A stretch of 64,000 nt of DNA. Origin: Candidatus Marinamargulisbacteria bacterium (lineage in GTDB: Bacteria > Margulisbacteria > Marinamargulisbacteria > UBA817). The notes under the pieces were generated by a model. That model did not search any database. It saw nothing but the letters and a program-made list of their open reading frames with translations, and had not been told where the DNA came from. A program made the translations under genes and the position numbers. The DNA lies in NCBI GenBank assembly GCA_049889215.1, contig JBMHDV010000027.1, positions 29,594 through 93,593 of the forward strand, written 5' to 3'. This document shows, in pieces, positions 1 through 64,000 of the stretch (positions within the stretch are counted from its first letter, which is position 1; every line of letters starts with the position of its first letter).

Positions 1-1478
1 AGTTTAAACCGGATGCAACCATTTTTGATACAGTTGAATTTGGGGTTAGCACGATTGCACATCGACTAAAAGAATTGGCCTACTTGAACAGAGGACTTCG
101 CATCAATTTTTATAATTTCAGAGATCATGAAACTGAAGATGAAGCAAAAGAAACCTTTGGGTTTGAAGGTGGAATAGCATCGTATGTTGAAGACTTAAAT
201 CAAAACAAAGAAGCGTTATTTGTTCCGCCAATTTATTTAAAAAAGAGTCGAGAACTCTACGAAGTTGAAGTTGCAATCCAATATGTATCGGATCACTATG
301 ATGAACAAATTGCATCGTTTGCGAATAACATCCGAACAAAAGAAGGTGGTACTCACCTTTCAGGATTTCGAACAGCATTAACACGAGTCATCAATTCATT
401 TGCTAAAAAATATGACCTGATTAAAAAAGATAAAACCAGCGCACTAACCGGACAAGATTTACGAGAAGGATTAACCGCTGTTATTAGTGTTAAATTGCAG
501 AACCCTCAATTTGAAGGGCAAACAAAAACAAAACTTGGTAACTCAGAAATCAAAGGGGTTGTTGATTCATTACTGGATGAAGGTCTAACCGATTATATTG
601 AAACAAATCCAAAAGTTGCAAAGTTAATTATCACCAAAGCATTGCAGGCGCAACGTGTTCGTGAAGCAGCTAGAAAAGCGCAAGATTTAGCACGTCGTAA
701 ATCAAGCTTAGAAAGCACGACATTGCCAGGTAAGCTTGCAGATTGTACGGAAAAAGATCCTTCTAAATGTGAAATTTTCTTGGTTGAGGGAGATTCAGCC
801 GGAGGGTCAGCGAAACAAGGCCGTGACAGAAACTTCCAGGCAATATTGCCACTACGAGGTAAAGTATTAAACGTCGAAAAATCACGATTAGACAAGATCC
901 TAGCCAATGAAGAAATTCGATCATTAATTACCGCTGTGGGACCAGAAGCACTTAAAAGTTTATCAACTGAAAAGCAAAATACTGAACAAGAAGAAAATGA
1001 ATTAACTAGCGAGAGTGTATTAGAAAAACTTCGTTACCATAAAATCGTCATCATGACGGATGCGGACGTTGATGGTGCTCACATACGAACGCTCTTACTT
1101 ACCTTCTTTTTTAGATATGCAAGAGAATTAGTTGAAGCTGGTGCACTTTACATTGCACAGCCACCACTTTACTTAATTCGTCAGGGTAAAGGTGGAATTT
1201 ACGCCTATAATGACAAAGAGTTGGATGAGAAACTAAAAGAACTCGGCAAAGACCGTGAAAAAGTAAACATTCAGCGTTATAAAGGATTGGGAGAAATGAA
1301 CCCAGACCAATTATGGGATACTACACTAAACCCTGAAAAGCGTAGCATGCTACAGGTAAATATCCACGACGCAGAAGTCGCAGATGAAATATTTTCTCTA
1401 CTCATGGGAAGTAAAGTTGACCCAAGAAAAGAATTTATCGAGAAATATGCCGGCACTGTCCGTTGGATTGACGTATAA
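1..1478 (+). CDS. gyrB: DNA gyrase subunit B, C-terminal part (5' end upstream of window)
   Basis: Reading frame open from base 3 into the listed ORF; translation carries GyrB Toprim/C-terminal motifs ([54 protein letters not shown]); stop TAA 1476-1478. Confidence 0.95.
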
Positions 1479-1483
1479 GGAGA

Positions 1484-4123
1484 ATGACTATGGATAACGA
1501 CGATTTACAACAAGGCGATTTATTTAATACACCAGAAGAAACCAACGAGGGGACAGCAAATGAATCAGTAGCTGAAACACCTGCAGTAGACGCCGCTGGT
1601 GATGGAGACGAGCCCATCGATAACATTAATCCAATTAATATTGATGACGAAATGAAATCATCATATTTAGAATATGCGATGTCTGTTATTGTTGGACGAG
1701 CATTACCTGATGCTCGCGATGGTTTAAAACCAGTTCACCGACGAATACTATATTCAATGTATGAGTCAGGTTACACATCATCAAAGCCATACAAAAAATG
1801 TGCACGTATTGTTGGTGACGTATTAGGACGCTATCACCCACATGGTGATACGGCAGTATACGACTCTTTGGTTCGTATGGCACAAGACTTTTCGATGAGA
1901 TATCAACTCATTGATGGCCAAGGAAACTATGGATCCATTGACGGTGATAACGCAGCGGCAATGCGATATACAGAAGCACGTATGGCAAAACTTAGTATGG
2001 AATTACTGCATGATATCGAAAAAGAAACCGTAGATTTTTCCCCAAACTTTGACGAATCATTGGATGAACCAACCGTTTTACCGTCTCGATTACCAATGTT
2101 ACTTTTAAATGGTACGTCGGGTATCGCAGTTGGAATGGCAACCAATATCCCGCCACACAACTTAACAGAAGTGATTAACGGTGTGAATTTCTACATCGAT
2201 AACCCTGAAGCTGGTGTACCTGAGCTTATGGAACACATCAAAGGGCCAGACTTTCCGACTGCTGGGATAATTTGTGGTCAGGCTGGCATCATCAGTGCAT
2301 ATGAAACTGGTCGAGGTATTATTACCCTACGTTCCAAAACCCATTTTGAAGAAAACAAAAAAAGAAAATCAATTATTGTCACAGAAATTCCTTATCAGGT
2401 GAATAAAGCAAACGTCATCATGAAGATTGCAGAGTTAGTAAATGATAAAAAGATCAATGGTATTTCTGATTTACGAGATGAATCTGATCGAAAAGGTTTA
2501 CGAATTTATATTGAATTAAAACGTGATGCTCAAGAAGAAATTATTTTAAATCAATTATTCAAACATACTCAGCTGCAAACATCATTTGGAATCAATATCG
2601 TTGCCCTTGTAAATGGACAGCCAAAAACTCTAAATTTAAAAGAGATTTTCTATCATTATGTTAACCACCGTAAAGAAATTATTAGAAAACGAACAGAATA
2701 TGATCTTAAAATCGCAAAAAACCGTTTACATATTTTAGAAGGTTTACGAATAGCACTTCAAAACATTGATGCAATTATTGAATTAATTAAAAAATCAGAA
2801 GATGCACATGTTGCTCGAAAAGCATTGATTGAAAACTATAGCTTAAGTGAAAAGCAAGCCAATGCAATCTTAGAAATGAGACTGCAACGCTTAACAGGAC
2901 TTGAGCAAGAAAAAATTGAAAATGAGTACAACGAATTAAAATTAAAAATTGCAGACCTTGAAGATATTCTTGTAAATGCACCTCGAGTACTATCCATCAT
3001 TAAAGAAGAGCATAATGAATTAAAAGATCGATTTGGAGACGAACGACGCACTGAAATCGGTGAAGATGTTAGTCAGGTAGATTTAGAAGATTTAATCCCA
3101 AAACAAACGGTAGCAATTTTACGCACAAAAAATGGATTTATTAAACGCATGCCTGTGTCCAACTTTAGAAGCCAACTTCGTGGTGGACGTGGTGTGAGTG
3201 GTATCTCTACAAGAGAAGAAGATATTATTAAACAAATTCTGGTAACGAATAGCCATGACTTCCTACTCTGTTTTACATCAACAGGAAAAGTGCACAAAAT
3301 AAAAGCTTATCAAATTCCAGAATCATCACGAACAAGTAAGGGATTATCAATAAATCATTTACTTGAATTAGATGAAAACGAAAAAATAACCAGCGTTATT
3401 CCAGTAAATACTTTTGAAACATCAACATTTCTACTTATGTGTACATCAAAAGGTGTCATTAAAAAGACAGAATTATCATCATTTAGTTACTTCAAAACAA
3501 GGGCTATTCGAGCCATTAACTTAGATGAAGGTGATGAACTATCATGGGTATTGCAATCCACGGGAGATAAAGACATTATTCTGTCTACCTCTGCTGGTAT
3601 GGTTATCCGCTTTGATGAAAAACAAGTTCGTGCAATGGGACGTACATCTCGAGGTGTTCGAGCAATAAAAATTAAACCGGATGATACATTGGTCAGTGTT
3701 AGTTTAATTGACCCAGATACCACGAAAGAATACTTATTATTATTGACCACCAAAGGATACGGTAAAAACATTCGAGTTGATGAATTCAAGGTCCAGAATA
3801 GAGGCGGTATTGGTGTTAAAGCATTAAAGTTTAGAAAAACCGTGCCAGGCGATAAAGTAACAGACGCAGAAGTTGTTGAACGTGATGACGAAGTGATTGT
3901 AGCAACATATAGTGGCAATATTTGCCGCCAAAAAGTTGCTAATATCTCCATCCAACGCAGAACATCTCAAGGCGTTAGAATCATTAAATTAGATGATAAA
4001 GACGAAGTAATTTCAATGGCTAAAGTAATTGAAGTAGACGAAGAAGAGCAACAAACTGCAGAAGCTTCAACTACACAAGTTGTTAGCTCAGCGTCAGTGT
4101 CACAGCCAGTTTCAACCAATTAA
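1484..4123 (+). CDS. gyrA: DNA gyrase subunit A
   Basis: 879-aa ORF starting 5 nt after gyrB; N-terminal [27 protein letters not shown] and active-site region [11 protein letters not shown] typical of GyrA. Confidence 0.95.
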
Positions 4124-4126
4124 AAA

Positions 4127-4145
4127 TAAAGGGGGGGACACCCTT
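4127..4145. terminator. Possible short bidirectional hairpin between convergent gyrA and yqeG-like gene
   Basis: aaggg / ccctt 5-bp stem with 7-nt loop (4128-4144) flanked by A-runs; weak. Confidence 0.25.
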
Positions 4146-4668
4146 AAAATGAACTTAATATGGAGGCTTGAAGCTTGTATTGTTGTTGCTTCAAAAAAGA
4201 GATATTCGAAACATCAATTGGATCAACATAAATTGACGACATCCCTGTGATATTCGCCAACAAAACATCAGTAAATAACTGATCGCCAATTAAAACAGCT
4301 TCACTAACATCAATGTTATAATCCTGAATTAAACGTCTCATGGTAAAAACAAATGGCTTACATGCAAATGTTACAGCAGGTAAGTTTAACTGCTTTGATA
4401 CATGTTGGATTCGATCAACACTTGAATTGTTAGAAATTAAAATAATATTATCAAAGTCATGGGTCGCAATTGCATTAAACAAATTTAATGACTGCAATGA
4501 GACAGCTGTTTCTCCATATTTTATAATTGTATTATCAACATCAAAAAATAATGACTTAATGCCATCGGCTTTTAATAATTGAAAATCAATGTCAAAAATA
4601 GACTCATAAATCAGCCTTGGCCTTAAATAATCATATAAAATAGAATTAAATCCCGTGGATTTAGTCAT
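4144..4668 (-). CDS. HAD-IIIA family phosphatase (YqeG-like)
   Basis: HAD motif I FDVDNTI; 174 aa from ATG at 4668 fits YqeG-type proteins; the longer ORF to 4713 would overlap hisG by 53 nt; ATG overlaps hisG stop (ATGACTAA). Confidence 0.7.
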   Translation of the reverse strand: MTKSTGFNSILYDYLRPRLIYESIFDIDFQLLKADGIKSLFFDVDNTIIKYGETAVSLQSLNLFNAIATHDFDNIILISNNSSVDRIQHVSKQLNLPAVTFACKPFVFTMRRLIQDYNIDVSEAVLIGDQLFTDVLLANITGMSSIYVDPIDVSNISFLKQQQYKLQASILSSF

Positions 4669-5296
4669 TAACAAACTTGGAAAAACCATCATGAATGGCC
4701 TGAACATCAGCAAATTTAGTCATCATTGAAGATCGATTAGCAACCAACCGTGCCGTAGAGTAAAAGACCTCATCATACTCAATCAAGCCATTTTCCTTTA
4801 GTGTTTGACCAGTGGCTGTTAAATCACAAATAACATCTGCGACACCAGTCATTGGAGCCAACTCCATCGCACCATATAATTTGATTGGGACACAACGAAT
4901 TGATTTTTTTTGAAAATAATCCAAAGTTGCCATCTCATATTTAGTAGCAACACGAACATTATGCGATAAATATTTAGATTGATATGATTCTGGACCAGCA
5001 ATCACCAAACGGCAATCACCAAACTTTAAATCCAATAACTCTAATAAATCAGGAGACTGTTCTTCTAATACGTCCTTACCTACCACACCCATATCTGCAG
5101 CACCTTCTTCAACGTATACAGGAACGTCCCATGGTCGTACCTTCATTAACTGAATTTTTCCAGTAGTATCAATGGTAGATAACTGTCGTGATTCTGATAA
5201 GTCATTATCAAATACAATGCCCATTCCATCAAAGAATGACATGGCCTTTTTCCATAAATACCCTTTCGCACAGGCAATTGTTAGTGGTTTAGTCAT
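4661..5296 (-). CDS. hisG: ATP phosphoribosyltransferase, short form
   Basis: Translation MTKPLTIACAKGYL...RPWDVPVYVEEGAADMGVVGKDVL...CDLTATGQTLKENGL typical of HisG; start set at MTKPLT (ORF runs to 5443 but that extension passes through hisZ). Confidence 0.85.
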   Translation of the reverse strand: MTKPLTIACAKGYLWKKAMSFFDGMGIVFDNDLSESRQLSTIDTTGKIQLMKVRPWDVPVYVEEGAADMGVVGKDVLEEQSPDLLELLDLKFGDCRLVIAGPESYQSKYLSHNVRVATKYEMATLDYFQKKSIRCVPIKLYGAMELAPMTGVADVICDLTATGQTLKENGLIEYDEVFYSTARLVANRSSMMTKFADVQAIHDGFSKFVND

Positions 5297-6119
5297 TAAG
5301 AGCCCTTTCCAAATAATGTAATCGTATAGCAAAACCAAATGCGTTTGCAGAAGAACCAAATGCAGAAAGAACAGAGTCATAACGCCCACCTGAACCGATG
5401 ACCTTTCCATATGATGGGGAAACAATATCAAAATATACACCATTATAGAATGACAAATCCTTACATAATCCTCGATTTACCTTCACATTTGATATACCAG
5501 CATCAAGAAGTCCTGACATGAATGCAGTTAAATAAGACGATTGAGGCAAATCAGTTTGATCACCAATGGCTGGTAGTTTGGCTAGTCCTTTAAAATCACC
5601 CAATCGTAAATTATCAAGTTCCTCACTCGATAAATCTGAAAACAACTCAGGATGTGCAACATGAACTTCCGCATCTTTTAAACCAACCTTCTTGCAAATA
5701 TCATGCAACATCTTAATCATATTAATTTCATCAGAAAGTGATAAATCACCAATATGCTCAACACCGAATTGAAAGATTTCAGTTTCACCCAATAATGGAT
5801 CTTTACGAAACACCGGATCATGATAAAACAACTTCACTGGCATTTCTTCAACCAACCGACTGGTTGCAATGCGAGCAATCGGGGTTGTGTGATCAGGTCG
5901 TAAAATCAACCTTGAACCCGAACGATCAAAAAACATAATGCAATGGTCACTGAGTGCTCCCAATGCGGGTTGAAGTTGGTCGTAATGTTCAATTGATGGG
6001 GTAATAATCCGCCGATATTCTTGCTGTTGAACAACATCGACCATTTTTTGAATTAATAAATCACGCTGTTCAATATCATTTGGCAAATAATCCCTTAAGC
6101 CTAATGGAATGTGTTTCAT
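5289..6119 (-). CDS. hisZ: ATP phosphoribosyltransferase regulatory subunit (HisRS-like)
   Basis: N-terminus MKHIPLGLRDYLP and HisRS-like core without anticodon-binding domain; immediately upstream of short-form hisG, which needs HisZ. Confidence 0.8.
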   Translation of the reverse strand: MKHIPLGLRDYLPNDIEQRDLLIQKMVDVVQQQEYRRIITPSIEHYDQLQPALGALSDHCIMFFDRSGSRLILRPDHTTPIARIATSRLVEEMPVKLFYHDPVFRKDPLLGETEIFQFGVEHIGDLSLSDEINMIKMLHDICKKVGLKDAEVHVAHPELFSDLSSEELDNLRLGDFKGLAKLPAIGDQTDLPQSSYLTAFMSGLLDAGISNVKVNRGLCKDLSFYNGVYFDIVSPSYGKVIGSGGRYDSVLSAFGSSANAFGFAIRLHYLERALND

Positions 6120-6157
6120 ATATTAAAGAGTATCATATGCATGAATGGTTGCAATAC

Positions 6158-8476
6158 TTACTGAACAAGTTCTTTAGTAGAAATATGTTGAAACACACTG
6201 ATAGGAAGGTTTAATACCAACTCATTAACAGATAAATGATGAAAATTTACCGGTAAAAACTGCAAAAACTCTTTGAGTAATTCGCTATAATAATCCTCTT
6301 CTTGCATCCCCATAATCTGCATTCTTGCTTGATGCACTGGTTGAGATGCATTCGGTGGTTCATAATCTGGAAAAATAATGATCCCTGATAATGAATTTAA
6401 CTTAGAAACATCTGAAAAAAGTAAAAACTGAACCTGATGAGGACGATCTTTGTATTTCTGGCGTGTAATTCGATGAAGCTTTTTCTTCCAATACCTCATC
6501 TTTTGTTTTGACAAAACTACCACATGAACAGGGGCAAAAGATAGCTTTGATTGAATAAATGAAACAATCTCATGATCCGACCTAGCCATAATTGATACAC
6601 CAGGCTGTGAAGCATCATCAAAATGTTCATCAACCAGCTTTGAACCAATCTGCCAAGTAAAAAAGTCTGTACTCGTATAAACAGCAGCTGATTGATGAAT
6701 AATCACCCGTTGAGCATAATTCATTACATTTTGGAACAATTCGGTTGGAAAAATAGACAGTTTAACCAAACTACAATTGCTAGGGCGGTACTTCAGTGGA
6801 GATGCAATAAAAAGAACATCTCGATCACTAACATCCAATAATTGCTTTAACATAAAGCCAAAAGCATTAACTTTTAAAATGATATCCCGAATCCAAACCG
6901 ACAACTGCGGCACAATATAATATGACACACGACCAAGGATTGTTGTTAACTCTGTTATATGATGTTGAATTAAGTGAATGTGACCAATAATTTCTTGCCA
7001 CTCAAAGGTTTCCTTGACATTATCATTTACGTAAACCTCTCTCTGAGAATAATAGTGATTAACAGACAAGGCACCAATAAGAGCATCAAACTGTTGTAAC
7101 ATTTGGTTTTTTTCGTAATGAATTAAATCTATAGCATGTCGAATACGTGCAATATCCTGAATAAGTTTAAGCGGATGCTCTTCCTTCCTCGTCAAAAATC
7201 TAATCACAGATGAAAACTGAATGATCATATCATTCAAAAACTTAAATGAATATGATGATATTGATTGCTTAAATAACTCAGAGAAAACACCATCATAATT
7301 AGAGAAATGATAATACACAATAGCAAACAACGAACAAAATTTAGGCAATTGCATGGAAATCTGAGAAAATGTTTCTATATGACAAGAAACCGATTGATTT
7401 GATTGAAAAGCGGCTTCAATATGCAACGCTAAAAACGTCGTCTTTTCCATAGATTTTGAATCCATCGAAGAATCATTAATTTGGTAAAATCGTTGTTTTA
7501 AACTATCATTTAAATCATTCAAATAAAATGTTTTTGTCTGACGAAGCCAACCGATAATTGCAATTATTTCAACAACTTCAGAGTGAGATGCCGCTTGCTG
7601 CATAAGCCTCGGATAAAACGAATCAATATTGGGTGGAAAGGCATAGTTTGATGGAGAGTCAATAAAAGGCATATCCAACGAATACTTCGATCGCACAATA
7701 TAAATTGTTCGTTGATCATGATCAGTAACATACGATTGTAGTTGTGAATCATCCCCCAAACATCGCGTAGCATGACGCTGCCCAATACGATCAACATCAA
7801 ACTCAGCATACCCATGATGATCCATATCACGATCATGTTGATTATCTGGGGCACCAACTGAAAAAAAACGCAATACAAAACGAATAAGATGCTGTATTGA
7901 TTTCTGCTGAGACTGTTTAAGTAGTGCCACTTCAAACGTCGATATCTTTAACGAATAATGCTTAGAAAAATAATGCATTAATTGAGCCAACCCCATAGCA
8001 TCATCCAATGCACGGTGTGACTGAGCTTGAGAAATATCAAACTGATGGAATAGCTGCTGTAGTTGCAAGCTACGGATGGTTGGATGAAACCACTTAAAAA
8101 CATCTTGAGAGTCCACCCAAATAAATGATTCAGGAACAAGGTGATAATAATCACAAACAGACATGTAACTCATTCGATCTAAAAATGCGTTATGTGCGAT
8201 AATTGTTGAGTTTTTAATAAACTTATAAAAATCTAAATATACCTCAGTAAAAAGCGGGGCTTCATCCAGTGCATCGTGATCAATACCAGTTAAATTTAAA
8301 ACAAAATCACTAACACGCGTCTCAGGTTTCACCAATGTCGAATACGTCTTACCAATCACCCCATCAATAATCTCAACACAGCCAATTTCCATGATTAAGG
8401 ATTTGCCATCCAATGGATATGTTTCAAAATCTAAAACAACGACTCGATGCATAGTATTCATCATACCGGTGAACAA
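6158..8476 (-). CDS. DEDDh (DnaQ-like) 3'-5' exonuclease domain fused to ~600-aa C-terminal region of unknown function
   Basis: Exo I VVLDFETY, Exo II IIAHNAFLDR, Exo III HRALDDAMGLAQ in first ~170 aa; no Walker A or helicase motifs seen in the remainder. Confidence 0.7.
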   Translation of the reverse strand: MFTGMMNTMHRVVVLDFETYPLDGKSLIMEIGCVEIIDGVIGKTYSTLVKPETRVSDFVLNLTGIDHDALDEAPLFTEVYLDFYKFIKNSTIIAHNAFLDRMSYMSVCDYYHLVPESFIWVDSQDVFKWFHPTIRSLQLQQLFHQFDISQAQSHRALDDAMGLAQLMHYFSKHYSLKISTFEVALLKQSQQKSIQHLIRFVLRFFSVGAPDNQHDRDMDHHGYAEFDVDRIGQRHATRCLGDDSQLQSYVTDHDQRTIYIVRSKYSLDMPFIDSPSNYAFPPNIDSFYPRLMQQAASHSEVVEIIAIIGWLRQTKTFYLNDLNDSLKQRFYQINDSSMDSKSMEKTTFLALHIEAAFQSNQSVSCHIETFSQISMQLPKFCSLFAIVYYHFSNYDGVFSELFKQSISSYSFKFLNDMIIQFSSVIRFLTRKEEHPLKLIQDIARIRHAIDLIHYEKNQMLQQFDALIGALSVNHYYSQREVYVNDNVKETFEWQEIIGHIHLIQHHITELTTILGRVSYYIVPQLSVWIRDIILKVNAFGFMLKQLLDVSDRDVLFIASPLKYRPSNCSLVKLSIFPTELFQNVMNYAQRVIIHQSAAVYTSTDFFTWQIGSKLVDEHFDDASQPGVSIMARSDHEIVSFIQSKLSFAPVHVVVLSKQKMRYWKKKLHRITRQKYKDRPHQVQFLLFSDVSKLNSLSGIIIFPDYEPPNASQPVHQARMQIMGMQEEDYYSELLKEFLQFLPVNFHHLSVNELVLNLPISVFQHISTKELVQ

Positions 8477-8493
8477 AGGATATTTAAAAATAA

Positions 8494-9342
8494 TTATTCA
8501 AGGGACTGGAAAATAGTTAAAAATCGATCATGCCCTGACAAATCTTTTTTAAACAGCAACGAGGTATTCGTTGCAGCTGTTAAGTGCTGCCGTTGTTGAT
8601 AACCAATTTCGCAAATAAGATCATGCCCCCCTTCAGTCGCTCGACCAATTAAATCTAAAATTATGGCCATACCATTATTATCTGCAACAAGTGCAACTTT
8701 TGGCTCAAGTTTCACAACATCATCTAATAAAATATACTCATCATCAGAAATATAAGGGGGATTCGAAACAATAATACAATGAGCATTGGGTGGAACATCA
8801 AAACATTCAACATCAAAAAAATCGCTATGAAAAAATTCAATATTAGCCACATCATGCCGACGTTGGTTTATACAAGCAACATCAAATGCGTGTCGGGAAA
8901 TGTCCCACGCTTTGAATGAAATATTTGGAAACTGCAATGCCAAATCTATCGAAATTACGCCAGAACCAAAACCACACTCAAAAACATGAATGTCATGGCC
9001 CTTTAGATGTTGTATTCGTTTTGCAGCAATACCAACCAGTTCTTCTGTTTCTGGACGCGGAATTAAGACACCCGGTCGAACAAAATATGGTCGACCATTA
9101 AAGTAAGCTGATTCCAAAATATAACTCAAAGGTTCACCAGCAATGCATCGATCCACACATTGTTGGATGGATGTAATCTGGGTGGATGTTAGGGTATAGT
9201 CCTTTGAAAGCAATACCAGATATTTTTCATTTAAATGTTCTTCAATAATAAATAATACAGTCACTTCTGCATCTGGTAGTTGTGCAGCAATTACTTGGTT
9301 TACCCAATATCGATACGCTTGATCAATTCGATTATTGACCAA
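8494..9342 (-). CDS. prmC: Release factor glutamine N5-methyltransferase
   Basis: SAM-binding VFECGFGSG and catalytic NPPY motif; overlaps prfA stop by 11 nt, conserved prfA-prmC pairing. Confidence 0.85.
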
Positions 9343-10396
9343 TTTGTTTTAACTTTTCAATACGATCTGCTTTTTTTAGTGCGGAAATAATTGGCTCAAT
9401 ATCGCCTTGAATAATTTTATCAAGTGCATGAAGTGTTAATCCTATTCGATGATCAGTTACACGCCCTTGCGGATAATTATACGTTCGTATTTTTTCAGAT
9501 CGATCACCACTACCTACTTGAGATTTTCTTAAATCCGATTCCTTTTTACGTTGTTCAAATACTTGCTGCTCATAAATTTTTGCGCGTAATATACGCATAG
9601 CTTTATCTTTATTTTGAAATTGTGATCGTTCATCTTGGCATGCAACAACTGTATTTGTTGGAATGTGCGTTAATCGAACAGCTGAACTTGTTTTGTTCAC
9701 GTGCTGACCACCAGCACCAGACGCTCGATATGTATCGACACGAATATCTTTCATATTAATCTCAATGTCAACATCTTCAACCTCAGGCAATACAGCTACA
9801 GTGGCAGCAGACGTGTGAATACGACCGGAGCTTTCTGTCGCTGGGACACGTTGAACACGATGAGTACCGATTTCAAACTTAAGCTCACTATAAACACCGG
9901 CACCACTAACTGTAAATGAAACTTCCTTAATGCCCCCGATTTCCGTTAAATTTTGGGAAATAACCTCTATTGTCCACCCTCTCTTTTCAGCATAGCGTTG
10001 ATACATTTTTAATAAATCTTCAGCAAAAAGCGCCGCTTCATCGCCACCCGTACCCTGACGAATCTCAACGATCGCATTACGATGATCATCCGGATCTTTC
10101 GGAATTAAAAACAATTGAAGTTCATCATCCAAATGTTTTATTTTTGCATCAAGTTCAGCAATCTCCTCTTTGGCCATATCAGCCATTTCTGCATCGACCA
10201 AAAGCTCCTCTGCATCCGCACGCTGCTGTGTAAACGATCGAAAATCACGATACATTTCAACAAACGATTTTAACTCGGTATATTTCTGTGATAGTGTTTT
10301 GTACTTTTTTTGGTCTGAAATCACTTCAGGGTCTGAGAGTTGGCGCTCAACATCCTCATACTGAAGTTCTATTTCATCATATGATGCATTCGACAT
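9332..10396 (-). CDS. prfA: Peptide chain release factor 1
   Basis: GGQ motif ([22 protein letters not shown]) and RF1-type PxT tripeptide ([12 protein letters not shown]). Confidence 0.95.
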
Positions 10397-10407
10397 TCGT
10401 CAAAAAA

Positions 10408-10644
10408 TTACTTAGAAAACTTGGCGTATTTCTTTTTGAATTTTTCAACTCTGCCTTCAGAGTCAACAATTTTATTTTCACCAGTAAAAAATGGATGGCA
10501 ATTAGCACAAATATCAACACGTACATCAGATTTTGTTGAACCTGTTTTATACTCAGCGCCACATGCACAAGAAATAACAATATCATTATGATACTCAAAT
10601 GTTATATCGAATCCTTTTTTAGCTGCTTTTTGATTTTTACTCAT
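10408..10644 (-). CDS. rpmE: 50S ribosomal protein L31 (zinc-binding type)
   Basis: 78 aa with CxC...CxxCHPFFTG signature of L31. Confidence 0.9.
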
Positions 10645-10779
10645 AATATCTTATGAAATTAAGAGAGTTTAGCTTATTTGTCAATGCGTTTAATAAAACT
10701 TTGATGAAAATACTAACCCACATTTATATAAAAATTACGGCATTAACTCTAAAATTTGTTTAAAAATTAAAATCAAATG

Positions 10780-10788
10780 TGCTATATT
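10780..10788 (+). promoter_or_regulatory. Possible extended -10 element (TGcTATATT) only ~10 nt upstream of the anti-sigma ATG; leaderless or near-leaderless transcript possible
   Basis: tgtgctatatt at 10778-10788; ATG at 10799; no Shine-Dalgarno visible. Confidence 0.25.
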
Positions 10789-10798
10789 ATGAATAATT

Positions 10799-11254
10799 AT
10801 GTTACTTGAACGATTGAATGGTCAGCCTGAAAATGTAGAGTTTAGTATTCCTTGCATGTCCGATTATGTAGGTGTCGTTAGATTGGCAGTATCTGGTCTA
10901 GCAACTCGAATGAATTTTTCTATAGAAGAAATTGAAGATATTAAAATAGCTGTTTCCGAAGCTTGTACAAATTCAGTGCAATATGCATTTGATGACCCAT
11001 CTGAGCAACGTGTATTCATTACCTTTAATTTATTTAAAGATAAACTCGAAATTATTGTGAAAGATCATGGCAAAGGGTTTGAAGTTGAAACACTCGAAAG
11101 AACCCCTATTGAAGAACGTAAATTAGATGAGATTGATGAAAATGTCCCACGTCTTGGCCTGGGAATTACATTCATCAAAAGTTTAATGGATGAAACCAAC
11201 ATCACCTCACAAATTGGTGGTGGAACAACCATTCAAATGGCAAAACATATTTAA
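10799..11254 (+). CDS. Anti-sigma factor / Ser-protein kinase of the RsbW/SpoIIAB family (HATPase_c)
   Basis: N-box-like EACTNSVQYA, G1 box VKDHGKGF, G2 box GLGITFIKSLMDE, GGGTTI near C-terminus. Confidence 0.75.
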   Translation: MLLERLNGQPENVEFSIPCMSDYVGVVRLAVSGLATRMNFSIEEIEDIKIAVSEACTNSVQYAFDDPSEQRVFITFNLFKDKLEIIVKDHGKGFEVETLERTPIEERKLDEIDENVPRLGLGITFIKSLMDETNITSQIGGGTTIQMAKHI

Positions 11255-11260
11255 TAACCA

Positions 11261-11548
11261 TTGCTTAAGTTAATATTTATTTTTTTTATGTCCGTATCCT
11301 TCTACGTGTTTTACCAACGCAAATTATCACGCGTCTTGAAGCCGGGGTTTGTAACACCCATATCAGCAATTCTAACTCTAGTTTCATTAGCACCAATGGG
11401 ATTTATAGTTGGATTAATTAGCGTATACGCCATACCAAAACTATTAACAAAACAATCCAGTATGCATTCAATGATTTGCGCTAAATGTGGTACCCTATCC
11501 AAAAAGGGGGAATCCATATGCAGAAAGTGCAAAAACATGCTGTCCTAA
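11261..11548 (+). CDS. Small membrane protein with C-terminal zinc-ribbon (CxxC...CxxC)
   Basis: Two hydrophobic helices then CAKCG...CRKCKN; TTG start at 11261 or ATG ~11288; overlaps start of next gene by ~30 nt. Confidence 0.35.
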   Translation: MLKLIFIFFMSVSFYVFYQRKLSRVLKPGFVTPISAILTLVSLAPMGFIVGLISVYAIPKLLTKQSSMHSMICAKCGTLSKKGESICRKCKNMLS

Positions 11549-12780
11549 CAGACAATAATCAACCATTACCATATTCAGTTGAACAAATTAAATTGGTAAA
11601 ACAAAAATTAAACACAAAGCAAGAGACCGAAGTTCTTTATAATCAAACGCCAAAAAGTACGGCACCGTATTTACCAATATTCATTTTAACTTCAATAAAC
11701 CAACAATATTATGAGATAGAAATTAACCCATCAGAATCATACCGAATCACATGCAACCCATGGAAAGATGAAAACTTATTAAATCATCAGAAATTGATTA
11801 CGGTTTGTCCGACGCTTTTCATTTCATATTTAGCAAATCATCATCCAACAAATGCATGCATTGGGGCATTAAATATTCTGGCTACAATAATCGATCATTA
11901 TAATATTTCCGATCTTCATTTTATAAAATCAACCGTTATTTTTAAACAAAACCAACAAGAAAGATTCCGTTTAATTTTTGCTGAAACAGACATGAAGAAA
12001 CTGCGCTACTATTTAAAACTCCATGCTCATATGGATCCATCCAACACACAACAACCCCAAGATGGGTCCTTGTCGTTTAAATTTGAACATATTCAATTAG
12101 ATCTTAGAGTTGCCACTCTACCAACAAGAAATGAAGAAATGCTTTCTATCCGAGCTTTTAATCTGAAAAATAAAATAAAATCTTTAGCTGAATTAGGGTT
12201 TAACAGTAAAAAAGCCGCAGCAATTACACAAATGATTAAAAATAAAAACGGGTTAATCTTAATAACAGGCGCAACAGGTGCAGGAAAATCTACCACACTA
12301 TACGCACTATTAAAATTACTTAAAAAACGCCATGTTATTACAATTGAAGATCCCATTGAACAACCGCTCACAGATATTCATCAAACCAACATTAATAATA
12401 AAAAAGGTTATACATTGGATGTGGGTCTCAAAGCAATTTTACGACATAATCCGGATATCATAGCCATTGGTGAAATTCGTGATGCAAAAACTGCTGATAT
12501 TGTGTTGCAAGCAGCATATTCTGGGCACCTAGTGATCGCATCACTTCATACAAATTCAATAGAAGCAACATTGCTCAGATTACAAAGTTTAGGATGTTCA
12601 CCTTTTTTAATCAGTTATTGCTTACGAGGAATCATTGCACAAGACCTAATCAGTTCAGCAAACAATAACGTTAAACTGGTAAGCAGTATTCTATTATGTC
12701 AATCACCGTTTATAATAACTGACTTAAAAAAAGAATTAACGACTTTCATAAAACATAATACACTGCTTCATAATGATTGA
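11518..12780 (+). CDS. GspE/PilB/PilT-family secretion ATPase (ComGA-like), orphan
   Basis: Walker A GATGAGKST, Asp box VITIEDPIE, Walker B IIAIGEIRD, His box LVIASLHTNS; start set at ATG 11518 with AAGGGGG SD; N-terminal ~230 aa unassigned. Confidence 0.8.
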   Translation: MQKVQKHAVLTDNNQPLPYSVEQIKLVKQKLNTKQETEVLYNQTPKSTAPYLPIFILTSINQQYYEIEINPSESYRITCNPWKDENLLNHQKLITVCPTLFISYLANHHPTNACIGALNILATIIDHYNISDLHFIKSTVIFKQNQQERFRLIFAETDMKKLRYYLKLHAHMDPSNTQQPQDGSLSFKFEHIQLDLRVATLPTRNEEMLSIRAFNLKNKIKSLAELGFNSKKAAAITQMIKNKNGLILITGATGAGKSTTLYALLKLLKKRHVITIEDPIEQPLTDIHQTNINNKKGYTLDVGLKAILRHNPDIIAIGEIRDAKTADIVLQAAYSGHLVIASLHTNSIEATLLRLQSLGCSPFLISYCLRGIIAQDLISSANNNVKLVSSILLCQSPFIITDLKKELTTFIKHNTLLHND

Positions 12781-13336
12781 TATTATCTGCAACCAACTTT
12801 TAAATAATAAAATCGGAATTATTGCACATGATACATTGCCCGGTATTGTTGCAACAGCCACCGAAGAAAATGCAAAACGGATTCAACAAATCAAAGAGCG
12901 ATCTGAATCAAAGGGGTTTATTTTACTCATACCAACATTCAATCATATTCACCAATTTGCTACCAACATTTCATCTGATGCTTCAAAGTTAATGAACACA
13001 TACTGGCCAGGGCCACTTACTCTAATTTTTGAAAAGCAGCCTCAAGTATCACCACTACTTACTGGAAACAAAAGCACCATTGCCATTCGCCAACCAAATC
13101 ATCCATTATTAAACTCAATCTTAAATAAAATAAATCAGCCACTACTGTCCACCAGTGCTAACTTAAGTGGCGAATCAACATTATCTAATCAATTGCTAGC
13201 CGCGGTTGATTTTACGCATGGAAACATAGCTTTAACTAAGCACGCAGTAGCATCAACCATTGTAGATACAACTCAAAAGAATCTAGTCATTCTACGACAA
13301 GGTAAAGTTAAAATTGCTAATCATTCGATAGGTTAA
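12773..13336 (+). CDS. tsaC: L-threonylcarbamoyladenylate synthase (YrdC/YwlC family)
   Basis: 187 aa; YrdC-family motifs (PGPLTLIF, STSANLSGE). Confidence 0.75.
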   Translation: MIDIICNQLLNNKIGIIAHDTLPGIVATATEENAKRIQQIKERSESKGFILLIPTFNHIHQFATNISSDASKLMNTYWPGPLTLIFEKQPQVSPLLTGNKSTIAIRQPNHPLLNSILNKINQPLLSTSANLSGESTLSNQLLAAVDFTHGNIALTKHAVASTIVDTTQKNLVILRQGKVKIANHSIG

Positions 13337-14213
13337 GTAACCCTGATAAGTAGTTATATTCCCCTAAAAACCAATATGAAAATGAACGTAAAGCTGATGT
13401 TTTAGAATCACGTAATCGGTAAATCATTCGGAAAATAATATTCTGACGAGATAAACGTTTACGAATAAAAACAGAAATTGGATTCAATCCCAAAAACAAT
13501 TTTAATTCTGGGTGCTTCTGCATAAATATTTGAGCAGATTGGCCCATATTAAATTTCCGCTCGGCTTTTTCTTTATCGGAAATAACATGATAGTGATAGT
13601 TTATCGCCGTTTTAATATAGCGCAATGGAATCCCCCGCTTTTTAAACCGGTAACCCAACTCTAAATCTTCCCAACCATAATTCTTAAAATCTAGCGAAAA
13701 CCCCTTTTCAACAACAAACAAAGATTTAGGAAATGAAATATTTCCAGTTAAAAAGTAATACCAGTCCAATACATCTCCGTGACGATATTTAGTAGGAACT
13801 TGCGTATGTTTATCATTAACGCTAGGGGGCCAATCATAAGAATCTAAATTATAAGCCAAACCTTCAAAGCAACTAACATCCTGACTGGTCTGATGTGCAG
13901 TGTAATGTGCTTGAACAAAGTCAGGGCCTGGCACCATATCTGCATCAGAAATAACAATAATGTCACTTTTAGCCACTGCCACCCCAGCATTTCTTGCCTC
14001 AGCTTTACCCGAAGGGTTTTCACGTTGAATGAAGTTTAATTGAAACAATGATGGCGTTATATTAGCCACCATATCAGCTGTACCATCCGTCGAAAACGAG
14101 TCAACAACAATTACTTCAAAAGCAAGCTGAGTCACCTGCTTACTGTAACCATCTAGAACACGTTTTAAACGATCACATTGATTATAAGACCCAATAACAA
14201 CACTAATGTCCAT
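13317..14213 (-). CDS. Family 2 glycosyltransferase
   Basis: N-terminal [10 protein letters not shown]...VDSFSTDGT and DxD-like VISDADM motif of GT-A fold GT2 enzymes. Confidence 0.8.
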   Translation of the reverse strand: MDISVVIGSYNQCDRLKRVLDGYSKQVTQLAFEVIVVDSFSTDGTADMVANITPSLFQLNFIQRENPSGKAEARNAGVAVAKSDIIVISDADMVPGPDFVQAHYTAHQTSQDVSCFEGLAYNLDSYDWPPSVNDKHTQVPTKYRHGDVLDWYYFLTGNISFPKSLFVVEKGFSLDFKNYGWEDLELGYRFKKRGIPLRYIKTAINYHYHVISDKEKAERKFNMGQSAQIFMQKHPELKLFLGLNPISVFIRKRLSRQNIIFRMIYRLRDSKTSALRSFSYWFLGEYNYLSGLLNLSND

Positions 14214-15594
14214 TTTTTTGGGCGTCTTTCCAATAGATCAGAGGTGTTAAAATATACATACCAAAAATCATAACAAGAATGTCATATACATAAAAATTTT
14301 GGCCAGACTTTCCACGGATTAACATAGCAATAGAAAGCAATGTGAAAATAAACGCGGGGAATTGAACAAACCGTAAAAACCGTCGCTTAGCTGCCATATG
14401 ACGATGTGGATAAGGAAATCGAGACACCATTAAAACAGCCATCAAAACAATCACAGCCATAAAAACATACTCAGAATTAAACAACACCGAAATCTTAGAA
14501 AAAATAACAATGGAGGCAGCAAAAGGCGAAGGAATACCATCAAAGTAATCAGAATGCCCTTTTTCAGCAAATCGGATCAATCGATAACCTGTAGCTACTA
14601 AATATAACGCAGCTAACCCAAGTGCCCCAATCATAGAATATTGATCTAAATGCACGTAAATAACAGTCGAAGGAAGTAAGCCAAAACTTACAAAGTCAGC
14701 AATTGTATCCAGCTTAGCACCCAATGGTGTAGACGCATTTAAACGACGCGCAATCGAACCATCTACTGCATCTAAAACAACACAGATTACCAAAAAAAGT
14801 GCAGCAAATCGAAACTGCAAATTTAATGCAAAATAAATGCCAATCATACCAAAAACAACATTAGTAACTGATACAAAGTTTGGAATTAATGAACGTAATG
14901 CTTGCCGCGCTTTATCTTCGTCATTATTGTAACGTTTTAAATGCAGCCCCCATAAAAAGTGGTCAAAATAATCTATAAACGACCAAATGGTTAGCGCAAC
15001 AACTGTATAAATTAAAAACAGAAATACCCCCTGAGGCCATATCATAACCCAGTCAATTAACCATTGAATTGGCTGGAAAAAAACAGGAATATCAACTTTT
15101 TGAACTGGAACAATCCCGAATAGTATACCGCACACGGGAAATGTAAGGGCTGTTTTCAGCTTACCTGTAAATTGAGCAGGAATAGAATCCCCTCCATTTT
15201 GTACTGAATAAACACGCAACCCCATCATAGCAAACTCTCGAGCTAAAATAATAAAAACAGGAAACGACGTAATCACCTGCATCTCCAACAACGGTAAGAA
15301 TAAAAGAACAAGAATCTTATCAGCCAATGGATCGAGAATTTTACCTAACTCAGACTCAATTTTTAATCGACGAGCAATCCAACCGTCCAAATAATCCGTT
15401 AAACAAATCACTGTGTAAAAGAGAATAACAAGGATTTGGGTAAAGTTGGTTGTATACGGTGTCATCCAAAATATACACCCAACCCCAACGATACGTAAAA
15501 TCGTTATAATATTAGCTAGCTGATTCAACGATTTGCTCCTTTTTTTATATTTGTTACAAACATTATAGTTTTGAAAGTGTTTCCAAGCAAACAA
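14203..15594 (-). CDS. Tandem CDP-alcohol phosphatidyltransferase fusion: N-terminal PgsA-like plus C-terminal PssA-like domain
   Basis: Two complete D-G-x2-A-R-x8-G-x3-D-x3-D signatures: [27 protein letters not shown] and [31 protein letters not shown]. Confidence 0.8.
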
Positions 15595-15620
15595 ACAATA
15601 CAGGACTTAGCATCTGGCTG

Positions 15621-15650
15621 TTGACGATTATTCACACCACAAAGTATAAT
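15621..15650 (+). promoter_or_regulatory. Sigma-70-type promoter for rpmH operon
   Basis: TTGACG (15621-15626), 18-nt spacer, TATAAT (15645-15650); SD AAGGA ~8 nt before ATG 15675. Confidence 0.5.
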
Positions 15651-15674
15651 CCTAAGTCTAGTAAGGAAAAGATT

Positions 15675-15809
15675 ATGAAAAGAACATTTCAACCAAATAA
15701 TCGTAAACGTAAAAAAACACATGGCTTCTTAGTTCGAATGAGAAGTGTTGGTGGACGTCGCGTATTAAATAATCGTCGCCGAAAAGGCCGCCATAAAATC
15801 GCTGTTTAA
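15675..15809 (+). CDS. rpmH: 50S ribosomal protein L34
   Basis: [44 protein letters not shown], near-consensus L34; listed ORF start 15621 is an upstream extension. Confidence 0.95.
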
Positions 15810-15814
15810 TATCA

Positions 15815-16171
15815 TTGAAATTAACTCGTTATCGATTTAAAAAAAACGAAATATCTAAATTTCTAAAACAAAGTTTTGTTGTTAGATCCCCTTATGTAAC
15901 TATTCATTATCAATTCTCTGATAAAAAGCATTTTGCATTTGTCTGTCCAAAACGAAACGGAAATGCAGTTAAACGTAACAAAATAAAGCGCCAATTAAAA
16001 GCCTTGTTTTGTATGATTTACCCTCATCTTCAAAAAAACATAAGTTTAATTTTAATCGCTAAAAAAGAATTTAGTGAACGCCCCTTTCAAAACCATATGA
16101 ACATGCTATTATTAAGTTTAAAAAAAAGTGAATTAACCAATGAAACGGATTCTATTAGTATTAATAACTAG
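15815..16171 (+). CDS. rnpA: Ribonuclease P protein component
   Basis: Basic ~118-aa protein directly after rpmH with RnpA-like KLTR..RFKKN and RNR-like motif region (KRNKIKRQLK); TTG start. Confidence 0.85.
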   Translation: MKLTRYRFKKNEISKFLKQSFVVRSPYVTIHYQFSDKKHFAFVCPKRNGNAVKRNKIKRQLKALFCMIYPHLQKNISLILIAKKEFSERPFQNHMNMLLLSLKKSELTNETDSISINN

Positions 16172-16367
16172 CTATCAAAAATTAATCTCCCCGCTCCTTA
16201 TCCCTCGCTGTCGATTTTACCCATCATGTTCAAATTATGCTAAAGATGCCATTGAATTAAATGGACCGCTGATTGGAATTACACAGACAATTAAACGTCT
16301 TAGTCGGTGTCACCCGTTTTCACAAGGTGGCATCGATTTTGCAACAAAAAAAGGAGCAAACCAATGA
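16140..16367 (+). CDS. yidD: Membrane protein insertion efficiency factor
   Basis: 75 aa with YQKLISPLL...CRFYPSCSNYAKDAIE...CHPF signature; conserved position between rnpA and yidC. Confidence 0.85.
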   Translation: MKRILLVLITSYQKLISPLLIPRCRFYPSCSNYAKDAIELNGPLIGITQTIKRLSRCHPFSQGGIDFATKKGANQ

Positions 16368-17014
16368 ATCCAATAACGTATTTAACTGACAGTGTCATGA
16401 TCCCATTTTTACAATTCTCGTATCAAAACATTTACCCAAACTTTGGATTAGGAATCATAATTTTAACAATCTTAGTCAAAGTCATTCTCTACCCGCTTAC
16501 AAAACAACAATTTGAGTCCATGAAAAAAATGCAAGAAATGATGCCAACATTTAAAAAGCTTAGAGAAAAACATAAAAATAACCCCCAGCAGTTACAAATG
16601 GAAACCATGAAAATTTACAAGGAGCACAAAATTAACCCATTGGGTGGTTGTCTTCCAATGTTAGTCCAACTGCCATTTTTATTTGCTCTTTTTTACACAA
16701 TGAATGGTGCGAGTTTTGAGGCATTAATTTCACAAAATAATGTTTTTCCTGGTTTAACATCATTCTGGCTAGCAAATTTGTCACAACCCGATTCTCTATT
16801 TATACTGCCAATAATTATTGGATTATCGACCTACCTTGGCCAAAAAATGTCAACAGTCGATGCAAGCCAGCAAAAAATATTAATGTTTATGCCTGTGCTG
16901 ATGGTTGTTATTTCCTTTAAAATGCCAGCAGGTGTTTTATTATATTGGGCAATTTCTCAAATCATCTCATCCGGACAACAAATTATCATTATGAAAAATG
17001 GAAAGGAAAACTAA
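16364..17014 (+). CDS. yidC: Membrane protein insertase YidC/Oxa1 family (short form)
   Basis: ATG 16364 overlaps yidD stop (ATGA), SD AAAGGAG upstream; hydrophobic core with conserved LPMLVQLPFLFALF region. Confidence 0.9.
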   Translation: MNPITYLTDSVMIPFLQFSYQNIYPNFGLGIIILTILVKVILYPLTKQQFESMKKMQEMMPTFKKLREKHKNNPQQLQMETMKIYKEHKINPLGGCLPMLVQLPFLFALFYTMNGASFEALISQNNVFPGLTSFWLANLSQPDSLFILPIIIGLSTYLGQKMSTVDASQQKILMFMPVLMVVISFKMPAGVLLYWAISQIISSGQQIIIMKNGKEN

Positions 17015-17016
17015 TT

Positions 17017-17535
17017 ATGGTATTTAATTTATTTAAATCATCAGAAAAAACTGACCAAGAACCGATCACGATATCAAGTGAAATGAAAGACGATGCAAAA
17101 GCATTTGTTGAAGGTATTTTAGAAAAAGCAAATTTTAATTCAATTGTTGCAATCAACAATGACACAGATGATGTCATTTACATTATGATTGATGATGAAT
17201 ATGAAACAGCTAGAATTATTGGAAAAGATGGCCAAACATTAACATCTATACAAGTTTTAACTCAATCGTATCTTACTAAAAAATATAGCCAATATGTTCC
17301 AATATTTGTTGACTGCAACGAATACTTTTCATACCGAATTGAAAAAGCACAAAATAAAGCAAAGGAACTTGAAGATAAATTATCAGATGAACGTCCATCC
17401 ATTGAGTTATTTCCGATGACCGCTTTAGAAAGACGCGCAATTCATACGCTGTATAAGGATGATACAAGAGTAAAAACTCATAGTGTTGGAGAAGGAGAAG
17501 ATCGTAGAATCATTCTTTCTCTAAAAGATGCATGA
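17017..17535 (+). CDS. khpB: RNA-binding protein Jag/KhpB (KH and R3H domains)
   Basis: ATG 17017 with SD; KH-like IIGKDGQTLTSIQ and R3H-like C-terminus; conserved position after yidC. Confidence 0.8.
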   Translation: MVFNLFKSSEKTDQEPITISSEMKDDAKAFVEGILEKANFNSIVAINNDTDDVIYIMIDDEYETARIIGKDGQTLTSIQVLTQSYLTKKYSQYVPIFVDCNEYFSYRIEKAQNKAKELEDKLSDERPSIELFPMTALERRAIHTLYKDDTRVKTHSVGEGEDRRIILSLKDA

Positions 17536-18869
17536 ATATCAGCGATACCATCGCAGCAATTGCAACACCCCTAGTTCCTTCAGCAATTGGAATTATTCGC
17601 ATTAGCGGCCCAAACGTATCTGATGTAATTCAACATTGCTTTGGAAAGAATATTAATGAGTTATCACCAAAGCAGATGAATCGTGGCATATTCATTGATA
17701 AAGATAAAGCAGAACTAGATGACTGTTGTTATGTTTATTATAAGAGCCCATCCTCTTATACAGGCGAAGATAGCTGCGAGATTTTTGCACATGGAAGCGT
17801 ATATATTTTAAAAACAATGTTATCGTCCATATGTCTTATTGAAAATTGCCGTATTGCTAAACACGGTGAATTCACTCAACGTGCATTTATAAATGGAAAA
17901 ATACCATTATCAAAAGCAGAATCCATTATTGATATTATTGAATCTAATTCACAGACAGCACACGATATAGCACTCAACCAGTACAAAGGTTACGTATATC
18001 AAACAATAACCCGTTGTCGTCAAAAACTCATGCAATGCTTAGAAAAAGTTGAAGCATCATTAGAGTTTCCTGACGAAGTCGGCAATATCAAAGATACAAC
18101 AGTGGCCAATGACGTTGAATCAATTAACAGCGAGTTAGTGCCAATCATTAAAGCCAGTGATTACGGATCAACATTAAAAAATGGGCTTAAGTTCGTCATT
18201 ATTGGAAAGCCAAATGCCGGAAAATCATCCCTACTTAATGCATTAGCTGGTGAAAATCGTAGCATTGTAACAAACACTCCAGGAACAACGCGAGACTACA
18301 TCGATGTATCAATTGAATATAATGGTGTATTAATACAAATTATCGACACTGCAGGATTACGAGATACCTCAAATAATATCGAACAACTCGGGATTGATAA
18401 AATTTCAGAACTTTCAGAAAGTACAGACGGCATTATACAACTCATGGACATTCAGGAAGATACAGCCCCGATTAAAACAACATTTGGACATAATAAACCA
18501 ATATTACAAGTTTTTAATAAAATAGACACACAACCAACGGGATTTAAACAAGAACCCGATTTTCATTATATTTCCTGCACAACAAAACAAGGAATAATGG
18601 AATTAAAAGAATCATTAATCACAACATTTATCTCACCAGAAGATTATAAGCCAACTCAAATGTTATGCAATATTCGCCAAATTACAGAACTTAATAAAGC
18701 AAAAAAATACATTGAGCAAACCCTGCAACGCCTAAACGAAAATGCAGAGTTGGATATTGTTGCAATCGATATCCATGATGCAATTAAATGTCTAGCAAAT
18801 ATCACAGGCGAAGATTATACTGAAGAACTTTTGGATGGTATCTTTGCTAATTTTTGTATCGGAAAATAA
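17532..18869 (+). CDS. mnmE: tRNA modification GTPase MnmE
   Basis: N-terminal DTIAAIATP, G-domain GKPNAGKSSLLNAL...DTAGLRDT, C-terminal CIGK. Confidence 0.95.
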   Translation: MNISDTIAAIATPLVPSAIGIIRISGPNVSDVIQHCFGKNINELSPKQMNRGIFIDKDKAELDDCCYVYYKSPSSYTGEDSCEIFAHGSVYILKTMLSSICLIENCRIAKHGEFTQRAFINGKIPLSKAESIIDIIESNSQTAHDIALNQYKGYVYQTITRCRQKLMQCLEKVEASLEFPDEVGNIKDTTVANDVESINSELVPIIKASDYGSTLKNGLKFVIIGKPNAGKSSLLNALAGENRSIVTNTPGTTRDYIDVSIEYNGVLIQIIDTAGLRDTSNNIEQLGIDKISELSESTDGIIQLMDIQEDTAPIKTTFGHNKPILQVFNKIDTQPTGFKQEPDFHYISCTTKQGIMELKESLITTFISPEDYKPTQMLCNIRQITELNKAKKYIEQTLQRLNENAELDIVAIDIHDAIKCLANITGEDYTEELLDGIFANFCIGK

Positions 18870-18871
18870 AA

Positions 18872-19612
18872 TTAAATTTGGGAAATATTATTTTTGTCAC
18901 TAGAAGATAAATGGCTCGACAAATCATCAACTTTTGATTCTAATCCAGCCATTAAGTTTTTGGTGCGAATTTGAGTATGATGAAACTTTTTTAAACGCTT
19001 TTGAAATTCATCAAAAACCAATTTATTACGTCGATTCAAATATTGAAATGTTAAAAATATGGCAACAACCTGAATAAAGATAAATAAAGAAAACTGCAAT
19101 AACATCACAAAAAATGAATTACTGGAAAAAATAGAAAGAAATCCAACCAGTGGAGATGATGTGCCCATCTCATCAACATACTCATTTGTATTAGCAACCA
19201 CATCATTTGATACCATCGCTTTTAATGCAGAGTATATATTCGAGCGCCATTGAGACGCCAACTGGTAAGCAGATAAATCAGACCCAATAACATCTGATGG
19301 TGTAACACGATACAATTCAACATTATCCACATAAGCGACATAATCAGCCTTGTTTCGACTCCGTCGAATACGAATATGATTTAATTTTGCAGACTGACGG
19401 CCCAAGTCATTTAATGTTTTAAAAATCTTCTCAGAGCGTTCAAATGATGACGAAAACACTTGTTTTGTACCTACGTCTTTAACACGTATTACAATTTGTC
19501 CATTGATTTTAATAACAGGTATTAACTGTTGGTTTTCAACAATGGTAGATAATTGATAATCATTTGCAAACAAATGAACAGATAAAAATAATATGGTTAA
19601 AATTAGCTTCAT
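18872..19612 (-). CDS. Bitopic membrane protein of unknown function (signal peptide, periplasmic domain, one TM, short cytoplasmic tail); candidate sigma-factor partner
   Basis: N-terminal hydrophobic leader MKLILTILFLSVHLFA, second hydrophobic segment FFVMLLQFSLFIFIQVVAIFL; 5 nt downstream of sigma gene. Confidence 0.5.
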   Translation of the reverse strand: MKLILTILFLSVHLFANDYQLSTIVENQQLIPVIKINGQIVIRVKDVGTKQVFSSSFERSEKIFKTLNDLGRQSAKLNHIRIRRSRNKADYVAYVDNVELYRVTPSDVIGSDLSAYQLASQWRSNIYSALKAMVSNDVVANTNEYVDEMGTSSPLVGFLSIFSSNSFFVMLLQFSLFIFIQVVAIFLTFQYLNRRNKLVFDEFQKRLKKFHHTQIRTKNLMAGLESKVDDLSSHLSSSDKNNISQI

Positions 19613-19617
19613 TTACG

Positions 19618-20349
19618 TTATTTATAGTTTAATTGTTTTAAGCGAGATCGTAAACGAAGAATTGCTTTTGTATGGATTTGAGATACTCGTGATTCACTCA
19701 CCTGTAAAATTAAGCCAATCTCACGTAAAGTAAGTTCCTCAAAATAATACAACACCAAGACCTTTTTTTCTTGCTCAGGTAATTCATGGACAACACGCTT
19801 AACCAGATCTTTTTGTTCTTTCTTCTCAAAAAACACTTCTGGTGTAATCATTTTTTGATCTTCAATTGTATCTGCAAAACTAGCTGTATTATTATCAGCA
19901 TATGTTGGCTCATCCAACGATATCAAAAAGGATCGTGATACCTCTGCCATCATTTTATGCAGCTTTTCTTTACTAATCCCCATTTCATCAGCGAGCTCAT
20001 CATCAGATGCAGCCCCACCTTCTTTTCGAATTTCAATCGCTTTTGTTGCTTGTTCTATTTGGCGCGCTTTTCGGCATAATGTTTGGCCACCTAATGTATA
20101 TCGTCGCAGCTCATCTAAAATTGCTCCTCGGATTCGGGGAACAGAATATGTTTTAAACTGAACACCTTTACTCACATCAAACTTCTTGGCTGCGTCAATA
20201 AGGCCCATACTACCAATAGCATGTAGATCATCCTTAGTAACCCCTGGTGGTAAATTCATTGTTAGTCGATTAACAACAAACTTAACCAAGTATAAGTGGC
20301 TTATTACGAGTTGTTTTTCATTCTTCAAGGATGACATGCTATCTGGCAA
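19618..20349 (-). CDS. fliA: RNA polymerase sigma factor, sigma-28 (FliA/SigD) family
   Basis: Region 2 SMGLIDAAKKFD..FKTYSVPRIRGAILDELRR and region 4.2 ELTLREIGLILQVSESRVSQIHTKAILRLR, close to FliA-type region 4. Confidence 0.85.
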   Translation of the reverse strand: MPDSMSSLKNEKQLVISHLYLVKFVVNRLTMNLPPGVTKDDLHAIGSMGLIDAAKKFDVSKGVQFKTYSVPRIRGAILDELRRYTLGGQTLCRKARQIEQATKAIEIRKEGGAASDDELADEMGISKEKLHKMMAEVSRSFLISLDEPTYADNNTASFADTIEDQKMITPEVFFEKKEQKDLVKRVVHELPEQEKKVLVLYYFEELTLREIGLILQVSESRVSQIHTKAILRLRSRLKQLNYK

Positions 20350-21244
20350 CTTGACCTCCTCGAAGCTTTGTTATGGTTAACAACAAAGGACTAGCAATAA
20401 ATAACGATGAATATGTACCTGTAATCAAACCAACAATAAGCACTGTTGAAAATACTTTCAATGACATTCCAGCGAAAAAGAAAATACTAAACACAACAAT
20501 ACCCGTTGAAATTGATGTATGTATTGATCTGGGCAACATCTCATTAACAGCTTGGTTTAAGACTTCTTTAGAAAACTCTTCCTGGTCATTCATGCGCATT
20601 TTCTCACGAACACGATCAAATATTACAATCGTATCATTAATCGAATACCCCAATACAGTTAATAATGCAGCAATATATGCCGTACTTAATTCAACTTTTA
20701 GCAAAGCTGTCATTGCAAGGATAATCAGTGCATCGTGCAGCAATGCGATGATTGATGAAATCCCAAATATAAATTCAAACCGCCACGAACAATACATTAG
20801 TATCGCAACTGCAACAGAAATTAATATAATAAAACTGGTCTTTCGTAATTGCTCACCAATCGATGGTCCAATTACATCAACTTCCAATACCTCGAATTCT
20901 CCAAATTCTTTTTTAATCGCATTAAATAGTTGATTTCGAACATTAACATCGACTTGTTGTGTCTTTAATAAAATGTCACCAACACCTGATGTTTGAATCG
21001 AAAGCTTTTTTAAGCCCAAGCTACTAAACATTTCTCTTAGACGCGTTTCATATTGTTGTGGTGCAGAATCAAAACGTAACGTCATTGTAGATCCACCTGT
21101 AAAATCAATCCCCATATTAAAAATATGATTAAACGCTCTAAAGTTTTGTATCATTGCAACAATACCGATGCCAATTACAACTGTAGAAATTAAATACCAT
21201 AACCGTCGTTTTTTTATAAATTCAATCATTTGTGATTCCTCCAA
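20339..21244 (-). CDS. secF: Protein translocase subunit SecF
   Basis: MGIDFTGGS motif, six-TM pattern, directly after secD with 23-nt overlap. Confidence 0.9.
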   Translation of the reverse strand: MEESQMIEFIKKRRLWYLISTVVIGIGIVAMIQNFRAFNHIFNMGIDFTGGSTMTLRFDSAPQQYETRLREMFSSLGLKKLSIQTSGVGDILLKTQQVDVNVRNQLFNAIKKEFGEFEVLEVDVIGPSIGEQLRKTSFIILISVAVAILMYCSWRFEFIFGISSIIALLHDALIILAMTALLKVELSTAYIAALLTVLGYSINDTIVIFDRVREKMRMNDQEEFSKEVLNQAVNEMLPRSIHTSISTGIVVFSIFFFAGMSLKVFSTVLIVGLITGTYSSLFIASPLLLTITKLRGGQVAR

Positions 21245-22553
21245 TTAATACCCGTTTTGGAAGATTCTTAAACCTTAAAATTAATTCAACTAAAACTTTG
21301 GTCACAAATAACGACGAAAACATACTAACCATAACACCAATACTCAACGTTAATGCAAAACCCTTAATCGAACCAGTTCCAAGCCAAAAAAGCACCATAG
21401 CAGCAAATAATGTCGTAACATTCGAATCCAAAATAGCAACAAATGCTTTAGAAAAACCTTCATTTACTGCAGAATAAACAGACTCACCTCGATCCATTTC
21501 TTCACGAATACGGGCAAATATAATAATGTTTGCATCAACAGCCATCCCTAAAGTTAAAATTAAACCTGCAATACCTGGCAATGTTAAGGTCGCATCCATC
21601 ATTTTAAGAATACCCATGGTTAAAATTCCATAATATGTTAAGGCTAATACGGCCATTGCACCAAAGGTACGAAAAAATACCATCATGTAAATAACCACGC
21701 CTATCAAAGCTATCATTCCAGCGCGCTTACCACTAGTGATTGAATCCATACCCAATGTCGGACCAATCAAACGATTTGACAAAATTTCTACAGGAACAGG
21801 CAACGATCCTGCACGAAGCTTAATCACTAAGTCTTTCACTTCTTGAGTAGTAAATGAACCTGAAATTACCGCACTACCACCAGCAATTGGTTCATTAACA
21901 TTTGGCGCCGAAATTAATGCACCATCCAATAAAATTGCTAAAGGGCGTCCAACATTATTCTTAGTGGCCTGAAAAAACAACTCTGTACCTTCTGAATCAA
22001 ACTTGATATTAACCATCGGCTGACCATAATTATCTGCACCAGCAAAAGCCTCTTTAAGGTTATTGCCTTGCAAAACCTTCTTTTTTAGTATTAACGGGCG
22101 CAAGATCATCTCACCATTTGCAAGACCTTGCTCCAAATACAAAATTTTTGCATTTTTACCTAATAATATATCTTTTTCTTCCTGGGACAATCGTTCAAGG
22201 TTCTGAGGTGCCCACTCTGCTTCATGAAAGGTCAACTGTGCAGTCTCACCAATCAATGACAATGCACGATCAATATCACTAATGCCAGGTAACTCGACAA
22301 TCACTTGAGTTAATCCTTTTCGCTGAATGACAGGTTCAGTTAACCCCAAGGCATTAATTCGTCCTCGAATAACATCAATAACCCCCAAGATGTCATCATT
22401 AGTTATCTCACGACCATCCACTTCTTTTGCCTCCAAAACAACAGATACGCCGCCCCTCAAATCAAGGCCTAAATTAAATGGCTTAGTGGTAAGCACCCAA
22501 ATAGATGCAGCCAAAATAATACTCGCTAAAAAAAATCGTTTAATTAGTGTCAT
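21222..22553 (-). CDS. secD: Protein translocase subunit SecD
   Basis: LGLDLRGGVSVVLEA...periplasmic domain then C-terminal TM bundle typical of SecD. Confidence 0.9.
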   Translation of the reverse strand: MTLIKRFFLASIILAASIWVLTTKPFNLGLDLRGGVSVVLEAKEVDGREITNDDILGVIDVIRGRINALGLTEPVIQRKGLTQVIVELPGISDIDRALSLIGETAQLTFHEAEWAPQNLERLSQEEKDILLGKNAKILYLEQGLANGEMILRPLILKKKVLQGNNLKEAFAGADNYGQPMVNIKFDSEGTELFFQATKNNVGRPLAILLDGALISAPNVNEPIAGGSAVISGSFTTQEVKDLVIKLRAGSLPVPVEILSNRLIGPTLGMDSITSGKRAGMIALIGVVIYMMVFFRTFGAMAVLALTYYGILTMGILKMMDATLTLPGIAGLILTLGMAVDANIIIFARIREEMDRGESVYSAVNEGFSKAFVAILDSNVTTLFAAMVLFWLGTGSIKGFALTLSIGVMVSMFSSLFVTKVLVELILRFKNLPKRVLIGGITND

Positions 22554-22614
22554 AATAATTTCCTAGAAATTTTCTATATTATAACTAATCTTTAAACAAA
22601 ATAACTAGAAATTA

Positions 22615-24099
22615 TCAGATTGATTTTAAATGAGGAAAGAATAATACGTCTCGAATGGATGCTGCGTTGGTTAGAAGCATAACAACACGATCAATACCAA
22701 TACCCAATCCACCTGTTGGTGGCATTCCATACGATAACGCCTCAATAAAATCATCATCCATTTGATGCGCCTCTTCAAATCCAGCTTCTCGTGCTTTCTG
22801 TTGCGCTTCCAGCCGTTCTTTTTGATCAATCGGATCATTTAACTCGGTAAACGCATTGGCAATTTCCATCTTATTGATAATTAATTCAAACCGCTCAACA
22901 TATGCTGGGTTATTACGGTTCTTTTTGGCCAATGGCGATGTTTCTAATGGATAGTCAACAATAAACGTTGGTTGGATTAGGTGATTTTCAACAAATGCAT
23001 CATACACTTCATTAATAAGTTCGCCTTTCGGTGCATCTGATCCAAATTCCAAACCTTTTGTTTTTAGAAGTGCCAACATGTCATTATTGGATGCTGTATC
23101 AATGTCCAATCCAGAATGCTCTAAAATTGCATCACGCATTGTCACGCGTTTAAACGGTAGACTAAAATCCAAAGATTGTCCTTGATACTCAATTGTTTCG
23201 GAACCATAAGTCGATACAACCAAGTGGTTCATTAACTGTTCTGTTAATGCCATCATGTCAGAATAATCAGCATACGCTTGATACAGTTCCAATAATGTAT
23301 ACTCTGGGTTGTGTTTAAATGATACCCCTTCATTTCGAAACACACGTCCGATTTCAAAAATCTTTTCAAAACCACCAACAATGAGCCGTTTTAAGTGGAG
23401 TTCTAGTGCAATACGTAAATACAAATTCTGCTTAAGTTCGTTATGGTGCGTCGTAAATGGTCGGGCCGATGCACCACCATAAATATGATGCAATACGGGT
23501 GTTTCAACCTCCATAAACGATTGATCCGCCAAAAAGTTACGAATATCATGAATCACACTGGAACGCTTTTTAAACACATCCATTACATCTGGATTAGCAA
23601 TTAAATCAACGTAACGACGTCTGTAACGCGCTTCCTTATCTTGCAATCCATGGTATTTTTCTGGCAACGGATGCAATGACTTAGTTAATAGTTCAAACGA
23701 ATCCACATTAATCGTAATTTCACCACGCCGCGTGCAAAACAACGACCCAGTTACACCAACAATGTCACCAACATCCAACATTTCAAATTGTGCAAACGAT
23801 GGTAAATCATTCACCGAAGCATACAGCTGAACACTACCCGATGCGTCAGACACATTAGCAAAAATGGCTTTACCATGACCACGTTTGGCCTTGATTCTTC
23901 CACATACTTGCACTGTATGATCAGATTTTTCTCCAGCACCCAATCCATCAACCAACGCCAAAGCATCGGCAATGTGATGGGATCGATCATACCCATAAGC
24001 AAATGGTTCGATATTTTGTTCACGATAGGTATCTAGCTTATTTAGCCGGACATCAAATTCAGATTCTGTGGTTTGTGTTGTTTCTTGACTCATACTCAA
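22615..24099 (-). CDS. lysS: Lysine--tRNA ligase (class II)
   Basis: N-terminal OB-fold region and class II motifs (FMEVETPVL, RVFRNEG, GGLGIGIDRVVMLL). Confidence 0.95.
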   Translation of the reverse strand: MSMSQETTQTTESEFDVRLNKLDTYREQNIEPFAYGYDRSHHIADALALVDGLGAGEKSDHTVQVCGRIKAKRGHGKAIFANVSDASGSVQLYASVNDLPSFAQFEMLDVGDIVGVTGSLFCTRRGEITINVDSFELLTKSLHPLPEKYHGLQDKEARYRRRYVDLIANPDVMDVFKKRSSVIHDIRNFLADQSFMEVETPVLHHIYGGASARPFTTHHNELKQNLYLRIALELHLKRLIVGGFEKIFEIGRVFRNEGVSFKHNPEYTLLELYQAYADYSDMMALTEQLMNHLVVSTYGSETIEYQGQSLDFSLPFKRVTMRDAILEHSGLDIDTASNNDMLALLKTKGLEFGSDAPKGELINEVYDAFVENHLIQPTFIVDYPLETSPLAKKNRNNPAYVERFELIINKMEIANAFTELNDPIDQKERLEAQQKAREAGFEEAHQMDDDFIEALSYGMPPTGGLGIGIDRVVMLLTNAASIRDVLFFPHLKSI

Positions 24100-24176
24100 A
24101 TGATACTCATTTTTAACCCGCCAAACAATAGGCAGCCGATTTTCATTGCAACCATAAATTATGCTAAGGTAGTGGT

Positions 24177-24473
24177 ATGGAATACATTATCGCGGTAGCT
24201 GCAGCTGCCATTTATTTATTTGTATCAGCAGGGTCACCTAATTCTAACCTGGAGAGCAACTATAAAGAGCTAACTGTAAACTCACGTTTTGGGCACAATG
24301 AAACCAAAGTCATAAACAATAAAAATTACACCTGGGTTGACCAAGCCAATGTGAAACTCGACGAGGCTGGTGTGATTCGCGATGACCGAGGACGGCCATA
24401 CAAGATAAATTCAGCTGGTTACATTGTCATTGACACTCAAAAAGTCAATCAAGAAAACGCCAGTTCAAGTTAA
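24177..24473 (+). CDS. Small hypothetical protein with N-terminal hydrophobic segment
   Basis: 98-aa ORF, ATG with AAGG upstream; no recognisable motif. Confidence 0.4.
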   Translation: MEYIIAVAAAAIYLFVSAGSPNSNLESNYKELTVNSRFGHNETKVINNKNYTWVDQANVKLDEAGVIRDDRGRPYKINSAGYIVIDTQKVNQENASSS

Positions 24474-24533
24474 GACGGCCAGGCATACGCCTGACTTACT
24501 TTAATAACTTAACGATGACAAATGATTTCAAAA

Positions 24534-25388
24534 TCAGTCGGATTTAACACCACAAAAACCAATACTAGTCTCGAGAGCTTTTAGCTTACTCAATTTCTTA
24601 TTATCGATATTGTAATGCTTTTGAATTTCTTTAAGTTTTCTATTGATTAAGTTTTTGATACGTAAAATCTTTTGATTTGATTCACCACAGTCAAGCTCTA
24701 CATCACCAGCTTTTGTTAATTCAGAAGTTTCTTGAACTCCTTCAAGTATTTCAAATATTTCACGTAAATCGCGAAGATAATCTGCTGTAATTTCTTTTTT
24801 AATTATTTCATTCTCTAATTTTTGAATTTGATCTTCAGATTTACTTTTTATAGCAGACTTAATTAGTGATACAATTTTTTTGATAATTTTTCCCTCATTA
24901 CAAGATCCATCAAGAACCAAGAGACCAACAGAAAACCATTGGGCAGCAGCCAAACCAACACCAGTTTGAGCTGTCTCTTTAACACGCGAAACTTTTGTAT
25001 CAACAACCTTAATATCATCTTGCTGTTGATGCAACTGATCATTAATCGCTTTTTTATTGGCTGCTTCAACATAATCATCAAGACGGCGACAAACGTCTTC
25101 TACTACTGTTGATTCCAATTCATTTGTGTATTTTACATGACTATCTTTAATTAATGCATCATCTTCTTTATATTGAAAGTTCCCTTCAATTATTTGAGTA
25201 CCATTACGTTCTGAGTAACCTGCCAAAACACTAAAAGGGGGATTAGCATACGTTTTAACATAGTTTTGATGGGATTGACCCAAACTTGCTTTCACAGCCT
25301 CATGGCAAGATGTTCCACGTAAATTTCGTTGTCCACTAGCTCCAGTGAATAATACTGCAGCAAATGCTAATGCCGATCGTAATCTCAT
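24534..25388 (-). CDS. Secreted hypothetical protein (signal peptide, coiled-coil-rich, 5 Cys)
   Basis: Start set at MRLRSALAFAAVLFTGASG preceded by GGAGG SD; listed ORF start 25403 is a TTG extension. Confidence 0.5.
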   Translation of the reverse strand: MRLRSALAFAAVLFTGASGQRNLRGTSCHEAVKASLGQSHQNYVKTYANPPFSVLAGYSERNGTQIIEGNFQYKEDDALIKDSHVKYTNELESTVVEDVCRRLDDYVEAANKKAINDQLHQQQDDIKVVDTKVSRVKETAQTGVGLAAAQWFSVGLLVLDGSCNEGKIIKKIVSLIKSAIKSKSEDQIQKLENEIIKKEITADYLRDLREIFEILEGVQETSELTKAGDVELDCGESNQKILRIKNLINRKLKEIQKHYNIDNKKLSKLKALETSIGFCGVKSD

Positions 25389-25500
25389 AAATTTTTCCTC
25401 CAAAATTTTACTTATACATAAGCTATCGTAAAAAAATATAAAATAGTTTCGTTTTTAATAAAAAAAACCAATTAATTGTTTCATATTTTTTACATTATGG

Positions 25501-25548
25501 GAATCCTAAATGAGCACCGCATGCGAAAAGTAACAATGATATCTCATC
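25501..25548. repeat. 48-bp direct repeat, copy 1
   Basis: gaatcctaaatgagcaccgcatgcgaaaagtaacaatgatatctcatc; matches copy 2 at 46/48. Confidence 0.8.
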
Positions 25549-25621
25549 TATCATACATGTTCACCAGCCCTTTTTTGGAGAGAGATCGCGGCACTTTTCA
25601 AAATAGGAGCGCAGTTTAGGT

Positions 25622-25669
25622 GAATCCTAAATGAGCACCGCAGGTGAAAAGTAACAATGATATCTCATC
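25622..25669. repeat. 48-bp direct repeat, copy 2 (ends 10 nt from tRNA-Leu 3' end)
   Basis: gaatcctaaatgagcaccgcaggtgaaaagtaacaatgatatctcatc; 73-bp spacer between copies. Confidence 0.8.
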
Positions 25670-25679
25670 AAAAATGGGT

Positions 25680-25763
25680 TGGTGCGCGTGGAGGGACTTG
25701 AACCCCCACGTCAAAGACACTAGATCCTAAGTCTAGCGCGTCTACCAATTTCGCCACACGCGC
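25680..25763 (-). tRNA. tRNA-Leu (anticodon UAG), type II with long variable arm
   Basis: Reverse complement folds as cloverleaf: 7-bp acceptor stem GCGCGTG/CACGCGC, anticodon loop CTTAGGA, T-loop TTCAAGT, encoded 3' CCA. Confidence 0.85.
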
Positions 25764-25844
25764 AGGGTATTCATATATTACCAGGTTAACAAAAAGATGC
25801 AAAGAATGATAAATTAGAAATAGATTAGATTTAAAGGAGAGATC

Positions 25845-26210
25845 ATGACTTGTCGAGGAATTCGAGGCGCAATAACCGCAGAAAACAACACAGCAGAAGA
25901 CATTCAGACTGCATCAGTGACCCTATTAAATCACATGATTAAAGCAAACAAGATTGAAGAAGATGATATTGTATCGATTTTATTTTCTGTGACTGAAGAC
26001 TTAAACGCAACGTTCCCGGCACGTGCGGCACGTGACATGGGATTAACAGATACACCGCTGCTCTGCTTTCATGAAATGAAGGTACCGGACGGCCTAGAAA
26101 AATGCATTCGCATTTTGATGCATGTTAACTCAAACAAATCGATTAAAGACATTGAACACTGTTATTTGGAAGGGGCAGCAAAATTGCGCCCGGACATTTC
26201 GAAGGCATGA
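25845..26210 (+). CDS. aroH: Chorismate mutase, AroH class
   Basis: 121 aa, RGIRGAIT...FPARAARDMG...LEKCIRILMHV pattern of monofunctional AroH-type enzymes; SD AAGGAGA. Confidence 0.85.
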   Translation: MTCRGIRGAITAENNTAEDIQTASVTLLNHMIKANKIEEDDIVSILFSVTEDLNATFPARAARDMGLTDTPLLCFHEMKVPDGLEKCIRILMHVNSNKSIKDIEHCYLEGAAKLRPDISKA

Positions 26211-27040
26211 ACCAACTCTGCATCATTGGCTGTGGGCTGATTGGCGGCTCATTTGCAGCCTTGGTAAAAAAGCACCATCCGGATCTTGCCATTCAAGGGA
26301 TTGGCCGACGACAAGAGCCACTCAAAGCCGCACAAGAGCGGGGCATTATTGACGACTATGCCCTAGACATCAATACCAGCAAGGTTCAAACAGCTGACAT
26401 TATTGTTATTGCCAGTCCAATTGCAACCGTACTCCCAATAATTAGTAACTTAACAGCAACCATAAACGAAACAAAAACCATCATCGAATTTTCGAGCGTA
26501 AAGTCATTTTTAAATGACCCGGTGGTAACAAATTCCCATCACACGATTATTGGCATGCACCCCATGGGCGGCCTGGACGTGCAAGGCTTGGAGAATGCTG
26601 CTGCAACCGTGTTAGAAAACTGCCCGATGATTGTGTTTAATGAGGATCCAATCAACTCATTTATTGCATCTTGTAGCTTCAATTTAATTTCCTGCCCATC
26701 ATATGAGATTCACGATGAATGGATGATGCAAGTGTCCCATGGCCCCTACATTTTAGCCAGTGTACTGCCAAACATCTTATCAAAAAAATCAAACGACGAA
26801 CGTCGCCAATTACAAAGCATAAGTGCCGGCGGATTCCGCGATACTACCCGCGTCAGCAACAGCGCCATCGAATGGGGTTTGGACGTATTAACTGGCAACA
26901 AAAAAAACGCAATCGTCTTTATAGATCAAATCACACACGCCCTAACTCAATTAAAATCCCACTTAGAAAACGACCAACAAAGCGACCTAAGTGACTGGCT
27001 AACCGCAGCCAAAACCACCCGTAGCACCATTGTTAACTAA
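26207..27040 (+). CDS. tyrA: Prephenate/arogenate dehydrogenase
   Basis: N-terminal Rossmann IIGCGLIGGSFA and TyrA-like core; start overlaps aroH stop. Confidence 0.85.
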   Translation: MNQLCIIGCGLIGGSFAALVKKHHPDLAIQGIGRRQEPLKAAQERGIIDDYALDINTSKVQTADIIVIASPIATVLPIISNLTATINETKTIIEFSSVKSFLNDPVVTNSHHTIIGMHPMGGLDVQGLENAAATVLENCPMIVFNEDPINSFIASCSFNLISCPSYEIHDEWMMQVSHGPYILASVLPNILSKKSNDERRQLQSISAGGFRDTTRVSNSAIEWGLDVLTGNKKNAIVFIDQITHALTQLKSHLENDQQSDLSDWLTAAKTTRSTIVN

Positions 27041-27605
27041 TCAGTCATTTAAAGACATGGTCACCAAGCAATCTACCATTGAGGTTGCCAAACGGTTGCT
27101 GGGTCATGAACTCGTCTACAATGGCCCCAAAGGCCACGTTGGTGGAATCATTACTGAAACCGAAGCATACACCGAAGATGACCCAGCATGTCATGCCTAC
27201 AAAGGCAAAAAAACACAACGAAATGCCCCCATGTTTTTAGCTGCTGGCCACATTTACATCTATTTTATTTACGGCATGTACCATTGCCTAAATGTAGTAA
27301 CAGAAAAAGAAGGTATTGGTGCAGCCGTTCTAATTCGAGAACTGCACCCCACCGTTGGCATCGACATCATTCAACAGCATCGGGCAACCATAAAAAAACA
27401 GCGTGATTGGCTCAACGGACCCAGTAAATTAATGATGGGCCTTGGCATTCCACCAGAGCTCAATGGTAGCGATGCATTGTCCAGCAACTGCCCCATTTCA
27501 TTGAGACCAAAAGACACCCCAAAAGGCATACAAACACTGCCACGCATTGGCATTTCGTCCGCCAAGGATCGGTTATGGCGATTTCGTTACAACGTTAATT
27601 CGTGA
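27030..27605 (+). CDS. mpg: DNA-3-methyladenine glycosylase (Mpg/AAG family)
   Basis: ITETEAYTEDDPACHAYKGKKTQRNAPMF...GHIYIYFIYGMYHCLNVV signature. Confidence 0.85.
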   Translation: MLTNQSFKDMVTKQSTIEVAKRLLGHELVYNGPKGHVGGIITETEAYTEDDPACHAYKGKKTQRNAPMFLAAGHIYIYFIYGMYHCLNVVTEKEGIGAAVLIRELHPTVGIDIIQQHRATIKKQRDWLNGPSKLMMGLGIPPELNGSDALSSNCPISLRPKDTPKGIQTLPRIGISSAKDRLWRFRYNVNS

Positions 27606-28702
27606 CGCAAGCACGCTGCAATTTTTTCAGCAGCCATTTGATAATGATCCGATAACGGCGTCCAATCAAAGTCATTATCATTCAAAATAGCCGACACCCC
27701 CTGGGCAATGGTTTCAGCCTGATTTGAATCAATAAAATGGGTTGTTGCGCCATCAATTAACTGATGCTGTTGTTGAAATCGCTGCTTGGTGGACTGTGGT
27801 CCACACCCAACAAAAGATATCAGGTCCCGTTTGGCATGCATGGCTTGTTCATTGGCCGTACCAGCCAAACCAATCACAACACTGGACGCTTGCAAAACAT
27901 CAAAAAACGCATACGACACACGAACACAAATGTCAGATTGTGAAAATTTAAAATAAAAGCCCTGCGCATCCTTCTCCAATAGCCATGGTAAATCAGCAAT
28001 AACGGTTGTTAATTCAGCATGTTTAAAATGAGGCGATAACGAAAACACAAACGACCATGGGGCATCCAATGTCAATTGTGAAACAACCGTTAACATCAAG
28101 GCCATATTTTGAATGGCCTCCTGGCGTGAACCTGGCAATAACGCAATGGTCATTGGCACACCGCGCTCAACATTCGACGTCATGGCATCAAACATCGGAT
28201 TCCCAAAATAACGAGAAGGGATGCCAGCATTTAAAAAGCGTTGGTGGGTAGCTTCATCACGCGGAAACACCAATGATGCTTTGGATCGAATATACTTAAG
28301 TTCAATTGCATAATGGGGAATCACACGTTCAGACTTTGCCGTTGGAAAAAACACAATGGGAATATCTGACTGTGAGGCAGCCATAAACAAAGCAAAGACA
28401 TCACCAACCACCAACTGCACATCCGCTGTCCCTGTAGCCAATGCCTGTCGCTGTTTTTGAAATTGCCATAATAAGCCGGACCGCAAATCAGCCAACAAAT
28501 CTCGCAGTCGCAATAAAAAACCACCACTGGGCAACACTGGCTGGGTAATGGTTGGTTGTATCCCCAACTGCTGATAGGCATTGCCGTCACCAACCAAAGG
28601 GTACACATCAAACGTCGCACTCGTTAAGCCAATCGCTTCAATAATTCGAGTTGAAATTAAATCTTCACCAAACCCATTACTTACGATTCGAATATGTGTC
28701 AT
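27587..28702 (-). CDS. LpxB-like glycosyltransferase (lipid-A-disaccharide synthase family, GT19-like)
   Basis: N-terminal IVSNGFGEDLIS, central IALLPGSRQEAIQNM, C-terminal GLAGTANEQ resembling LpxB blocks; assignment by motif only. Confidence 0.6.
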   Translation of the reverse strand: MTHIRIVSNGFGEDLISTRIIEAIGLTSATFDVYPLVGDGNAYQQLGIQPTITQPVLPSGGFLLRLRDLLADLRSGLLWQFQKQRQALATGTADVQLVVGDVFALFMAASQSDIPIVFFPTAKSERVIPHYAIELKYIRSKASLVFPRDEATHQRFLNAGIPSRYFGNPMFDAMTSNVERGVPMTIALLPGSRQEAIQNMALMLTVVSQLTLDAPWSFVFSLSPHFKHAELTTVIADLPWLLEKDAQGFYFKFSQSDICVRVSYAFFDVLQASSVVIGLAGTANEQAMHAKRDLISFVGCGPQSTKQRFQQQHQLIDGATTHFIDSNQAETIAQGVSAILNDNDFDWTPLSDHYQMAAEKIAACLRHELTL

Positions 28703-29256
28703 TGTTTTAAAATGAAATCAGTCACTACCGCCAACACATCATCCCCAATAAACGATGGTTCACAGCTGCCATCGAACTCTGTTTGACGGCCATTGCCAGT
28801 TCGTACCAATGCAGCTGCCACACCGGCATGTTTGCCCGCATCAATATCAACGGCTGAATCACCAACCATCACCAACTCATCAGCTGTAAAGTTAAATCCC
28901 TTCATCACACGTTGAATCATGCCCGGGTTTGGCTTTCGATCATTGGACTCTTTTTTATACTGACCAATCCCGTGCTCAGGGTGACACGGGCAATAATAGG
29001 TCTGAGTAATTGGACAACTATTTTCTTCAAAAAGTCGTTCAATGTAATGCTCAACCACTTTGTAATCGTCTTCCGAAAAGTAACCACGGCCAATCCCGGA
29101 CTGATTGGTAGCAACAAATACCTTAACGCCCAAATGATGAAGTTGTTGAAGTGCATCAAAAACACCTGGAATCACCTGCACATCCACCAACTTATGCAAG
29201 TAGGGCACATGCTCAATAAGCGTGCCATCACGATCAAAAATAACCCCTTTAATCAT
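28699..29256 (-). CDS. gmhB: D,D-heptose 1,7-bisphosphate phosphatase-like HAD-IIIA enzyme
   Basis: HAD motif I FDRDGTL, zinc motif CPCHPEH, RKPNPGM motif. Confidence 0.75.
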   Translation of the reverse strand: MIKGVIFDRDGTLIEHVPYLHKLVDVQVIPGVFDALQQLHHLGVKVFVATNQSGIGRGYFSEDDYKVVEHYIERLFEENSCPITQTYYCPCHPEHGIGQYKKESNDRKPNPGMIQRVMKGFNFTADELVMVGDSAVDIDAGKHAGVAAALVRTGNGRQTEFDGSCEPSFIGDDVLAVVTDFILKQ

Positions 29257-30166
29257 TTATATTTGCTGTTGGCGATTTTGAAAATGGCTCATTTGAATTT
29301 ACTTTTTTCTTAAAATACTGTTGAATTGACCGCGTTAAATGATCGGCTTCATCTGCCGTAAATATGGCTGTTTTTCGTTTTGTTTCAATGTAACTTAATG
29401 CATCATATTCATCCCCATAATAAGATAAATCTACAATGGTCAATAAAGCATTAAAATACCCATCATCAAACGAAAATAACGGGTCATTAACCTTAAATAT
29501 TTTAATATTATTGGTTGGAAAAATCATCGCAGATGTTGTCGCGCTCCCAGTAGGAATAATGGCATAAAAATCGGTTAATGGAATCAATGACTCCTGATTG
29601 TACGATTCCTTTTGTAGATGTTGAGAATAAAGTACTGACACTAAATGTGTATATGGAGAAACTTTAATATCCTTTGTTGGAACAGTATCTGCCAAATGAA
29701 ATAAATACCGTGACTTAGACTGATAATGAACAAATGAATAAATATCATATTTGGGCCGAATCTTTCTAAACTGCGTTAATAACTTATAATTGTCGGTCAC
29801 CACTTCTTGAAACTGAAAATAACCTTGTTGATAATGCGACGAATCAACCACATTTCGTTTTTGATCATAGTTGGTAACAACCAAGGTATTTTTTGTTCCG
29901 ACCAACTCAACAATCGCTTCCGCACTGCCCCAAGCAATCGTTTCGTATCCCTTTTCAAAAATCAAACCTTTTGCCTGTGCATAAATCGATACAACATTGG
30001 TTGATACTGGCATGGCATCCCAACCAAAAGGTTCAAAATCCTCATGCTGCACTATCAGATTGACGGACTTAAAAATTGAATTTGTGGACTGATTGGATAT
30101 GTCTTGGGCGACCTTGCCACAACCAACCATCAAGCAAAAAATTAAGCAAATCAACAAGCGGATCAT
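29249..30166 (-). CDS. Putative lipoprotein of unknown function
   Basis: Signal peptide with lipobox-like LMVGC; co-oriented and overlapping with gmhB-like gene. Confidence 0.5.
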   Translation of the reverse strand: MIRLLICLIFCLMVGCGKVAQDISNQSTNSIFKSVNLIVQHEDFEPFGWDAMPVSTNVVSIYAQAKGLIFEKGYETIAWGSAEAIVELVGTKNTLVVTNYDQKRNVVDSSHYQQGYFQFQEVVTDNYKLLTQFRKIRPKYDIYSFVHYQSKSRYLFHLADTVPTKDIKVSPYTHLVSVLYSQHLQKESYNQESLIPLTDFYAIIPTGSATTSAMIFPTNNIKIFKVNDPLFSFDDGYFNALLTIVDLSYYGDEYDALSYIETKRKTAIFTADEADHLTRSIQQYFKKKVNSNEPFSKSPTANIND

Positions 30167-30219
30167 AGCCTTAATTTTAACAAATAAATAGAACTGAAGA
30201 AATACTGGAAATAGAGCTG

Positions 30220-30906
30220 TTACGGAAGTGGCGATTCAGACGTCCCTGACACCTTGTAGTCATCAACCACTGGCGGGGAAACATCATCTACTGGTCGAGC
30301 CGAATAACCCGATTGATGCCTAGCTCGATTTGAGATTCGAGTTAGTCCTTTTGATAATGCATCAAAATTTGCATTTGATAACACCATTTGGTCATTCACA
30401 AAATGCAATATTTTATAAGCAATATCTTCAATCTCATTTTTAGCTGATTTTAATAATTCCGGGTGCAATTTTTCACTACCATTATCCATAATCATGGTGC
30501 CAGGCGGGACGACCTGGGATGTTCCGGAAAGCATCATATCCGGATCTTGCGGATTAGCGAGACTGGATTCCATTGCTAGCAACCCTTTATTACCACCCTG
30601 CGACTTGCCACTATTCGCCAATGATGGATCATCGCCAAATAGCTTTTTTGATAACTTTTTTAAGCCGGTGATCATGTCATCAATTTCTGGTTTAAACTCA
30701 GGTAAATGCTCTGCTATTTCACCCATTAAAGTAACCAATTTACTAATGTCGCCACGTTGAATGCCATCATTAATCAAAACTGTTATTAACTTTAGAATCT
30801 GGTCAATTTCGTCAATCTGACCTTGAGATAAACCAAACGGGTTACCAGCCACCGCATCAGAAATCGTATTTATAAAACTCTTTACGCTATCTACCATGGA
30901 CATCAT
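30220..30906 (-). CDS. Hypothetical protein
   Basis: 228-aa ORF, no signal peptide, no recognisable motif. Confidence 0.45.
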   Translation of the reverse strand: MMSMVDSVKSFINTISDAVAGNPFGLSQGQIDEIDQILKLITVLINDGIQRGDISKLVTLMGEIAEHLPEFKPEIDDMITGLKKLSKKLFGDDPSLANSGKSQGGNKGLLAMESSLANPQDPDMMLSGTSQVVPPGTMIMDNGSEKLHPELLKSAKNEIEDIAYKILHFVNDQMVLSNANFDALSKGLTRISNRARHQSGYSARPVDDVSPPVVDDYKVSGTSESPLP

Positions 30907-30998
30907 TAGCCCTCCTAATATAATATCGACAAAAATCCCAAAAAAAATGTACTCAAATTCATTAATCTATTTTAATGGTTTTCTAGTACAATAATACC

Positions 30999-33026
<2,028 letters not shown>

Positions 33027-33029
33027 ACT

Positions 33030-34133
33030 CTAGAGAAGGTGTCCCAACACCTCATCCAATACCAAAAAGCCCTGATGGGTAATCATAAAATCATCCTCTG
33101 AAACATCCAAAACACCCAAATCAGCCATCTTACGTAATTCAGTTGAGAACTGCTGCGGCATATCAATACCAAATTGCTGTTGAACATGCTCAAACACCAA
33201 CGGTTCGCGCAAGCGCAACCGCGCCCCAATATAATCCGTCCACTCATTAGTTGTACCCTTAGCAAAAGCCGCAGGCAATTGATTCAAGTATCCCTCTATA
33301 TCAGGAATATTTTCATAGCGTCGCCCATCAAAAAAGCTATGGGCACCAGCTCCCAATCCAATGGTTGGATTTGACAATAAATATTTGGCATTATGCACCG
33401 CCATGCGGCCAGGCTTACAAAAATTAGATACCTCGTAATGCTCATAGCCATTTTCAAGCATCACCTGCTGAATCAATTGGTACTGATCCGCCTGATGATC
33501 GTCATTCACAGTCAAGCCCTGGGCACTAAATGGGGTATTCGGCTCCACTGCCAAGGCATAAATGGCCAAATGATCAAATTCATACCCTAAAAAGGTTGTT
33601 AACGAATGCCTTAACTGAGTGTTAGTTTGGATGGGATGCCCAAAAATAATATCCACATTCACGTTATTGATCCCCACGTCAGTCACCTGATCAATAAACG
33701 CCAAAGTATCACTAACCGTATGATTGCGGCCATACTGATCCAATACCGCCTGATTAAATGATTGGGCACCAATGCTTAACCGGTTTACCCCCATATCTTT
33801 ATAAAAGGTGAGCTTTGATTTGGCATGGACACCTGGATTCACCTCCATGGTAAACTCACACTCATCCGCTACATTAAACCGATCGTAAATAGCACTAACA
33901 AGGTGCTCAAAGGTGGCTTTCGCCAGCACATTGGGCGTACCACCACCAAAGTAAATAGTATCCACAGGAATTCGGCCATACTGTTGGGCATACCAATCAA
34001 TTTCAGCCAAACCGTTCGATAAAAATACGGACTCTAAATCTTTGTTTACTGGAACTTTATAAAACGCACAATACGGGCATAGTTTCATGCAAAATGGGAC
34101 ATGAACATATAAACCTGTTGAAGTTAAGTTCAA
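33030..34133 (-). CDS. hemW: Radical SAM HemN/HemW-family protein (heme chaperone / coproporphyrinogen dehydrogenase-like)
   Basis: CxxxCxYC cluster motif (CMKLCPYC), GGGTP motif, HemN-like core. Confidence 0.85.
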   Translation of the reverse strand: MNLTSTGLYVHVPFCMKLCPYCAFYKVPVNKDLESVFLSNGLAEIDWYAQQYGRIPVDTIYFGGGTPNVLAKATFEHLVSAIYDRFNVADECEFTMEVNPGVHAKSKLTFYKDMGVNRLSIGAQSFNQAVLDQYGRNHTVSDTLAFIDQVTDVGINNVNVDIIFGHPIQTNTQLRHSLTTFLGYEFDHLAIYALAVEPNTPFSAQGLTVNDDHQADQYQLIQQVMLENGYEHYEVSNFCKPGRMAVHNAKYLLSNPTIGLGAGAHSFFDGRRYENIPDIEGYLNQLPAAFAKGTTNEWTDYIGARLRLREPLVFEHVQQQFGIDMPQQFSTELRKMADLGVLDVSEDDFMITHQGFLVLDEVLGHLL

Positions 34134-34138
34134 CTGAA

Positions 34139-35176
34139 TTAATCAGTAATCAATGCTTTTTTGAAGACTTCAATTTCGTCGAGTGCTTTACCGGTACCCA
34201 ACGCAACACATTTTAATGGGTCCTCAGCAATGCGAGTAACGATATTGGTTTGTTCTTGAATATGACGATCCAAGCCTTTTAACAAGGCACCACCACCAGC
34301 AAGCGTAATACCCAAATCCATAATATCAGATGATAATTCTGGGGGCGTCTTTTCTAATGTTTGGCGAATACCATCAACAATTGTTGTAATGGTATCTTTT
34401 AAGGCTTCTCGAATTTCTAATGATGTAAATGTAAATGTTTTAGGTAATCCAGACACCAAGTCACGACCACGGACTTCCATGGACTTTTCTTCTTCACATT
34501 CAGTAGCAGACCCCAACTGGATTTTTACATCCTCAGCAGTTCGCTCACCAATCAATAAACGATAGTTTTCACGGCAGTGGGATATAATGGCTTCATCCAT
34601 TTCGTCACCAGCCACTCGAATTGACTTGGCAACAACAATACCACCCAAAGAAATAATAGCAACCTCTGTTGTACCACCACCAATGTCTACAACCATACTA
34701 CCTGATGGTTCTGATACTGGTAACGATGCACCTATCGCCGCAGCCATTGGCTCTTCCAATAAATAGGCTTCACTTGCACCAGCTTGATACGCTGCATCTA
34801 ATACAGCACGTTTTTCAACACCAGTAATCCCGGATGGAATACCAATAATGATACGTGGTTTTGCAACAAATAGCTTACGATCCAATGCCTTACGAATGAA
34901 GTGCTTCAACATGGTTTCAGTAATATCAAAATCAGCAATAACACCATCACGAAGTGGACGAACTGCCACAACATTACCCGGCGTACGACCGATCATCCGC
35001 TTGGCATCATCACCAACCGCTAAAACAAGATTCTTTTTAGAGTCCAAAGCGACAACAGAAGGTTCTTGAATAACAACCCCTTTACCACGAACAAATACAA
35101 GCACGTTGGCTGTACCTAAATCAATACCTAAATCACAATTTAATGAGGGAAACAACTTAACCAATGCACGGCGCAT
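34139..35176 (-). CDS. mreB: Rod shape-determining protein MreB
   Basis: [14 protein letters not shown] phosphate-1 motif and actin-fold motifs; start set at ATG 35176 with AAGGAG SD (ORF extends to 35218). Confidence 0.95.
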
Positions 35177-35242
35177 AGAAAACTCCTTGAAAGTAGTATG
35201 TAAATTATACCAGATCAAGAAACCTTCGAAAAGTACTTAAAT

Positions 35243-35890
35243 TTATGGAACAACCGCGACTTTACCGCGACCAATCACTTTACCCTCGTGAATGAAAAGG
35301 TAAAAATAAACGCCTGCAGACATCTCATAGCCATTTAACTCTTCTTTATTAAAATCGATCTCATTTTTACCGCCTCGGCCACACGAACTATTTGCTGGGC
35401 ATTCTTTGCGCCAAATGCGATGCCCAAACACATCATACATTTGCACTTCCATGTCAAATGCCTTAGATAGAGTGTAGTACAGCGTACCTCCATTTTTGCC
35501 TGTTGCTTTGTTTACATTAGAAAATCGAAATGGGTTTGGGTAAAACAAAGGCTCCGTCGTTAGTCGAGATTCCGTATTTTCAAGCATCGCGATATCATCA
35601 ACAGATAAATCACCGTTAGCCAGGTCATAACCAAAGGTATTAAATACAACACGACCTACAACAACCCCATCACTGTACGAAACACCACTATTAACAAACC
35701 AGAGCCCTCGAACATCCAACGATCCATCTTGACTGGATGCAATCACATTGGACTTACTAACGTTACCACTCTGAGATGTCGCCTTAATTGCCGTATTAAT
35801 ATCAAATGAGGATATCGAAACCTTCGCTGAAACGCTAAATGTCGTTGCAACAATAAATGTAAATAAATAAATATACTGATTAAAAGGCAT
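35243..35890 (-). CDS. Secreted protein with C-terminal T9SS/FlgD-Ig-like sorting-type domain
   Basis: Signal peptide; C-terminal ~90 aa: YPNPF...VQMYDVFGHRIW...SAGVYFYLFIHEGKVIGRGKVAVVP. Confidence 0.55.
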   Translation of the reverse strand: MPFNQYIYLFTFIVATTFSVSAKVSISSFDINTAIKATSQSGNVSKSNVIASSQDGSLDVRGLWFVNSGVSYSDGVVVGRVVFNTFGYDLANGDLSVDDIAMLENTESRLTTEPLFYPNPFRFSNVNKATGKNGGTLYYTLSKAFDMEVQMYDVFGHRIWRKECPANSSCGRGGKNEIDFNKEELNGYEMSAGVYFYLFIHEGKVIGRGKVAVVP

Positions 35891-35918
35891 TATTTCCCCC
35901 TCTACCTAATAATATTCC

Positions 35919-35943
35919 CGATGTTTTTGAATTTAAAACATCG
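35919..35943 (-). terminator. Hairpin downstream of metG
   Basis: Perfect 9-bp inverted repeat cgatgtttt / aaaacatcg with 7-nt loop, 17 nt after metG stop. Confidence 0.35.
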
Positions 35944-35959
35944 AAGAAAATTAATATAT

Positions 35960-37588
35960 TTATGCGTTAGCTAAAATTAATTTCTCGACATCCTCTAGTG
36001 TTAGCCGCTTTAAAACATGTTGATACGGCTGAACCGAAGAATGAGTAACATGCGAATTTAAATCAGCCCATTGCTGTTGGGGAAGATTTAAAAAAGCAAA
36101 TAGCTTGGATGTAATTGTTGGTAACACTGGGGATAAATAAATCGATAGTATTCGTAACGCATTTAATGCCACAGAACACACCTTCCTAGCCGCCTCTGGA
36201 TCATCTTTAACCAACGCCCACGGCGCCTTTTCATCAATGTATTTATTGGCCAAATCCGCACACTCCATAATACGACGCATGCACTTATTAGTTTCTAACG
36301 CATCATAAGCAGCTTTAATATCATCTGCAGCGGCCAAAACCTCAGCCAACATGACCTGACCATCGGTATCTAAATCGCCTAGCTGACCATCCAGCTTTTT
36401 AGTAACAATTGACCCAGTTCTACTGGCAATATTCACAAACTTGCCTAAAACATCTGAATTAATTTTAGTTACAAAATCATCAAGGTTAAAATCGATGTCA
36501 TCCATGGATGACGTTAACTTTGCTGCATAATAATAGCGCAAAATATCCGTATCCAATTGCTGGGCATAATCGCGAGCCAAAATAAATGTGCCTCGGCTTT
36601 TGGACATTTTCTCACCATTTACTGTTAAAAAGCCATGAATATGTACCTTTTTTGGTTGATTAAAACCAGCAACCGCCAACATTGCCGGCCAAAAAAGTGT
36701 GTGAAAATACATAATGTCTTTACCAATGAAGTGATGAATTTCAACATCATCATTCTTCCAAAATGCGTCATGAGATTGCTGACGTGTGGTTGCCCAAGCC
36801 TCGGTGGTCGCAATATACCCAATAGGGGCATCCAACCACACATAAAAGTATTTATCATCTGTTCCTGGAATCTTAAAGCCAAAATACGGTGCATCGCGCG
36901 AAATATCCCACGGCTTTAATTCACCATCCAACCATTCATTTAGCTTGTTTTTCACTGGCTGAGTAACAGGGTCGGTGGCCAACCAATCAACAATGGCACT
37001 TCGATAATGCTCTAAATTGAAGAAATAGTGCGTAGAATCTTTTAACACCGGTGGCTGTCCGGATAATACAGATACCGGATCAATCAAATCCGTTGCTGAA
37101 TACGTCGCATAGCATTTTTCACAGGCATCCCCATATTGATCCTCAGCACCACATTTTGGGCAAGTCCCTTTAATGTAACGATCCGCCAAAAATAGCCCCT
37201 TATCTTCATCAAAATACTGCTGAATATCTTTTTTTATAATGCCACCATCTGCATGCGCAGAATTATAAACATGTTCAGATAACACACGATTTTCATCACT
37301 ATGAGTTGAGTAATAATGATCATACGAAATATTAAATTGCTCGAAATCAGCGATATGTTGCTGTTTGACCCGTTCAATAAATTCCTCTGGCCGTACACCT
37401 TCGCTTTCAGCGCTTAACATAATGGCAGTACCATGCGCATCATCTGCACACATGTAATAACACTGATGCCCCACTAATTTTTGGAATCGAACAAAAATAT
37501 CGGTTTGAACATGCTCCACCATATGCCCCAAATGAATGTCGCCATTTGCATAGGGTAGTGCACTAGTTACAAGAAAGGTTTTTGACAT
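35960..37588 (-). CDS. metG: Methionine--tRNA ligase
   Basis: HIGH-type motif (PYANGDIHLGH), zinc knuckles CPKCG...CEKC, KMSKS. Confidence 0.95.
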   Translation of the reverse strand: MSKTFLVTSALPYANGDIHLGHMVEHVQTDIFVRFQKLVGHQCYYMCADDAHGTAIMLSAESEGVRPEEFIERVKQQHIADFEQFNISYDHYYSTHSDENRVLSEHVYNSAHADGGIIKKDIQQYFDEDKGLFLADRYIKGTCPKCGAEDQYGDACEKCYATYSATDLIDPVSVLSGQPPVLKDSTHYFFNLEHYRSAIVDWLATDPVTQPVKNKLNEWLDGELKPWDISRDAPYFGFKIPGTDDKYFYVWLDAPIGYIATTEAWATTRQQSHDAFWKNDDVEIHHFIGKDIMYFHTLFWPAMLAVAGFNQPKKVHIHGFLTVNGEKMSKSRGTFILARDYAQQLDTDILRYYYAAKLTSSMDDIDFNLDDFVTKINSDVLGKFVNIASRTGSIVTKKLDGQLGDLDTDGQVMLAEVLAAADDIKAAYDALETNKCMRRIMECADLANKYIDEKAPWALVKDDPEAARKVCSVALNALRILSIYLSPVLPTITSKLFAFLNLPQQQWADLNSHVTHSSVQPYQHVLKRLTLEDVEKLILANA

Positions 37589-37661
37589 AAAGAAAAGTAT
37601 AGCACATTCAATTCAAAAGCCATGAATGCTTATAATACAGTTAATCGACTCAGCCTTTGCT

Positions 37662-38717
37662 TTACAGCCGGGCATGGGATAGCGATGGAACTACGGGTTG
37701 CCAATGAATGCCACTATTTAACAAGCACCGTGACTGGGGATTGGCATTCACTAAACTTTGCACATCATCACTCGACAACTGTCCAACCGTATCTTCATTA
37801 ATATTTTGATTCGAGTATGTAAATTTCTGAACTAAGTATCTTTTATTGGGATCTACACGACTACCACGATCTTTTATGATAAATTGCGGAACACCTGAGC
37901 TTTTTTTTGCATTCACACGAACAGCTGCAATGGCACATATATCAGCAAATTGACCAGCAGGATTGCCTGAATACCGCTTATTTTCAAAATAATTACCAAT
38001 TAAATCGTTTAAATGGCACCCCGGCATTAATAAATCAAAATGCCCCTCCCACGTGTCCTCCACTTCTTTGCGAACTTCATCTAAAAAATCTAAATACCCA
38101 TCACCTCTTAACTTTAAATGGTGGTCCTCTGTAAGCGGTCCCCCATTTAATGGCTCAACCGATGCCGCTCGTAATAAACAATGACCACAACCAGCTGTTT
38201 GTAGAATCCACAAATCATTTCTTTTTTGTTTCAATTCACTATAAGTTGGAGGCTGCTTTGGATCACAATGATAAGTTCGATACTGCCTAATATTATGTAA
38301 CGCAGTGGCCACATTCAATTGCGCATTCAGTTTTGTTGATTGTGAATCATCAAAGTTGTTACCTTCTTCCATTGGTTGATCTAGACTCTGGATAATTTGA
38401 TCGTTTAAACGATTGATTTGCTGATCAAGTAATTTGTAATTAGGCGTTGGTTTCAATGCCTGATTGACGGCCAATGAAATTTCTTCCGCTTCTTTAGGTT
38501 CAAATTCATAGAGTTGTTGCGGCAGAATAGCCAACTTTAATGAGTCAATAAAATCACGCTGAACAGGCGTTAGCTGTTGATTGTCAAACTTCTCCAACTG
38601 CCCCCCTGTAATATCACCCTGATCTAGCAACTGATTCAACTGTTGCTCCACTGTTGTTCCCTGAGTGCCTTGTTTTGATATCCCATGATGAGGATTAGGC
38701 CCTATAAACATGCTCAT
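37662..38717 (-). CDS. Hypothetical protein with Cys/His motif pair (GCGHCLLRA ... EGHFDLL); possible papain-fold (OTU-like) hydrolase or thiol-disulfide protein
   Basis: 351-aa ORF, Gln-rich N-terminus, motifs read directly from translation. Confidence 0.45.
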   Translation of the reverse strand: MSMFIGPNPHHGISKQGTQGTTVEQQLNQLLDQGDITGGQLEKFDNQQLTPVQRDFIDSLKLAILPQQLYEFEPKEAEEISLAVNQALKPTPNYKLLDQQINRLNDQIIQSLDQPMEEGNNFDDSQSTKLNAQLNVATALHNIRQYRTYHCDPKQPPTYSELKQKRNDLWILQTAGCGHCLLRAASVEPLNGGPLTEDHHLKLRGDGYLDFLDEVRKEVEDTWEGHFDLLMPGCHLNDLIGNYFENKRYSGNPAGQFADICAIAAVRVNAKKSSGVPQFIIKDRGSRVDPNKRYLVQKFTYSNQNINEDTVGQLSSDDVQSLVNANPQSRCLLNSGIHWQPVVPSLSHARL

Positions 38718-40238
38718 AATTTAGATGCTCCTTTACATAAGGGATTATCGATCAAGGCGAAGCAAACCTTTAAAATTGACAAAGCAACACAAAAGTGTAC
38801 AATAAATGAACATATGGATCATGATAATCAACTGGTTGATATCAACCAACTGTTTAATCATTGGATGACACAAATTGAAACCAATGAGCATTACAAAGAA
38901 CTCAGTCACGATGAACTCAGTCGAATTCAACAAAATTCGAAAGACTTTTTATCAAGGTGCATGACGTCCACACCTGAATTAAAAAACATTGATCCAAATG
39001 CGGTAAAACCGTTATTAGAATTCCTTCGTAACATACGAAAGGTTCATGAACAGCAAGGCCTATCCATTCGAGATACCACCCTGCTGACGTTGTCTTTAAA
39101 ATCCAGCCTTACTGAATATTTAAAAACGTTGGATAAAAGCACGCCAATATTTGATGAGCTTAATCACCTACTGGATATGTTTAGCATTTTATCATTTGAA
39201 CTTTATTCCCATGAACAAGAGTCCCTAATTGGTCAGCAAGCCGAACAAATTAAATACCTACAAACCACCGAGGGACAAGCGTTTGGTACTTTGATCGGAC
39301 AATCTCATGCAATGAAAATTGTCTACCAAGCCATTGGCCTAATTTTAGAAAACGATGTCAGTGTATTACTGCAAGGTGAAAGTGGCACAGGTAAAGACGT
39401 CATAGCCAATGTTATCCATCAACACTCCAACAGAAAGCACCATCCTTTTATTGCGATCAATTGCGGTGCCATACCAGATAACTTGATCGAATCCGAACTT
39501 TTTGGTCATGAACAAGGGGCCTTTACGGGTGCTGATAAAGAACGTATCGGAAAATTTGAACTCGCAAATGACGGCACCATCTTCCTTGATGAAATTAGTG
39601 AATTAAGCTTGGATCAACAAACAAAACTTTTACGTGTCATTCAAAACCAGGAAGTTGAACGAATTGGAGGAAGCAAAAAAATCCCAATTAATGTTCGAAT
39701 TATTGCCGCATCCAATCAACCACTAGAAACATTGGTCGACGAAAAAAAGTTTCGAATGGACTTATTTTATAGAATCAACGTGTTCCCAATACATTTGCCA
39801 AAATTAATTGACCGCGAAAACGATGTTTTACTCCTTGCCAACCATTTTATTGAAAAATATAGCCAAAAAATGAAAATCCCCATCGCAAACTTAACTCAAT
39901 CGGGTGCAAACCACTTAATAAACCAACGCTGGCCAGGGAATATTCGAGAACTTGAGAATACCATTCAACGCGCCATTATTATTGCCAATGGAAAAGACAT
40001 TACTGATCGCATCCTTAGTTACACACCAGGACAAACATCCATAATCCCACAATTACCCACACCCACACCTAAGATACCCCCCCCTTTTGAAGTGCAATCG
40101 CTCGAAGAAAATGAAGCCAAATTTATTCAGCAAACACTACAACACTTTAAAGGGAACATTAAAAAAACAGCAGAAACGCTAAAGGTATCTCGAACGACGC
40201 TTTACAACAAATGCAAAAAGTATAAAATTGAAATTTAA
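38685..40238 (+). CDS. Sigma-54-dependent transcriptional activator (AAA+ with GAFTGA, C-terminal Fis-type HTH), non-receiver N-terminal domain
   Basis: Walker A GESGTGKD, GAFTGA, Walker B IFLDEISEL, arginine finger region, C-terminal TAETLKVSRTTLYNKCKK; true start may be ATG 38814. Confidence 0.85.
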   Translation: MMRIRPYKHAHNLDAPLHKGLSIKAKQTFKIDKATQKCTINEHMDHDNQLVDINQLFNHWMTQIETNEHYKELSHDELSRIQQNSKDFLSRCMTSTPELKNIDPNAVKPLLEFLRNIRKVHEQQGLSIRDTTLLTLSLKSSLTEYLKTLDKSTPIFDELNHLLDMFSILSFELYSHEQESLIGQQAEQIKYLQTTEGQAFGTLIGQSHAMKIVYQAIGLILENDVSVLLQGESGTGKDVIANVIHQHSNRKHHPFIAINCGAIPDNLIESELFGHEQGAFTGADKERIGKFELANDGTIFLDEISELSLDQQTKLLRVIQNQEVERIGGSKKIPINVRIIAASNQPLETLVDEKKFRMDLFYRINVFPIHLPKLIDRENDVLLLANHFIEKYSQKMKIPIANLTQSGANHLINQRWPGNIRELENTIQRAIIIANGKDITDRILSYTPGQTSIIPQLPTPTPKIPPPFEVQSLEENEAKFIQQTLQHFKGNIKKTAETLKVSRTTLYNKCKKYKIEI

Positions 40239-40242
40239 TCGA

Positions 40243-40827
40243 TTATAAAAATGGAATCATTGCTCTATCAAGAGTAAATGAAAGATTTGCTTTTAGAAAT
40301 GCCATTGGATTTGGCACAGATCGGTCATAAGATCGCTGAACAGAGACTGCTAGATCTAAAAACACATTCTTTTTCCAGTGAATTCGCTGACCAAACTCAA
40401 CTGAAATCATTAAATCCCACGTTGAATAGTGATTAAAACCAAATAATCCTTGCAAATAAACATCTGAATCAATAAATCCTTTATCTAGGTATAATCGACC
40501 ACCTCCCATAATTCCCAGGTCGCCAGTTTGTGATTGAAATTGCTCCTGAGGATTGACATGGACATGCAATATAGTTGCCCAGCCAGCATTCCTTGCAGCT
40601 TCATAAGACAGTTGAATGTCTCCACGAGCAATCAACGCTTCCAAATTAGTAGAAATCATTTGTTTTTGTTTATTTTGTAACGAAATAACTTTCGATGATT
40701 TAGCTACAGAGGAAGGGTTCAATTGTATCGTTGATGAAGAAGAAGAACCCCCTTCTTCAAATAAAGTCTGGGCTGAAAGTGATGTGCTTAAAAAAACAGC
40801 AATAAAGAAAACATTAAAAAATCTCAT
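40243..40827 (-). CDS. Secreted hypothetical protein (possible outer-membrane protein)
   Basis: Signal peptide MRFFNVFFIAVFLSTSLSA; start set at internal Met to avoid overlap; ORF extends to 40863. Confidence 0.4.
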   Translation of the reverse strand: MRFFNVFFIAVFLSTSLSAQTLFEEGGSSSSSTIQLNPSSVAKSSKVISLQNKQKQMISTNLEALIARGDIQLSYEAARNAGWATILHVHVNPQEQFQSQTGDLGIMGGGRLYLDKGFIDSDVYLQGLFGFNHYSTWDLMISVEFGQRIHWKKNVFLDLAVSVQRSYDRSVPNPMAFLKANLSFTLDRAMIPFL

Positions 40828-40828
40828 A

Positions 40829-41824
40829 ATGTCTATTATAATCATCTTTAAGCAAGGATGCATTAACTTTCTTATGTTTTACTTAATCACTGGTGAAAAC
40901 ACCACTTTAATTGAAGATGAAAAAAACAGAATTCTGACAGAATTCAAAGACATTCCCTTTGAAGACAGTAAAACAACATCATTAAATGAATTTATTCATG
41001 CAACAGAAGCTTGTGATATGTTTTCCCCCCAAAAGGGGTTTATTTGTACCAATCCAAAGTGGCTAAAAAAAGTTGATAAAATTAATATTGCATCCTTAGA
41101 ACAATGCTTAAAAAACGCCCACAACTTTAAACTGCCCATTATCATTATTGCAACAAAAATAGATAAACGCTCTGCATGTTACAAACTATTTAAAAAACAA
41201 CATGCAATAGAACTGAATTGCCCAGAATTTAAAGAATGGGAAAGCCAAAAAGTCATTGATTGGATATTATCTTATTGTCAAAATCAAGGAACAACCATTA
41301 ATTCAAAATCAGCACAAATGCTAATTAATGCATACGGCAACAATCTTGGCATAATCAAACAAGAAATTAACAAGTGCTTAATTACAATTTTACCTGAAAA
41401 AACCATTACTGAAGAACACCTTCTTCACGCATCTAGCAATTCAATGGGCGAGTATAATCAACTATCCAGTGCTATAAAAACAGGAAACATACAAAATATC
41501 CTTAAACACATATTTAATCTTTTAGAACAAAAAGAAGACGCCCACAAAATTATGAACCAACTTGTGTTTCAAATCAACCAACTCATACCGTTAAGTCTAG
41601 GGGACACTCAACAAATGCAGTCCGATCAATTGGCAACCAAGCTAGGCAAACATCCTTTTTTCATTAAAAAACAACTGGAAAGCCTTCAAAAAAATACATT
41701 GAAGCATAAACTGCCCAATATCATTCAAAAATTAGGTGCAATGGATCTGGCTATTAAATCTGGGAAACAAAGTGCAAAACAAGCACTCATTGATCTTTCA
41801 AACCTCCTAAAATATCAAATATAA
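40829..41824 (+). CDS. holA: DNA polymerase III delta subunit-like
   Basis: N-terminal FYLITGEN and overall helical delta-subunit pattern; start set at ATG 40829 (ORF begins 40616). Confidence 0.6.
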   Translation: MSIIIIFKQGCINFLMFYLITGENTTLIEDEKNRILTEFKDIPFEDSKTTSLNEFIHATEACDMFSPQKGFICTNPKWLKKVDKINIASLEQCLKNAHNFKLPIIIIATKIDKRSACYKLFKKQHAIELNCPEFKEWESQKVIDWILSYCQNQGTTINSKSAQMLINAYGNNLGIIKQEINKCLITILPEKTITEEHLLHASSNSMGEYNQLSSAIKTGNIQNILKHIFNLLEQKEDAHKIMNQLVFQINQLIPLSLGDTQQMQSDQLATKLGKHPFFIKKQLESLQKNTLKHKLPNIIQKLGAMDLAIKSGKQSAKQALIDLSNLLKYQI

Positions 41825-41876
41825 TCAATGCATAAAACACCCTATAATGAGCGATACTCATATTAGAGGTAGATAT

Positions 41877-42209
41877 ATGGATGAATTTAAGGTCAATAAT
41901 CAATTTGAACAAAAACTAAACAAAAAAAATGAACTGTCAAAACAAGAACGCGATGAATTTGAGTCTGAATTAGAAGAAATCAATCGACTAATCGAACAAA
42001 ATCTTGATGATGACTCAGAGATCACAGAAACAAAAACCACCACTGTTGATCCAATCAAAGAACCAACCAATCCCACAACAACCATTGCCGATAAAAGCAA
42101 TGAATTAGGGAATGCTAAATGGCACCGCGAACAACTACAACGACAAGAGATATTCAAAAACAGTGATCCACACGGCAAAAACAAAAAAGCAGCCGGCGAA
42201 GACATTTAA
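41877..42209 (+). CDS. Small acidic hypothetical protein
   Basis: ATG 41877 preceded by AGAGG; TATAAT-like box at 41843-41848. Confidence 0.35.
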   Translation: MDEFKVNNQFEQKLNKKNELSKQERDEFESELEEINRLIEQNLDDDSEITETKTTTVDPIKEPTNPTTTIADKSNELGNAKWHREQLQRQEIFKNSDPHGKNKKAAGEDI

Positions 42210-42470
42210 ATGTCAGACATTGGCCCTATCTCTGCCGATCTCCCATCTCTTGCAGAAGAGGTAATAAATTCACCTGACACAATTTCGACAACTTGTCGCG
42301 CATGTGTTGAGTCATCATCATCGGTTGATGAACTTAGCGATAAACTAAAGATACTTGAAGAAAGCATAGGAAACAGCTCGCCAGCAACAATTCAAATGAT
42401 CAATGAAATCAAAACAATGATTGAATCAGATACGAGTTTATCAGAAATCCAATCCAAACTGTCCAGTTAA
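42210..42470 (+). CDS. Small Ser-rich hypothetical protein
   Basis: 86-aa ORF immediately following previous ORF. Confidence 0.3.
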   Translation: MSDIGPISADLPSLAEEVINSPDTISTTCRACVESSSSVDELSDKLKILEESIGNSSPATIQMINEIKTMIESDTSLSEIQSKLSS

Positions 42471-44122
42471 AATGTTTGAGACACATTGAAGTGAACCATA
42501 AGCTCATCATTTCCAAAACCAAAATCCAATCGTAAAGGTATCACAGACTCTAACAATCGAACACCAAATCCGTACCCTCGATACAATTGATCAAACAATT
42601 GATTGAATTCATCATTTATAAATCCACCATCTAAAAATAAAACTCCAGCAATATTTTGTGATAATCGTTGCCTTAATTCAAAATTAAAAGATAAACGATA
42701 GTTTCCAAGAAAAGAAAACTCATTGTATCCTCTCAGTGAATTTGCGCCACCTAACGAAAACCGCTCAGTTTCAAATGTTGATTCTTGGCCTAATTTTTTA
42801 TATCTACCCCCAAAAAGTTGAACTGCAAATGTCGATTGATTAAGCGTATAAAAGTAAGCATTTGTTAGACGAAACCGATGAAATGAAATCCCACCTAAAT
42901 CAATAAGTCCCAAGTTGCCTCCAATATCATAATTCAATGCAATTCGATGCCCAAATGTGGGATATTGAAAATGATCAACTTTGTTTTGATCCAATAAAAA
43001 AGAGATGGATCGTGTGGTATAGCCAGAAAAGTCACCGTCATCTTGCGGAACTACAGTCTCATTGCGTAAGGTGGTGGCAATTGCCAAATATTGACGCTTA
43101 ATTTGATGCATGAACGACACTGCACCACCTGAACGAATAGTTTTATAAATAGTTAAATCCTCTTGATAAACTTCAGAAAGAAATCTTTTGTAAAAACTAA
43201 TGTCAAATGAAACTGGAAAAGAATTAAATAACCAAGGTTGATTATATCGAAATTTATACGCTCGAGTCTCTACATTGTTTAAATAACCCAACTGGAATTG
43301 CAACTCTATAAAATCTGTGTAAATAAACCGGTTGTACCACTTAAGCTTAGAAAATAGAGCCACACCTTTATCATCTTCCAATTCCTCTAAACCAATATCC
43401 AACATATTTTGCTTTCGCTCCCTTATCTGATACGCTAATCGAACATTATCCGATGAAACCATCTCAATGGTTGGTCCGTTGACACTACTAAAGTTTGACA
43501 ATTGCGATAATGATTCAAGATCAATATCTAAAATTCGCCGATTGAGCTGATCACCGTTTGATAACAAAAGTTCACGATAAATAACCCAAGACGGGGTTGT
43601 ATCCAATCCCATAACGACAATCTCACTGATTGTAGGTGACTCAATCATAATCGTCATTGTTCCAGCATCAGAAACCGAAATTGATTTAACGGATGCGGTA
43701 ATATATCCCCAATCAACCAATTGTTTATTAATTGCAGCAACATCATCTTTTAAATATTTAAAGTTTAAATAGTCACCAGATGTATGAGCCATCACCATCG
43801 TCAGTTGACGCATTGGAATTGGAGAACCAACAACATGAATTTTTGTTATCACCGGGTTATACTGAATATTAACAACTAACCGACTACCTCGCTTCTTCTT
43901 ATCAAATTGAAATGTTATGGATTGATATACACCATTCTGTCGAATTTGATTTAAAAAAGCTTCAACTTGCTGCTCAGATGAAATCACCCCATTAAACCGA
44001 GAATTTATCTTTGAAATCAAAAACTGATCATCTGTCCCAGTCACAGCAACCGACTGAATAAAGGCCGAATGAGCAGCAGTAGAAAAATAAATAAATAAAA
44101 AGATATTAAAAAGAATACGCAT
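42467..44122 (-). CDS. Omp85-family outer membrane protein (BamA/TamA-like)
   Basis: Signal peptide, POTRA-like N-terminal region, C-terminal beta-barrel ending in aromatic residue (NVSQTF). Confidence 0.75.
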   Translation of the reverse strand: MRILFNIFLFIYFSTAAHSAFIQSVAVTGTDDQFLISKINSRFNGVISSEQQVEAFLNQIRQNGVYQSITFQFDKKKRGSRLVVNIQYNPVITKIHVVGSPIPMRQLTMVMAHTSGDYLNFKYLKDDVAAINKQLVDWGYITASVKSISVSDAGTMTIMIESPTISEIVVMGLDTTPSWVIYRELLLSNGDQLNRRILDIDLESLSQLSNFSSVNGPTIEMVSSDNVRLAYQIRERKQNMLDIGLEELEDDKGVALFSKLKWYNRFIYTDFIELQFQLGYLNNVETRAYKFRYNQPWLFNSFPVSFDISFYKRFLSEVYQEDLTIYKTIRSGGAVSFMHQIKRQYLAIATTLRNETVVPQDDGDFSGYTTRSISFLLDQNKVDHFQYPTFGHRIALNYDIGGNLGLIDLGGISFHRFRLTNAYFYTLNQSTFAVQLFGGRYKKLGQESTFETERFSLGGANSLRGYNEFSFLGNYRLSFNFELRQRLSQNIAGVLFLDGGFINDEFNQLFDQLYRGYGFGVRLLESVIPLRLDFGFGNDELMVHFNVSQTF

Positions 44123-47100
44123 AACTTAACGACCACCTCGGATCAAACACCGTTACCTCTGAATACTCATTTGCATTCTTCAAACTCACTGAAAAATTGG
44201 GTTGAAAATAATACGTAACATCAACTCGAGTCAACTTTACACCTCTAGCATTTTCATTAACATAGTCTGTTGATAAATTTAGATCCGAGCGTAATGTTAA
44301 AAACAATTTCTCTTTATATAGATTTGATACAGTTTGAATACCAAATAAATCCTCATTAATTTTGCTATCTGAATCTGAACTAAGAATTGTTCGGCCAAAG
44401 TCATAATTTAACCTTAAATCATAAAGACCAACCCGCTTTGCAAAACGCCGCTCATACGGTCGTAATGAACTTCGGATAAATGTATTAATACGATCTCGTC
44501 CATAATTAGTGAAATCCGTCTCCTCTGAATTAGAAATAATTTTGGGTAGTAATAGATTAAGGCCGTAATAGCTAGCTTGCGAACCACTAACATCTGTTTG
44601 CATTAAATCAACATCATACGTCCCATAAAGCTCATATTCTGGAAACGTCAAAAAAGCATTATTTAACCCAAAATCAAAAACAGTCACCTTAGCCGCTGTA
44701 CCCGACAAATCTCCATTAATCGATAACCCAATGGCATCATAAGGCAACGTATCATTTCGAACATTTTTTGAAGACACTTGAGTATCTATTTTTCGTAGCG
44801 CCCTTAAATTCAACGCCACCATCATTTGCTGAAAACCGTCATCTTGAATCGGAGATAGATCCACACGCTGATCTGTGACATACTCCGGGACATCTTTAAA
44901 AAAATGGTTTTGTTGTGACTTTGGCATTAACTCATAAACACCATCAAAAATAGAAATAGATCCATCATAAAAATATAAACTTGTCGTAAATTGAGGGGAA
45001 TTAATTGAACCGGATATTTGAAAGGGGGCTGAGCGATTCTTTTCATCCAATTCCAGAAAAATGTTATTAGCAAATCTAAAAATGCCATCACCTACCAAAC
45101 TTCCTTGTATATAGTTCCCAGAACCAAGTGTTGTTGTTAAATCCAATAAAATTCTAGGCTTTGTTTTATTTTTAGTACGCTTTGGCAAATTAAAAATACC
45201 GTCTCGAAAAATAAGGCTTCCAGACAATTGAGGTCCGGATTCATTGGCCTTACCAAGGCTATACTTAATGTTTTCCAAAGCGTTTTTTTCCCAATAAAGC
45301 GTCTGGTCCCCCTGAAATTTGATTTGGTTTGCAAGAACGTCACCAGAAAAAAAGACAGGAAAGTTCATCGAAAAAAATGTGTCTTTCATTGTTAGGTTAT
45401 AGGCAACTTTGGCTTTCTTTTTCATTAAATCGATAGGACCTAAGTCAATATCTCCAGAAATATTAAACTCATTTTTCTTGTTTTCCCGAGTGACTCGTCT
45501 AAAGGTATGGTCTCCTTGCCATATAACATTTAATACATCCAGACTTAGCACAGATGAATCAACACGATAACGATATCTTGGAACTTGAATGACAGATGAT
45601 TGCCCATCATTAGAGGACACTACCCTTAATTCAAAATCATTAAAATCAACATCCAATGAACGAACGGACAAATTATGAATTGGACCAACAAATTTCCACT
45701 TCACATACCCAGTATTATAAAGACTTTCAATATATGCTGAGGCACCTGAAAAAATATTTAATGACGCATCAGAAAATTCAAATCCCATATCCAACCATTT
45801 ATCTTTATAGTTATATTCACCAAGAAGAAAACCGTTATAGTTTTTACCCAAATATTGCATTAACGAATTCGTAATCTCATGAGTGTTTTTCTCCTTATTA
45901 TACGACAAATCTATTGCAAGAGATTCAACTTCGACCTTATTGAACACCAACTGATCAACATAAAAGTTATAATTTTCAATAGAGTCAGTTATATCTTTTG
46001 ACTTTAATTGCATCAAATCGGCCTGGACCATTTGCATGTAATCAAAATCCGTTAAAATAATATCAATTTTGTTTTTGCCTAAATCACGATTATTAATCGA
46101 TAAATACCCACTAAGTAATCCTTTAATTTTATTGTCAGCCAATGCTTTTTTCTGATATTGAGAGTAAAATTGCATAAAGCTTTGAAGGTTATCATGCTGA
46201 TATTTGTGATAATCAAATGCTTCATTGAAAAAAAACTCATTTTCTTGTGATTGCATTGTAAAATCATCAAGTTTTTTAATTATTGTGTAATAAATATCAG
46301 ACACAGTATTTAAATTTAGATTGGCTGCCTTCATGTTCAAATCATAAAATGAATAAAATGTATCAGAAGATGCGGTTTTAGAGAAATCTATAGAGCCATT
46401 TGCCAAAAATCGTCCTCGATTTAATTGAACTTGAAACTGATCAAAAGTTAGCGTATCGCCCAATTTTTTACCATCAAATAAAAGATACTGGATTGGAATG
46501 CCATCCAATTCCAAATCCATGGACTCTACTAAACCATCAAAATTTAAATCTGATAGATCCCCAAAAAAACGCCCCTTTACACTAACATCACCCAATAATT
46601 TCTGACGCGAAAAAAAGTCCAAAGCATCCAATCTAAAAAAACCTTTCTTCTTTTGCGTAACATCGAATGCCCCTTTTGAGCTTAATGAACCAGCTAAATC
46701 TAACTCATGAAGCCCACTAAGACGACATTGATTAATGGTAATTTCCCCGCCATTCGTCTCAACTTCTAAAAATACATCACCAAGTTGACCATATTGTAGC
46801 TTAAACCCCTGAATATTTAATTTTGATTTAAAGTTTAGCTCTGATGCGTGATCATACAATAAATAACCAGTAGCAACACCGCCAAAGGATCCAAATAACT
46901 GAGAATTAGTAAGTTTCGGCAATAACATTAAGTCAAACTGATCAAAATTTAAATCCAAAAGAATCGGTTTTTTCTGGTATAACTTAACCTCACCACTTAA
47001 CTTAGTTGTCCCATACACTAAATCATTAATTTTAAATTTATGGCGCTGATTATCAAATTGATAACCTAAATCGAAAGCGTCAAATCGTTGATTATTGTAG

Positions 47101-48809
47101 GCAATGCCACGCCCTTTTAGCTGACTTTCAAACACCCCATTAAAGCCCTGCTCTGACCAAGAAACCTCACCTTTAGATTCCATTTCTTCCAAATAATACG
47201 CCTGCTGATCTGGCTGAGCTAGTTGCCCAAGGCCTGACTGATTAAACGATAAACCAGCTGAACTTAACTTTCCCGAAAACTCAAGGGCTTGGCCATTCGA
47301 CAAATAAACACTAAAAACAGGCAATTTCAACACTTGTTTTTCCTGCCTCAAAATAGCTTTTATTTTTTTTATTGTAATTCCATAAAAAGTTAAATTTAAT
47401 TGATCAAGATTAAATTCGGTTTGATTGTTTTTAGAGTCTGAGGCAAGATAAATATTTGCTGTCACTTCTGAATTAAGTACAGGAACAAAAAGAGGTAATC
47501 CTGCCAATTCAATATGATAATCATTCTTATAAATATTACCCGATACCTCATAAGATGATGATGACAAAGAGGTGAGATACCCTGGTTGACCGTCTTTTGC
47601 CACCAACTTTAAATTTACCGGATCGATATTAATCAGCTTGGATTTAATTTCACTTGTTTTAAGATAAGTGGTAAAAGTTGGGCGTTGAAACAAACCCGTC
47701 AATTTAACCATAACTGATGCATCAAAATCTAAATCAGTTGGTGGCGCTAACTTTAAATATGAAAACACATCTTCTGGTTGAATGACACCGTCAGATGCCA
47801 TCGATAAATTAAACCGTCGGTTATAAAAAGAAATGTCCCCAGAAACATTAAACGGAACATCATGAATCATTGCCCGAATGTTTTTTAATATTAAGGAAGC
47901 TTCATTATGATTTGAAAAAACAACCTGACCAGATACATTTTTCAAAGGCACCTTAAATCGAGCTGGATTAATGGATAAATAATCAAAATTAATAGCAATA
48001 TTATAGAAAAACCTCTTTTTAATTGCTTTATTTGAATTGCTCTTTATTTGACCTGAAATCTGTAAAAAGTCATCAGAAATATTAACTTTTGAAAATGGGA
48101 CTAAATATGATGCCCAGTCATCCGTCACTAATGAAACAGCTTTAAAATCATACAAGTATTCAGTCCCCTGAATTTCACCCTGAATTGAACTTCGATCAGC
48201 AGATCCAGCAATAGAAAAATCAAAATCTAGCTTCACCTTTCTTGATGAATCAAATGCAATTGTCCCTTGCCCACTTGAAAAGGAAGACGAAAACTCCTGG
48301 GCGACTTTTCCCCAACCTCTAACATCCGTATACGTACCAGATATGTCGTTAAATTGAATTGTTAATCGTGATGGAGATGCCCCGCTCTCACCACTTTTCG
48401 AAGATAATGCTTTAACAAACTCAATGATATTAACTTTTTTTGATTCTAAGCGATTAACATTTAACAGAACCCCGTTAACATTTACTTTACCAATAATATC
48501 CGACAGACCATTGGTGATGAACCGCAATGACGGATAAATCGTAACTAAATCAGCTTTAATAAAATACGTTTGGTTCTTTACAGGTGCTTGACTGTAAATC
48601 ACTACATCTTTTAAAACAATTCCAGAAAACAAGTTTCCCGATAATTGTCTAAAATCGATAGGCCTAGCCAAAGCACGCTCAATACTTTTTTCTAAATTAT
48701 CTTTCGCTATTTTATTAATAAAAGGAACTTTTAACGCGTATCCTGATACCAAAGAAAAAACTAAAAATACAAAAGCAAAAAAAGTAGTCAGCCGAAACAA
48801 TCGTTTCAT
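44106..48809 (-). CDS. TamB/AsmA-like giant translocation-and-assembly protein
   Basis: 1567 aa, N-terminal signal-anchor, beta-rich repetitive body, C-terminal DUF490-like segment; directly upstream of Omp85 gene with 17-nt overlap. Confidence 0.7.
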   Translation of the reverse strand: MKRLFRLTTFFAFVFLVFSLVSGYALKVPFINKIAKDNLEKSIERALARPIDFRQLSGNLFSGIVLKDVVIYSQAPVKNQTYFIKADLVTIYPSLRFITNGLSDIIGKVNVNGVLLNVNRLESKKVNIIEFVKALSSKSGESGASPSRLTIQFNDISGTYTDVRGWGKVAQEFSSSFSSGQGTIAFDSSRKVKLDFDFSIAGSADRSSIQGEIQGTEYLYDFKAVSLVTDDWASYLVPFSKVNISDDFLQISGQIKSNSNKAIKKRFFYNIAINFDYLSINPARFKVPLKNVSGQVVFSNHNEASLILKNIRAMIHDVPFNVSGDISFYNRRFNLSMASDGVIQPEDVFSYLKLAPPTDLDFDASVMVKLTGLFQRPTFTTYLKTSEIKSKLINIDPVNLKLVAKDGQPGYLTSLSSSSYEVSGNIYKNDYHIELAGLPLFVPVLNSEVTANIYLASDSKNNQTEFNLDQLNLTFYGITIKKIKAILRQEKQVLKLPVFSVYLSNGQALEFSGKLSSAGLSFNQSGLGQLAQPDQQAYYLEEMESKGEVSWSEQGFNGVFESQLKGRGIAYNNQRFDAFDLGYQFDNQRHKFKINDLVYGTTKLSGEVKLYQKKPILLDLNFDQFDLMLLPKLTNSQLFGSFGGVATGYLLYDHASELNFKSKLNIQGFKLQYGQLGDVFLEVETNGGEITINQCRLSGLHELDLAGSLSSKGAFDVTQKKKGFFRLDALDFFSRQKLLGDVSVKGRFFGDLSDLNFDGLVESMDLELDGIPIQYLLFDGKKLGDTLTFDQFQVQLNRGRFLANGSIDFSKTASSDTFYSFYDLNMKAANLNLNTVSDIYYTIIKKLDDFTMQSQENEFFFNEAFDYHKYQHDNLQSFMQFYSQYQKKALADNKIKGLLSGYLSINNRDLGKNKIDIILTDFDYMQMVQADLMQLKSKDITDSIENYNFYVDQLVFNKVEVESLAIDLSYNKEKNTHEITNSLMQYLGKNYNGFLLGEYNYKDKWLDMGFEFSDASLNIFSGASAYIESLYNTGYVKWKFVGPIHNLSVRSLDVDFNDFELRVVSSNDGQSSVIQVPRYRYRVDSSVLSLDVLNVIWQGDHTFRRVTRENKKNEFNISGDIDLGPIDLMKKKAKVAYNLTMKDTFFSMNFPVFFSGDVLANQIKFQGDQTLYWEKNALENIKYSLGKANESGPQLSGSLIFRDGIFNLPKRTKNKTKPRILLDLTTTLGSGNYIQGSLVGDGIFRFANNIFLELDEKNRSAPFQISGSINSPQFTTSLYFYDGSISIFDGVYELMPKSQQNHFFKDVPEYVTDQRVDLSPIQDDGFQQMMVALNLRALRKIDTQVSSKNVRNDTLPYDAIGLSINGDLSGTAAKVTVFDFGLNNAFLTFPEYELYGTYDVDLMQTDVSGSQASYYGLNLLLPKIISNSEETDFTNYGRDRINTFIRSSLRPYERRFAKRVGLYDLRLNYDFGRTILSSDSDSKINEDLFGIQTVSNLYKEKLFLTLRSDLNLSTDYVNENARGVKLTRVDVTYYFQPNFSVSLKNANEYSEVTVFDPRWSLSYAYSF

Positions 48810-48812
48810 AAA

Positions 48813-49880
48813 TTAACGATTTTGACGAGAATAAATGGACTGGAATACTGCATCGTAAGTAGCCTCAACAACCTCTGGAACTGTTGATACTTTAATGGCA
48901 TGATCTGGATCTTTAAGCCCGTGACCAGTTATAATTGAAACAATCGTTTCCGATGATTTAAACTGATACTTTTCAGCCATTTCAACAACTCCTGCAATTG
49001 CCACAGCACAAGCTGGCTCACAAAAAACACCATCTTCTTGAGCAAGCATCTGCTGATATTTAGTAATTTTATCATCTGATACCATTCCTATATGGCCATT
49101 CGACTCATCTCTTGCAGCAACTGCATACTGCCAACTCGCAGGGTTTCCTATGCGAATTGCTGTTGCAATTGTTTCAGGCTCTTCAACAACATGCCCTCTA
49201 ACTATCGGCGCGGCGCCTTCAGCTTGAAATCCAACCATTTTTGGTAAAGACGCAATTTTGCCCATGGTTTTGTACTCATTATAACCTTTCCAATACGCGG
49301 TTATATTTCCTGCATTGCCGACTGGCATAAAATGATAATCTGGCGCTTTACCTAGTTGGTCAACAATCTCAAAAGCACCTGTTTTCTGTCCCTCAATACG
49401 ATATGGATTTACAGAATTGACCAATGCAATTGGTTCCTTTTCAGCAATTTCACGTACGATATTTAAAGCAACATCAAAATTCCCATTAATCTGAATCACT
49501 CTTGCCCCGTGCATCATTGCCTGAGACAATTTACCTAAAGCAATCTTGCCTTTTGGAATTAAAACAATACAGTCCATCTTTGCTTTCGCTGCATAGGCTG
49601 CAGCTGAGGCTGAGGTGTTACCCGTTGATGCACAGATAATGGTTTTCATACCATCTTCTTTTGCTTTTGTTACAGCCATGCACATCCCACGATCCTTAAA
49701 TGAACCCGTTGGATTTAACCCCTCAAATTTCACATACCACTGAGCATCAATCCCCAATGACTTTGCTAAGTTATTGACAGGTATTAAAGGTGTATTTCCC
49801 TCATTAAGAGACACAACAGGTGTCTTGGCACTTACCGGCAAAAACTCTCTATATTCTTCAACTAAACCTTTCCACAACAT
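48813..49880 (-). CDS. thrC: Threonine synthase
   Basis: PLP-lysine motif NPTGSFKDRGM, CASTGNTSASAAAYAA, overall ThrC pattern. Confidence 0.9.
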   Translation of the reverse strand: MLWKGLVEEYREFLPVSAKTPVVSLNEGNTPLIPVNNLAKSLGIDAQWYVKFEGLNPTGSFKDRGMCMAVTKAKEDGMKTIICASTGNTSASAAAYAAKAKMDCIVLIPKGKIALGKLSQAMMHGARVIQINGNFDVALNIVREIAEKEPIALVNSVNPYRIEGQKTGAFEIVDQLGKAPDYHFMPVGNAGNITAYWKGYNEYKTMGKIASLPKMVGFQAEGAAPIVRGHVVEEPETIATAIRIGNPASWQYAVAARDESNGHIGMVSDDKITKYQQMLAQEDGVFCEPACAVAIAGVVEMAEKYQFKSSETIVSIITGHGLKDPDHAIKVSTVPEVVEATYDAVFQSIYSRQNR

Positions 49881-49887
49881 AATTATG

Positions 49888-50466
49888 TCACCTCTCTAAT
49901 AAATTATACCTAAAATCATCGTCCATGATGTAAGGTTCTTGTTTTATTTCTTTTATTTTTTTTAAATCCACTTGATGTTCATCAGCCGAATTTTTATACA
50001 TGGTCATAACTTTGTACCCAAATGTTGTAATCCTTTTTGTTATTGGCGTAGACTCAAACAAGTCAGCTTTCAAGCTCGATATAAATGTTAACACTACTGT
50101 TACTATTAGAACAGCTTTTAGTACATTCAAAACAGCACCTGAAATTCTTAAAATGAAATTAATACCTGTTAGCTTAAAAAATAACGTCGCCAATTTAGCA
50201 AAAAAATAAGTCATTATATAAAAAAGAACCCATAGCATTAAAAAGAAATAAATCGACGATTCATCGAATGGAATCGAAATAAAGCCACTAATGAAAGTAT
50301 AGGCCTTCTGTCGAAAAAGCCAAGCAAATAACCAAGCACCATAAATTCCAAAAATACTGACCAAAACATGAAATAGGCCGTACCTTAAACCAACAAATGC
50401 AGCATAAGAAACATAACCCAATATGACAGTATCTAGAAGTTGGCCACTAATCATGACCAGAAACAA
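49888..50466 (-). CDS. CvpA-family membrane protein
   Basis: 192 aa, four hydrophobic helices, CvpA-like arrangement. Confidence 0.5.
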   Translation of the reverse strand: MFLVMISGQLLDTVILGYVSYAAFVGLRYGLFHVLVSIFGIYGAWLFAWLFRQKAYTFISGFISIPFDESSIYFFLMLWVLFYIMTYFFAKLATLFFKLTGINFILRISGAVLNVLKAVLIVTVVLTFISSLKADLFESTPITKRITTFGYKVMTMYKNSADEHQVDLKKIKEIKQEPYIMDDDFRYNLLER

Positions 50467-51595
50467 AACCTCGGATATTATTTACGGCTGTTTTAAGCAA
50501 ATCAAAATCGGTCGCGATGCATGATCTTATGTAGCCCTCGCCACAATCCCCAAATACACTACCTGGAACAACAGCCACATTAGCCGCTTCCAATAATTTT
50601 TGAGCAAATGATAGTGATGTCATTCCCATTGATTGAATAGAAGAAAAACAATATAAGCCACCTGCTGGCATTATGGTTTTTAATCCCATTTGATTCATGT
50701 GATCAGTAAAATATCTCGCACGTGTCATATATGAGTTTTTCATAGCATTTACTTCATCAAATGAGTTTTTACATGCCTCTACAGCGGCAAATTGAGATAA
50801 AGTAGGCGCACACAATGCAGAATATTGATGAATTTTATTTATCATTTCAATAACATATTCCGGAGCTGCAACATAACCAATGCGCCAGCCAGTCATAGAG
50901 TGGGCCTTTGAAAAACCGTTGAGATAAATTAAATTATCTCGACATTTTTTTATTCGAGCAATTGAAAAAAATGGGTCAAAACTTAAATCTGCATAAATTT
51001 CATCAGTAATAATTAAAAGATTATTATCTAATGCAAAATCAGCGATCTCTTCTAATGTTGACTGAGGTATTGATTGCCCTGTTGGATTATTGGGGTATGA
51101 CAATACGATGGCTTTAGTTTTAGGTGTTAATGCTGCCTTCATATCAGCAATTAGCGGTATAAAGTCTGATTTTGATGTGTCAATAGAAACAACCTTGCCC
51201 CCACATAATTCAATTAATGGTCGGTAACAAACATACGATGGCTCCGGTAATAAAATTTCATCTCCAGGGTTTATCACTGACCGAAATACAATATCTACAC
51301 CCTCAGATACACCATTGGTTATTAACAGCTCATCTGAAGAATAAACAATGTTAAATTGATGATATAAATATTGACTTATCGCCTCCCTCAAGGCAAGTAA
51401 ACCTCGGTTTGAAGTATAGGTTGTTGATCCACTTTCAATACGATAAATAGCCTCATCGCGAATATTCCAAGGCGTTGAAAAATCAGGCTCTCCAACACCA
51501 AGAGAAATTACATCTTTAGAATTCATTACCAAATCAAAAAAGACACGAATCCCAGACGGAGGTATCTGCTTAACTCGTTCTGAAAAAAATGTCAT
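50447..51595 (-). CDS. PLP-dependent class I aminotransferase (AlaT/AspB-like)
   Basis: PLP-lysine motif NGFSKAHSMTGWRIGY, SYPNNPTG; 4-nt overlap with upstream Lrp gene, resembling AlaR-AlaT pairs. Confidence 0.85.
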   Translation of the reverse strand: MTFFSERVKQIPPSGIRVFFDLVMNSKDVISLGVGEPDFSTPWNIRDEAIYRIESGSTTYTSNRGLLALREAISQYLYHQFNIVYSSDELLITNGVSEGVDIVFRSVINPGDEILLPEPSYVCYRPLIELCGGKVVSIDTSKSDFIPLIADMKAALTPKTKAIVLSYPNNPTGQSIPQSTLEEIADFALDNNLLIITDEIYADLSFDPFFSIARIKKCRDNLIYLNGFSKAHSMTGWRIGYVAAPEYVIEMINKIHQYSALCAPTLSQFAAVEACKNSFDEVNAMKNSYMTRARYFTDHMNQMGLKTIMPAGGLYCFSSIQSMGMTSLSFAQKLLEAANVAVVPGSVFGDCGEGYIRSCIATDFDLLKTAVNNIRGFVSGHD

Positions 51596-52083
51596 GGCAA
51601 AATTGGCAGTCGATTAACGGAGTTTTCAGCTTCCATTAAAACACCATTTTCTTTATAAGATTTGAAAATAAAATGGGTGGTGGTTGATTTAACATTTTCT
51701 ATTGTTGCTAACTTATCAAAAACAAAATGTGCGATATCTTTATGGTCTTTACCTTCAACAACAACCAAGAAATCATATTTACCTGAAACAAGAAAATGTG
51801 ATTTCACATTTGGAAAACAATAAACCTTTTTAGCAATTGAGTCATATCCAGTATCTTTTTCTGGCCGGATACTTAATTCAACCAATGCCTTAATTGAAGA
51901 TGTTTGAATTAAATTTTCGTTAATGACAGTTGTAAACTGACAAATAATTCCAGCAGACTTCATCTCATCAATATGCTTAATCACATCATCAACATTTAAA
52001 TTAACCATACTGGCTAATTCGTCATTTGTATATCGAGAGTTTTGCAATAATAGATCCAAAATCATTCTTTTATTTTTATCCAT
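51592..52083 (-). CDS. Lrp/AsnC-family transcriptional regulator
   Basis: N-terminal HTH (LDLLLQNSRYTNDELASMVNLNVDDV) and C-terminal RAM domain. Confidence 0.85.
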   Translation of the reverse strand: MDKNKRMILDLLLQNSRYTNDELASMVNLNVDDVIKHIDEMKSAGIICQFTTVINENLIQTSSIKALVELSIRPEKDTGYDSIAKKVYCFPNVKSHFLVSGKYDFLVVVEGKDHKDIAHFVFDKLATIENVKSTTTHFIFKSYKENGVLMEAENSVNRLPILP

Positions 52084-52163
52084 ACATAAAAAGTATAATT
52101 TTATAGCAAATAAGTAAATAAAATTAAGCGCTGAGACGTATGAATTAATAGTAAAGTTTTAAT

Positions 52164-52514
52164 TTAAATCACCGTAGCAAGAATTTCTTTGTTAGAAACC
52201 GTTTGCTTATTAAACACATGATCAATATCATAGGCGTCCATTTCTTTTAAGGATAACTCAATCGACTGAGAGCTTAGAAAATTAACTCTAGACAAACAAG
52301 GCTTTGTTTTAATTTGCCGCACAAACTCTAAACCATTCATATTTGGCAACATTAATTCAGTAAAAATAACATCAACACTAGTTCGAGCTAAAAAAAGCAT
52401 TGCGTCTTTGGGGCAAAATAGCGAATATACCTCAACTGGATATTTCGCTAATAATTCAATAAAGCGACAGTGAACACTTACATCAACATCAATAATTAAA
52501 ATTCGTTGATTCAA
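52164..52514 (-). CDS. Orphan receiver (REC) domain protein with Glu in place of the phospho-acceptor Asp
   Basis: ILIIDVDV acidic pocket, DVIFTELMLPNMNGLEF aligning to CheY ISDWNMPNMDGLEL with D57 replaced by E; TTG start. Confidence 0.6.
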   Translation of the reverse strand: MNQRILIIDVDVSVHCRFIELLAKYPVEVYSLFCPKDAMLFLARTSVDVIFTELMLPNMNGLEFVRQIKTKPCLSRVNFLSSQSIELSLKEMDAYDIDHVFNKQTVSNKEILATVI

Positions 52515-52537
52515 ACTAATCCTTTTAGAAGAGGTTT

Positions 52538-52565
52538 AGTTCTAGTATAACAAAGAATTAGAACT
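52538..52565. promoter_or_regulatory. Inverted repeat in divergent promoter region between REC and XRE genes (candidate operator)
   Basis: agttcta ... tagaact, 7-bp arms with 14-bp spacer. Confidence 0.25.
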
Positions 52566-52616
52566 CATTCAATTCTACTTATTTACAATCACGATAATTT
52601 TTTTTATAATTTTAAT

Positions 52617-53267
52617 ATGGGAAGATTTGGATCAACACTTAAGCGACTTCGTGAAAATAGAAGCATATCAAAAGTTAAACTTGCTAAATGCATTGGCACT
52701 TCCGACGCATACATTCGCCAAGTTGAAAACCAAGGCTACAAACCACCAACATTTGATCTTTGTGAGAAGATATCTTCAGAACTATCATTAACTAATAACG
52801 AGAAACTTGAACTTTATGAAGCTGCTTTTATGGAAAGAATCGAATCTGAAAAAGAATTTTATAGCTTATTAAAAAATTCTATTTTTTCAAGCAGAAACCT
52901 TCCATCTACAGCATCAACAAATGTGATTACCGCAAGGTTAAAACTGCGCCAAACAGTTAAAGAAGATTTATCTTCTATTTCTTATGATGTAGAGCGTATA
53001 TTTTTTGATTATTTCCAAAAAAGCAACATTTCTATCGATAACATTGTAATTAATCAATCAAGCGTTACTTTAAATATAATGGATCAAGAAGCAACAACAG
53101 TTGAAGCAAATTTACCGAATATAATGAAACTGATTTCAAGCAAAATTAAAAGTGATTTTCCAAATTTTGCTGTCGCACCTTCGATTTGGGACAGTAATTT
53201 CGAAGTCATAAAAATATCAGAAACAGCCCAAGCCCGAACTGATAATCATGAATTATCTCGTGTTTAA
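52617..53267 (+). CDS. XRE-family HTH protein with uncharacterised C-terminal domain
   Basis: N-terminal LKRLRENRSISKVKLAKCIGTSDAYIRQVENQ HTH_XRE pattern; stop 9 nt before STAND gene. Confidence 0.7.
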   Translation: MGRFGSTLKRLRENRSISKVKLAKCIGTSDAYIRQVENQGYKPPTFDLCEKISSELSLTNNEKLELYEAAFMERIESEKEFYSLLKNSIFSSRNLPSTASTNVITARLKLRQTVKEDLSSISYDVERIFFDYFQKSNISIDNIVINQSSVTLNIMDQEATTVEANLPNIMKLISSKIKSDFPNFAVAPSIWDSNFEVIKISETAQARTDNHELSRV

Positions 53268-53276
53268 CCACGTTAA

Positions 53277-56200
53277 ATGAGTCCAACAAAATCAAATATT
53301 TTACAACTAACAAATATTTTAAATTCAAACCTAAATGAATTTTTAATTGTATCAATACAATTAATTCAAAAACTAAAACAAAGCAGCACATCGCCAAGTT
53401 TCATCACACCAGAGCAAATTATTTTAGAGAAAAGTAATAACAAGTATTCAATTGAAATAAATGACAATAAGGACAGTGACCCATTTGCAATAGACATCTA
53501 TAAATCACCTGAACAAAAAGAAAAAATTGATCGAGCCGTTGATCATCGATCCACATTTTACTCACTTGGTGTTATTTTTCACTTGATTTTAACTAAAGAA
53601 TATCCATTAAGCTTAGGAAACATTATTAGCATTAACTTTCCTTCAAACTCAACAGCGCCTCAATCTGTTCAACTCATTATTGAAAAATTATTGTGCCGGT
53701 ATCCCGAAGACCGCTACCAATCTTATGAAGGGCTTATATTAGATTTAGAAAAATGCTTAAATGCATTTGAAAAAACAGGTAATATCCCCCTATTCTTACC
53801 CGGAATAGATGACAAACCCATTGATCTAAAATTCGAACATTATTTATACGGCCGAGCAGTTGAAGTTGACTATATACAGAAATCAATTGAATCAATAAAA
53901 AAACAGAACAGTGCAGGACTTTTAATCATTCATGGTCCCTCGGGAATTGGTAAAACCCTACTTGCAAAGCATGTCATTAATAAGATAAATGTTGAAAACA
54001 AACTAGTCATTAAAACAAAACTAAATGCAACAAATGAATCGTCAATCGATTGTATTACAGATATTGTTTCAGCCATGGTAAATATTTCAAAAGAACACGC
54101 CTCTGATCGTAAACTGACAGAAAAACTAAAAAAAATAACCATAAAACATAACCGGTTATTGGAAACATTATTATCCAAAACAGAACTTGAATCACAAATT
54201 TCAAGAGAAACCATGCAATCAAAAACATTGAACTTAACTAATTTGCTTATCGACTTTTTCCAAATCATAACAGAAAAAAATACACTAATAATACAAATTG
54301 ATGACATTCAATGGTTAAATTCAGCCTCAAAAACCTCCTTAATGATGGCAACTTCCTATATTTCAAAAAATTTAATTACCATTGCTACATCCAGAAAAGA
54401 ATTTAAACCAAAAGCATCACTATTAAATCAACTATTTCCCAACGAAAAAATATCGGAAAACTTAATTGCTTCATTCAATAATTTAATTACATTTTTAGTG
54501 CCAGTGGCAGGATTAGGTATTCAAGAAATAACAGAACAAGTTCAAGATCTTTTACTGTGTAAAAAAGAAGAAGCCAATCGATTAGCAATTATTCTTCACA
54601 ACAAAACAGGTGGAAACCCTTTGTATATTCAAGAACTTTTAATTTCATTTAAAGAAAAAAATCTGCTTTGGCATGACAATAAATCAAAAGAGTGGACTTG
54701 GAAAATGTCAGAATTAGAAAAAGAAAAGGTAACAGAGAATGTTGCTGATCTTTTAATCAATAAAATTAAAACATTACCAATGACTACTCAAAAGATTTTG
54801 CATTATGCAAGTTTAATTGGAAATAAGTTTAATACATCAATAATTGCAAGCGCCCTTAAAGAAGATATGATTGCAATAGATCTAGCCCTATGGCATGCTT
54901 CAGCAAAAAAATTAATCGTATCAACCAATGAGCAACTAAAAGACCAAGAATATACGTTTTTACATGATAAAATTCAATCTGCCTGCCTTAATGATCAATT
55001 ATTTAATATCCTAGAATCCCATAAAATTATCGGAAAATCTTTATTGAAAAAATATGGGAAAGAAACATCAACAAACCATTTAACTAAAATTACATATCAC
55101 CTAAACCAAAGCGTTGGTCAATTGGATAATAATGAAATAAACGAACTCATTTATTTAAACCAAATCTGTGGTAATCAATTGTTAAAAAACTTGGTTGATC
55201 CGGACGCAGAAAAATACTTTTCAACAGCTATTAATCTCTACCATTCTTACTCAGTAAATAATACTTCTTTGCTAGAAAAGTTATATTTTTCAAATATAAC
55301 AGCTCATCAATTAAATGGTAGTACAACAAAAGCTCTAGAAATTATTAAAAAGATAAATAAAGAAATACCAAGTACAGAAAATTATCAAAAAACTCTGTTA
55401 ATACGGCTGATGATTATAACAAGTGAAACAAATTACAAAGACGCATTAACGCTTGGAATTTCGACACTGCGCTCATCAAGTCCAAATTTAAAACTTATCC
55501 CATCAACGCTTAGCATCGCTACTCAACTTATATCAACTACAATAAAGACATTTTTTAACATAAACCGACTAAAAGATCTGCCTCGAAAAAAATCGGAAAA
55601 AGCTATTTTTGAATCACAAATTCATTGTGAGTTAACTGACAGCGCATATTTTTTCAACAAAAAAACATATGTTCAATTAATTTGTAATAATATAAACCTT
55701 GTTTTTAAAAAGGGAATCTCAAAAGATACTCCTTTCATGCTGCTACAGTTCGCTAATTTACTTGTAATAAAGTTTAAACTATTTAATCTATCAAAAAAGA
55801 TATGCCAAATTGCACTAATCATTATTGAGGAATTTAAACACTCAAAATATACATTTCAAACTAGGTTTATATACTCAACTTTTATTTGCCGTTGGTTTGA
55901 AGATGAAGAAAACGTAATTAACGAACTTAATAAAAGTATAAAAAACTGCAAAGACAATAACCTTCTTTCATTTGCAATTTATTCAATTTTTCAAAATGTA
56001 CTGGTGATGCTAGGTGCAGGTAAGCCATTAGAAAATATCGAGAAATTTATTTTTAAACACAACCCATTTGTTTATTCTGTCGACTTTTTAGATACAATCC
56101 TTGCTCTAGAAATCTCAAAATGCTACATACAATCTCTTAAAAGTGGTCAAAAAAACTATCAATCATCCATATTTAATGAAAACATTGCCGTGAAAAAAAT

Positions 56201-56765
56201 GAAGGAAAATGGTTTAACTGTTTCATATGGCTGGTATATGAGCTCCAAATTAAAAACAAACTATTTTCTTGAAGATTTTGAAAATGCAAAAGCATTTGGA
56301 AATCAAACAGAAGAGTGTCTAGACTATTTATTGGGCCTAAACGAAGTGGAAGAGTTTCATTTATATCGATCACTTTCAATTTTGAATGATGCAACTAAAA
56401 GAAATCTTAAACTAACTAAAAGACAAAAAAAGCAAATTAAATCATCTATAAAATATTTTAAGCAATGGTCAAAACAAAATGCACAGAATTATGAACATAA
56501 ATACCAATTATTAACAGGGGCCCAACTTGAATATCAAAAAAAGTACAAAAAGGCTGAGTTATCATTCAAAAGAAGCCTAGAAATGGCCCATTTTAAAAAT
56601 CAAATTACGATAAAGGCACTAGCGTTGGAACACCTTGGAAAAATGAAAAAAAGACAGTGTGATCCAAACGCAAAATACATACTTCAAGATGCCATAAAAA
56701 GTTATTCAAAATGGGGAGCAAAAGAAAAAGAAAAACAACTTTCAAAAATACTTGAACAAATTTAA
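53277..56765 (+). CDS. STAND/AAA_16-type NTPase with N-terminal pseudokinase remnant and C-terminal helical repeats (PknK/MalT-like architecture without DNA-binding domain)
   Basis: Kinase C-lobe-like YKSPEQ...HRSTFYSLGVIFHLILT...YPEDRYQSYEGLILDL with HRD and DFG replaced; Walker A IHGPSGIGKTLL; Walker B LIIQIDDIQW; long helical C-terminus. Confidence 0.75.
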   Translation: MSPTKSNILQLTNILNSNLNEFLIVSIQLIQKLKQSSTSPSFITPEQIILEKSNNKYSIEINDNKDSDPFAIDIYKSPEQKEKIDRAVDHRSTFYSLGVIFHLILTKEYPLSLGNIISINFPSNSTAPQSVQLIIEKLLCRYPEDRYQSYEGLILDLEKCLNAFEKTGNIPLFLPGIDDKPIDLKFEHYLYGRAVEVDYIQKSIESIKKQNSAGLLIIHGPSGIGKTLLAKHVINKINVENKLVIKTKLNATNESSIDCITDIVSAMVNISKEHASDRKLTEKLKKITIKHNRLLETLLSKTELESQISRETMQSKTLNLTNLLIDFFQIITEKNTLIIQIDDIQWLNSASKTSLMMATSYISKNLITIATSRKEFKPKASLLNQLFPNEKISENLIASFNNLITFLVPVAGLGIQEITEQVQDLLLCKKEEANRLAIILHNKTGGNPLYIQELLISFKEKNLLWHDNKSKEWTWKMSELEKEKVTENVADLLINKIKTLPMTTQKILHYASLIGNKFNTSIIASALKEDMIAIDLALWHASAKKLIVSTNEQLKDQEYTFLHDKIQSACLNDQLFNILESHKIIGKSLLKKYGKETSTNHLTKITYHLNQSVGQLDNNEINELIYLNQICGNQLLKNLVDPDAEKYFSTAINLYHSYSVNNTSLLEKLYFSNITAHQLNGSTTKALEIIKKINKEIPSTENYQKTLLIRLMIITSETNYKDALTLGISTLRSSSPNLKLIPSTLSIATQLISTTIKTFFNINRLKDLPRKKSEKAIFESQIHCELTDSAYFFNKKTYVQLICNNINLVFKKGISKDTPFMLLQFANLLVIKFKLFNLSKKICQIALIIIEEFKHSKYTFQTRFIYSTFICRWFEDEENVINELNKSIKNCKDNNLLSFAIYSIFQNVLVMLGAGKPLENIEKFIFKHNPFVYSVDFLDTILALEISKCYIQSLKSGQKNYQSSIFNENIAVKKMKENGLTVSYGWYMSSKLKTNYFLEDFENAKAFGNQTEECLDYLLGLNEVEEFHLYRSLSILNDATKRNLKLTKRQKKQIKSSIKYFKQWSKQNAQNYEHKYQLLTGAQLEYQKKYKKAELSFKRSLEMAHFKNQITIKALALEHLGKMKKRQCDPNAKYILQDAIKSYSKWGAKEKEKQLSKILEQI

Positions 56766-56810
56766 TAATTCAGTATTGAAAAGCAAGACTAAAGTGAATA
56801 TTATATAATA

Positions 56811-57329
56811 ATGCTTATTGACTTATTTGATGAAGAAAAAGAAAACCCAGATGATTATATATCATTTTTAGTATTTGAGCCTGCCTCACTAAGAATTCCT
56901 GATAATGACTTATTATTAATTGGTGACCCAGTCACAGACTTATTTAAAAAAGTAAATTTATCAGATAGTTTTAATTCATCCCTTCCAGATCAAATTTTAA
57001 AAAACCGCTTACAGAGAATAGAAATGATGATCGATTTACTCAAAAATAACGATGGTCTTATCATGACCAAATTTTTAAACAAAATTTGGAGAAGATATAG
57101 CTTTTTTAGTAACTTAGGTGAGCTATTTGTTACTCAAGGTGAACTTAAAAGATTAGTTCCGGATTACTCATTTAACGAAAACCCAATTTTAGAACGTTTC
57201 ATTTTAGAAGAGATCGACGAATCCGAAGATAATAATGAGGATGAAAACGACGATGAAAAGGAAAGTGAAACAACTGAAAATTCAGACTCTAAATCATCTT
57301 CAAAAAAAAGTGAAGTTGAAAGTAAGTAA
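56811..57329 (+). CDS. Hypothetical protein with strongly acidic C-terminal tail
   Basis: 172-aa ORF ending EEIDESEDNNEDENDDEKESETTENSD. Confidence 0.4.
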   Translation: MLIDLFDEEKENPDDYISFLVFEPASLRIPDNDLLLIGDPVTDLFKKVNLSDSFNSSLPDQILKNRLQRIEMMIDLLKNNDGLIMTKFLNKIWRRYSFFSNLGELFVTQGELKRLVPDYSFNENPILERFILEEIDESEDNNEDENDDEKESETTENSDSKSSSKKSEVESK

Positions 57330-57340
57330 GATTAAGTCTT

Positions 57341-58366
57341 TTGTCTTTTTCCTTATCTGATTTTGATTATTATCTACCAGATGCTCAAATCGCTCATACA
57401 CCCACTGAAAGAAGAGATAAATCTAAATTATTAAAATACAACAAATTAACAAAAGAAGTATCAGATCATACATTTGATGAATTTAGTGATTTAATCCCAA
57501 ACAATAGTGTTATCGTCTTTAATAATACAAAAGTACTGAAAGCTAGAGTAATATGCTACCGTGAGTCAGGTGCAAAAATAGAGTGTTTTTTTTTAAAAAA
57601 AATATCTGAAAAGAGATGGGAAGTTATAATAAAAAACAGTCGTCGAATTTCGAATAATGAAACACTAATCATCGATAAAAAAAACAGCATAAAAGTAATC
57701 GAAAAAAAAGACAAATGCGCCATTGTTTGCATAAAAAGTAACATGGAAGATTTTGAGTTTCTTGAAAATTTTGGAAAAACACCGCTTCCTCCATATATTA
57801 AAACCAAAGATCCAGATAAATTCCATGAACGATACCAAAGCATTTTTGCATCAAACCCCGGTGCTGTTGCCGCACCAACAGCAAGCTTACATTTTACAGA
57901 TAAAATATTTTCTCAACTTAAGTCAAAAAATATCGAAATATTATATGTTACCCTACATATTGGCTTAGGAACGTTTAATCCAATAACAAAAGAAAATATA
58001 ATTGATCATAAAATGCATAAAGAAAACTATTCCATAACTAAATCTACAGCAGCGAAATTAAACCAGGCAAAAAAAGAAAAAAAACCAATTTTTGCCGTGG
58101 GTACAACCGTTGCACGTTGCTTGGAATCAAATATCAAAGATAACCTATTTTCAGAACAAACAACAGACACAGACCTTTATATTTTTCCTGGCTATGAATA
58201 TAAAGGGATTGATGGCTTACTAACCAACTTTCACTTGCCTAAATCATCACTTTTTATTTTAGTTGCAGCCATGATTGGCCTTAAAAATATTCAAGATATT
58301 TATCAACATGCCATTGAACATGACTATCGTTTTTTTAGTTTTGGAGACGCAATGTTAATTTCATAA
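57341..58366 (+). CDS. queA: S-adenosylmethionine:tRNA ribosyltransferase-isomerase
   Basis: N-terminal FDYYLPDAQIAHTP, central TPLPPYIK, C-terminal QueA pattern. Confidence 0.9.
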   Translation: MSFSLSDFDYYLPDAQIAHTPTERRDKSKLLKYNKLTKEVSDHTFDEFSDLIPNNSVIVFNNTKVLKARVICYRESGAKIECFFLKKISEKRWEVIIKNSRRISNNETLIIDKKNSIKVIEKKDKCAIVCIKSNMEDFEFLENFGKTPLPPYIKTKDPDKFHERYQSIFASNPGAVAAPTASLHFTDKIFSQLKSKNIEILYVTLHIGLGTFNPITKENIIDHKMHKENYSITKSTAAKLNQAKKEKKPIFAVGTTVARCLESNIKDNLFSEQTTDTDLYIFPGYEYKGIDGLLTNFHLPKSSLFILVAAMIGLKNIQDIYQHAIEHDYRFFSFGDAMLIS

Positions 58367-61300
58367 TGGGATTTCGATGGCTAGCTTTAATATGTTTTCT
58401 TCATATTTCAATATGCGGCTCACAAATTTACATGCCAGGTTACCCCAAATATTCCATCATTACTTCGCATAATATAGAAGAACAGGCAACAACCAACAAT
58501 GTCTATCCAAAAGTAGATTCCTCGGGTTTTGTAGAGATGAAATTTTCTGGCCGGAATTATACGAAAGATCTAAATAAACTAGAAACAATCCGACAAGATC
58601 CATATTACAAAAAAATTCCAAATGAAGTTCAACCTGGCTCAAATAGTTTTAAAACTCGATATTTAATCGACTTAAATGGAGAACTTGATGAAAGTACATC
58701 TGTAAACGTTCATATTCAAAAGGAGCCAGAATTCCCAGGAGTTTATAACGTTAATATCAAACATAAGAAATCTGAAATTAGCTTTGGCGATTATAAAACT
58801 AACTACTCATCAGGTGAGTTTGTTAATGTGGAAAAATATCTTAATGGAGCTCAAGTTAGCTACACTGATGATCAATGGTACGGAAAAAGCAGTATTGGAT
58901 CAGAAAAGTCTGAGCCACAAAAGTTTGAAACATTTGGTAATAATTCAAAAACTTATAAAGTAGGGCGATCTTTTTTACTCGAAGGTTCAGTTATCGTTTA
59001 TGTAAATGGAGGTAATAATCCACTCACTGAAAACGTAGATTATACAGTGAATTATTATGATGGTTCTGTCACATTCAAAAAAGCAAAAACAAAGGTGGAT
59101 TTTATTCAGATTATTTATGAATTTACGAATCCAATTCAAGATTTTATACCTGCGCTTTCTCGCAAAGATTTTGTTGGATTAACATATATTTACAACCCAT
59201 CACAAAATGTTAATATCAACGAATTTATTTTGAAAAATGCCACAACAAATATACATATTTCAGATAACAAGGAAATACTTGAAAACCGCATCAAATTAAA
59301 AAAGTTACCGATAGAATTGGGCAGTGAAATAATTTACCACAACTCCAACCAATTAACGCAATCAAATGATTATCATATTGACTATAACTCTGGCATCATT
59401 CGATTTATTAAGAAGCCTTTAATAATCGATGATAGATTAAAAATTAGTTACACATATTTTGAAACAGGTAAATCTGAAGATCGATTTATTGGTAATGGTA
59501 CGCCTGGCCCCTATAAATTAAAGCATAAACATCCAATTACAGAATCATTAGAAATTCACTTGGGAGGTAAGCAGGCACGTGAATTTATTGATTATATTTA
59601 TAAAAAAGAAACAAATAGTATTCAGTTTATGTATGAAGTTTACTCTAATAAATTAATTAGAGTCACTTATAGATACAAAAAAGTTCAACAATCAAAAGTT
59701 AGCTTTAAAGATAGTCCCGTATCATACTCAGTCACATATCTTAATGAGTCAAATCGCATTAGAAAAGATGAATTGCAAAGCAAAGAAAACATAACCCCAA
59801 GCTCAATTACTGGAGTAAACAATAATATTATTGTTCTTCCAGATAACCCAATAGACTCAAATAAACCAATTCAATTAACCATTAATGGTTCAGATATTAG
59901 TGAATCAGAATATAGCGTCAATTATTACGAAGGCACAATCACCGTTTTAAATCAGTCAAATTTAACTCTTAATAATGTAAAAGTAAGCTACTCTAGTCAA
60001 AATAGTATTAATTCCGAACACTCCATTCAAGGATTAAGTATTTCTCAATACAATCAAGATCAAATCAAATTTAAGTCACTCCCAATAAAATACGATGGAA
60101 TACAAAAAATAACTCTATACTCACCTGAAGAAATGGTATTAGAAGAAGGTACAGAATACGAAATAATGTACATCAATAATGGCGAAAACTTTACCGACAT
60201 CCAAATTAAGTTCTTGCTAGGAAACTATTCTAGATTAACCAAATACCCATCAGGGTCCGATGTCATAAAATTTGATTACCTTTATACCCCATCGTCTGAT
60301 GACATACAATCAGAATCAAAACATGAAATAATTGACGTGCGATTAAAAAAGAAGATAAGGGATAACTGGAATATTTTTACTGAAATAGCAAATAGTAAAT
60401 ATAACTTTTCAAAAGCCACAGAATTTAAAAAAGAAACATTTAAAAATAACCAACCAAATAATATATATCAATTAAGTAATTCGCCCATTGAAGAAAACTC
60501 TGAGCTGGTATTTATTAATGGGTTTTCTCAATCAAAAGATAATGACTACTACATCAACTATGAACAAGGAATAATAACATTCATTAATAAAACAATCCCT
60601 GACGGTCAAACAGTTGAAATTTCATACAATTACTTCTTATCAAAAACAGCAAACATTGGGGATGCTAATGCATATTCAATTGAATCTGAATACAGCCCAA
60701 CATCATCAGTTATTATAAAAAACAAAATGAATAGTGTAGACCCAACGTTTCTGCCCATTGGTAATGCAAATATATCAAAGGGGATGTCAACTCAATCACA
60801 CGAAATAAACTGGAAATTTAACAAAAATGAATCAGCTCACTTTTTTTATAATAACGAAAAAATTAAAAATATTAACAATGAAAAGGTTTACGAAAAGAAC
60901 AGCTATATTTCAAAACTCGAACTTCAAGCGCTTGTATTTAAAACTACACATGAAATTCGATATGACGATATTGCATCAAGCGAAAATTACAAAGAAACAC
61001 CGAAAAAAATTATTGAATATAACAATGACATTATCTTAGACAACTTTAACGATCGTTGGACATTATCTAATCGAATATCTCAAAAAAATGAATCCGTGTC
61101 CTCCACAACCTCTCTTAATTCACTAATTGCATCAACAAAACTTAATTATTTAAAAACATTTGGCTATAAAAATTTGATAAAAGAAAGCACATTTAGCCCA
61201 TTTATTGGTATTGAATTAGATAAAACAAATACATCAACATTAAGCACTTACAATGAAAAAAGAATAGAAAATTTTGGATTGAATATAGATAGCACATTAA

Positions 61301-63018
61301 TATCAGATATTAAAAACACATCAAATTTTGAGAAAAGTATTCATAAAATTTATTTTATAGACAATAAACAGTTTATTTCTCCTTACTACAACTATAACTC
61401 TTTTACTCAAATTTCCCCGTTTGAATGGTTGAATACTAATATTAATATTAATCATGAGGAAAGTATTAGCCCAATACCAGGAATAGAAGATAAAGTTGAA
61501 GATCGCCAAGGATACAATATTGTGAGAATTGCCAATGATGCATTTCTTGAATATTCAAATGTCCCTGATTTTATTTATAAACAATTTAAAAATAGTTACT
61601 CAAGCCTTGGTTATTTAAAAACGAAACGTCGAGAAAACAATGCTTTAAAAAAATATAAGGAAGATCGATTATTTACAACAATCAATAACCTTACTTTTGT
61701 TGAATGGGTAAAAATACCCAAAATTAAATATAACGCCTATGTATCTGATCTTGTAGATAAAAAAGAAACATCATATCAATCTGAAAGCATCTCAAAAACA
61801 GACTTTAAAGAAGTAAATACAAATTTTACAATTAAACCAAACGTAAATATTCTAAATAAGCTTTCATTTGATGGAGATTATAAATATTCCAAATCAACAT
61901 TAGACTCTCAACTAACATTAACCAGTGGAACAGTAAACAATACAGAATCCATTGTTTCAAAAGATCAACAAACCTATGGCTTAAACATCAACTTACCCAA
62001 TATCCCATTGGGGATAACTACTATCGCATCACCAACTCTCCGAATTGAAACAAAATGGAATAATACAATCGACAAAAACTCAACAAAATCATCCGATCAA
62101 GAAAATAACTCATTTTTAATCAATAATAGCTTTGTCTCAGCCAACGCACTAAATCTTCAATACCAACTGTTTAAAAAAACTAAAATCAAAAATACCTTTT
62201 TAAGTGAAAATTCTTTTTTTAACCGAAACAAAATAAGCTCATCAACTGGGTCATTATTCAAAACAAGACAATCAGCAGATCAATCGATTAAGTATCCAAT
62301 GTTTAATTTTCTTCAAAATACTGAATATATTAAATTTGAAGCCTTAAGACAATACAAAAATAATCAAATTAATATAATGCCAAAAACGATCAAGTCAAAT
62401 TATAATAACTTTCTATCATTGGATGAGTTATTAGCTTCTCACGAATCAATGTTAAACTTATCAAGATTTTTTTCTATTAATGGAAATATTGAATACAAAA
62501 AGTTAGATCAAAACTCCACCAATGAAAATACCGAAAACCCTCACAAGCTATTCGAACAGAAAAAAGGAAGTGCTGGTGCGATTATTAAGCCACTTTCAGG
62601 CTTGGAGCTTCGTTATGACTATTCTTTAAAACAAATCAGTTCGAATACGATTGATACAAAACAAGGAAATGAAGAAAAAATTTCAATAATATATAACCCT
62701 ATAAAATACGACAATTTTGAAGTTCAATTTAATTTTTCTAAAGAAATAAACACAGGCAATGGCTTTAATGACATTCAAAAAGACATCTTATTTCAAACAA
62801 CAAACGAATCAATAGAATTAAATGTTATTCCAAGAAATGATGAGATTTACCTCAGTTCATTGAACCTAAACATAAATATTCCAAATAATATTAGTCCAAT
62901 TATCGAAAAAATATCATTTACAGGTGAAGGGTATTTTAAATATATTGTCGATCGAATTAATCCTGAAAACCAATTTTATATCAATGGCTTCCTATTTTCG
63001 TTTAAAATGGATTTATAA
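58366..63018 (+). CDS. Giant secreted/surface protein (1550 aa) with repeated ~50-aa beta-rich modules and beta-strand-like C-terminus
   Basis: Signal peptide MGFRWLALICFLHISICG; repeats such as VIVYVNGGNNPLTENVDYTVNYYDGSVTF, LVFINGFSQSKDNDYYINYEQGIITF; ATG overlaps queA stop (TAATG). Confidence 0.7.
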   Translation: MGFRWLALICFLHISICGSQIYMPGYPKYSIITSHNIEEQATTNNVYPKVDSSGFVEMKFSGRNYTKDLNKLETIRQDPYYKKIPNEVQPGSNSFKTRYLIDLNGELDESTSVNVHIQKEPEFPGVYNVNIKHKKSEISFGDYKTNYSSGEFVNVEKYLNGAQVSYTDDQWYGKSSIGSEKSEPQKFETFGNNSKTYKVGRSFLLEGSVIVYVNGGNNPLTENVDYTVNYYDGSVTFKKAKTKVDFIQIIYEFTNPIQDFIPALSRKDFVGLTYIYNPSQNVNINEFILKNATTNIHISDNKEILENRIKLKKLPIELGSEIIYHNSNQLTQSNDYHIDYNSGIIRFIKKPLIIDDRLKISYTYFETGKSEDRFIGNGTPGPYKLKHKHPITESLEIHLGGKQAREFIDYIYKKETNSIQFMYEVYSNKLIRVTYRYKKVQQSKVSFKDSPVSYSVTYLNESNRIRKDELQSKENITPSSITGVNNNIIVLPDNPIDSNKPIQLTINGSDISESEYSVNYYEGTITVLNQSNLTLNNVKVSYSSQNSINSEHSIQGLSISQYNQDQIKFKSLPIKYDGIQKITLYSPEEMVLEEGTEYEIMYINNGENFTDIQIKFLLGNYSRLTKYPSGSDVIKFDYLYTPSSDDIQSESKHEIIDVRLKKKIRDNWNIFTEIANSKYNFSKATEFKKETFKNNQPNNIYQLSNSPIEENSELVFINGFSQSKDNDYYINYEQGIITFINKTIPDGQTVEISYNYFLSKTANIGDANAYSIESEYSPTSSVIIKNKMNSVDPTFLPIGNANISKGMSTQSHEINWKFNKNESAHFFYNNEKIKNINNEKVYEKNSYISKLELQALVFKTTHEIRYDDIASSENYKETPKKIIEYNNDIILDNFNDRWTLSNRISQKNESVSSTTSLNSLIASTKLNYLKTFGYKNLIKESTFSPFIGIELDKTNTSTLSTYNEKRIENFGLNIDSTLISDIKNTSNFEKSIHKIYFIDNKQFISPYYNYNSFTQISPFEWLNTNININHEESISPIPGIEDKVEDRQGYNIVRIANDAFLEYSNVPDFIYKQFKNSYSSLGYLKTKRRENNALKKYKEDRLFTTINNLTFVEWVKIPKIKYNAYVSDLVDKKETSYQSESISKTDFKEVNTNFTIKPNVNILNKLSFDGDYKYSKSTLDSQLTLTSGTVNNTESIVSKDQQTYGLNINLPNIPLGITTIASPTLRIETKWNNTIDKNSTKSSDQENNSFLINNSFVSANALNLQYQLFKKTKIKNTFLSENSFFNRNKISSSTGSLFKTRQSADQSIKYPMFNFLQNTEYIKFEALRQYKNNQINIMPKTIKSNYNNFLSLDELLASHESMLNLSRFFSINGNIEYKKLDQNSTNENTENPHKLFEQKKGSAGAIIKPLSGLELRYDYSLKQISSNTIDTKQGNEEKISIIYNPIKYDNFEVQFNFSKEINTGNGFNDIQKDILFQTTNESIELNVIPRNDEIYLSSLNLNINIPNNISPIIEKISFTGEGYFKYIVDRINPENQFYINGFLFSFKMDL

Positions 63019-63101
63019 CGCCCAAATGATAAATTAAAATATAACACTAAACTTACTATGTGTTGAATTTATTCAGACATATTGTCAAACTAGTGGTAAA
63101 G

Positions 63102-64000
63102 ATGAAGTCAAAATTATACCTTTTATTCATTTGTTACCTTGTGACTATTAGTCAAATAAATATATTTGGAAAGCCAGTTGAAGTTGAATCAAAACTGTAC
63201 TTTTCTGAAAATCCTATTATTTTTGACCCGCCAATGATTCAAAAAGGTAACACACACATGATTCCAATTCGGTCACTGTTATCTTATTTTGATGGAACAA
63301 TAACTCAATCAAAAAAAAGTTACGCCTACACAATAACAGTAAATAACACATCATTTATCATTAAACAAAACAAAAAAGAATATACACAAAATTCAAGAAA
63401 GAACATTTTTAAAGAAGCACCGTTAAAATATAAAACAAGACTGTATGTCCCTTTAAAACAAATCTTAAATCAAATGGGATATAAAGTTGAAAATAAAAAT
63501 AATAATTTTTATGCATACACGACCCAAAAATCAACATCTGAAACAAATCAGAAAATCAAATTAATGTATAACTATAAACAATTAAAAAATAATATTCAGT
63601 CAATATACCTACCTATATCTGGTGTAAATTTACCATTAAAGAAACTCCAAGAACGAGGAAACCAGTATGTGGACTTATCGCCATTTTTGAAATTTCTTGG
63701 ATATAAGATATCAATTATAAAAAACAATGCAGTATTAAAAAAAGGAAATCAAGTTTACTCATTTAAGCATCTATCAAATGTCGTTCGAATTAATGTAGAA
63801 AACAGTGTAGTAAAAAAAACAATTCAATCAGCACCAATTATTAGAAATCAAACATTTTTTGTAAACATTCATTCGTTCCTTAATGATTTGGGCTACAGCT
63901 ATATCTTAAAAAATAACCAGCTTATCATTCTAAGAAAATTACATTTTATAGAGTTAAGTAACAACAATATAATCCTAAGTAAAAATAGCCAAATTAACTT
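63102..64000 (+). CDS. Secreted protein with repeated copper-amine-oxidase-N-terminal-like (stalk) modules, 3' end beyond window
   Basis: ATG 63102, open to window end; signal peptide; four repeats (HMIPIRSLLSYFDGTI, TRLYVPLKQILNQMGYKV, QYVDLSPFLKFLGYKI, TFFVNIHSFLNDLGYSY). Confidence 0.55.
   Translation, partial: MKSKLYLLFICYLVTISQINIFGKPVEVESKLYFSENPIIFDPPMIQKGNTHMIPIRSLLSYFDGTITQSKKSYAYTITVNNTSFIIKQNKKEYTQNSRKNIFKEAPLKYKTRLYVPLKQILNQMGYKVENKNNNFYAYTTQKSTSETNQKIKLMYNYKQLKNNIQSIYLPISGVNLPLKKLQERGNQYVDLSPFLKFLGYKISIIKNNAVLKKGNQVYSFKHLSNVVRINVENSVVKKTIQSAPIIRNQTFFVNIHSFLNDLGYSYILKNNQLIILRKLHFIELSNNNIILSKNSQIN

Follow-up and report, generated by a model that had tools for sequence, protein, structure and literature searches.

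A stand-alone receiver domain with glutamate at the phospho-acceptor position in Marinamargulisbacteria, a likely functional pseudo-receiver

We describe a 116-residue protein, encoded in a 64-kb stretch of DNA (64,000 nucleotides, hereafter the window) from a Candidatus Marinamargulisbacteria bacterium, which consists of a receiver domain alone and carries Glu at the phospho-acceptor site. Comparison with its syntenic relatives suggests that it is a functional stand-alone pseudo-receiver, derived, in one Marinamargulisbacteria sub-lineage, from an orphan receiver of the canonical Asp-bearing type, a reading that we regard as likely. Such a protein would most likely work as a phosphorylation-independent protein-binding module. 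The Marinamargulisbacteria are a class within the phylum Margulisiibacteriota, and a protein identical to this receiver is present in NCBI/ENA under the name 'response regulator', from a Candidatus Marinamargulisbacteria MAG.

A single receiver domain without the acceptor aspartate

The gene (52164-52514, minus strand, stop codon included, from the ORF list) encodes a single-domain protein in which residues 5-112 match positions 1-107 of the 111 of the Pfam Response_reg model (PF00072), with 39.5 bits against a gathering cut-off of 30.2 (E 7e-10). An AF2 prediction from the receiver sequence alone was unusable (pLDDT 37), and we used instead a model built with 23 homologues (pLDDT 94.2, pTM 0.88), which has strands at residues 3-8, 27-32, 49-52, 76-81 and 97-102 with five helices between them, in (βα)5 order. 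Compared with solved structures by Foldseek, the model superimposes on the receiver of B. subtilis PhoP (1mvo) with a TM score of 0.88 and an rmsd of 1.7 Å; there are 509 PDB matches at E<=0.001, the best 50 of these 509 are all receiver domains, and CheY, CheY4 and DivK are among the structural matches. The family match above cut-off, the fold of the model and the structural comparison all bear out the receiver domain proposed in the first-pass annotation. The protein belongs to none of the named NCBIfam families of single-domain regulators, against which it scores about 20-22 bits for cut-offs of 160-180 (DVU0259/DivK, 21.8 against 160; CpdR, 20 against 180).

A phmmer comparison with solved receivers aligns DVIFTELMLPNMNG of the protein with DIILLDVMMPGMDG of PleD and DLILLDLELPMMDG of PmrA. 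Since Glu53 is aligned there with D53 of PleD and with the corresponding residue of PmrA, which we take to be the phospho-acceptor aspartates, it stands at the acceptor position. This residue (codon GAA, 52356-52358, minus strand), equivalent to Asp57 of CheY, is the first one past β3 (49-52) in the AF2 model, and its assignment to that position, already made in the first-pass annotation, is the same in the pairwise, profile and structural placements. We also sought an alternative alignment with an Asp at the acceptor position, and no Asp fits: Asp48 is at the N-terminal end of β3 in the model and Asp11 is in the β1-α1 loop, so both were rejected.

A second substitution affects the metal site. 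In the orthologue alignment Val10 (codon GTT, 52485-52487, minus strand, as are all codons given here) replaces the second metal-binding acidic residue, equivalent to Asp13 of CheY. It is flanked by Asp11 (52482-52484), in the β1-α1 loop, and by Asp9 (52488-52490), the equivalent of CheY Asp12, which follows β1 and is kept. Also kept, according to the alignment and the model, are Ser81 (52272-52274), at the end of β4 (76-81) and equivalent to CheY Thr87, and Lys103 (codon AAG, 52206-52208), which follows β5 (97-102) and is equivalent to CheY Lys109. Two of the five active-site residues are thus absent (acceptor Asp replaced by Glu53, acidic residue replaced by Val10) and three are present; among the features of a canonical phosphorylatable receiver, the protein has the Thr/Ser and the Lys and has neither the acceptor Asp nor the acidic pair after β1. 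Because the second metal-binding acidic residue is gone too, the case for a non-phosphorylatable receiver is stronger. There is, in addition, no aromatic switch residue three positions before the Lys (Val100) and no Pro following it. The protein falls under the published definitions of both an aspartate-less receiver and a pseudo-receiver (PMC4395418, PMC12632262).

Among 117 receiver homologues from loci that had been fetched for other reasons, 116 have Asp in the acceptor column and one has Glu. About 4% of receivers are without the acceptor Asp (Maule et al. 2015, PMC4395418), and in these Glu is the commonest replacement (26%; PMC4395418); Glu at this position is uncommon, yet not rare in absolute terms.

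Glu and Asp forms in orthologous loci

Close relatives of the receiver are few. Of 1.84 billion representatives searched exhaustively with phmmer, 1410 were receiver-type hits and only a handful of these were close relatives, to which a profile search added more, and a word-indexed search with the receiver protein matched only the protein itself. A scan of GTDB gave one orthologue, from UBA817 and of the Asp type, the remaining hits being generic receivers; a scan of JGI metagenomes with N-terminal patterns gave generic receivers and probable Asp-type orthologues, and no new member with Glu. After these JGI metagenome and GTDB representative searches, the known lineages with Glu are three only.

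The gene order around the receiver is common to seven loci, three from Glu-type lineages and four of the Asp type. On one strand are QueA, a protein of about 170 aa without assigned function, an AAA_16 (STAND) protein of about 1160 aa and an XRE-type HTH protein; on the opposite strand are the receiver, an Lrp/AsnC-type regulator, an aminotransferase, CvpA, threonine synthase (ThrC), a TamB-like protein and Omp85. Given this strictly conserved order, the receivers of these loci are positional orthologues. They fall into two clades. The Glu clade, made up of the window, L002 (P0002) and L003, has DVD (I-D-V-D) after β1 and T-E-L after β3 in all members; the Asp clade, made up of L004, L005, L008, UBA817 (GTDB, L012) and several short metagenome contigs, has D-D-D or D-N-D after β1 and C-D-(I/V) after β3. 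Position 81 is S, S and T across the Glu clade and T across the Asp clade, and the Lys103 column is invariant in 11 of 11 orthologues. The aromatic residue three positions before the Lys is absent in both clades, and the Pro after the Lys is absent in most members.

Conservation of the Glu is what the first-pass annotation had proposed to check in orthologues: it is invariant in the three divergent lineages, and the syntenic sister clade keeps Asp. As the syntenic Asp clade and more distant receivers carry Asp, Glu is the derived state, and it is fixed. Two lineages encode Glu53 by GAA and the third by GAG (the Asp codon in the syntenic orthologues is GAT), and synonymous differences are found on both sides of it within the Glu clade, in the Thr (ACT/ACA) and in the Leu (TTA/CTC/TTG). 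Such synonymous differences at kept residues indicate that the residues are maintained by selection and not by recent common descent of the DNA, which argues that the Glu form is under selection.

Part of the Asp clade (L004, L008 and P0157) has D-N-D, with the second metal-binding carboxylate already gone and the acceptor Asp kept. Without this carboxylate these members are also pseudo-receivers by the 2025 definition (PMC12632262), and the Asn at the second acidic position in part of the Asp clade makes the whole family somewhat non-canonical.

Two contigs, 11310 and 11311, come from two different Glu-clade genomes in a single sample (ERZ28548060). The public ENA contigs L001, L002 and L003, with names that end in _pilon, are rich in indels, and housekeeping genes are fragmented in all three; the gene splits in them are most simply frameshifting assembly errors.

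Expression signals of the receiver gene

The receiver gene starts with TTG (52512-52514, minus strand), preceded after a 5-nt spacer by a sequence that reads as a Shine-Dalgarno-like element, AAAGGA (52520-52525, minus strand). The A/G-rich sequence AAAGG(A/T) is found upstream of the TTG in L002, L003 and L004, at a spacing of 5-7 nt, and the corresponding element is GAGG in L008 and GGAGG in L012. A consensus scan identifies TTGAAT-17-TATACT, which has a TG extension (52544-52572, minus strand), as a sigma-70-like promoter of the receiver gene, and the intergenic regions of the orthologous loci have the same -35/-10 pattern in the corresponding position. An inverted repeat that overlaps the -10 of this promoter, GTTCTA-N14-TAGAAC, was dropped since L002 and L003 do not conserve it.

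Distribution of constraint and alternative explanations

The fast-evolving genes of the conserved block are those of the receiver, the XRE protein and the AAA_16 protein. The receiver gene is the fastest of all, with 35-50% identity against about 59-85% for its metabolic neighbours. Receivers of the Glu clade are 43-50% identical to one another, those of the Asp clade 57-80%, and a receiver from one clade is 30-41% identical to one from the other; for Lrp, all lineage pairs give similar values (59-76%). Inside the Glu clade the β1-α1 loop is 100% identical, the β3-α3 loop 79% and α3 67%. Identity in the Glu clade is 6% in α4, 17% in β5 and 25% in α5, against 23%, 44% and 70%, respectively, in the Asp clade. 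The Glu-clade receiver thus evolves faster, mainly in α4-β5-α5, and constraint has shifted to the active-site face (β1-α1 loop, β3-α3 loop and α3) while the α4-β5-α5 output face drifted.

Rapid change and weak conservation of the C-terminal half are also what one would see in a protein that is being lost. In that case the receiver would be a decaying relic, useless since the loss of its kinase and drifting towards a pseudogene, with Glu53 and Val10 as early damage, and its place as the fastest-evolving gene of the block, the 6-25% identity of α4-β5-α5 within the Glu clade, the lack of a kinase nearby and a frameshift in the L003 copy would all follow. We consider this unlikely. Although about half of the residues have changed, all three Glu-clade loci still have the ORF, the TTG, the promoter-like site and the A/G-rich Shine-Dalgarno-like element, and the persistence of an intact ORF in lineages with proteins that are only 43-50% identical supports a functional receiver. 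Against decay stand, too, the 38 invariant columns of the Glu clade, which include the whole TEL-LPN-NGL loop, and the synonymous differences at conserved residues. As for the frameshift, a single additional T within a run of T splits the L003 gene (the reconstructed protein has 119 aa), and this is most simply a sequencing error, since the site is a homopolymer and neighbouring housekeeping genes of the same assembly are also split.

The strong conservation of the active-site loops, the best-conserved part of the receiver, raises a different alternative, namely that the protein is still switched covalently, at Thr52 or at Glu53 itself (by methylation or as an acyl-phosphate). Eight positions are fixed differently between the two clades, and one of them is position 52, just before Glu53, where the Glu clade has an invariant Thr and the Asp clade an invariant Cys. 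A CheY D57N mutant is reportedly phosphorylated on Ser56. Modification of Glu has been raised by Maule et al. as a possibility for aspartate-less receivers, although bacterial signalling offers no known example of Glu phosphorylation (PMC4395418). The loss of the second metal-binding carboxylate at Val10 also speaks against a phosphotransfer catalysed by the receiver, and the block has no active Ser/Thr kinase, the kinase-like domain of the neighbouring STAND protein being without its N-lobe and catalytic residues. Covalent switching at another site appears improbable to us.

That Glu53 is an artefact of sequencing, assembly or misalignment and the receiver an ordinary, phosphorylatable one is hardly credible: Asp (GAT/GAC) and Glu (GAA/GAG) codons are one base apart and the related public assemblies are indel-rich, but the assembly errors seen here are indels and not substitutions (33 gap openings over 20 kb between the window and L001, a 303-kb ENA contig 98.8% identical to window positions 42163-62496), the receiver gene is the same at 351 of 351 nt in these two assemblies, Glu is shared by three divergent lineages, which encode it by two codons, and pairwise, profile and structural placements concur.

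Kinases and neighbouring genes

We scanned every ORF of at least 90 aa in the 64-kb window against Pfam, and none of them contains a HisKA kinase (HisKA plus HATPase_c); no histidine kinase was found in the orthologous receiver loci either. The earlier observation that no histidine kinase gene is nearby holds, then, across the whole window, and the receiver is an orphan response regulator both there and in the orthologous loci. The sole HATPase-type signalling protein of the window by Pfam is an RsbW/SpoIIAB-like anti-sigma kinase of 151 aa with HATPase_c_2 (10799-11254, plus strand), about 41 kb from the receiver, with the gene of a type II/IV secretion ATPase (T2SSE; 11485-12780, plus strand) just downstream. 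Pfam also identifies a sigma-54 activator (Sigma54_activat and HTH_8; 38685-40238, plus strand), in the N-terminal 200 residues of which there is no receiver domain and only a weak RsbRD_N-like match. The start of this gene overlaps a divergent 351-aa ORF without a family match.

The gene of the Lrp/AsnC-type regulator (51592-52083, minus strand; Pfam AsnC_trans_reg and HTH_24) lies 80 bp downstream of the receiver, in the same order in all orthologous loci. A sequence scan found no terminator-like site between the two genes, and they are probably co-transcribed. Divergent from the receiver, and next to it in every orthologous locus, is the gene of the XRE-type HTH protein (216 aa; 52617-53267, plus strand; Pfam HTH_3). 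A promoter scan gives for it a promoter-like site, TTTACA-17-TATAAT (52582-52610, plus strand), which matches the consensus at 11 of 12 positions and ends 7 nt before the ATG; this short distance suggests that the XRE transcript is leaderless or nearly so.

The STAND protein that follows (1162 aa; 53277-56765, plus strand; Pfam AAA_16) combines a pseudokinase C-lobe, an AAA_16 NTPase and a helical domain. Its residues 75-161 align only with residues 185-280 of PknB, beginning at the kinase APE motif, and the region of the kinase catalytic loop is degenerate in all STAND orthologues, as judged with an approximate PknB guide sequence. Homologues of this protein are of 1500-2000 aa and carry Pkinase, AAA_16, GAF and HisKA/HATPase_c (or GGDEF, cyclase or PP2C) domains. 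The protein is collinear with residues 179-1295 of one of them, the 1801-aa P0182 (E 7e-62), is without the kinase N-lobe, the catalytic loop and the tail of GAF and HisKA/HATPase_c, and ends where GAF would begin. It is thus a truncated relative of the trifunctional Ser/Thr-kinase/AAA_16/GAF/histidine-kinase sensors that are common in cyanobacteria, and the same truncated form is present in the Asp-clade L004 (P0169, 1158 aa). The XRE C-terminus and the 172-aa ORF beyond the STAND gene were considered as the missing pieces, and they have no significant similarity to them (E 0.53 and 1.4).

This 172-aa ORF (56811-57329, plus strand, from the ORF list) has an acidic, Ser-rich C-terminal tail and no Pfam or PADLOC match. 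Its first 130 or so residues are 73-83% identical across lineages, which places it among the better-conserved genes of the block, far above the receiver, XRE and STAND genes next to it. PADLOC did not assign the receiver to any defence system, and its hits for the XRE and STAND proteins are generic HTH or kinase-lobe matches. Further along the window, a 1567-aa protein (44106-48809, minus strand) has no Pfam match above threshold and its counterpart in L003 has a faint DUF748 hit; its gene is overlapped for 17 bp by that of an Omp85/POTRA protein (42467-44122, minus strand), of which it is probably the TamB-like partner. A 1550-aa protein on the other side of the receiver (58366-63018, plus strand) is also without a Pfam match above threshold, and all that it shows is a sub-threshold stretch of DUF2460.

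The receiver, the XRE protein and the pseudokinase-STAND protein could together form one conserved, non-phosphorylating signalling module, the remnant of a two-component pair, which seems to us a speculative and rather unlikely reading. A Ser/Thr-kinase/AAA/GAF/histidine-kinase sensor would first have lost both of its catalytic ends; later, the receiver of one sub-lineage would have lost the acceptor Asp and the metal ligand and kept binding through its active-site face. If so, the Asp and Glu clades would be a natural before-and-after series from a phosphorelay to a pure binding switch. A receiver stands directly beside the genes of full-length trifunctional kinases in none of five contexts (in two of the five there is one 1.6-2 kb off, behind other genes), so the idea of an ancestral cognate pair is without independent support.

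Proposed mode of action

In receiver chemistry, the acceptor Asp and the Mg2+-binding carboxylates are needed for His-to-Asp phosphotransfer. With Glu53 in place of the acceptor and Val10 in place of one of the two Mg2+-binding carboxylates, we infer from this established chemistry that the protein would not carry out normal phosphotransfer. For the functional pseudo-receiver that we favour, the Glu side chain and the three residues that are kept (Asp9, Ser81 and Lys103) would probably hold the fold in a fixed, possibly active-like state, and Glu53 may contact Ser81 and Lys103 and so stabilise one conformation. The output would be exerted by protein-protein contacts and would be set not by phosphorylation but by the amount of receiver, which has its own promoter-like site and a weak TTG start and is divergent from the XRE gene. 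Candidate partners are the products of the linked genes, probably the XRE/pseudokinase-STAND pair or the co-transcribed Lrp/AsnC regulator, although these genes may be linked because their order is conserved within a small lineage and not because they share a function.

Comparison with known systems

Receivers that lack the acceptor Asp have been defined as aspartate-less receivers (PMC4395418) and those that lack any of the five active-site residues as pseudo-receivers (PMC12632262). By its sequence, the 116-aa protein is an ordinary member of the well-known aspartate-less class. Members of this class usually keep the first acidic residue and the Lys, and only 29% have an acidic second position (PMC4395418), and the protein agrees with it in its PF00072 domain, in the Glu at the acceptor site, in the kept first acidic residue and Lys, in the lost second acidic residue and in its orphan status. 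Since the gene was already annotated as a response regulator, the finding adds one entry to a class that amounts to a few percent of receivers. The first-pass annotation had stated that Asp-to-Glu receivers cannot be phosphorylated in the usual way and often behave as constitutive or phosphorylation-independent regulators; for the class this is backed by the literature (PMC4395418, PMC12632262), and for the 116-aa protein itself phosphorylation independence is what we infer. Glu can serve as a partial phosphomimetic in some receivers and not in others (PMC4395418, PMC12632262). The Asp-to-Glu change alone often does not give constitutive activity, as in CheY, PhoB and Spo0A (cited in PMC4395418), and there are pseudo-receivers whose activity does not depend on which residue occupies the acceptor site (PMC12632262).

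In size, fold and the presence of a receiver only, the protein resembles regulators of the CheY-like, DivK and CpdR type and, like them, it presumably acts by protein binding; unlike them, it is without the phospho-acceptor, one metal ligand, the aromatic residue three positions before the Lys and the Pro after the Lys. Engineered Asp-to-Glu receivers such as NtrC D54E (PMC4395418, PMC12632262) carry this substitution at the equivalent site, where the Thr/Ser and Lys are available to contact the longer carboxylate, but they were made in the laboratory, in proteins whose metal site is intact and whose output is known. The change described here arose naturally and is accompanied by loss of the second acidic residue. 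A lineage-specific Glu for Asp is also known from fungal Rim15p, with Glu in Ascomycota and Asp in other fungi, and Glu is at the acceptor site in plant pseudo-response regulators (PMC12632262). These eukaryotic proteins are multi-domain, with a kinase or CCT domain, and share only the receiver fold with the protein described here.

Characterised atypical regulators are mostly orphans with largely unknown mechanisms, and what pseudo-receivers do after the loss of phosphorylation is called unresolved in the same 2025 J Bacteriol review (PMC12632262). The host organisms of the present receivers are uncultured. The bacterial aspartate-less receivers that have been studied (RitR, ChxR, HP1043 and FrzS) mostly carry an output domain and the 116-aa protein has none; unlike them, it has Asp-bearing positional orthologues that allow direct comparison. 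The same gene in the same neighbourhood, with Asp in one clade and with Glu and the loss of a metal ligand in the other, offers a natural pair for the study of pseudo-receiver function.

What the first reader, a model, noticed from the sequence alone, without database searches (positions are those of the whole stretch)
53277..53760. N-terminus of the STAND protein is a kinase C-lobe remnant with no catalytic motifs
Residues ~60-160 align with protein kinase subdomains VIII-XI (YKSPEQ for the APE motif, HRSTFYSLGVIFHLILT for D-x-W-S-x-G, YPEDRYQS for the subdomain XI Arg). The positions expected for HRD and DFG read FIT and NDN. There is no room for a glycine-rich loop or VAIK lysine before the gene start, since two in-frame stops lie just upstream. 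This looks like a pseudokinase scaffold fused to a P-loop ATPase, related in architecture to PknK-type kinase-AAA-TPR proteins but catalytically dead.
Basis: partly seen in the sequence, partly recalled or inferred. Interest (0 to 1): 0.6.

Follow-up and report, generated by a model that had tools for sequence, protein, structure and literature searches.

The report
Half a kinase heading a STAND ATPase
The first 167 residues of this 1162-residue bacterial switch ATPase are a well-folded, conserved protein-kinase C-lobe with no N-lobe and no catalytic residues, a bacterial counterpart of the eukaryotic KIND domain that can only act by binding, not by phosphorylating.

Summary

The roughly 85-residue N-lobe is missing. 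It is not encoded upstream or in any frame of the 64 kb window. The catalytic Asp, Asn and DFG are replaced (P40-S41-F42...Q47; N62-D63-N64). The APE Glu (E79), the aF Asp (D89) and the subdomain XI Arg (R146) are kept.

The rest is a STAND NTPase with Walker A, Walker B, GxP and an MHD-like motif, followed by a 580-aa alpha-solenoid. The protein belongs to the CP1/COG3899 kinase-ATPase family, where pseudokinases are already described, not specifically to PknK.

It lacks both the N-lobe and the GAF/output domains. This short form is syntenic across Candidatus Marinamargulisbacteria and occurs in other lineages. The C-lobe is better conserved than the NTPase domain. The gene is coupled to an HTH_3 protein with a dead IS200-like domain.

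Most likely role: a non-catalytic docking or regulatory domain. Novelty: new variant of a known kind.

The parts
52582..52610 (+). Best sigma-70-like promoter match (TTTACA-17-TATAAT, 11 of 12), ending 6 nt before the HTH gene's ATG. Putative promoter of the two-gene operon.
   Evidence: consensus match only
52617..53267 (+). Partner gene: 216-aa HTH_3 DNA-binding protein. Its C-terminal domain is a degenerate IS200/Y1-transposase-like domain in which the HUH motif and the catalytic Tyr are absent.
   Evidence: Pfam HTH_3. Full-length homology to HTH_3+Y1_Tnp proteins beside related STANDs.
53265..53276 (+). TAA-CCA-CGT-TAA: two stops in the frame of the STAND gene, leaving no upstream coding room for an N-lobe.
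53277..56765 (+). 1162-aa C-lobe-only pseudokinase / STAND NTPase gene.
53277..53777 (+). Kinase C-lobe, aa 1-167: aD 4-15, aE 19-35, b7 48-53, b8 56-61, aF 90-106, a beta hairpin 111-118 in place of aG, aH 129-138, aI 150-167.
53394..53417 (+). Degenerate catalytic loop PSFITPEQ (aa 40-47), aligned to HKDIKPSN. Catalytic Asp is F42, Lys is T44, Asn is Q47.
   Evidence: hmmalign to the family kinase HMM
53460..53468 (+). NDN (aa 62-64) at the DFG position, directly after b8. The orthologue P0001 reads DFN here.
53499..53516 (+). YKSPEQ (aa 75-80): retained P+1/APE motif. P78 and E79 are invariant across 48-55 family members.
53541..53570 (+). DHRSTFYSLG (aa 89-98): start of aF with the retained DxWSxG-type Asp (D89) and G98.
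53700..53723 (+). YPEDRYQS (aa 142-149): subdomain XI with invariant R146, the partner of E79.
53778..53855 (+). Linker aa 168-193 with the clade motif F-x-P-G-x-D-D-K-P. This is the best conserved stretch (73% identity to P0001).
53856..54506 (+). P-loop NTPase domain (AAA_16), aa 194-410. Walker A GPSGIGKT 220-227 (53934-53957). Walker B LIIQIDD 337-343 (54285-54305).
54519..54986 (+). Helical plus winged-helix STAND modules, aa 415-570. GxP motif TGGNPLY 444-450. MHD-like FLHD 561-564.
   Evidence: fold matches to 6mfv, Apaf-1 and MalT
55008..56762 (+). C-terminal alpha-solenoid (TPR-like), aa 578-1161: presumed sensor. No GAF or output domain follows.

Best explanation
Shown:
- The gene encodes a STAND (signal-transduction ATPase with numerous domains) switch of the CP1/COG3899 kinase-ATPase family.
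- Its only non-STAND domain is a C-lobe-only pseudokinase.
- The ancestor had a full Hanks-type kinase domain. In this clade the catalytic residues decayed first, because sister proteins P0096 and P0099 keep a dead N-lobe. Then the whole N-lobe (b1-b5 and aC, about 85 aa) and helix aG were deleted, and the GAF/output domains were lost.
- The structural core of the C-lobe survives: the E79-R146 pair, D89 of aF, and helices aE, aF, aH and aI. So does a highly conserved linker into the NTPase.
- The domain has no ATP-binding lobe and no catalytic Asp, Asn or DFG Asp, so it cannot phosphorylate anything.

Inferred:
- As in other STAND proteins, the C-terminal solenoid senses a signal. This permits ADP/ATP exchange at the intact Walker A, Walker B and MHD site and drives oligomerisation.
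- The N-terminal C-lobes then act as a non-catalytic docking or regulatory module, as KIND domains do in eukaryotes.
- The most likely client is the co-transcribed, translationally coupled HTH_3 / dead-IS200-like protein. Its sequestration or release would turn the signal into a transcriptional response.
For: - Kinase C-lobe identity.
- N-lobe absent and start codon genuine: (query position ~18 aligns to position ~101 in full-length relatives).
- Catalytic residues replaced.
- STAND architecture with intact nucleotide motifs.
- Family membership: (17,334 relatives at E <= 0.001); PMC12599244 describes CP1 kinases fused to COG3899, about 40% of them pseudokinases.
- Conservation of the C-lobe: 49% identity to P0001 against 42% for the whole protein and 27% for aa 196-360. 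Nonsynonymous difference 0.20 for the C-lobe against 0.30 for the NTPase domain between L001 and L085.
- The same N-lobe-less form sits at the same chromosomal position in six other Marinamargulisbacteria contigs, whose QueA, where compared (L001 and L172), is only 59-60% identical.
- N-lobe-less short forms occur in other contexts: P0150, P0243 and P0218.
- Stepwise decay.
- Partner linkage: an HTH_3+Y1_Tnp-like gene is adjacent or within 2 kb in WIN, L001, L084/L136, L086, L087/88 and L169-L172, but in none of about 75 loci of the main family. Start/stop overlap or a 10-nt gap is seen in WIN, L001, L084, L169 and L172.
Against: - No interaction was tested. The tools gave no model coordinates and no multimer prediction.
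- Helix aG, a classic docking site, is replaced by a hairpin, so the ancestral substrate surface is partly gone.
- The best conserved part is the C-terminal half of the lobe plus the linker. That fits an intramolecular structural role equally well.
- The HTH partner is absent from the available flanks of P0218 (15 kb read) and P0135 (740 nt upstream).
- Synonymous sites are saturated, so selection is judged only from relative amino-acid divergence.
Confidence: 0.6

Rival explanations
1. Intramolecular cap. The C-lobe survives only because, together with the conserved linker, it packs on the NTPase domain and controls autoinhibition or oligomerisation. It has no external client.
For: The linker aa 166-195 (73% identity) and the aF-aI half of the lobe (56-64%) are the most conserved stretches. 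The first 100 residues are at 40-48%. The LEKC...G-I...F-x-G...LYGRE linker is shared with the whole CP1 family. aG is deleted. Some clade members have no HTH neighbour.
Against: It does not explain why aD, aE and the b7-b8 hairpin are kept and predicted with high confidence. It also does not explain the clade-specific association with the HTH/Y1-like gene. N-terminal domains of STAND proteins are usually effector or adaptor domains (established knowledge of Apaf-1, NLRs and MalT).
Confidence: 0.3
2. Anti-phage or conflict STAND (Avs-like). The solenoid recognises a phage protein and the C-lobe plus the HTH/dead-transposase protein form the effector arm.
For: The module evolves fast: 29-49% identity against QueA 59-60% and GyrA 86%. 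HTH_3 control proteins and STAND NTPases are common in defence loci. PADLOC hits the HTH domain (HTH_VI, control protein).
Against: No PADLOC model matches the STAND part; the only hits are generic kinase models on aa 75-163. The module sits in fixed synteny between AsnC/aminotransferase genes and queA in all seven Marinamargulisbacteria contigs examined besides the window, with no defence-island neighbours. No nuclease, TIR, protease or other toxic effector is present.
Confidence: 0.1
3. Neutral vestige. The N-terminal 167 residues are a decaying leftover without function.
For: Catalytic motifs are gone, aG and the activation loop are shortened, and P0150 has lost even the b7-b8 region.
Against: The domain is more conserved than the NTPase domain. 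It is predicted as a compact fold at pLDDT 87. The structural keystones E79, D89 and R146 are invariant or nearly so in the N-lobe-less sequences compared. It is retained in lineages whose QueA is only 59-60% identical.
Confidence: 0.05
4. Annotation or assembly artefact. The true gene starts upstream, or the N-lobe was cut off by a recent nonsense or frameshift mutation.
For: The upstream ORF is in the same frame and only 9 nt away.
Against: The upstream ORF is an HTH_3 protein homologous over its full length to separate genes in other loci. In L001 and L172 it overlaps the STAND start in a different frame. N-lobe HMM searches of all six frames of the window and of 11 related loci find nothing, while controls score E 1.8e-34 to 6e-7.
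Confidence: 0.02

Closest known systems
CP1 family of bacterial Ser/Thr kinases and pseudokinases fused to COG3899 (AAA_16) ATPase; NCBI name 'trifunctional serine/threonine-protein kinase/ATP-binding protein/sensor histidine kinase'
   Same: Homologous over 93% of the query length (E down to 1e-67 with one sequence, 1e-116 with a profile). It shares the C-lobe, the linker, the AAA_16 NTPase, the GxP and FLHD motifs, and the solenoid. About 40% of the family are already described as pseudokinases (PMC12599244).
   Different: Typical members are 1700-2000 aa with a full bilobal kinase domain and C-terminal GAF plus histidine kinase, cyclase, GGDEF or PP2C outputs. This protein lacks the entire N-lobe, helix aG and all output domains. 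N-lobe loss is not mentioned in the CP1 descriptions read.
[quoted passage not shown]
   Same: A kinase C-lobe without N-lobe and without catalytic residues, placed at the N-terminus of a multidomain protein. It acts purely as a protein-binding module (PMC2064798, PMC11231147).
   Different: KIND is eukaryotic. Pfam reports only Pkinase for the N-terminal 208 aa at E <= 1, so no KIND match. The origin is independent, from a bacterial CP1 kinase. The fusion partner is a STAND ATPase. No ligand is known.
Mycobacterium tuberculosis PknK (kinase - AAA_16 - helical regulator)
   Same: Same general order: a kinase-fold domain followed by an AAA_16 STAND module and a helical C-terminus (my own knowledge; papers listed).
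   Different: PknK is an active kinase with known substrates (PMC9045387). No direct sequence comparison was run here, and the nearest relatives found were CP1-type proteins, not PknK.
STAND NTPases with solved structures: PH0952 (6mfv), Apaf-1 (1z6t), MalT (8bob)
   Same: The full-length model matches them best (Foldseek E 3e-11, 3e-9 and 2e-7). The order P-loop NTPase, helical domain, winged helix, repeat sensor is the same.
   Different: Sequence identity is 13-14%. Their N-terminal domains are absent, or a CARD, or something else, never a kinase lobe.
Bacterial bilobal pseudokinases (MviN/ActPs3, EssB/YukC, CP1 pseudokinases P0011, P0022, P0080, P0096, P0099)
   Same: Loss of the catalytic Lys, Asp and Asp with retention of the fold for non-catalytic roles.
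   Different: All of those keep both lobes.

Membership tests
Hanks-type protein kinase domain (Pkinase, PF00069) | N-lobe with Gly-rich loop, VAIK Lys and aC Glu | tested here: not met
   The protein starts at family-HMM position ~84-100. No N-lobe in any frame of the window.
Hanks-type protein kinase domain (Pkinase, PF00069) | Catalytic loop H-R/K-D-x-K-x-x-N | tested here: not met
   Aligned residues are P40-S41-F42-I43-T44-P45-E46-Q47.
Hanks-type protein kinase domain (Pkinase, PF00069) | DFG metal-binding Asp | tested here: not met
   N62-D63-N64 follows b8. P0001 has DFN and P0242 has EFK.
Hanks-type protein kinase domain (Pkinase, PF00069) | C-lobe core: APE Glu, aF Asp (DxWSxG), subdomain XI Arg | tested here: met
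   E79, D89 and R146 align with PknB and are invariant in the clade.
Hanks-type protein kinase domain (Pkinase, PF00069) | Score above Pfam gathering threshold | tested here: not met
   14.9 bits against 31.7.
Hanks-type protein kinase domain (Pkinase, PF00069) | Kinase C-lobe fold | tested here: met
CP1 / COG3899 kinase-ATPase family | Homology through the COG3899 (AAA_16 plus helical) region | tested here: met
   93% query coverage; 17,334 relatives.
CP1 / COG3899 kinase-ATPase family | Complete N-terminal kinase or pseudokinase domain | tested here: not met
   Only HMM positions 100-325 of 326 are present.
CP1 / COG3899 kinase-ATPase family | C-terminal GAF/PAS plus output domain (frequent, not universal) | tested here: not met
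   The protein ends with the solenoid. No GAF, HATPase, cyclase or GGDEF hit.
STAND NTPase | Walker A GxxGxGK[ST] and Walker B hhhhDD | tested here: met
   GPSGIGKT 220-227 and LIIQIDD 337-343.
STAND NTPase | GxP motif in the helical domain and an MHD-like His-Asp in the winged helix | tested here: met
   G446-N447-P448, and F561-L-H563-D564 (F561, H563 and D564 nearly invariant). Equating FLHD with the MHD motif rests on my own knowledge.
STAND NTPase | NOD - helical - WH - repeat-sensor fold | tested here: met
   AF2 pLDDT 86.5. Best PDB matches are 6mfv, Apaf-1 and MalT.
STAND NTPase | Nucleotide-dependent oligomerisation | not testable with these tools
   Needs biochemistry.
KIND domain (PF16474 / SM00750) | Sequence match to the KIND profile | tested here: not met
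   Only Pkinase is reported for the N-terminal 208 aa at E <= 1.
KIND domain (PF16474 / SM00750) | C-lobe-only kinase fold without catalytic residues | tested here: met
KIND domain (PF16474 / SM00750) | Binds a defined partner peptide | not testable with these tools
   No multimer prediction or assay was available.
PknK-type kinase-AAA-helical proteins | Specific sequence relationship to PknK | not tested
   The PknK sequence was not compared. The nearest relatives found are CP1-type.

The most novel reading that the evidence does not exclude
Bacteria have independently made a KIND-like domain. Within the CP1 kinase-STAND family the N-lobe was deleted, probably more than once, leaving a C-lobe that serves as the docking head of an ATP-driven oligomeric switch. 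In the short-form clade this head works together with a second pseudoenzyme, an HTH protein carrying a dead IS200-type transposase domain. The result would be a two-gene, catalysis-free signalling module that turns ligand sensing by the solenoid into transcriptional control.
Probability: 0.3. Interest if true: 0.65.

Novelty: new variant of a known kind. Interest (0 to 1): 0.5.

Why it matters
Pseudokinases are normally defined by point losses in a bilobal domain, and surveys of bacterial kinomes are built on full-domain alignments. A stable, selected half-kinase shows that such surveys miss a class of kinase-derived domains.

It also shows that the C-lobe alone can be a functional unit in bacteria, as KIND is in animals. 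This gives a simple system for asking what the C-lobe contributes to CP1/COG3899 STAND switches, whose function is unknown even in cyanobacteria and Leptospira.

It also links these switches to a candidate output: an HTH protein with a domesticated, inactive IS200-like domain.

The clade belongs to Marinamargulisbacteria, an uncultured marine sister group of cyanobacteria (my own knowledge), so any regulatory module that can be assigned there is useful.

Tried and rejected
- **Upstream ORF as a split-off N-lobe.** Rejected. It is an HTH_3 / Y1_Tnp-like protein, and no kinase similarity was found.
- **N-lobe supplied in trans from within the window.** Six-frame search with an N-lobe HMM gave a best E of 0.16. 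The same search in 11 related loci found nothing, while controls were detected.
- **Species-representative genomes searched with the two-sequence alignment.** No relative found because the patterns were too specific. The orthologue in MAG JAYNJH01 turned up later through the HTH partner.
- **Metagenome scan with the clade alignment.** It returned almost only main-family loci. These served as a background set.
- **Word-indexed search with the C-lobe-only profile.** Only 5 hits, so the size of the clade remains unmeasured.
- **dN/dS.** Synonymous sites are saturated (pS 0.7-0.9), so only relative nonsynonymous divergence is usable.
- **PADLOC.** No defence-system assignment.
- **Base composition.** The whole 51.6-63 kb stretch is at 29-32% GC, so the module is not a compositional island.
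- **Full-length AF2 model.** No coordinates or PAE were available, so C-lobe/NTPase contacts could not be read.
- **Literature search for bacterial C-lobe-only kinases.** Nothing relevant found.
Full report
**The observation.** ORF 53277-56765 (+) encodes 1162 aa.
- YKSPEQ, aa 75-80
- DHRSTFYSLG, aa 89-98
- YPEDRYQS, aa 142-149

Immediately upstream the sequence reads TAA CCA CGT TAA ATG. Two stops therefore lie in the gene's own frame.

**Is it a kinase lobe?** General libraries give weak hits, all to the same stretch and the same part of the kinase profile:
- Pfam Pkinase E 0.018 (aa 75-148 = positions 163-253 of 263)
- NCBIfam PknB_PASTA_kin 2.7e-7
- PADLOC kinase models down to 9e-8
- PknB structures E 0.005 (aa 75-161 = PknB 185-280)

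I built an HMM from the first 330 residues of 60 full-length relatives. It scores the window protein at 99.7 bits (E 4.4e-30 among all six-frame ORFs of the window), with aa 17-216 aligned to profile positions 100-325 of 326. A profile of eight N-lobe-less N-termini finds a genuine Ser/Thr kinase at E 1.2e-8 in 5.8 billion sequences.

The secondary structure is that of a C-lobe: aD, aE, the b7-b8 hairpin, aF, aH and aI. A short hairpin at 111-118 stands where aG should be.

**What is missing.** In the exhaustive HMMER search, typical relatives align query residue ~18 with their residue ~101, and residues 5-7 with 89-91. About 85 residues, the whole N-lobe, are absent.

hmmalign shows the state of the catalytic motifs:
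- The catalytic loop HKDIKPSN is replaced by PSFITPEQ (Asp to F42, Lys to T44, Asn to Q47).
- There is no DFG.
- The activation segment is shortened.
- The aG segment is deleted.

NDN (62-64) sits at the DFG position, since the orthologue P0001 reads DFN there.

**Is the start real?**
- The upstream in-frame ORF (52617-53267) is an HTH_3 protein. It is 44% identical to the separate upstream gene of the orthologous locus L001. There the two genes overlap by 4 nt (ATGA) in different frames.
- In L172 they overlap by 11 nt.
- Orthologues P0001, P0242/P0095, L169 and L171 start at the equivalent residue.
- An N-lobe HMM finds nothing in any frame of the window (best E 0.16) or of 11 related loci. 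It detects the controls at 1.8e-34, 3.3e-5 and 6.3e-7.

**The rest of the protein.**
- AAA_16, aa 190-354
- Walker A GPSGIGKT, Walker B LIIQIDD, GxP motif TGGNPLY, and an MHD-like FLHD
- An alpha-solenoid, aa 578-1161

The full-length model (pLDDT 86.5) is closest to the STAND-TPR protein 6mfv, Apaf-1 and MalT.

**Family.** All relatives except one close homologue are 1700-2000-aa proteins with Pkinase + AAA_16 + GAF + histidine kinase, cyclase, GGDEF or PP2C domains. NCBI names them 'trifunctional serine/threonine-protein kinase/ATP-binding protein/sensor histidine kinase'. This is the CP1 family of the bacterial kinome atlas: always linked to COG3899, about 40% pseudokinases (PMC12599244). 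Neither text mentions loss of a lobe.

**Distribution.** GyrA places the window in Candidatus Marinamargulisbacteria, 82-88% identical to several MAGs.

The same gene order is found in L001, L169, L170, L171 and L172; L085 is too short to show it. The order is: AsnC, usually a response regulator, then divergently the HTH gene, the STAND gene, a 170-aa ORF, queA and a 1550-aa ORF. The long-read contigs L169-L171 carry frameshift-split genes throughout, which I read as assembly errors.

QueA is 59-60% identical between these genomes, against 29-49% for the STAND protein.

Within the STAND protein the identities to P0001 are:

| Region | Identity to P0001 |
|---|---|
| C-lobe | 49% |
| Linker 166-195 | 73% |
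| aa 196-360 | 27% |

Nonsynonymous divergence between L001 and L085 is 0.20 for the C-lobe and 0.30 for the NTPase domain. Synonymous sites are saturated. The half-kinase is therefore under selection, not decaying.

**Beyond this clade.**
- Three further short proteins lack the N-lobe and the outputs and have degenerate motifs: P0150 (1136 aa), P0243 (1185 aa) and P0218 (1150 aa).
- P0218 lies inside a 33.9-kb contig, 139 nt from a divergent PBP gene, so its start is not a contig-edge artefact.
- In a rough NJ tree of the post-kinase region they group with the window protein and with P0096 and P0099 (1266 and 1256 aa). Those two keep a degenerate N-lobe, have dead catalytic motifs and also lack outputs.
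- All except P0218 share the linker motif F-x-P-G-x-x-D-x-P.
- This suggests an order of events: loss of outputs and of catalysis first, then deletion of the N-lobe, possibly more than once.
- N-lobe-less proteins with degenerate motifs but with GAF/HK outputs also occur in the main family: P0036, P0061, P0102, P0211, L131 and L149. I could not check each start.

**The partner.** The HTH protein is homologous over its whole length to HTH_3 + Y1_Tnp (IS200-like) proteins. These are encoded next to P0150 (overlapping its start) and within 2 kb of P0096 and P0099.

| Protein | Pfam Y1_Tnp E-value |
|---|---|
| L086 protein | 3.5e-11 |
| L087 protein | 7.2e-11 |
| L084 protein | 7.5e-8 |
| L001 protein | 1.3e-3 |
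| Window protein | no hit |

The HUH motif and the catalytic Tyr are missing in all five.

None of about 75 main-family metagenome loci has such a neighbour within 4 kb. The best promoter-like site of the region ends 6 nt before the HTH ATG, and a second one precedes the 172-aa ORF. The HTH and STAND genes are therefore probably a bicistronic unit.

**Interpretation.** The domain cannot bind ATP in the kinase manner and cannot catalyse phosphotransfer. By analogy with STAND proteins, the intact NTPase should drive signal-dependent oligomerisation, which would cluster the N-terminal C-lobes.

I consider a docking or regulatory role most likely, with the HTH protein as first candidate client. 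This step is inference. The main rival is a purely intramolecular role of the C-lobe plus linker. That rival is favoured by the conservation gradient and by the loss of aG.

A defence role, a neutral vestige and an annotation artefact are less likely, or excluded, for the reasons given under the rival explanations.

**Comparison and novelty.** In function and shape the closest known thing is the eukaryotic KIND domain. By descent it is a CP1/COG3899 protein. It fails the defining kinase features that lie in the N-lobe and the active site, and it meets those of the C-lobe core and of STAND NTPases.

I rate it a new variant of a known kind, of moderate interest.

Noticed in passing
window 52617-53267 (+); also L001:1081-1746, L084:890-1621, L086:10154-10882 (-), L087:6297-7022 (-): HTH_3 protein whose C-terminal domain is an IS200/Y1-transposase-like domain without the HUH motif and the catalytic Tyr. 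It is a clade-specific neighbour of the short pseudokinase-STAND proteins: 19 relatives were found, mostly in Marinamargulisbacteria-like contigs.
   Followed up: partly
window 56811-57329 (+): 172-aa ORF with no hit in Pfam, NCBIfam or PADLOC. It is 70-73% identical in L001 and L172, so better conserved than QueA. It has its own promoter-like site at 56776-56804.
   Followed up: partly
window 58366-63018 (+): 1550-aa protein with only a weak match to phage distal tail protein models (TIGR02217, 2.8e-11; DUF2460) at aa 183-251. It is syntenic downstream of queA in L171 and L172 (1546 and 1545 aa) and, cut by the contig end, in L001.
   Followed up: no
window 44106-48809 (-) and 42467-44122 (-): 1567-aa protein with no NCBIfam hit. 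Its end overlaps by 17 nt the start of an Omp85/BamA/TamA-like gene. Possibly a TamB-like partner.
   Followed up: no
window 52582-52610 and 56776-56804 (+): The two best sigma-70-like matches of the region each end 6 nt before an ATG. This hints at leaderless or near-leaderless mRNAs. No Shine-Dalgarno sequence is visible before ATG 53277.
   Followed up: no
window 53265-53279 versus L001:1743-1746 and L172:6620-6630: In the window the HTH and STAND genes are in the same frame, separated by TAA-CCA-CGT-TAA. In orthologues they overlap by 4 or 11 nt in different frames. The junction is evolutionarily fluid but always tight.
   Followed up: yes
L169, L170, L171 (ENA pilon-polished long-read contigs): The STAND, PALP, aminotransferase and queA genes are each split into several ORFs by frameshifts. 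These look like assembly errors, not pseudogenes.
   Followed up: partly
window 51592-63018: This stretch has 29-32% GC against 35.6% for the window and 37-40% for gyrA, lysS and metG. The low GC is not restricted to the HTH-STAND pair.
   Followed up: partly
window 6158-8476 (-): 772-aa protein with a DnaQ-type 3'-5' exonuclease domain in the first 190 residues and an unassigned 580-aa remainder.
   Followed up: no
window 53607-53630 (aa 111-118): In both AF2 models the kinase aG helix is replaced by a short beta hairpin. The corresponding ~15 residues of the family consensus are deleted in all short-form proteins.
   Followed up: partly
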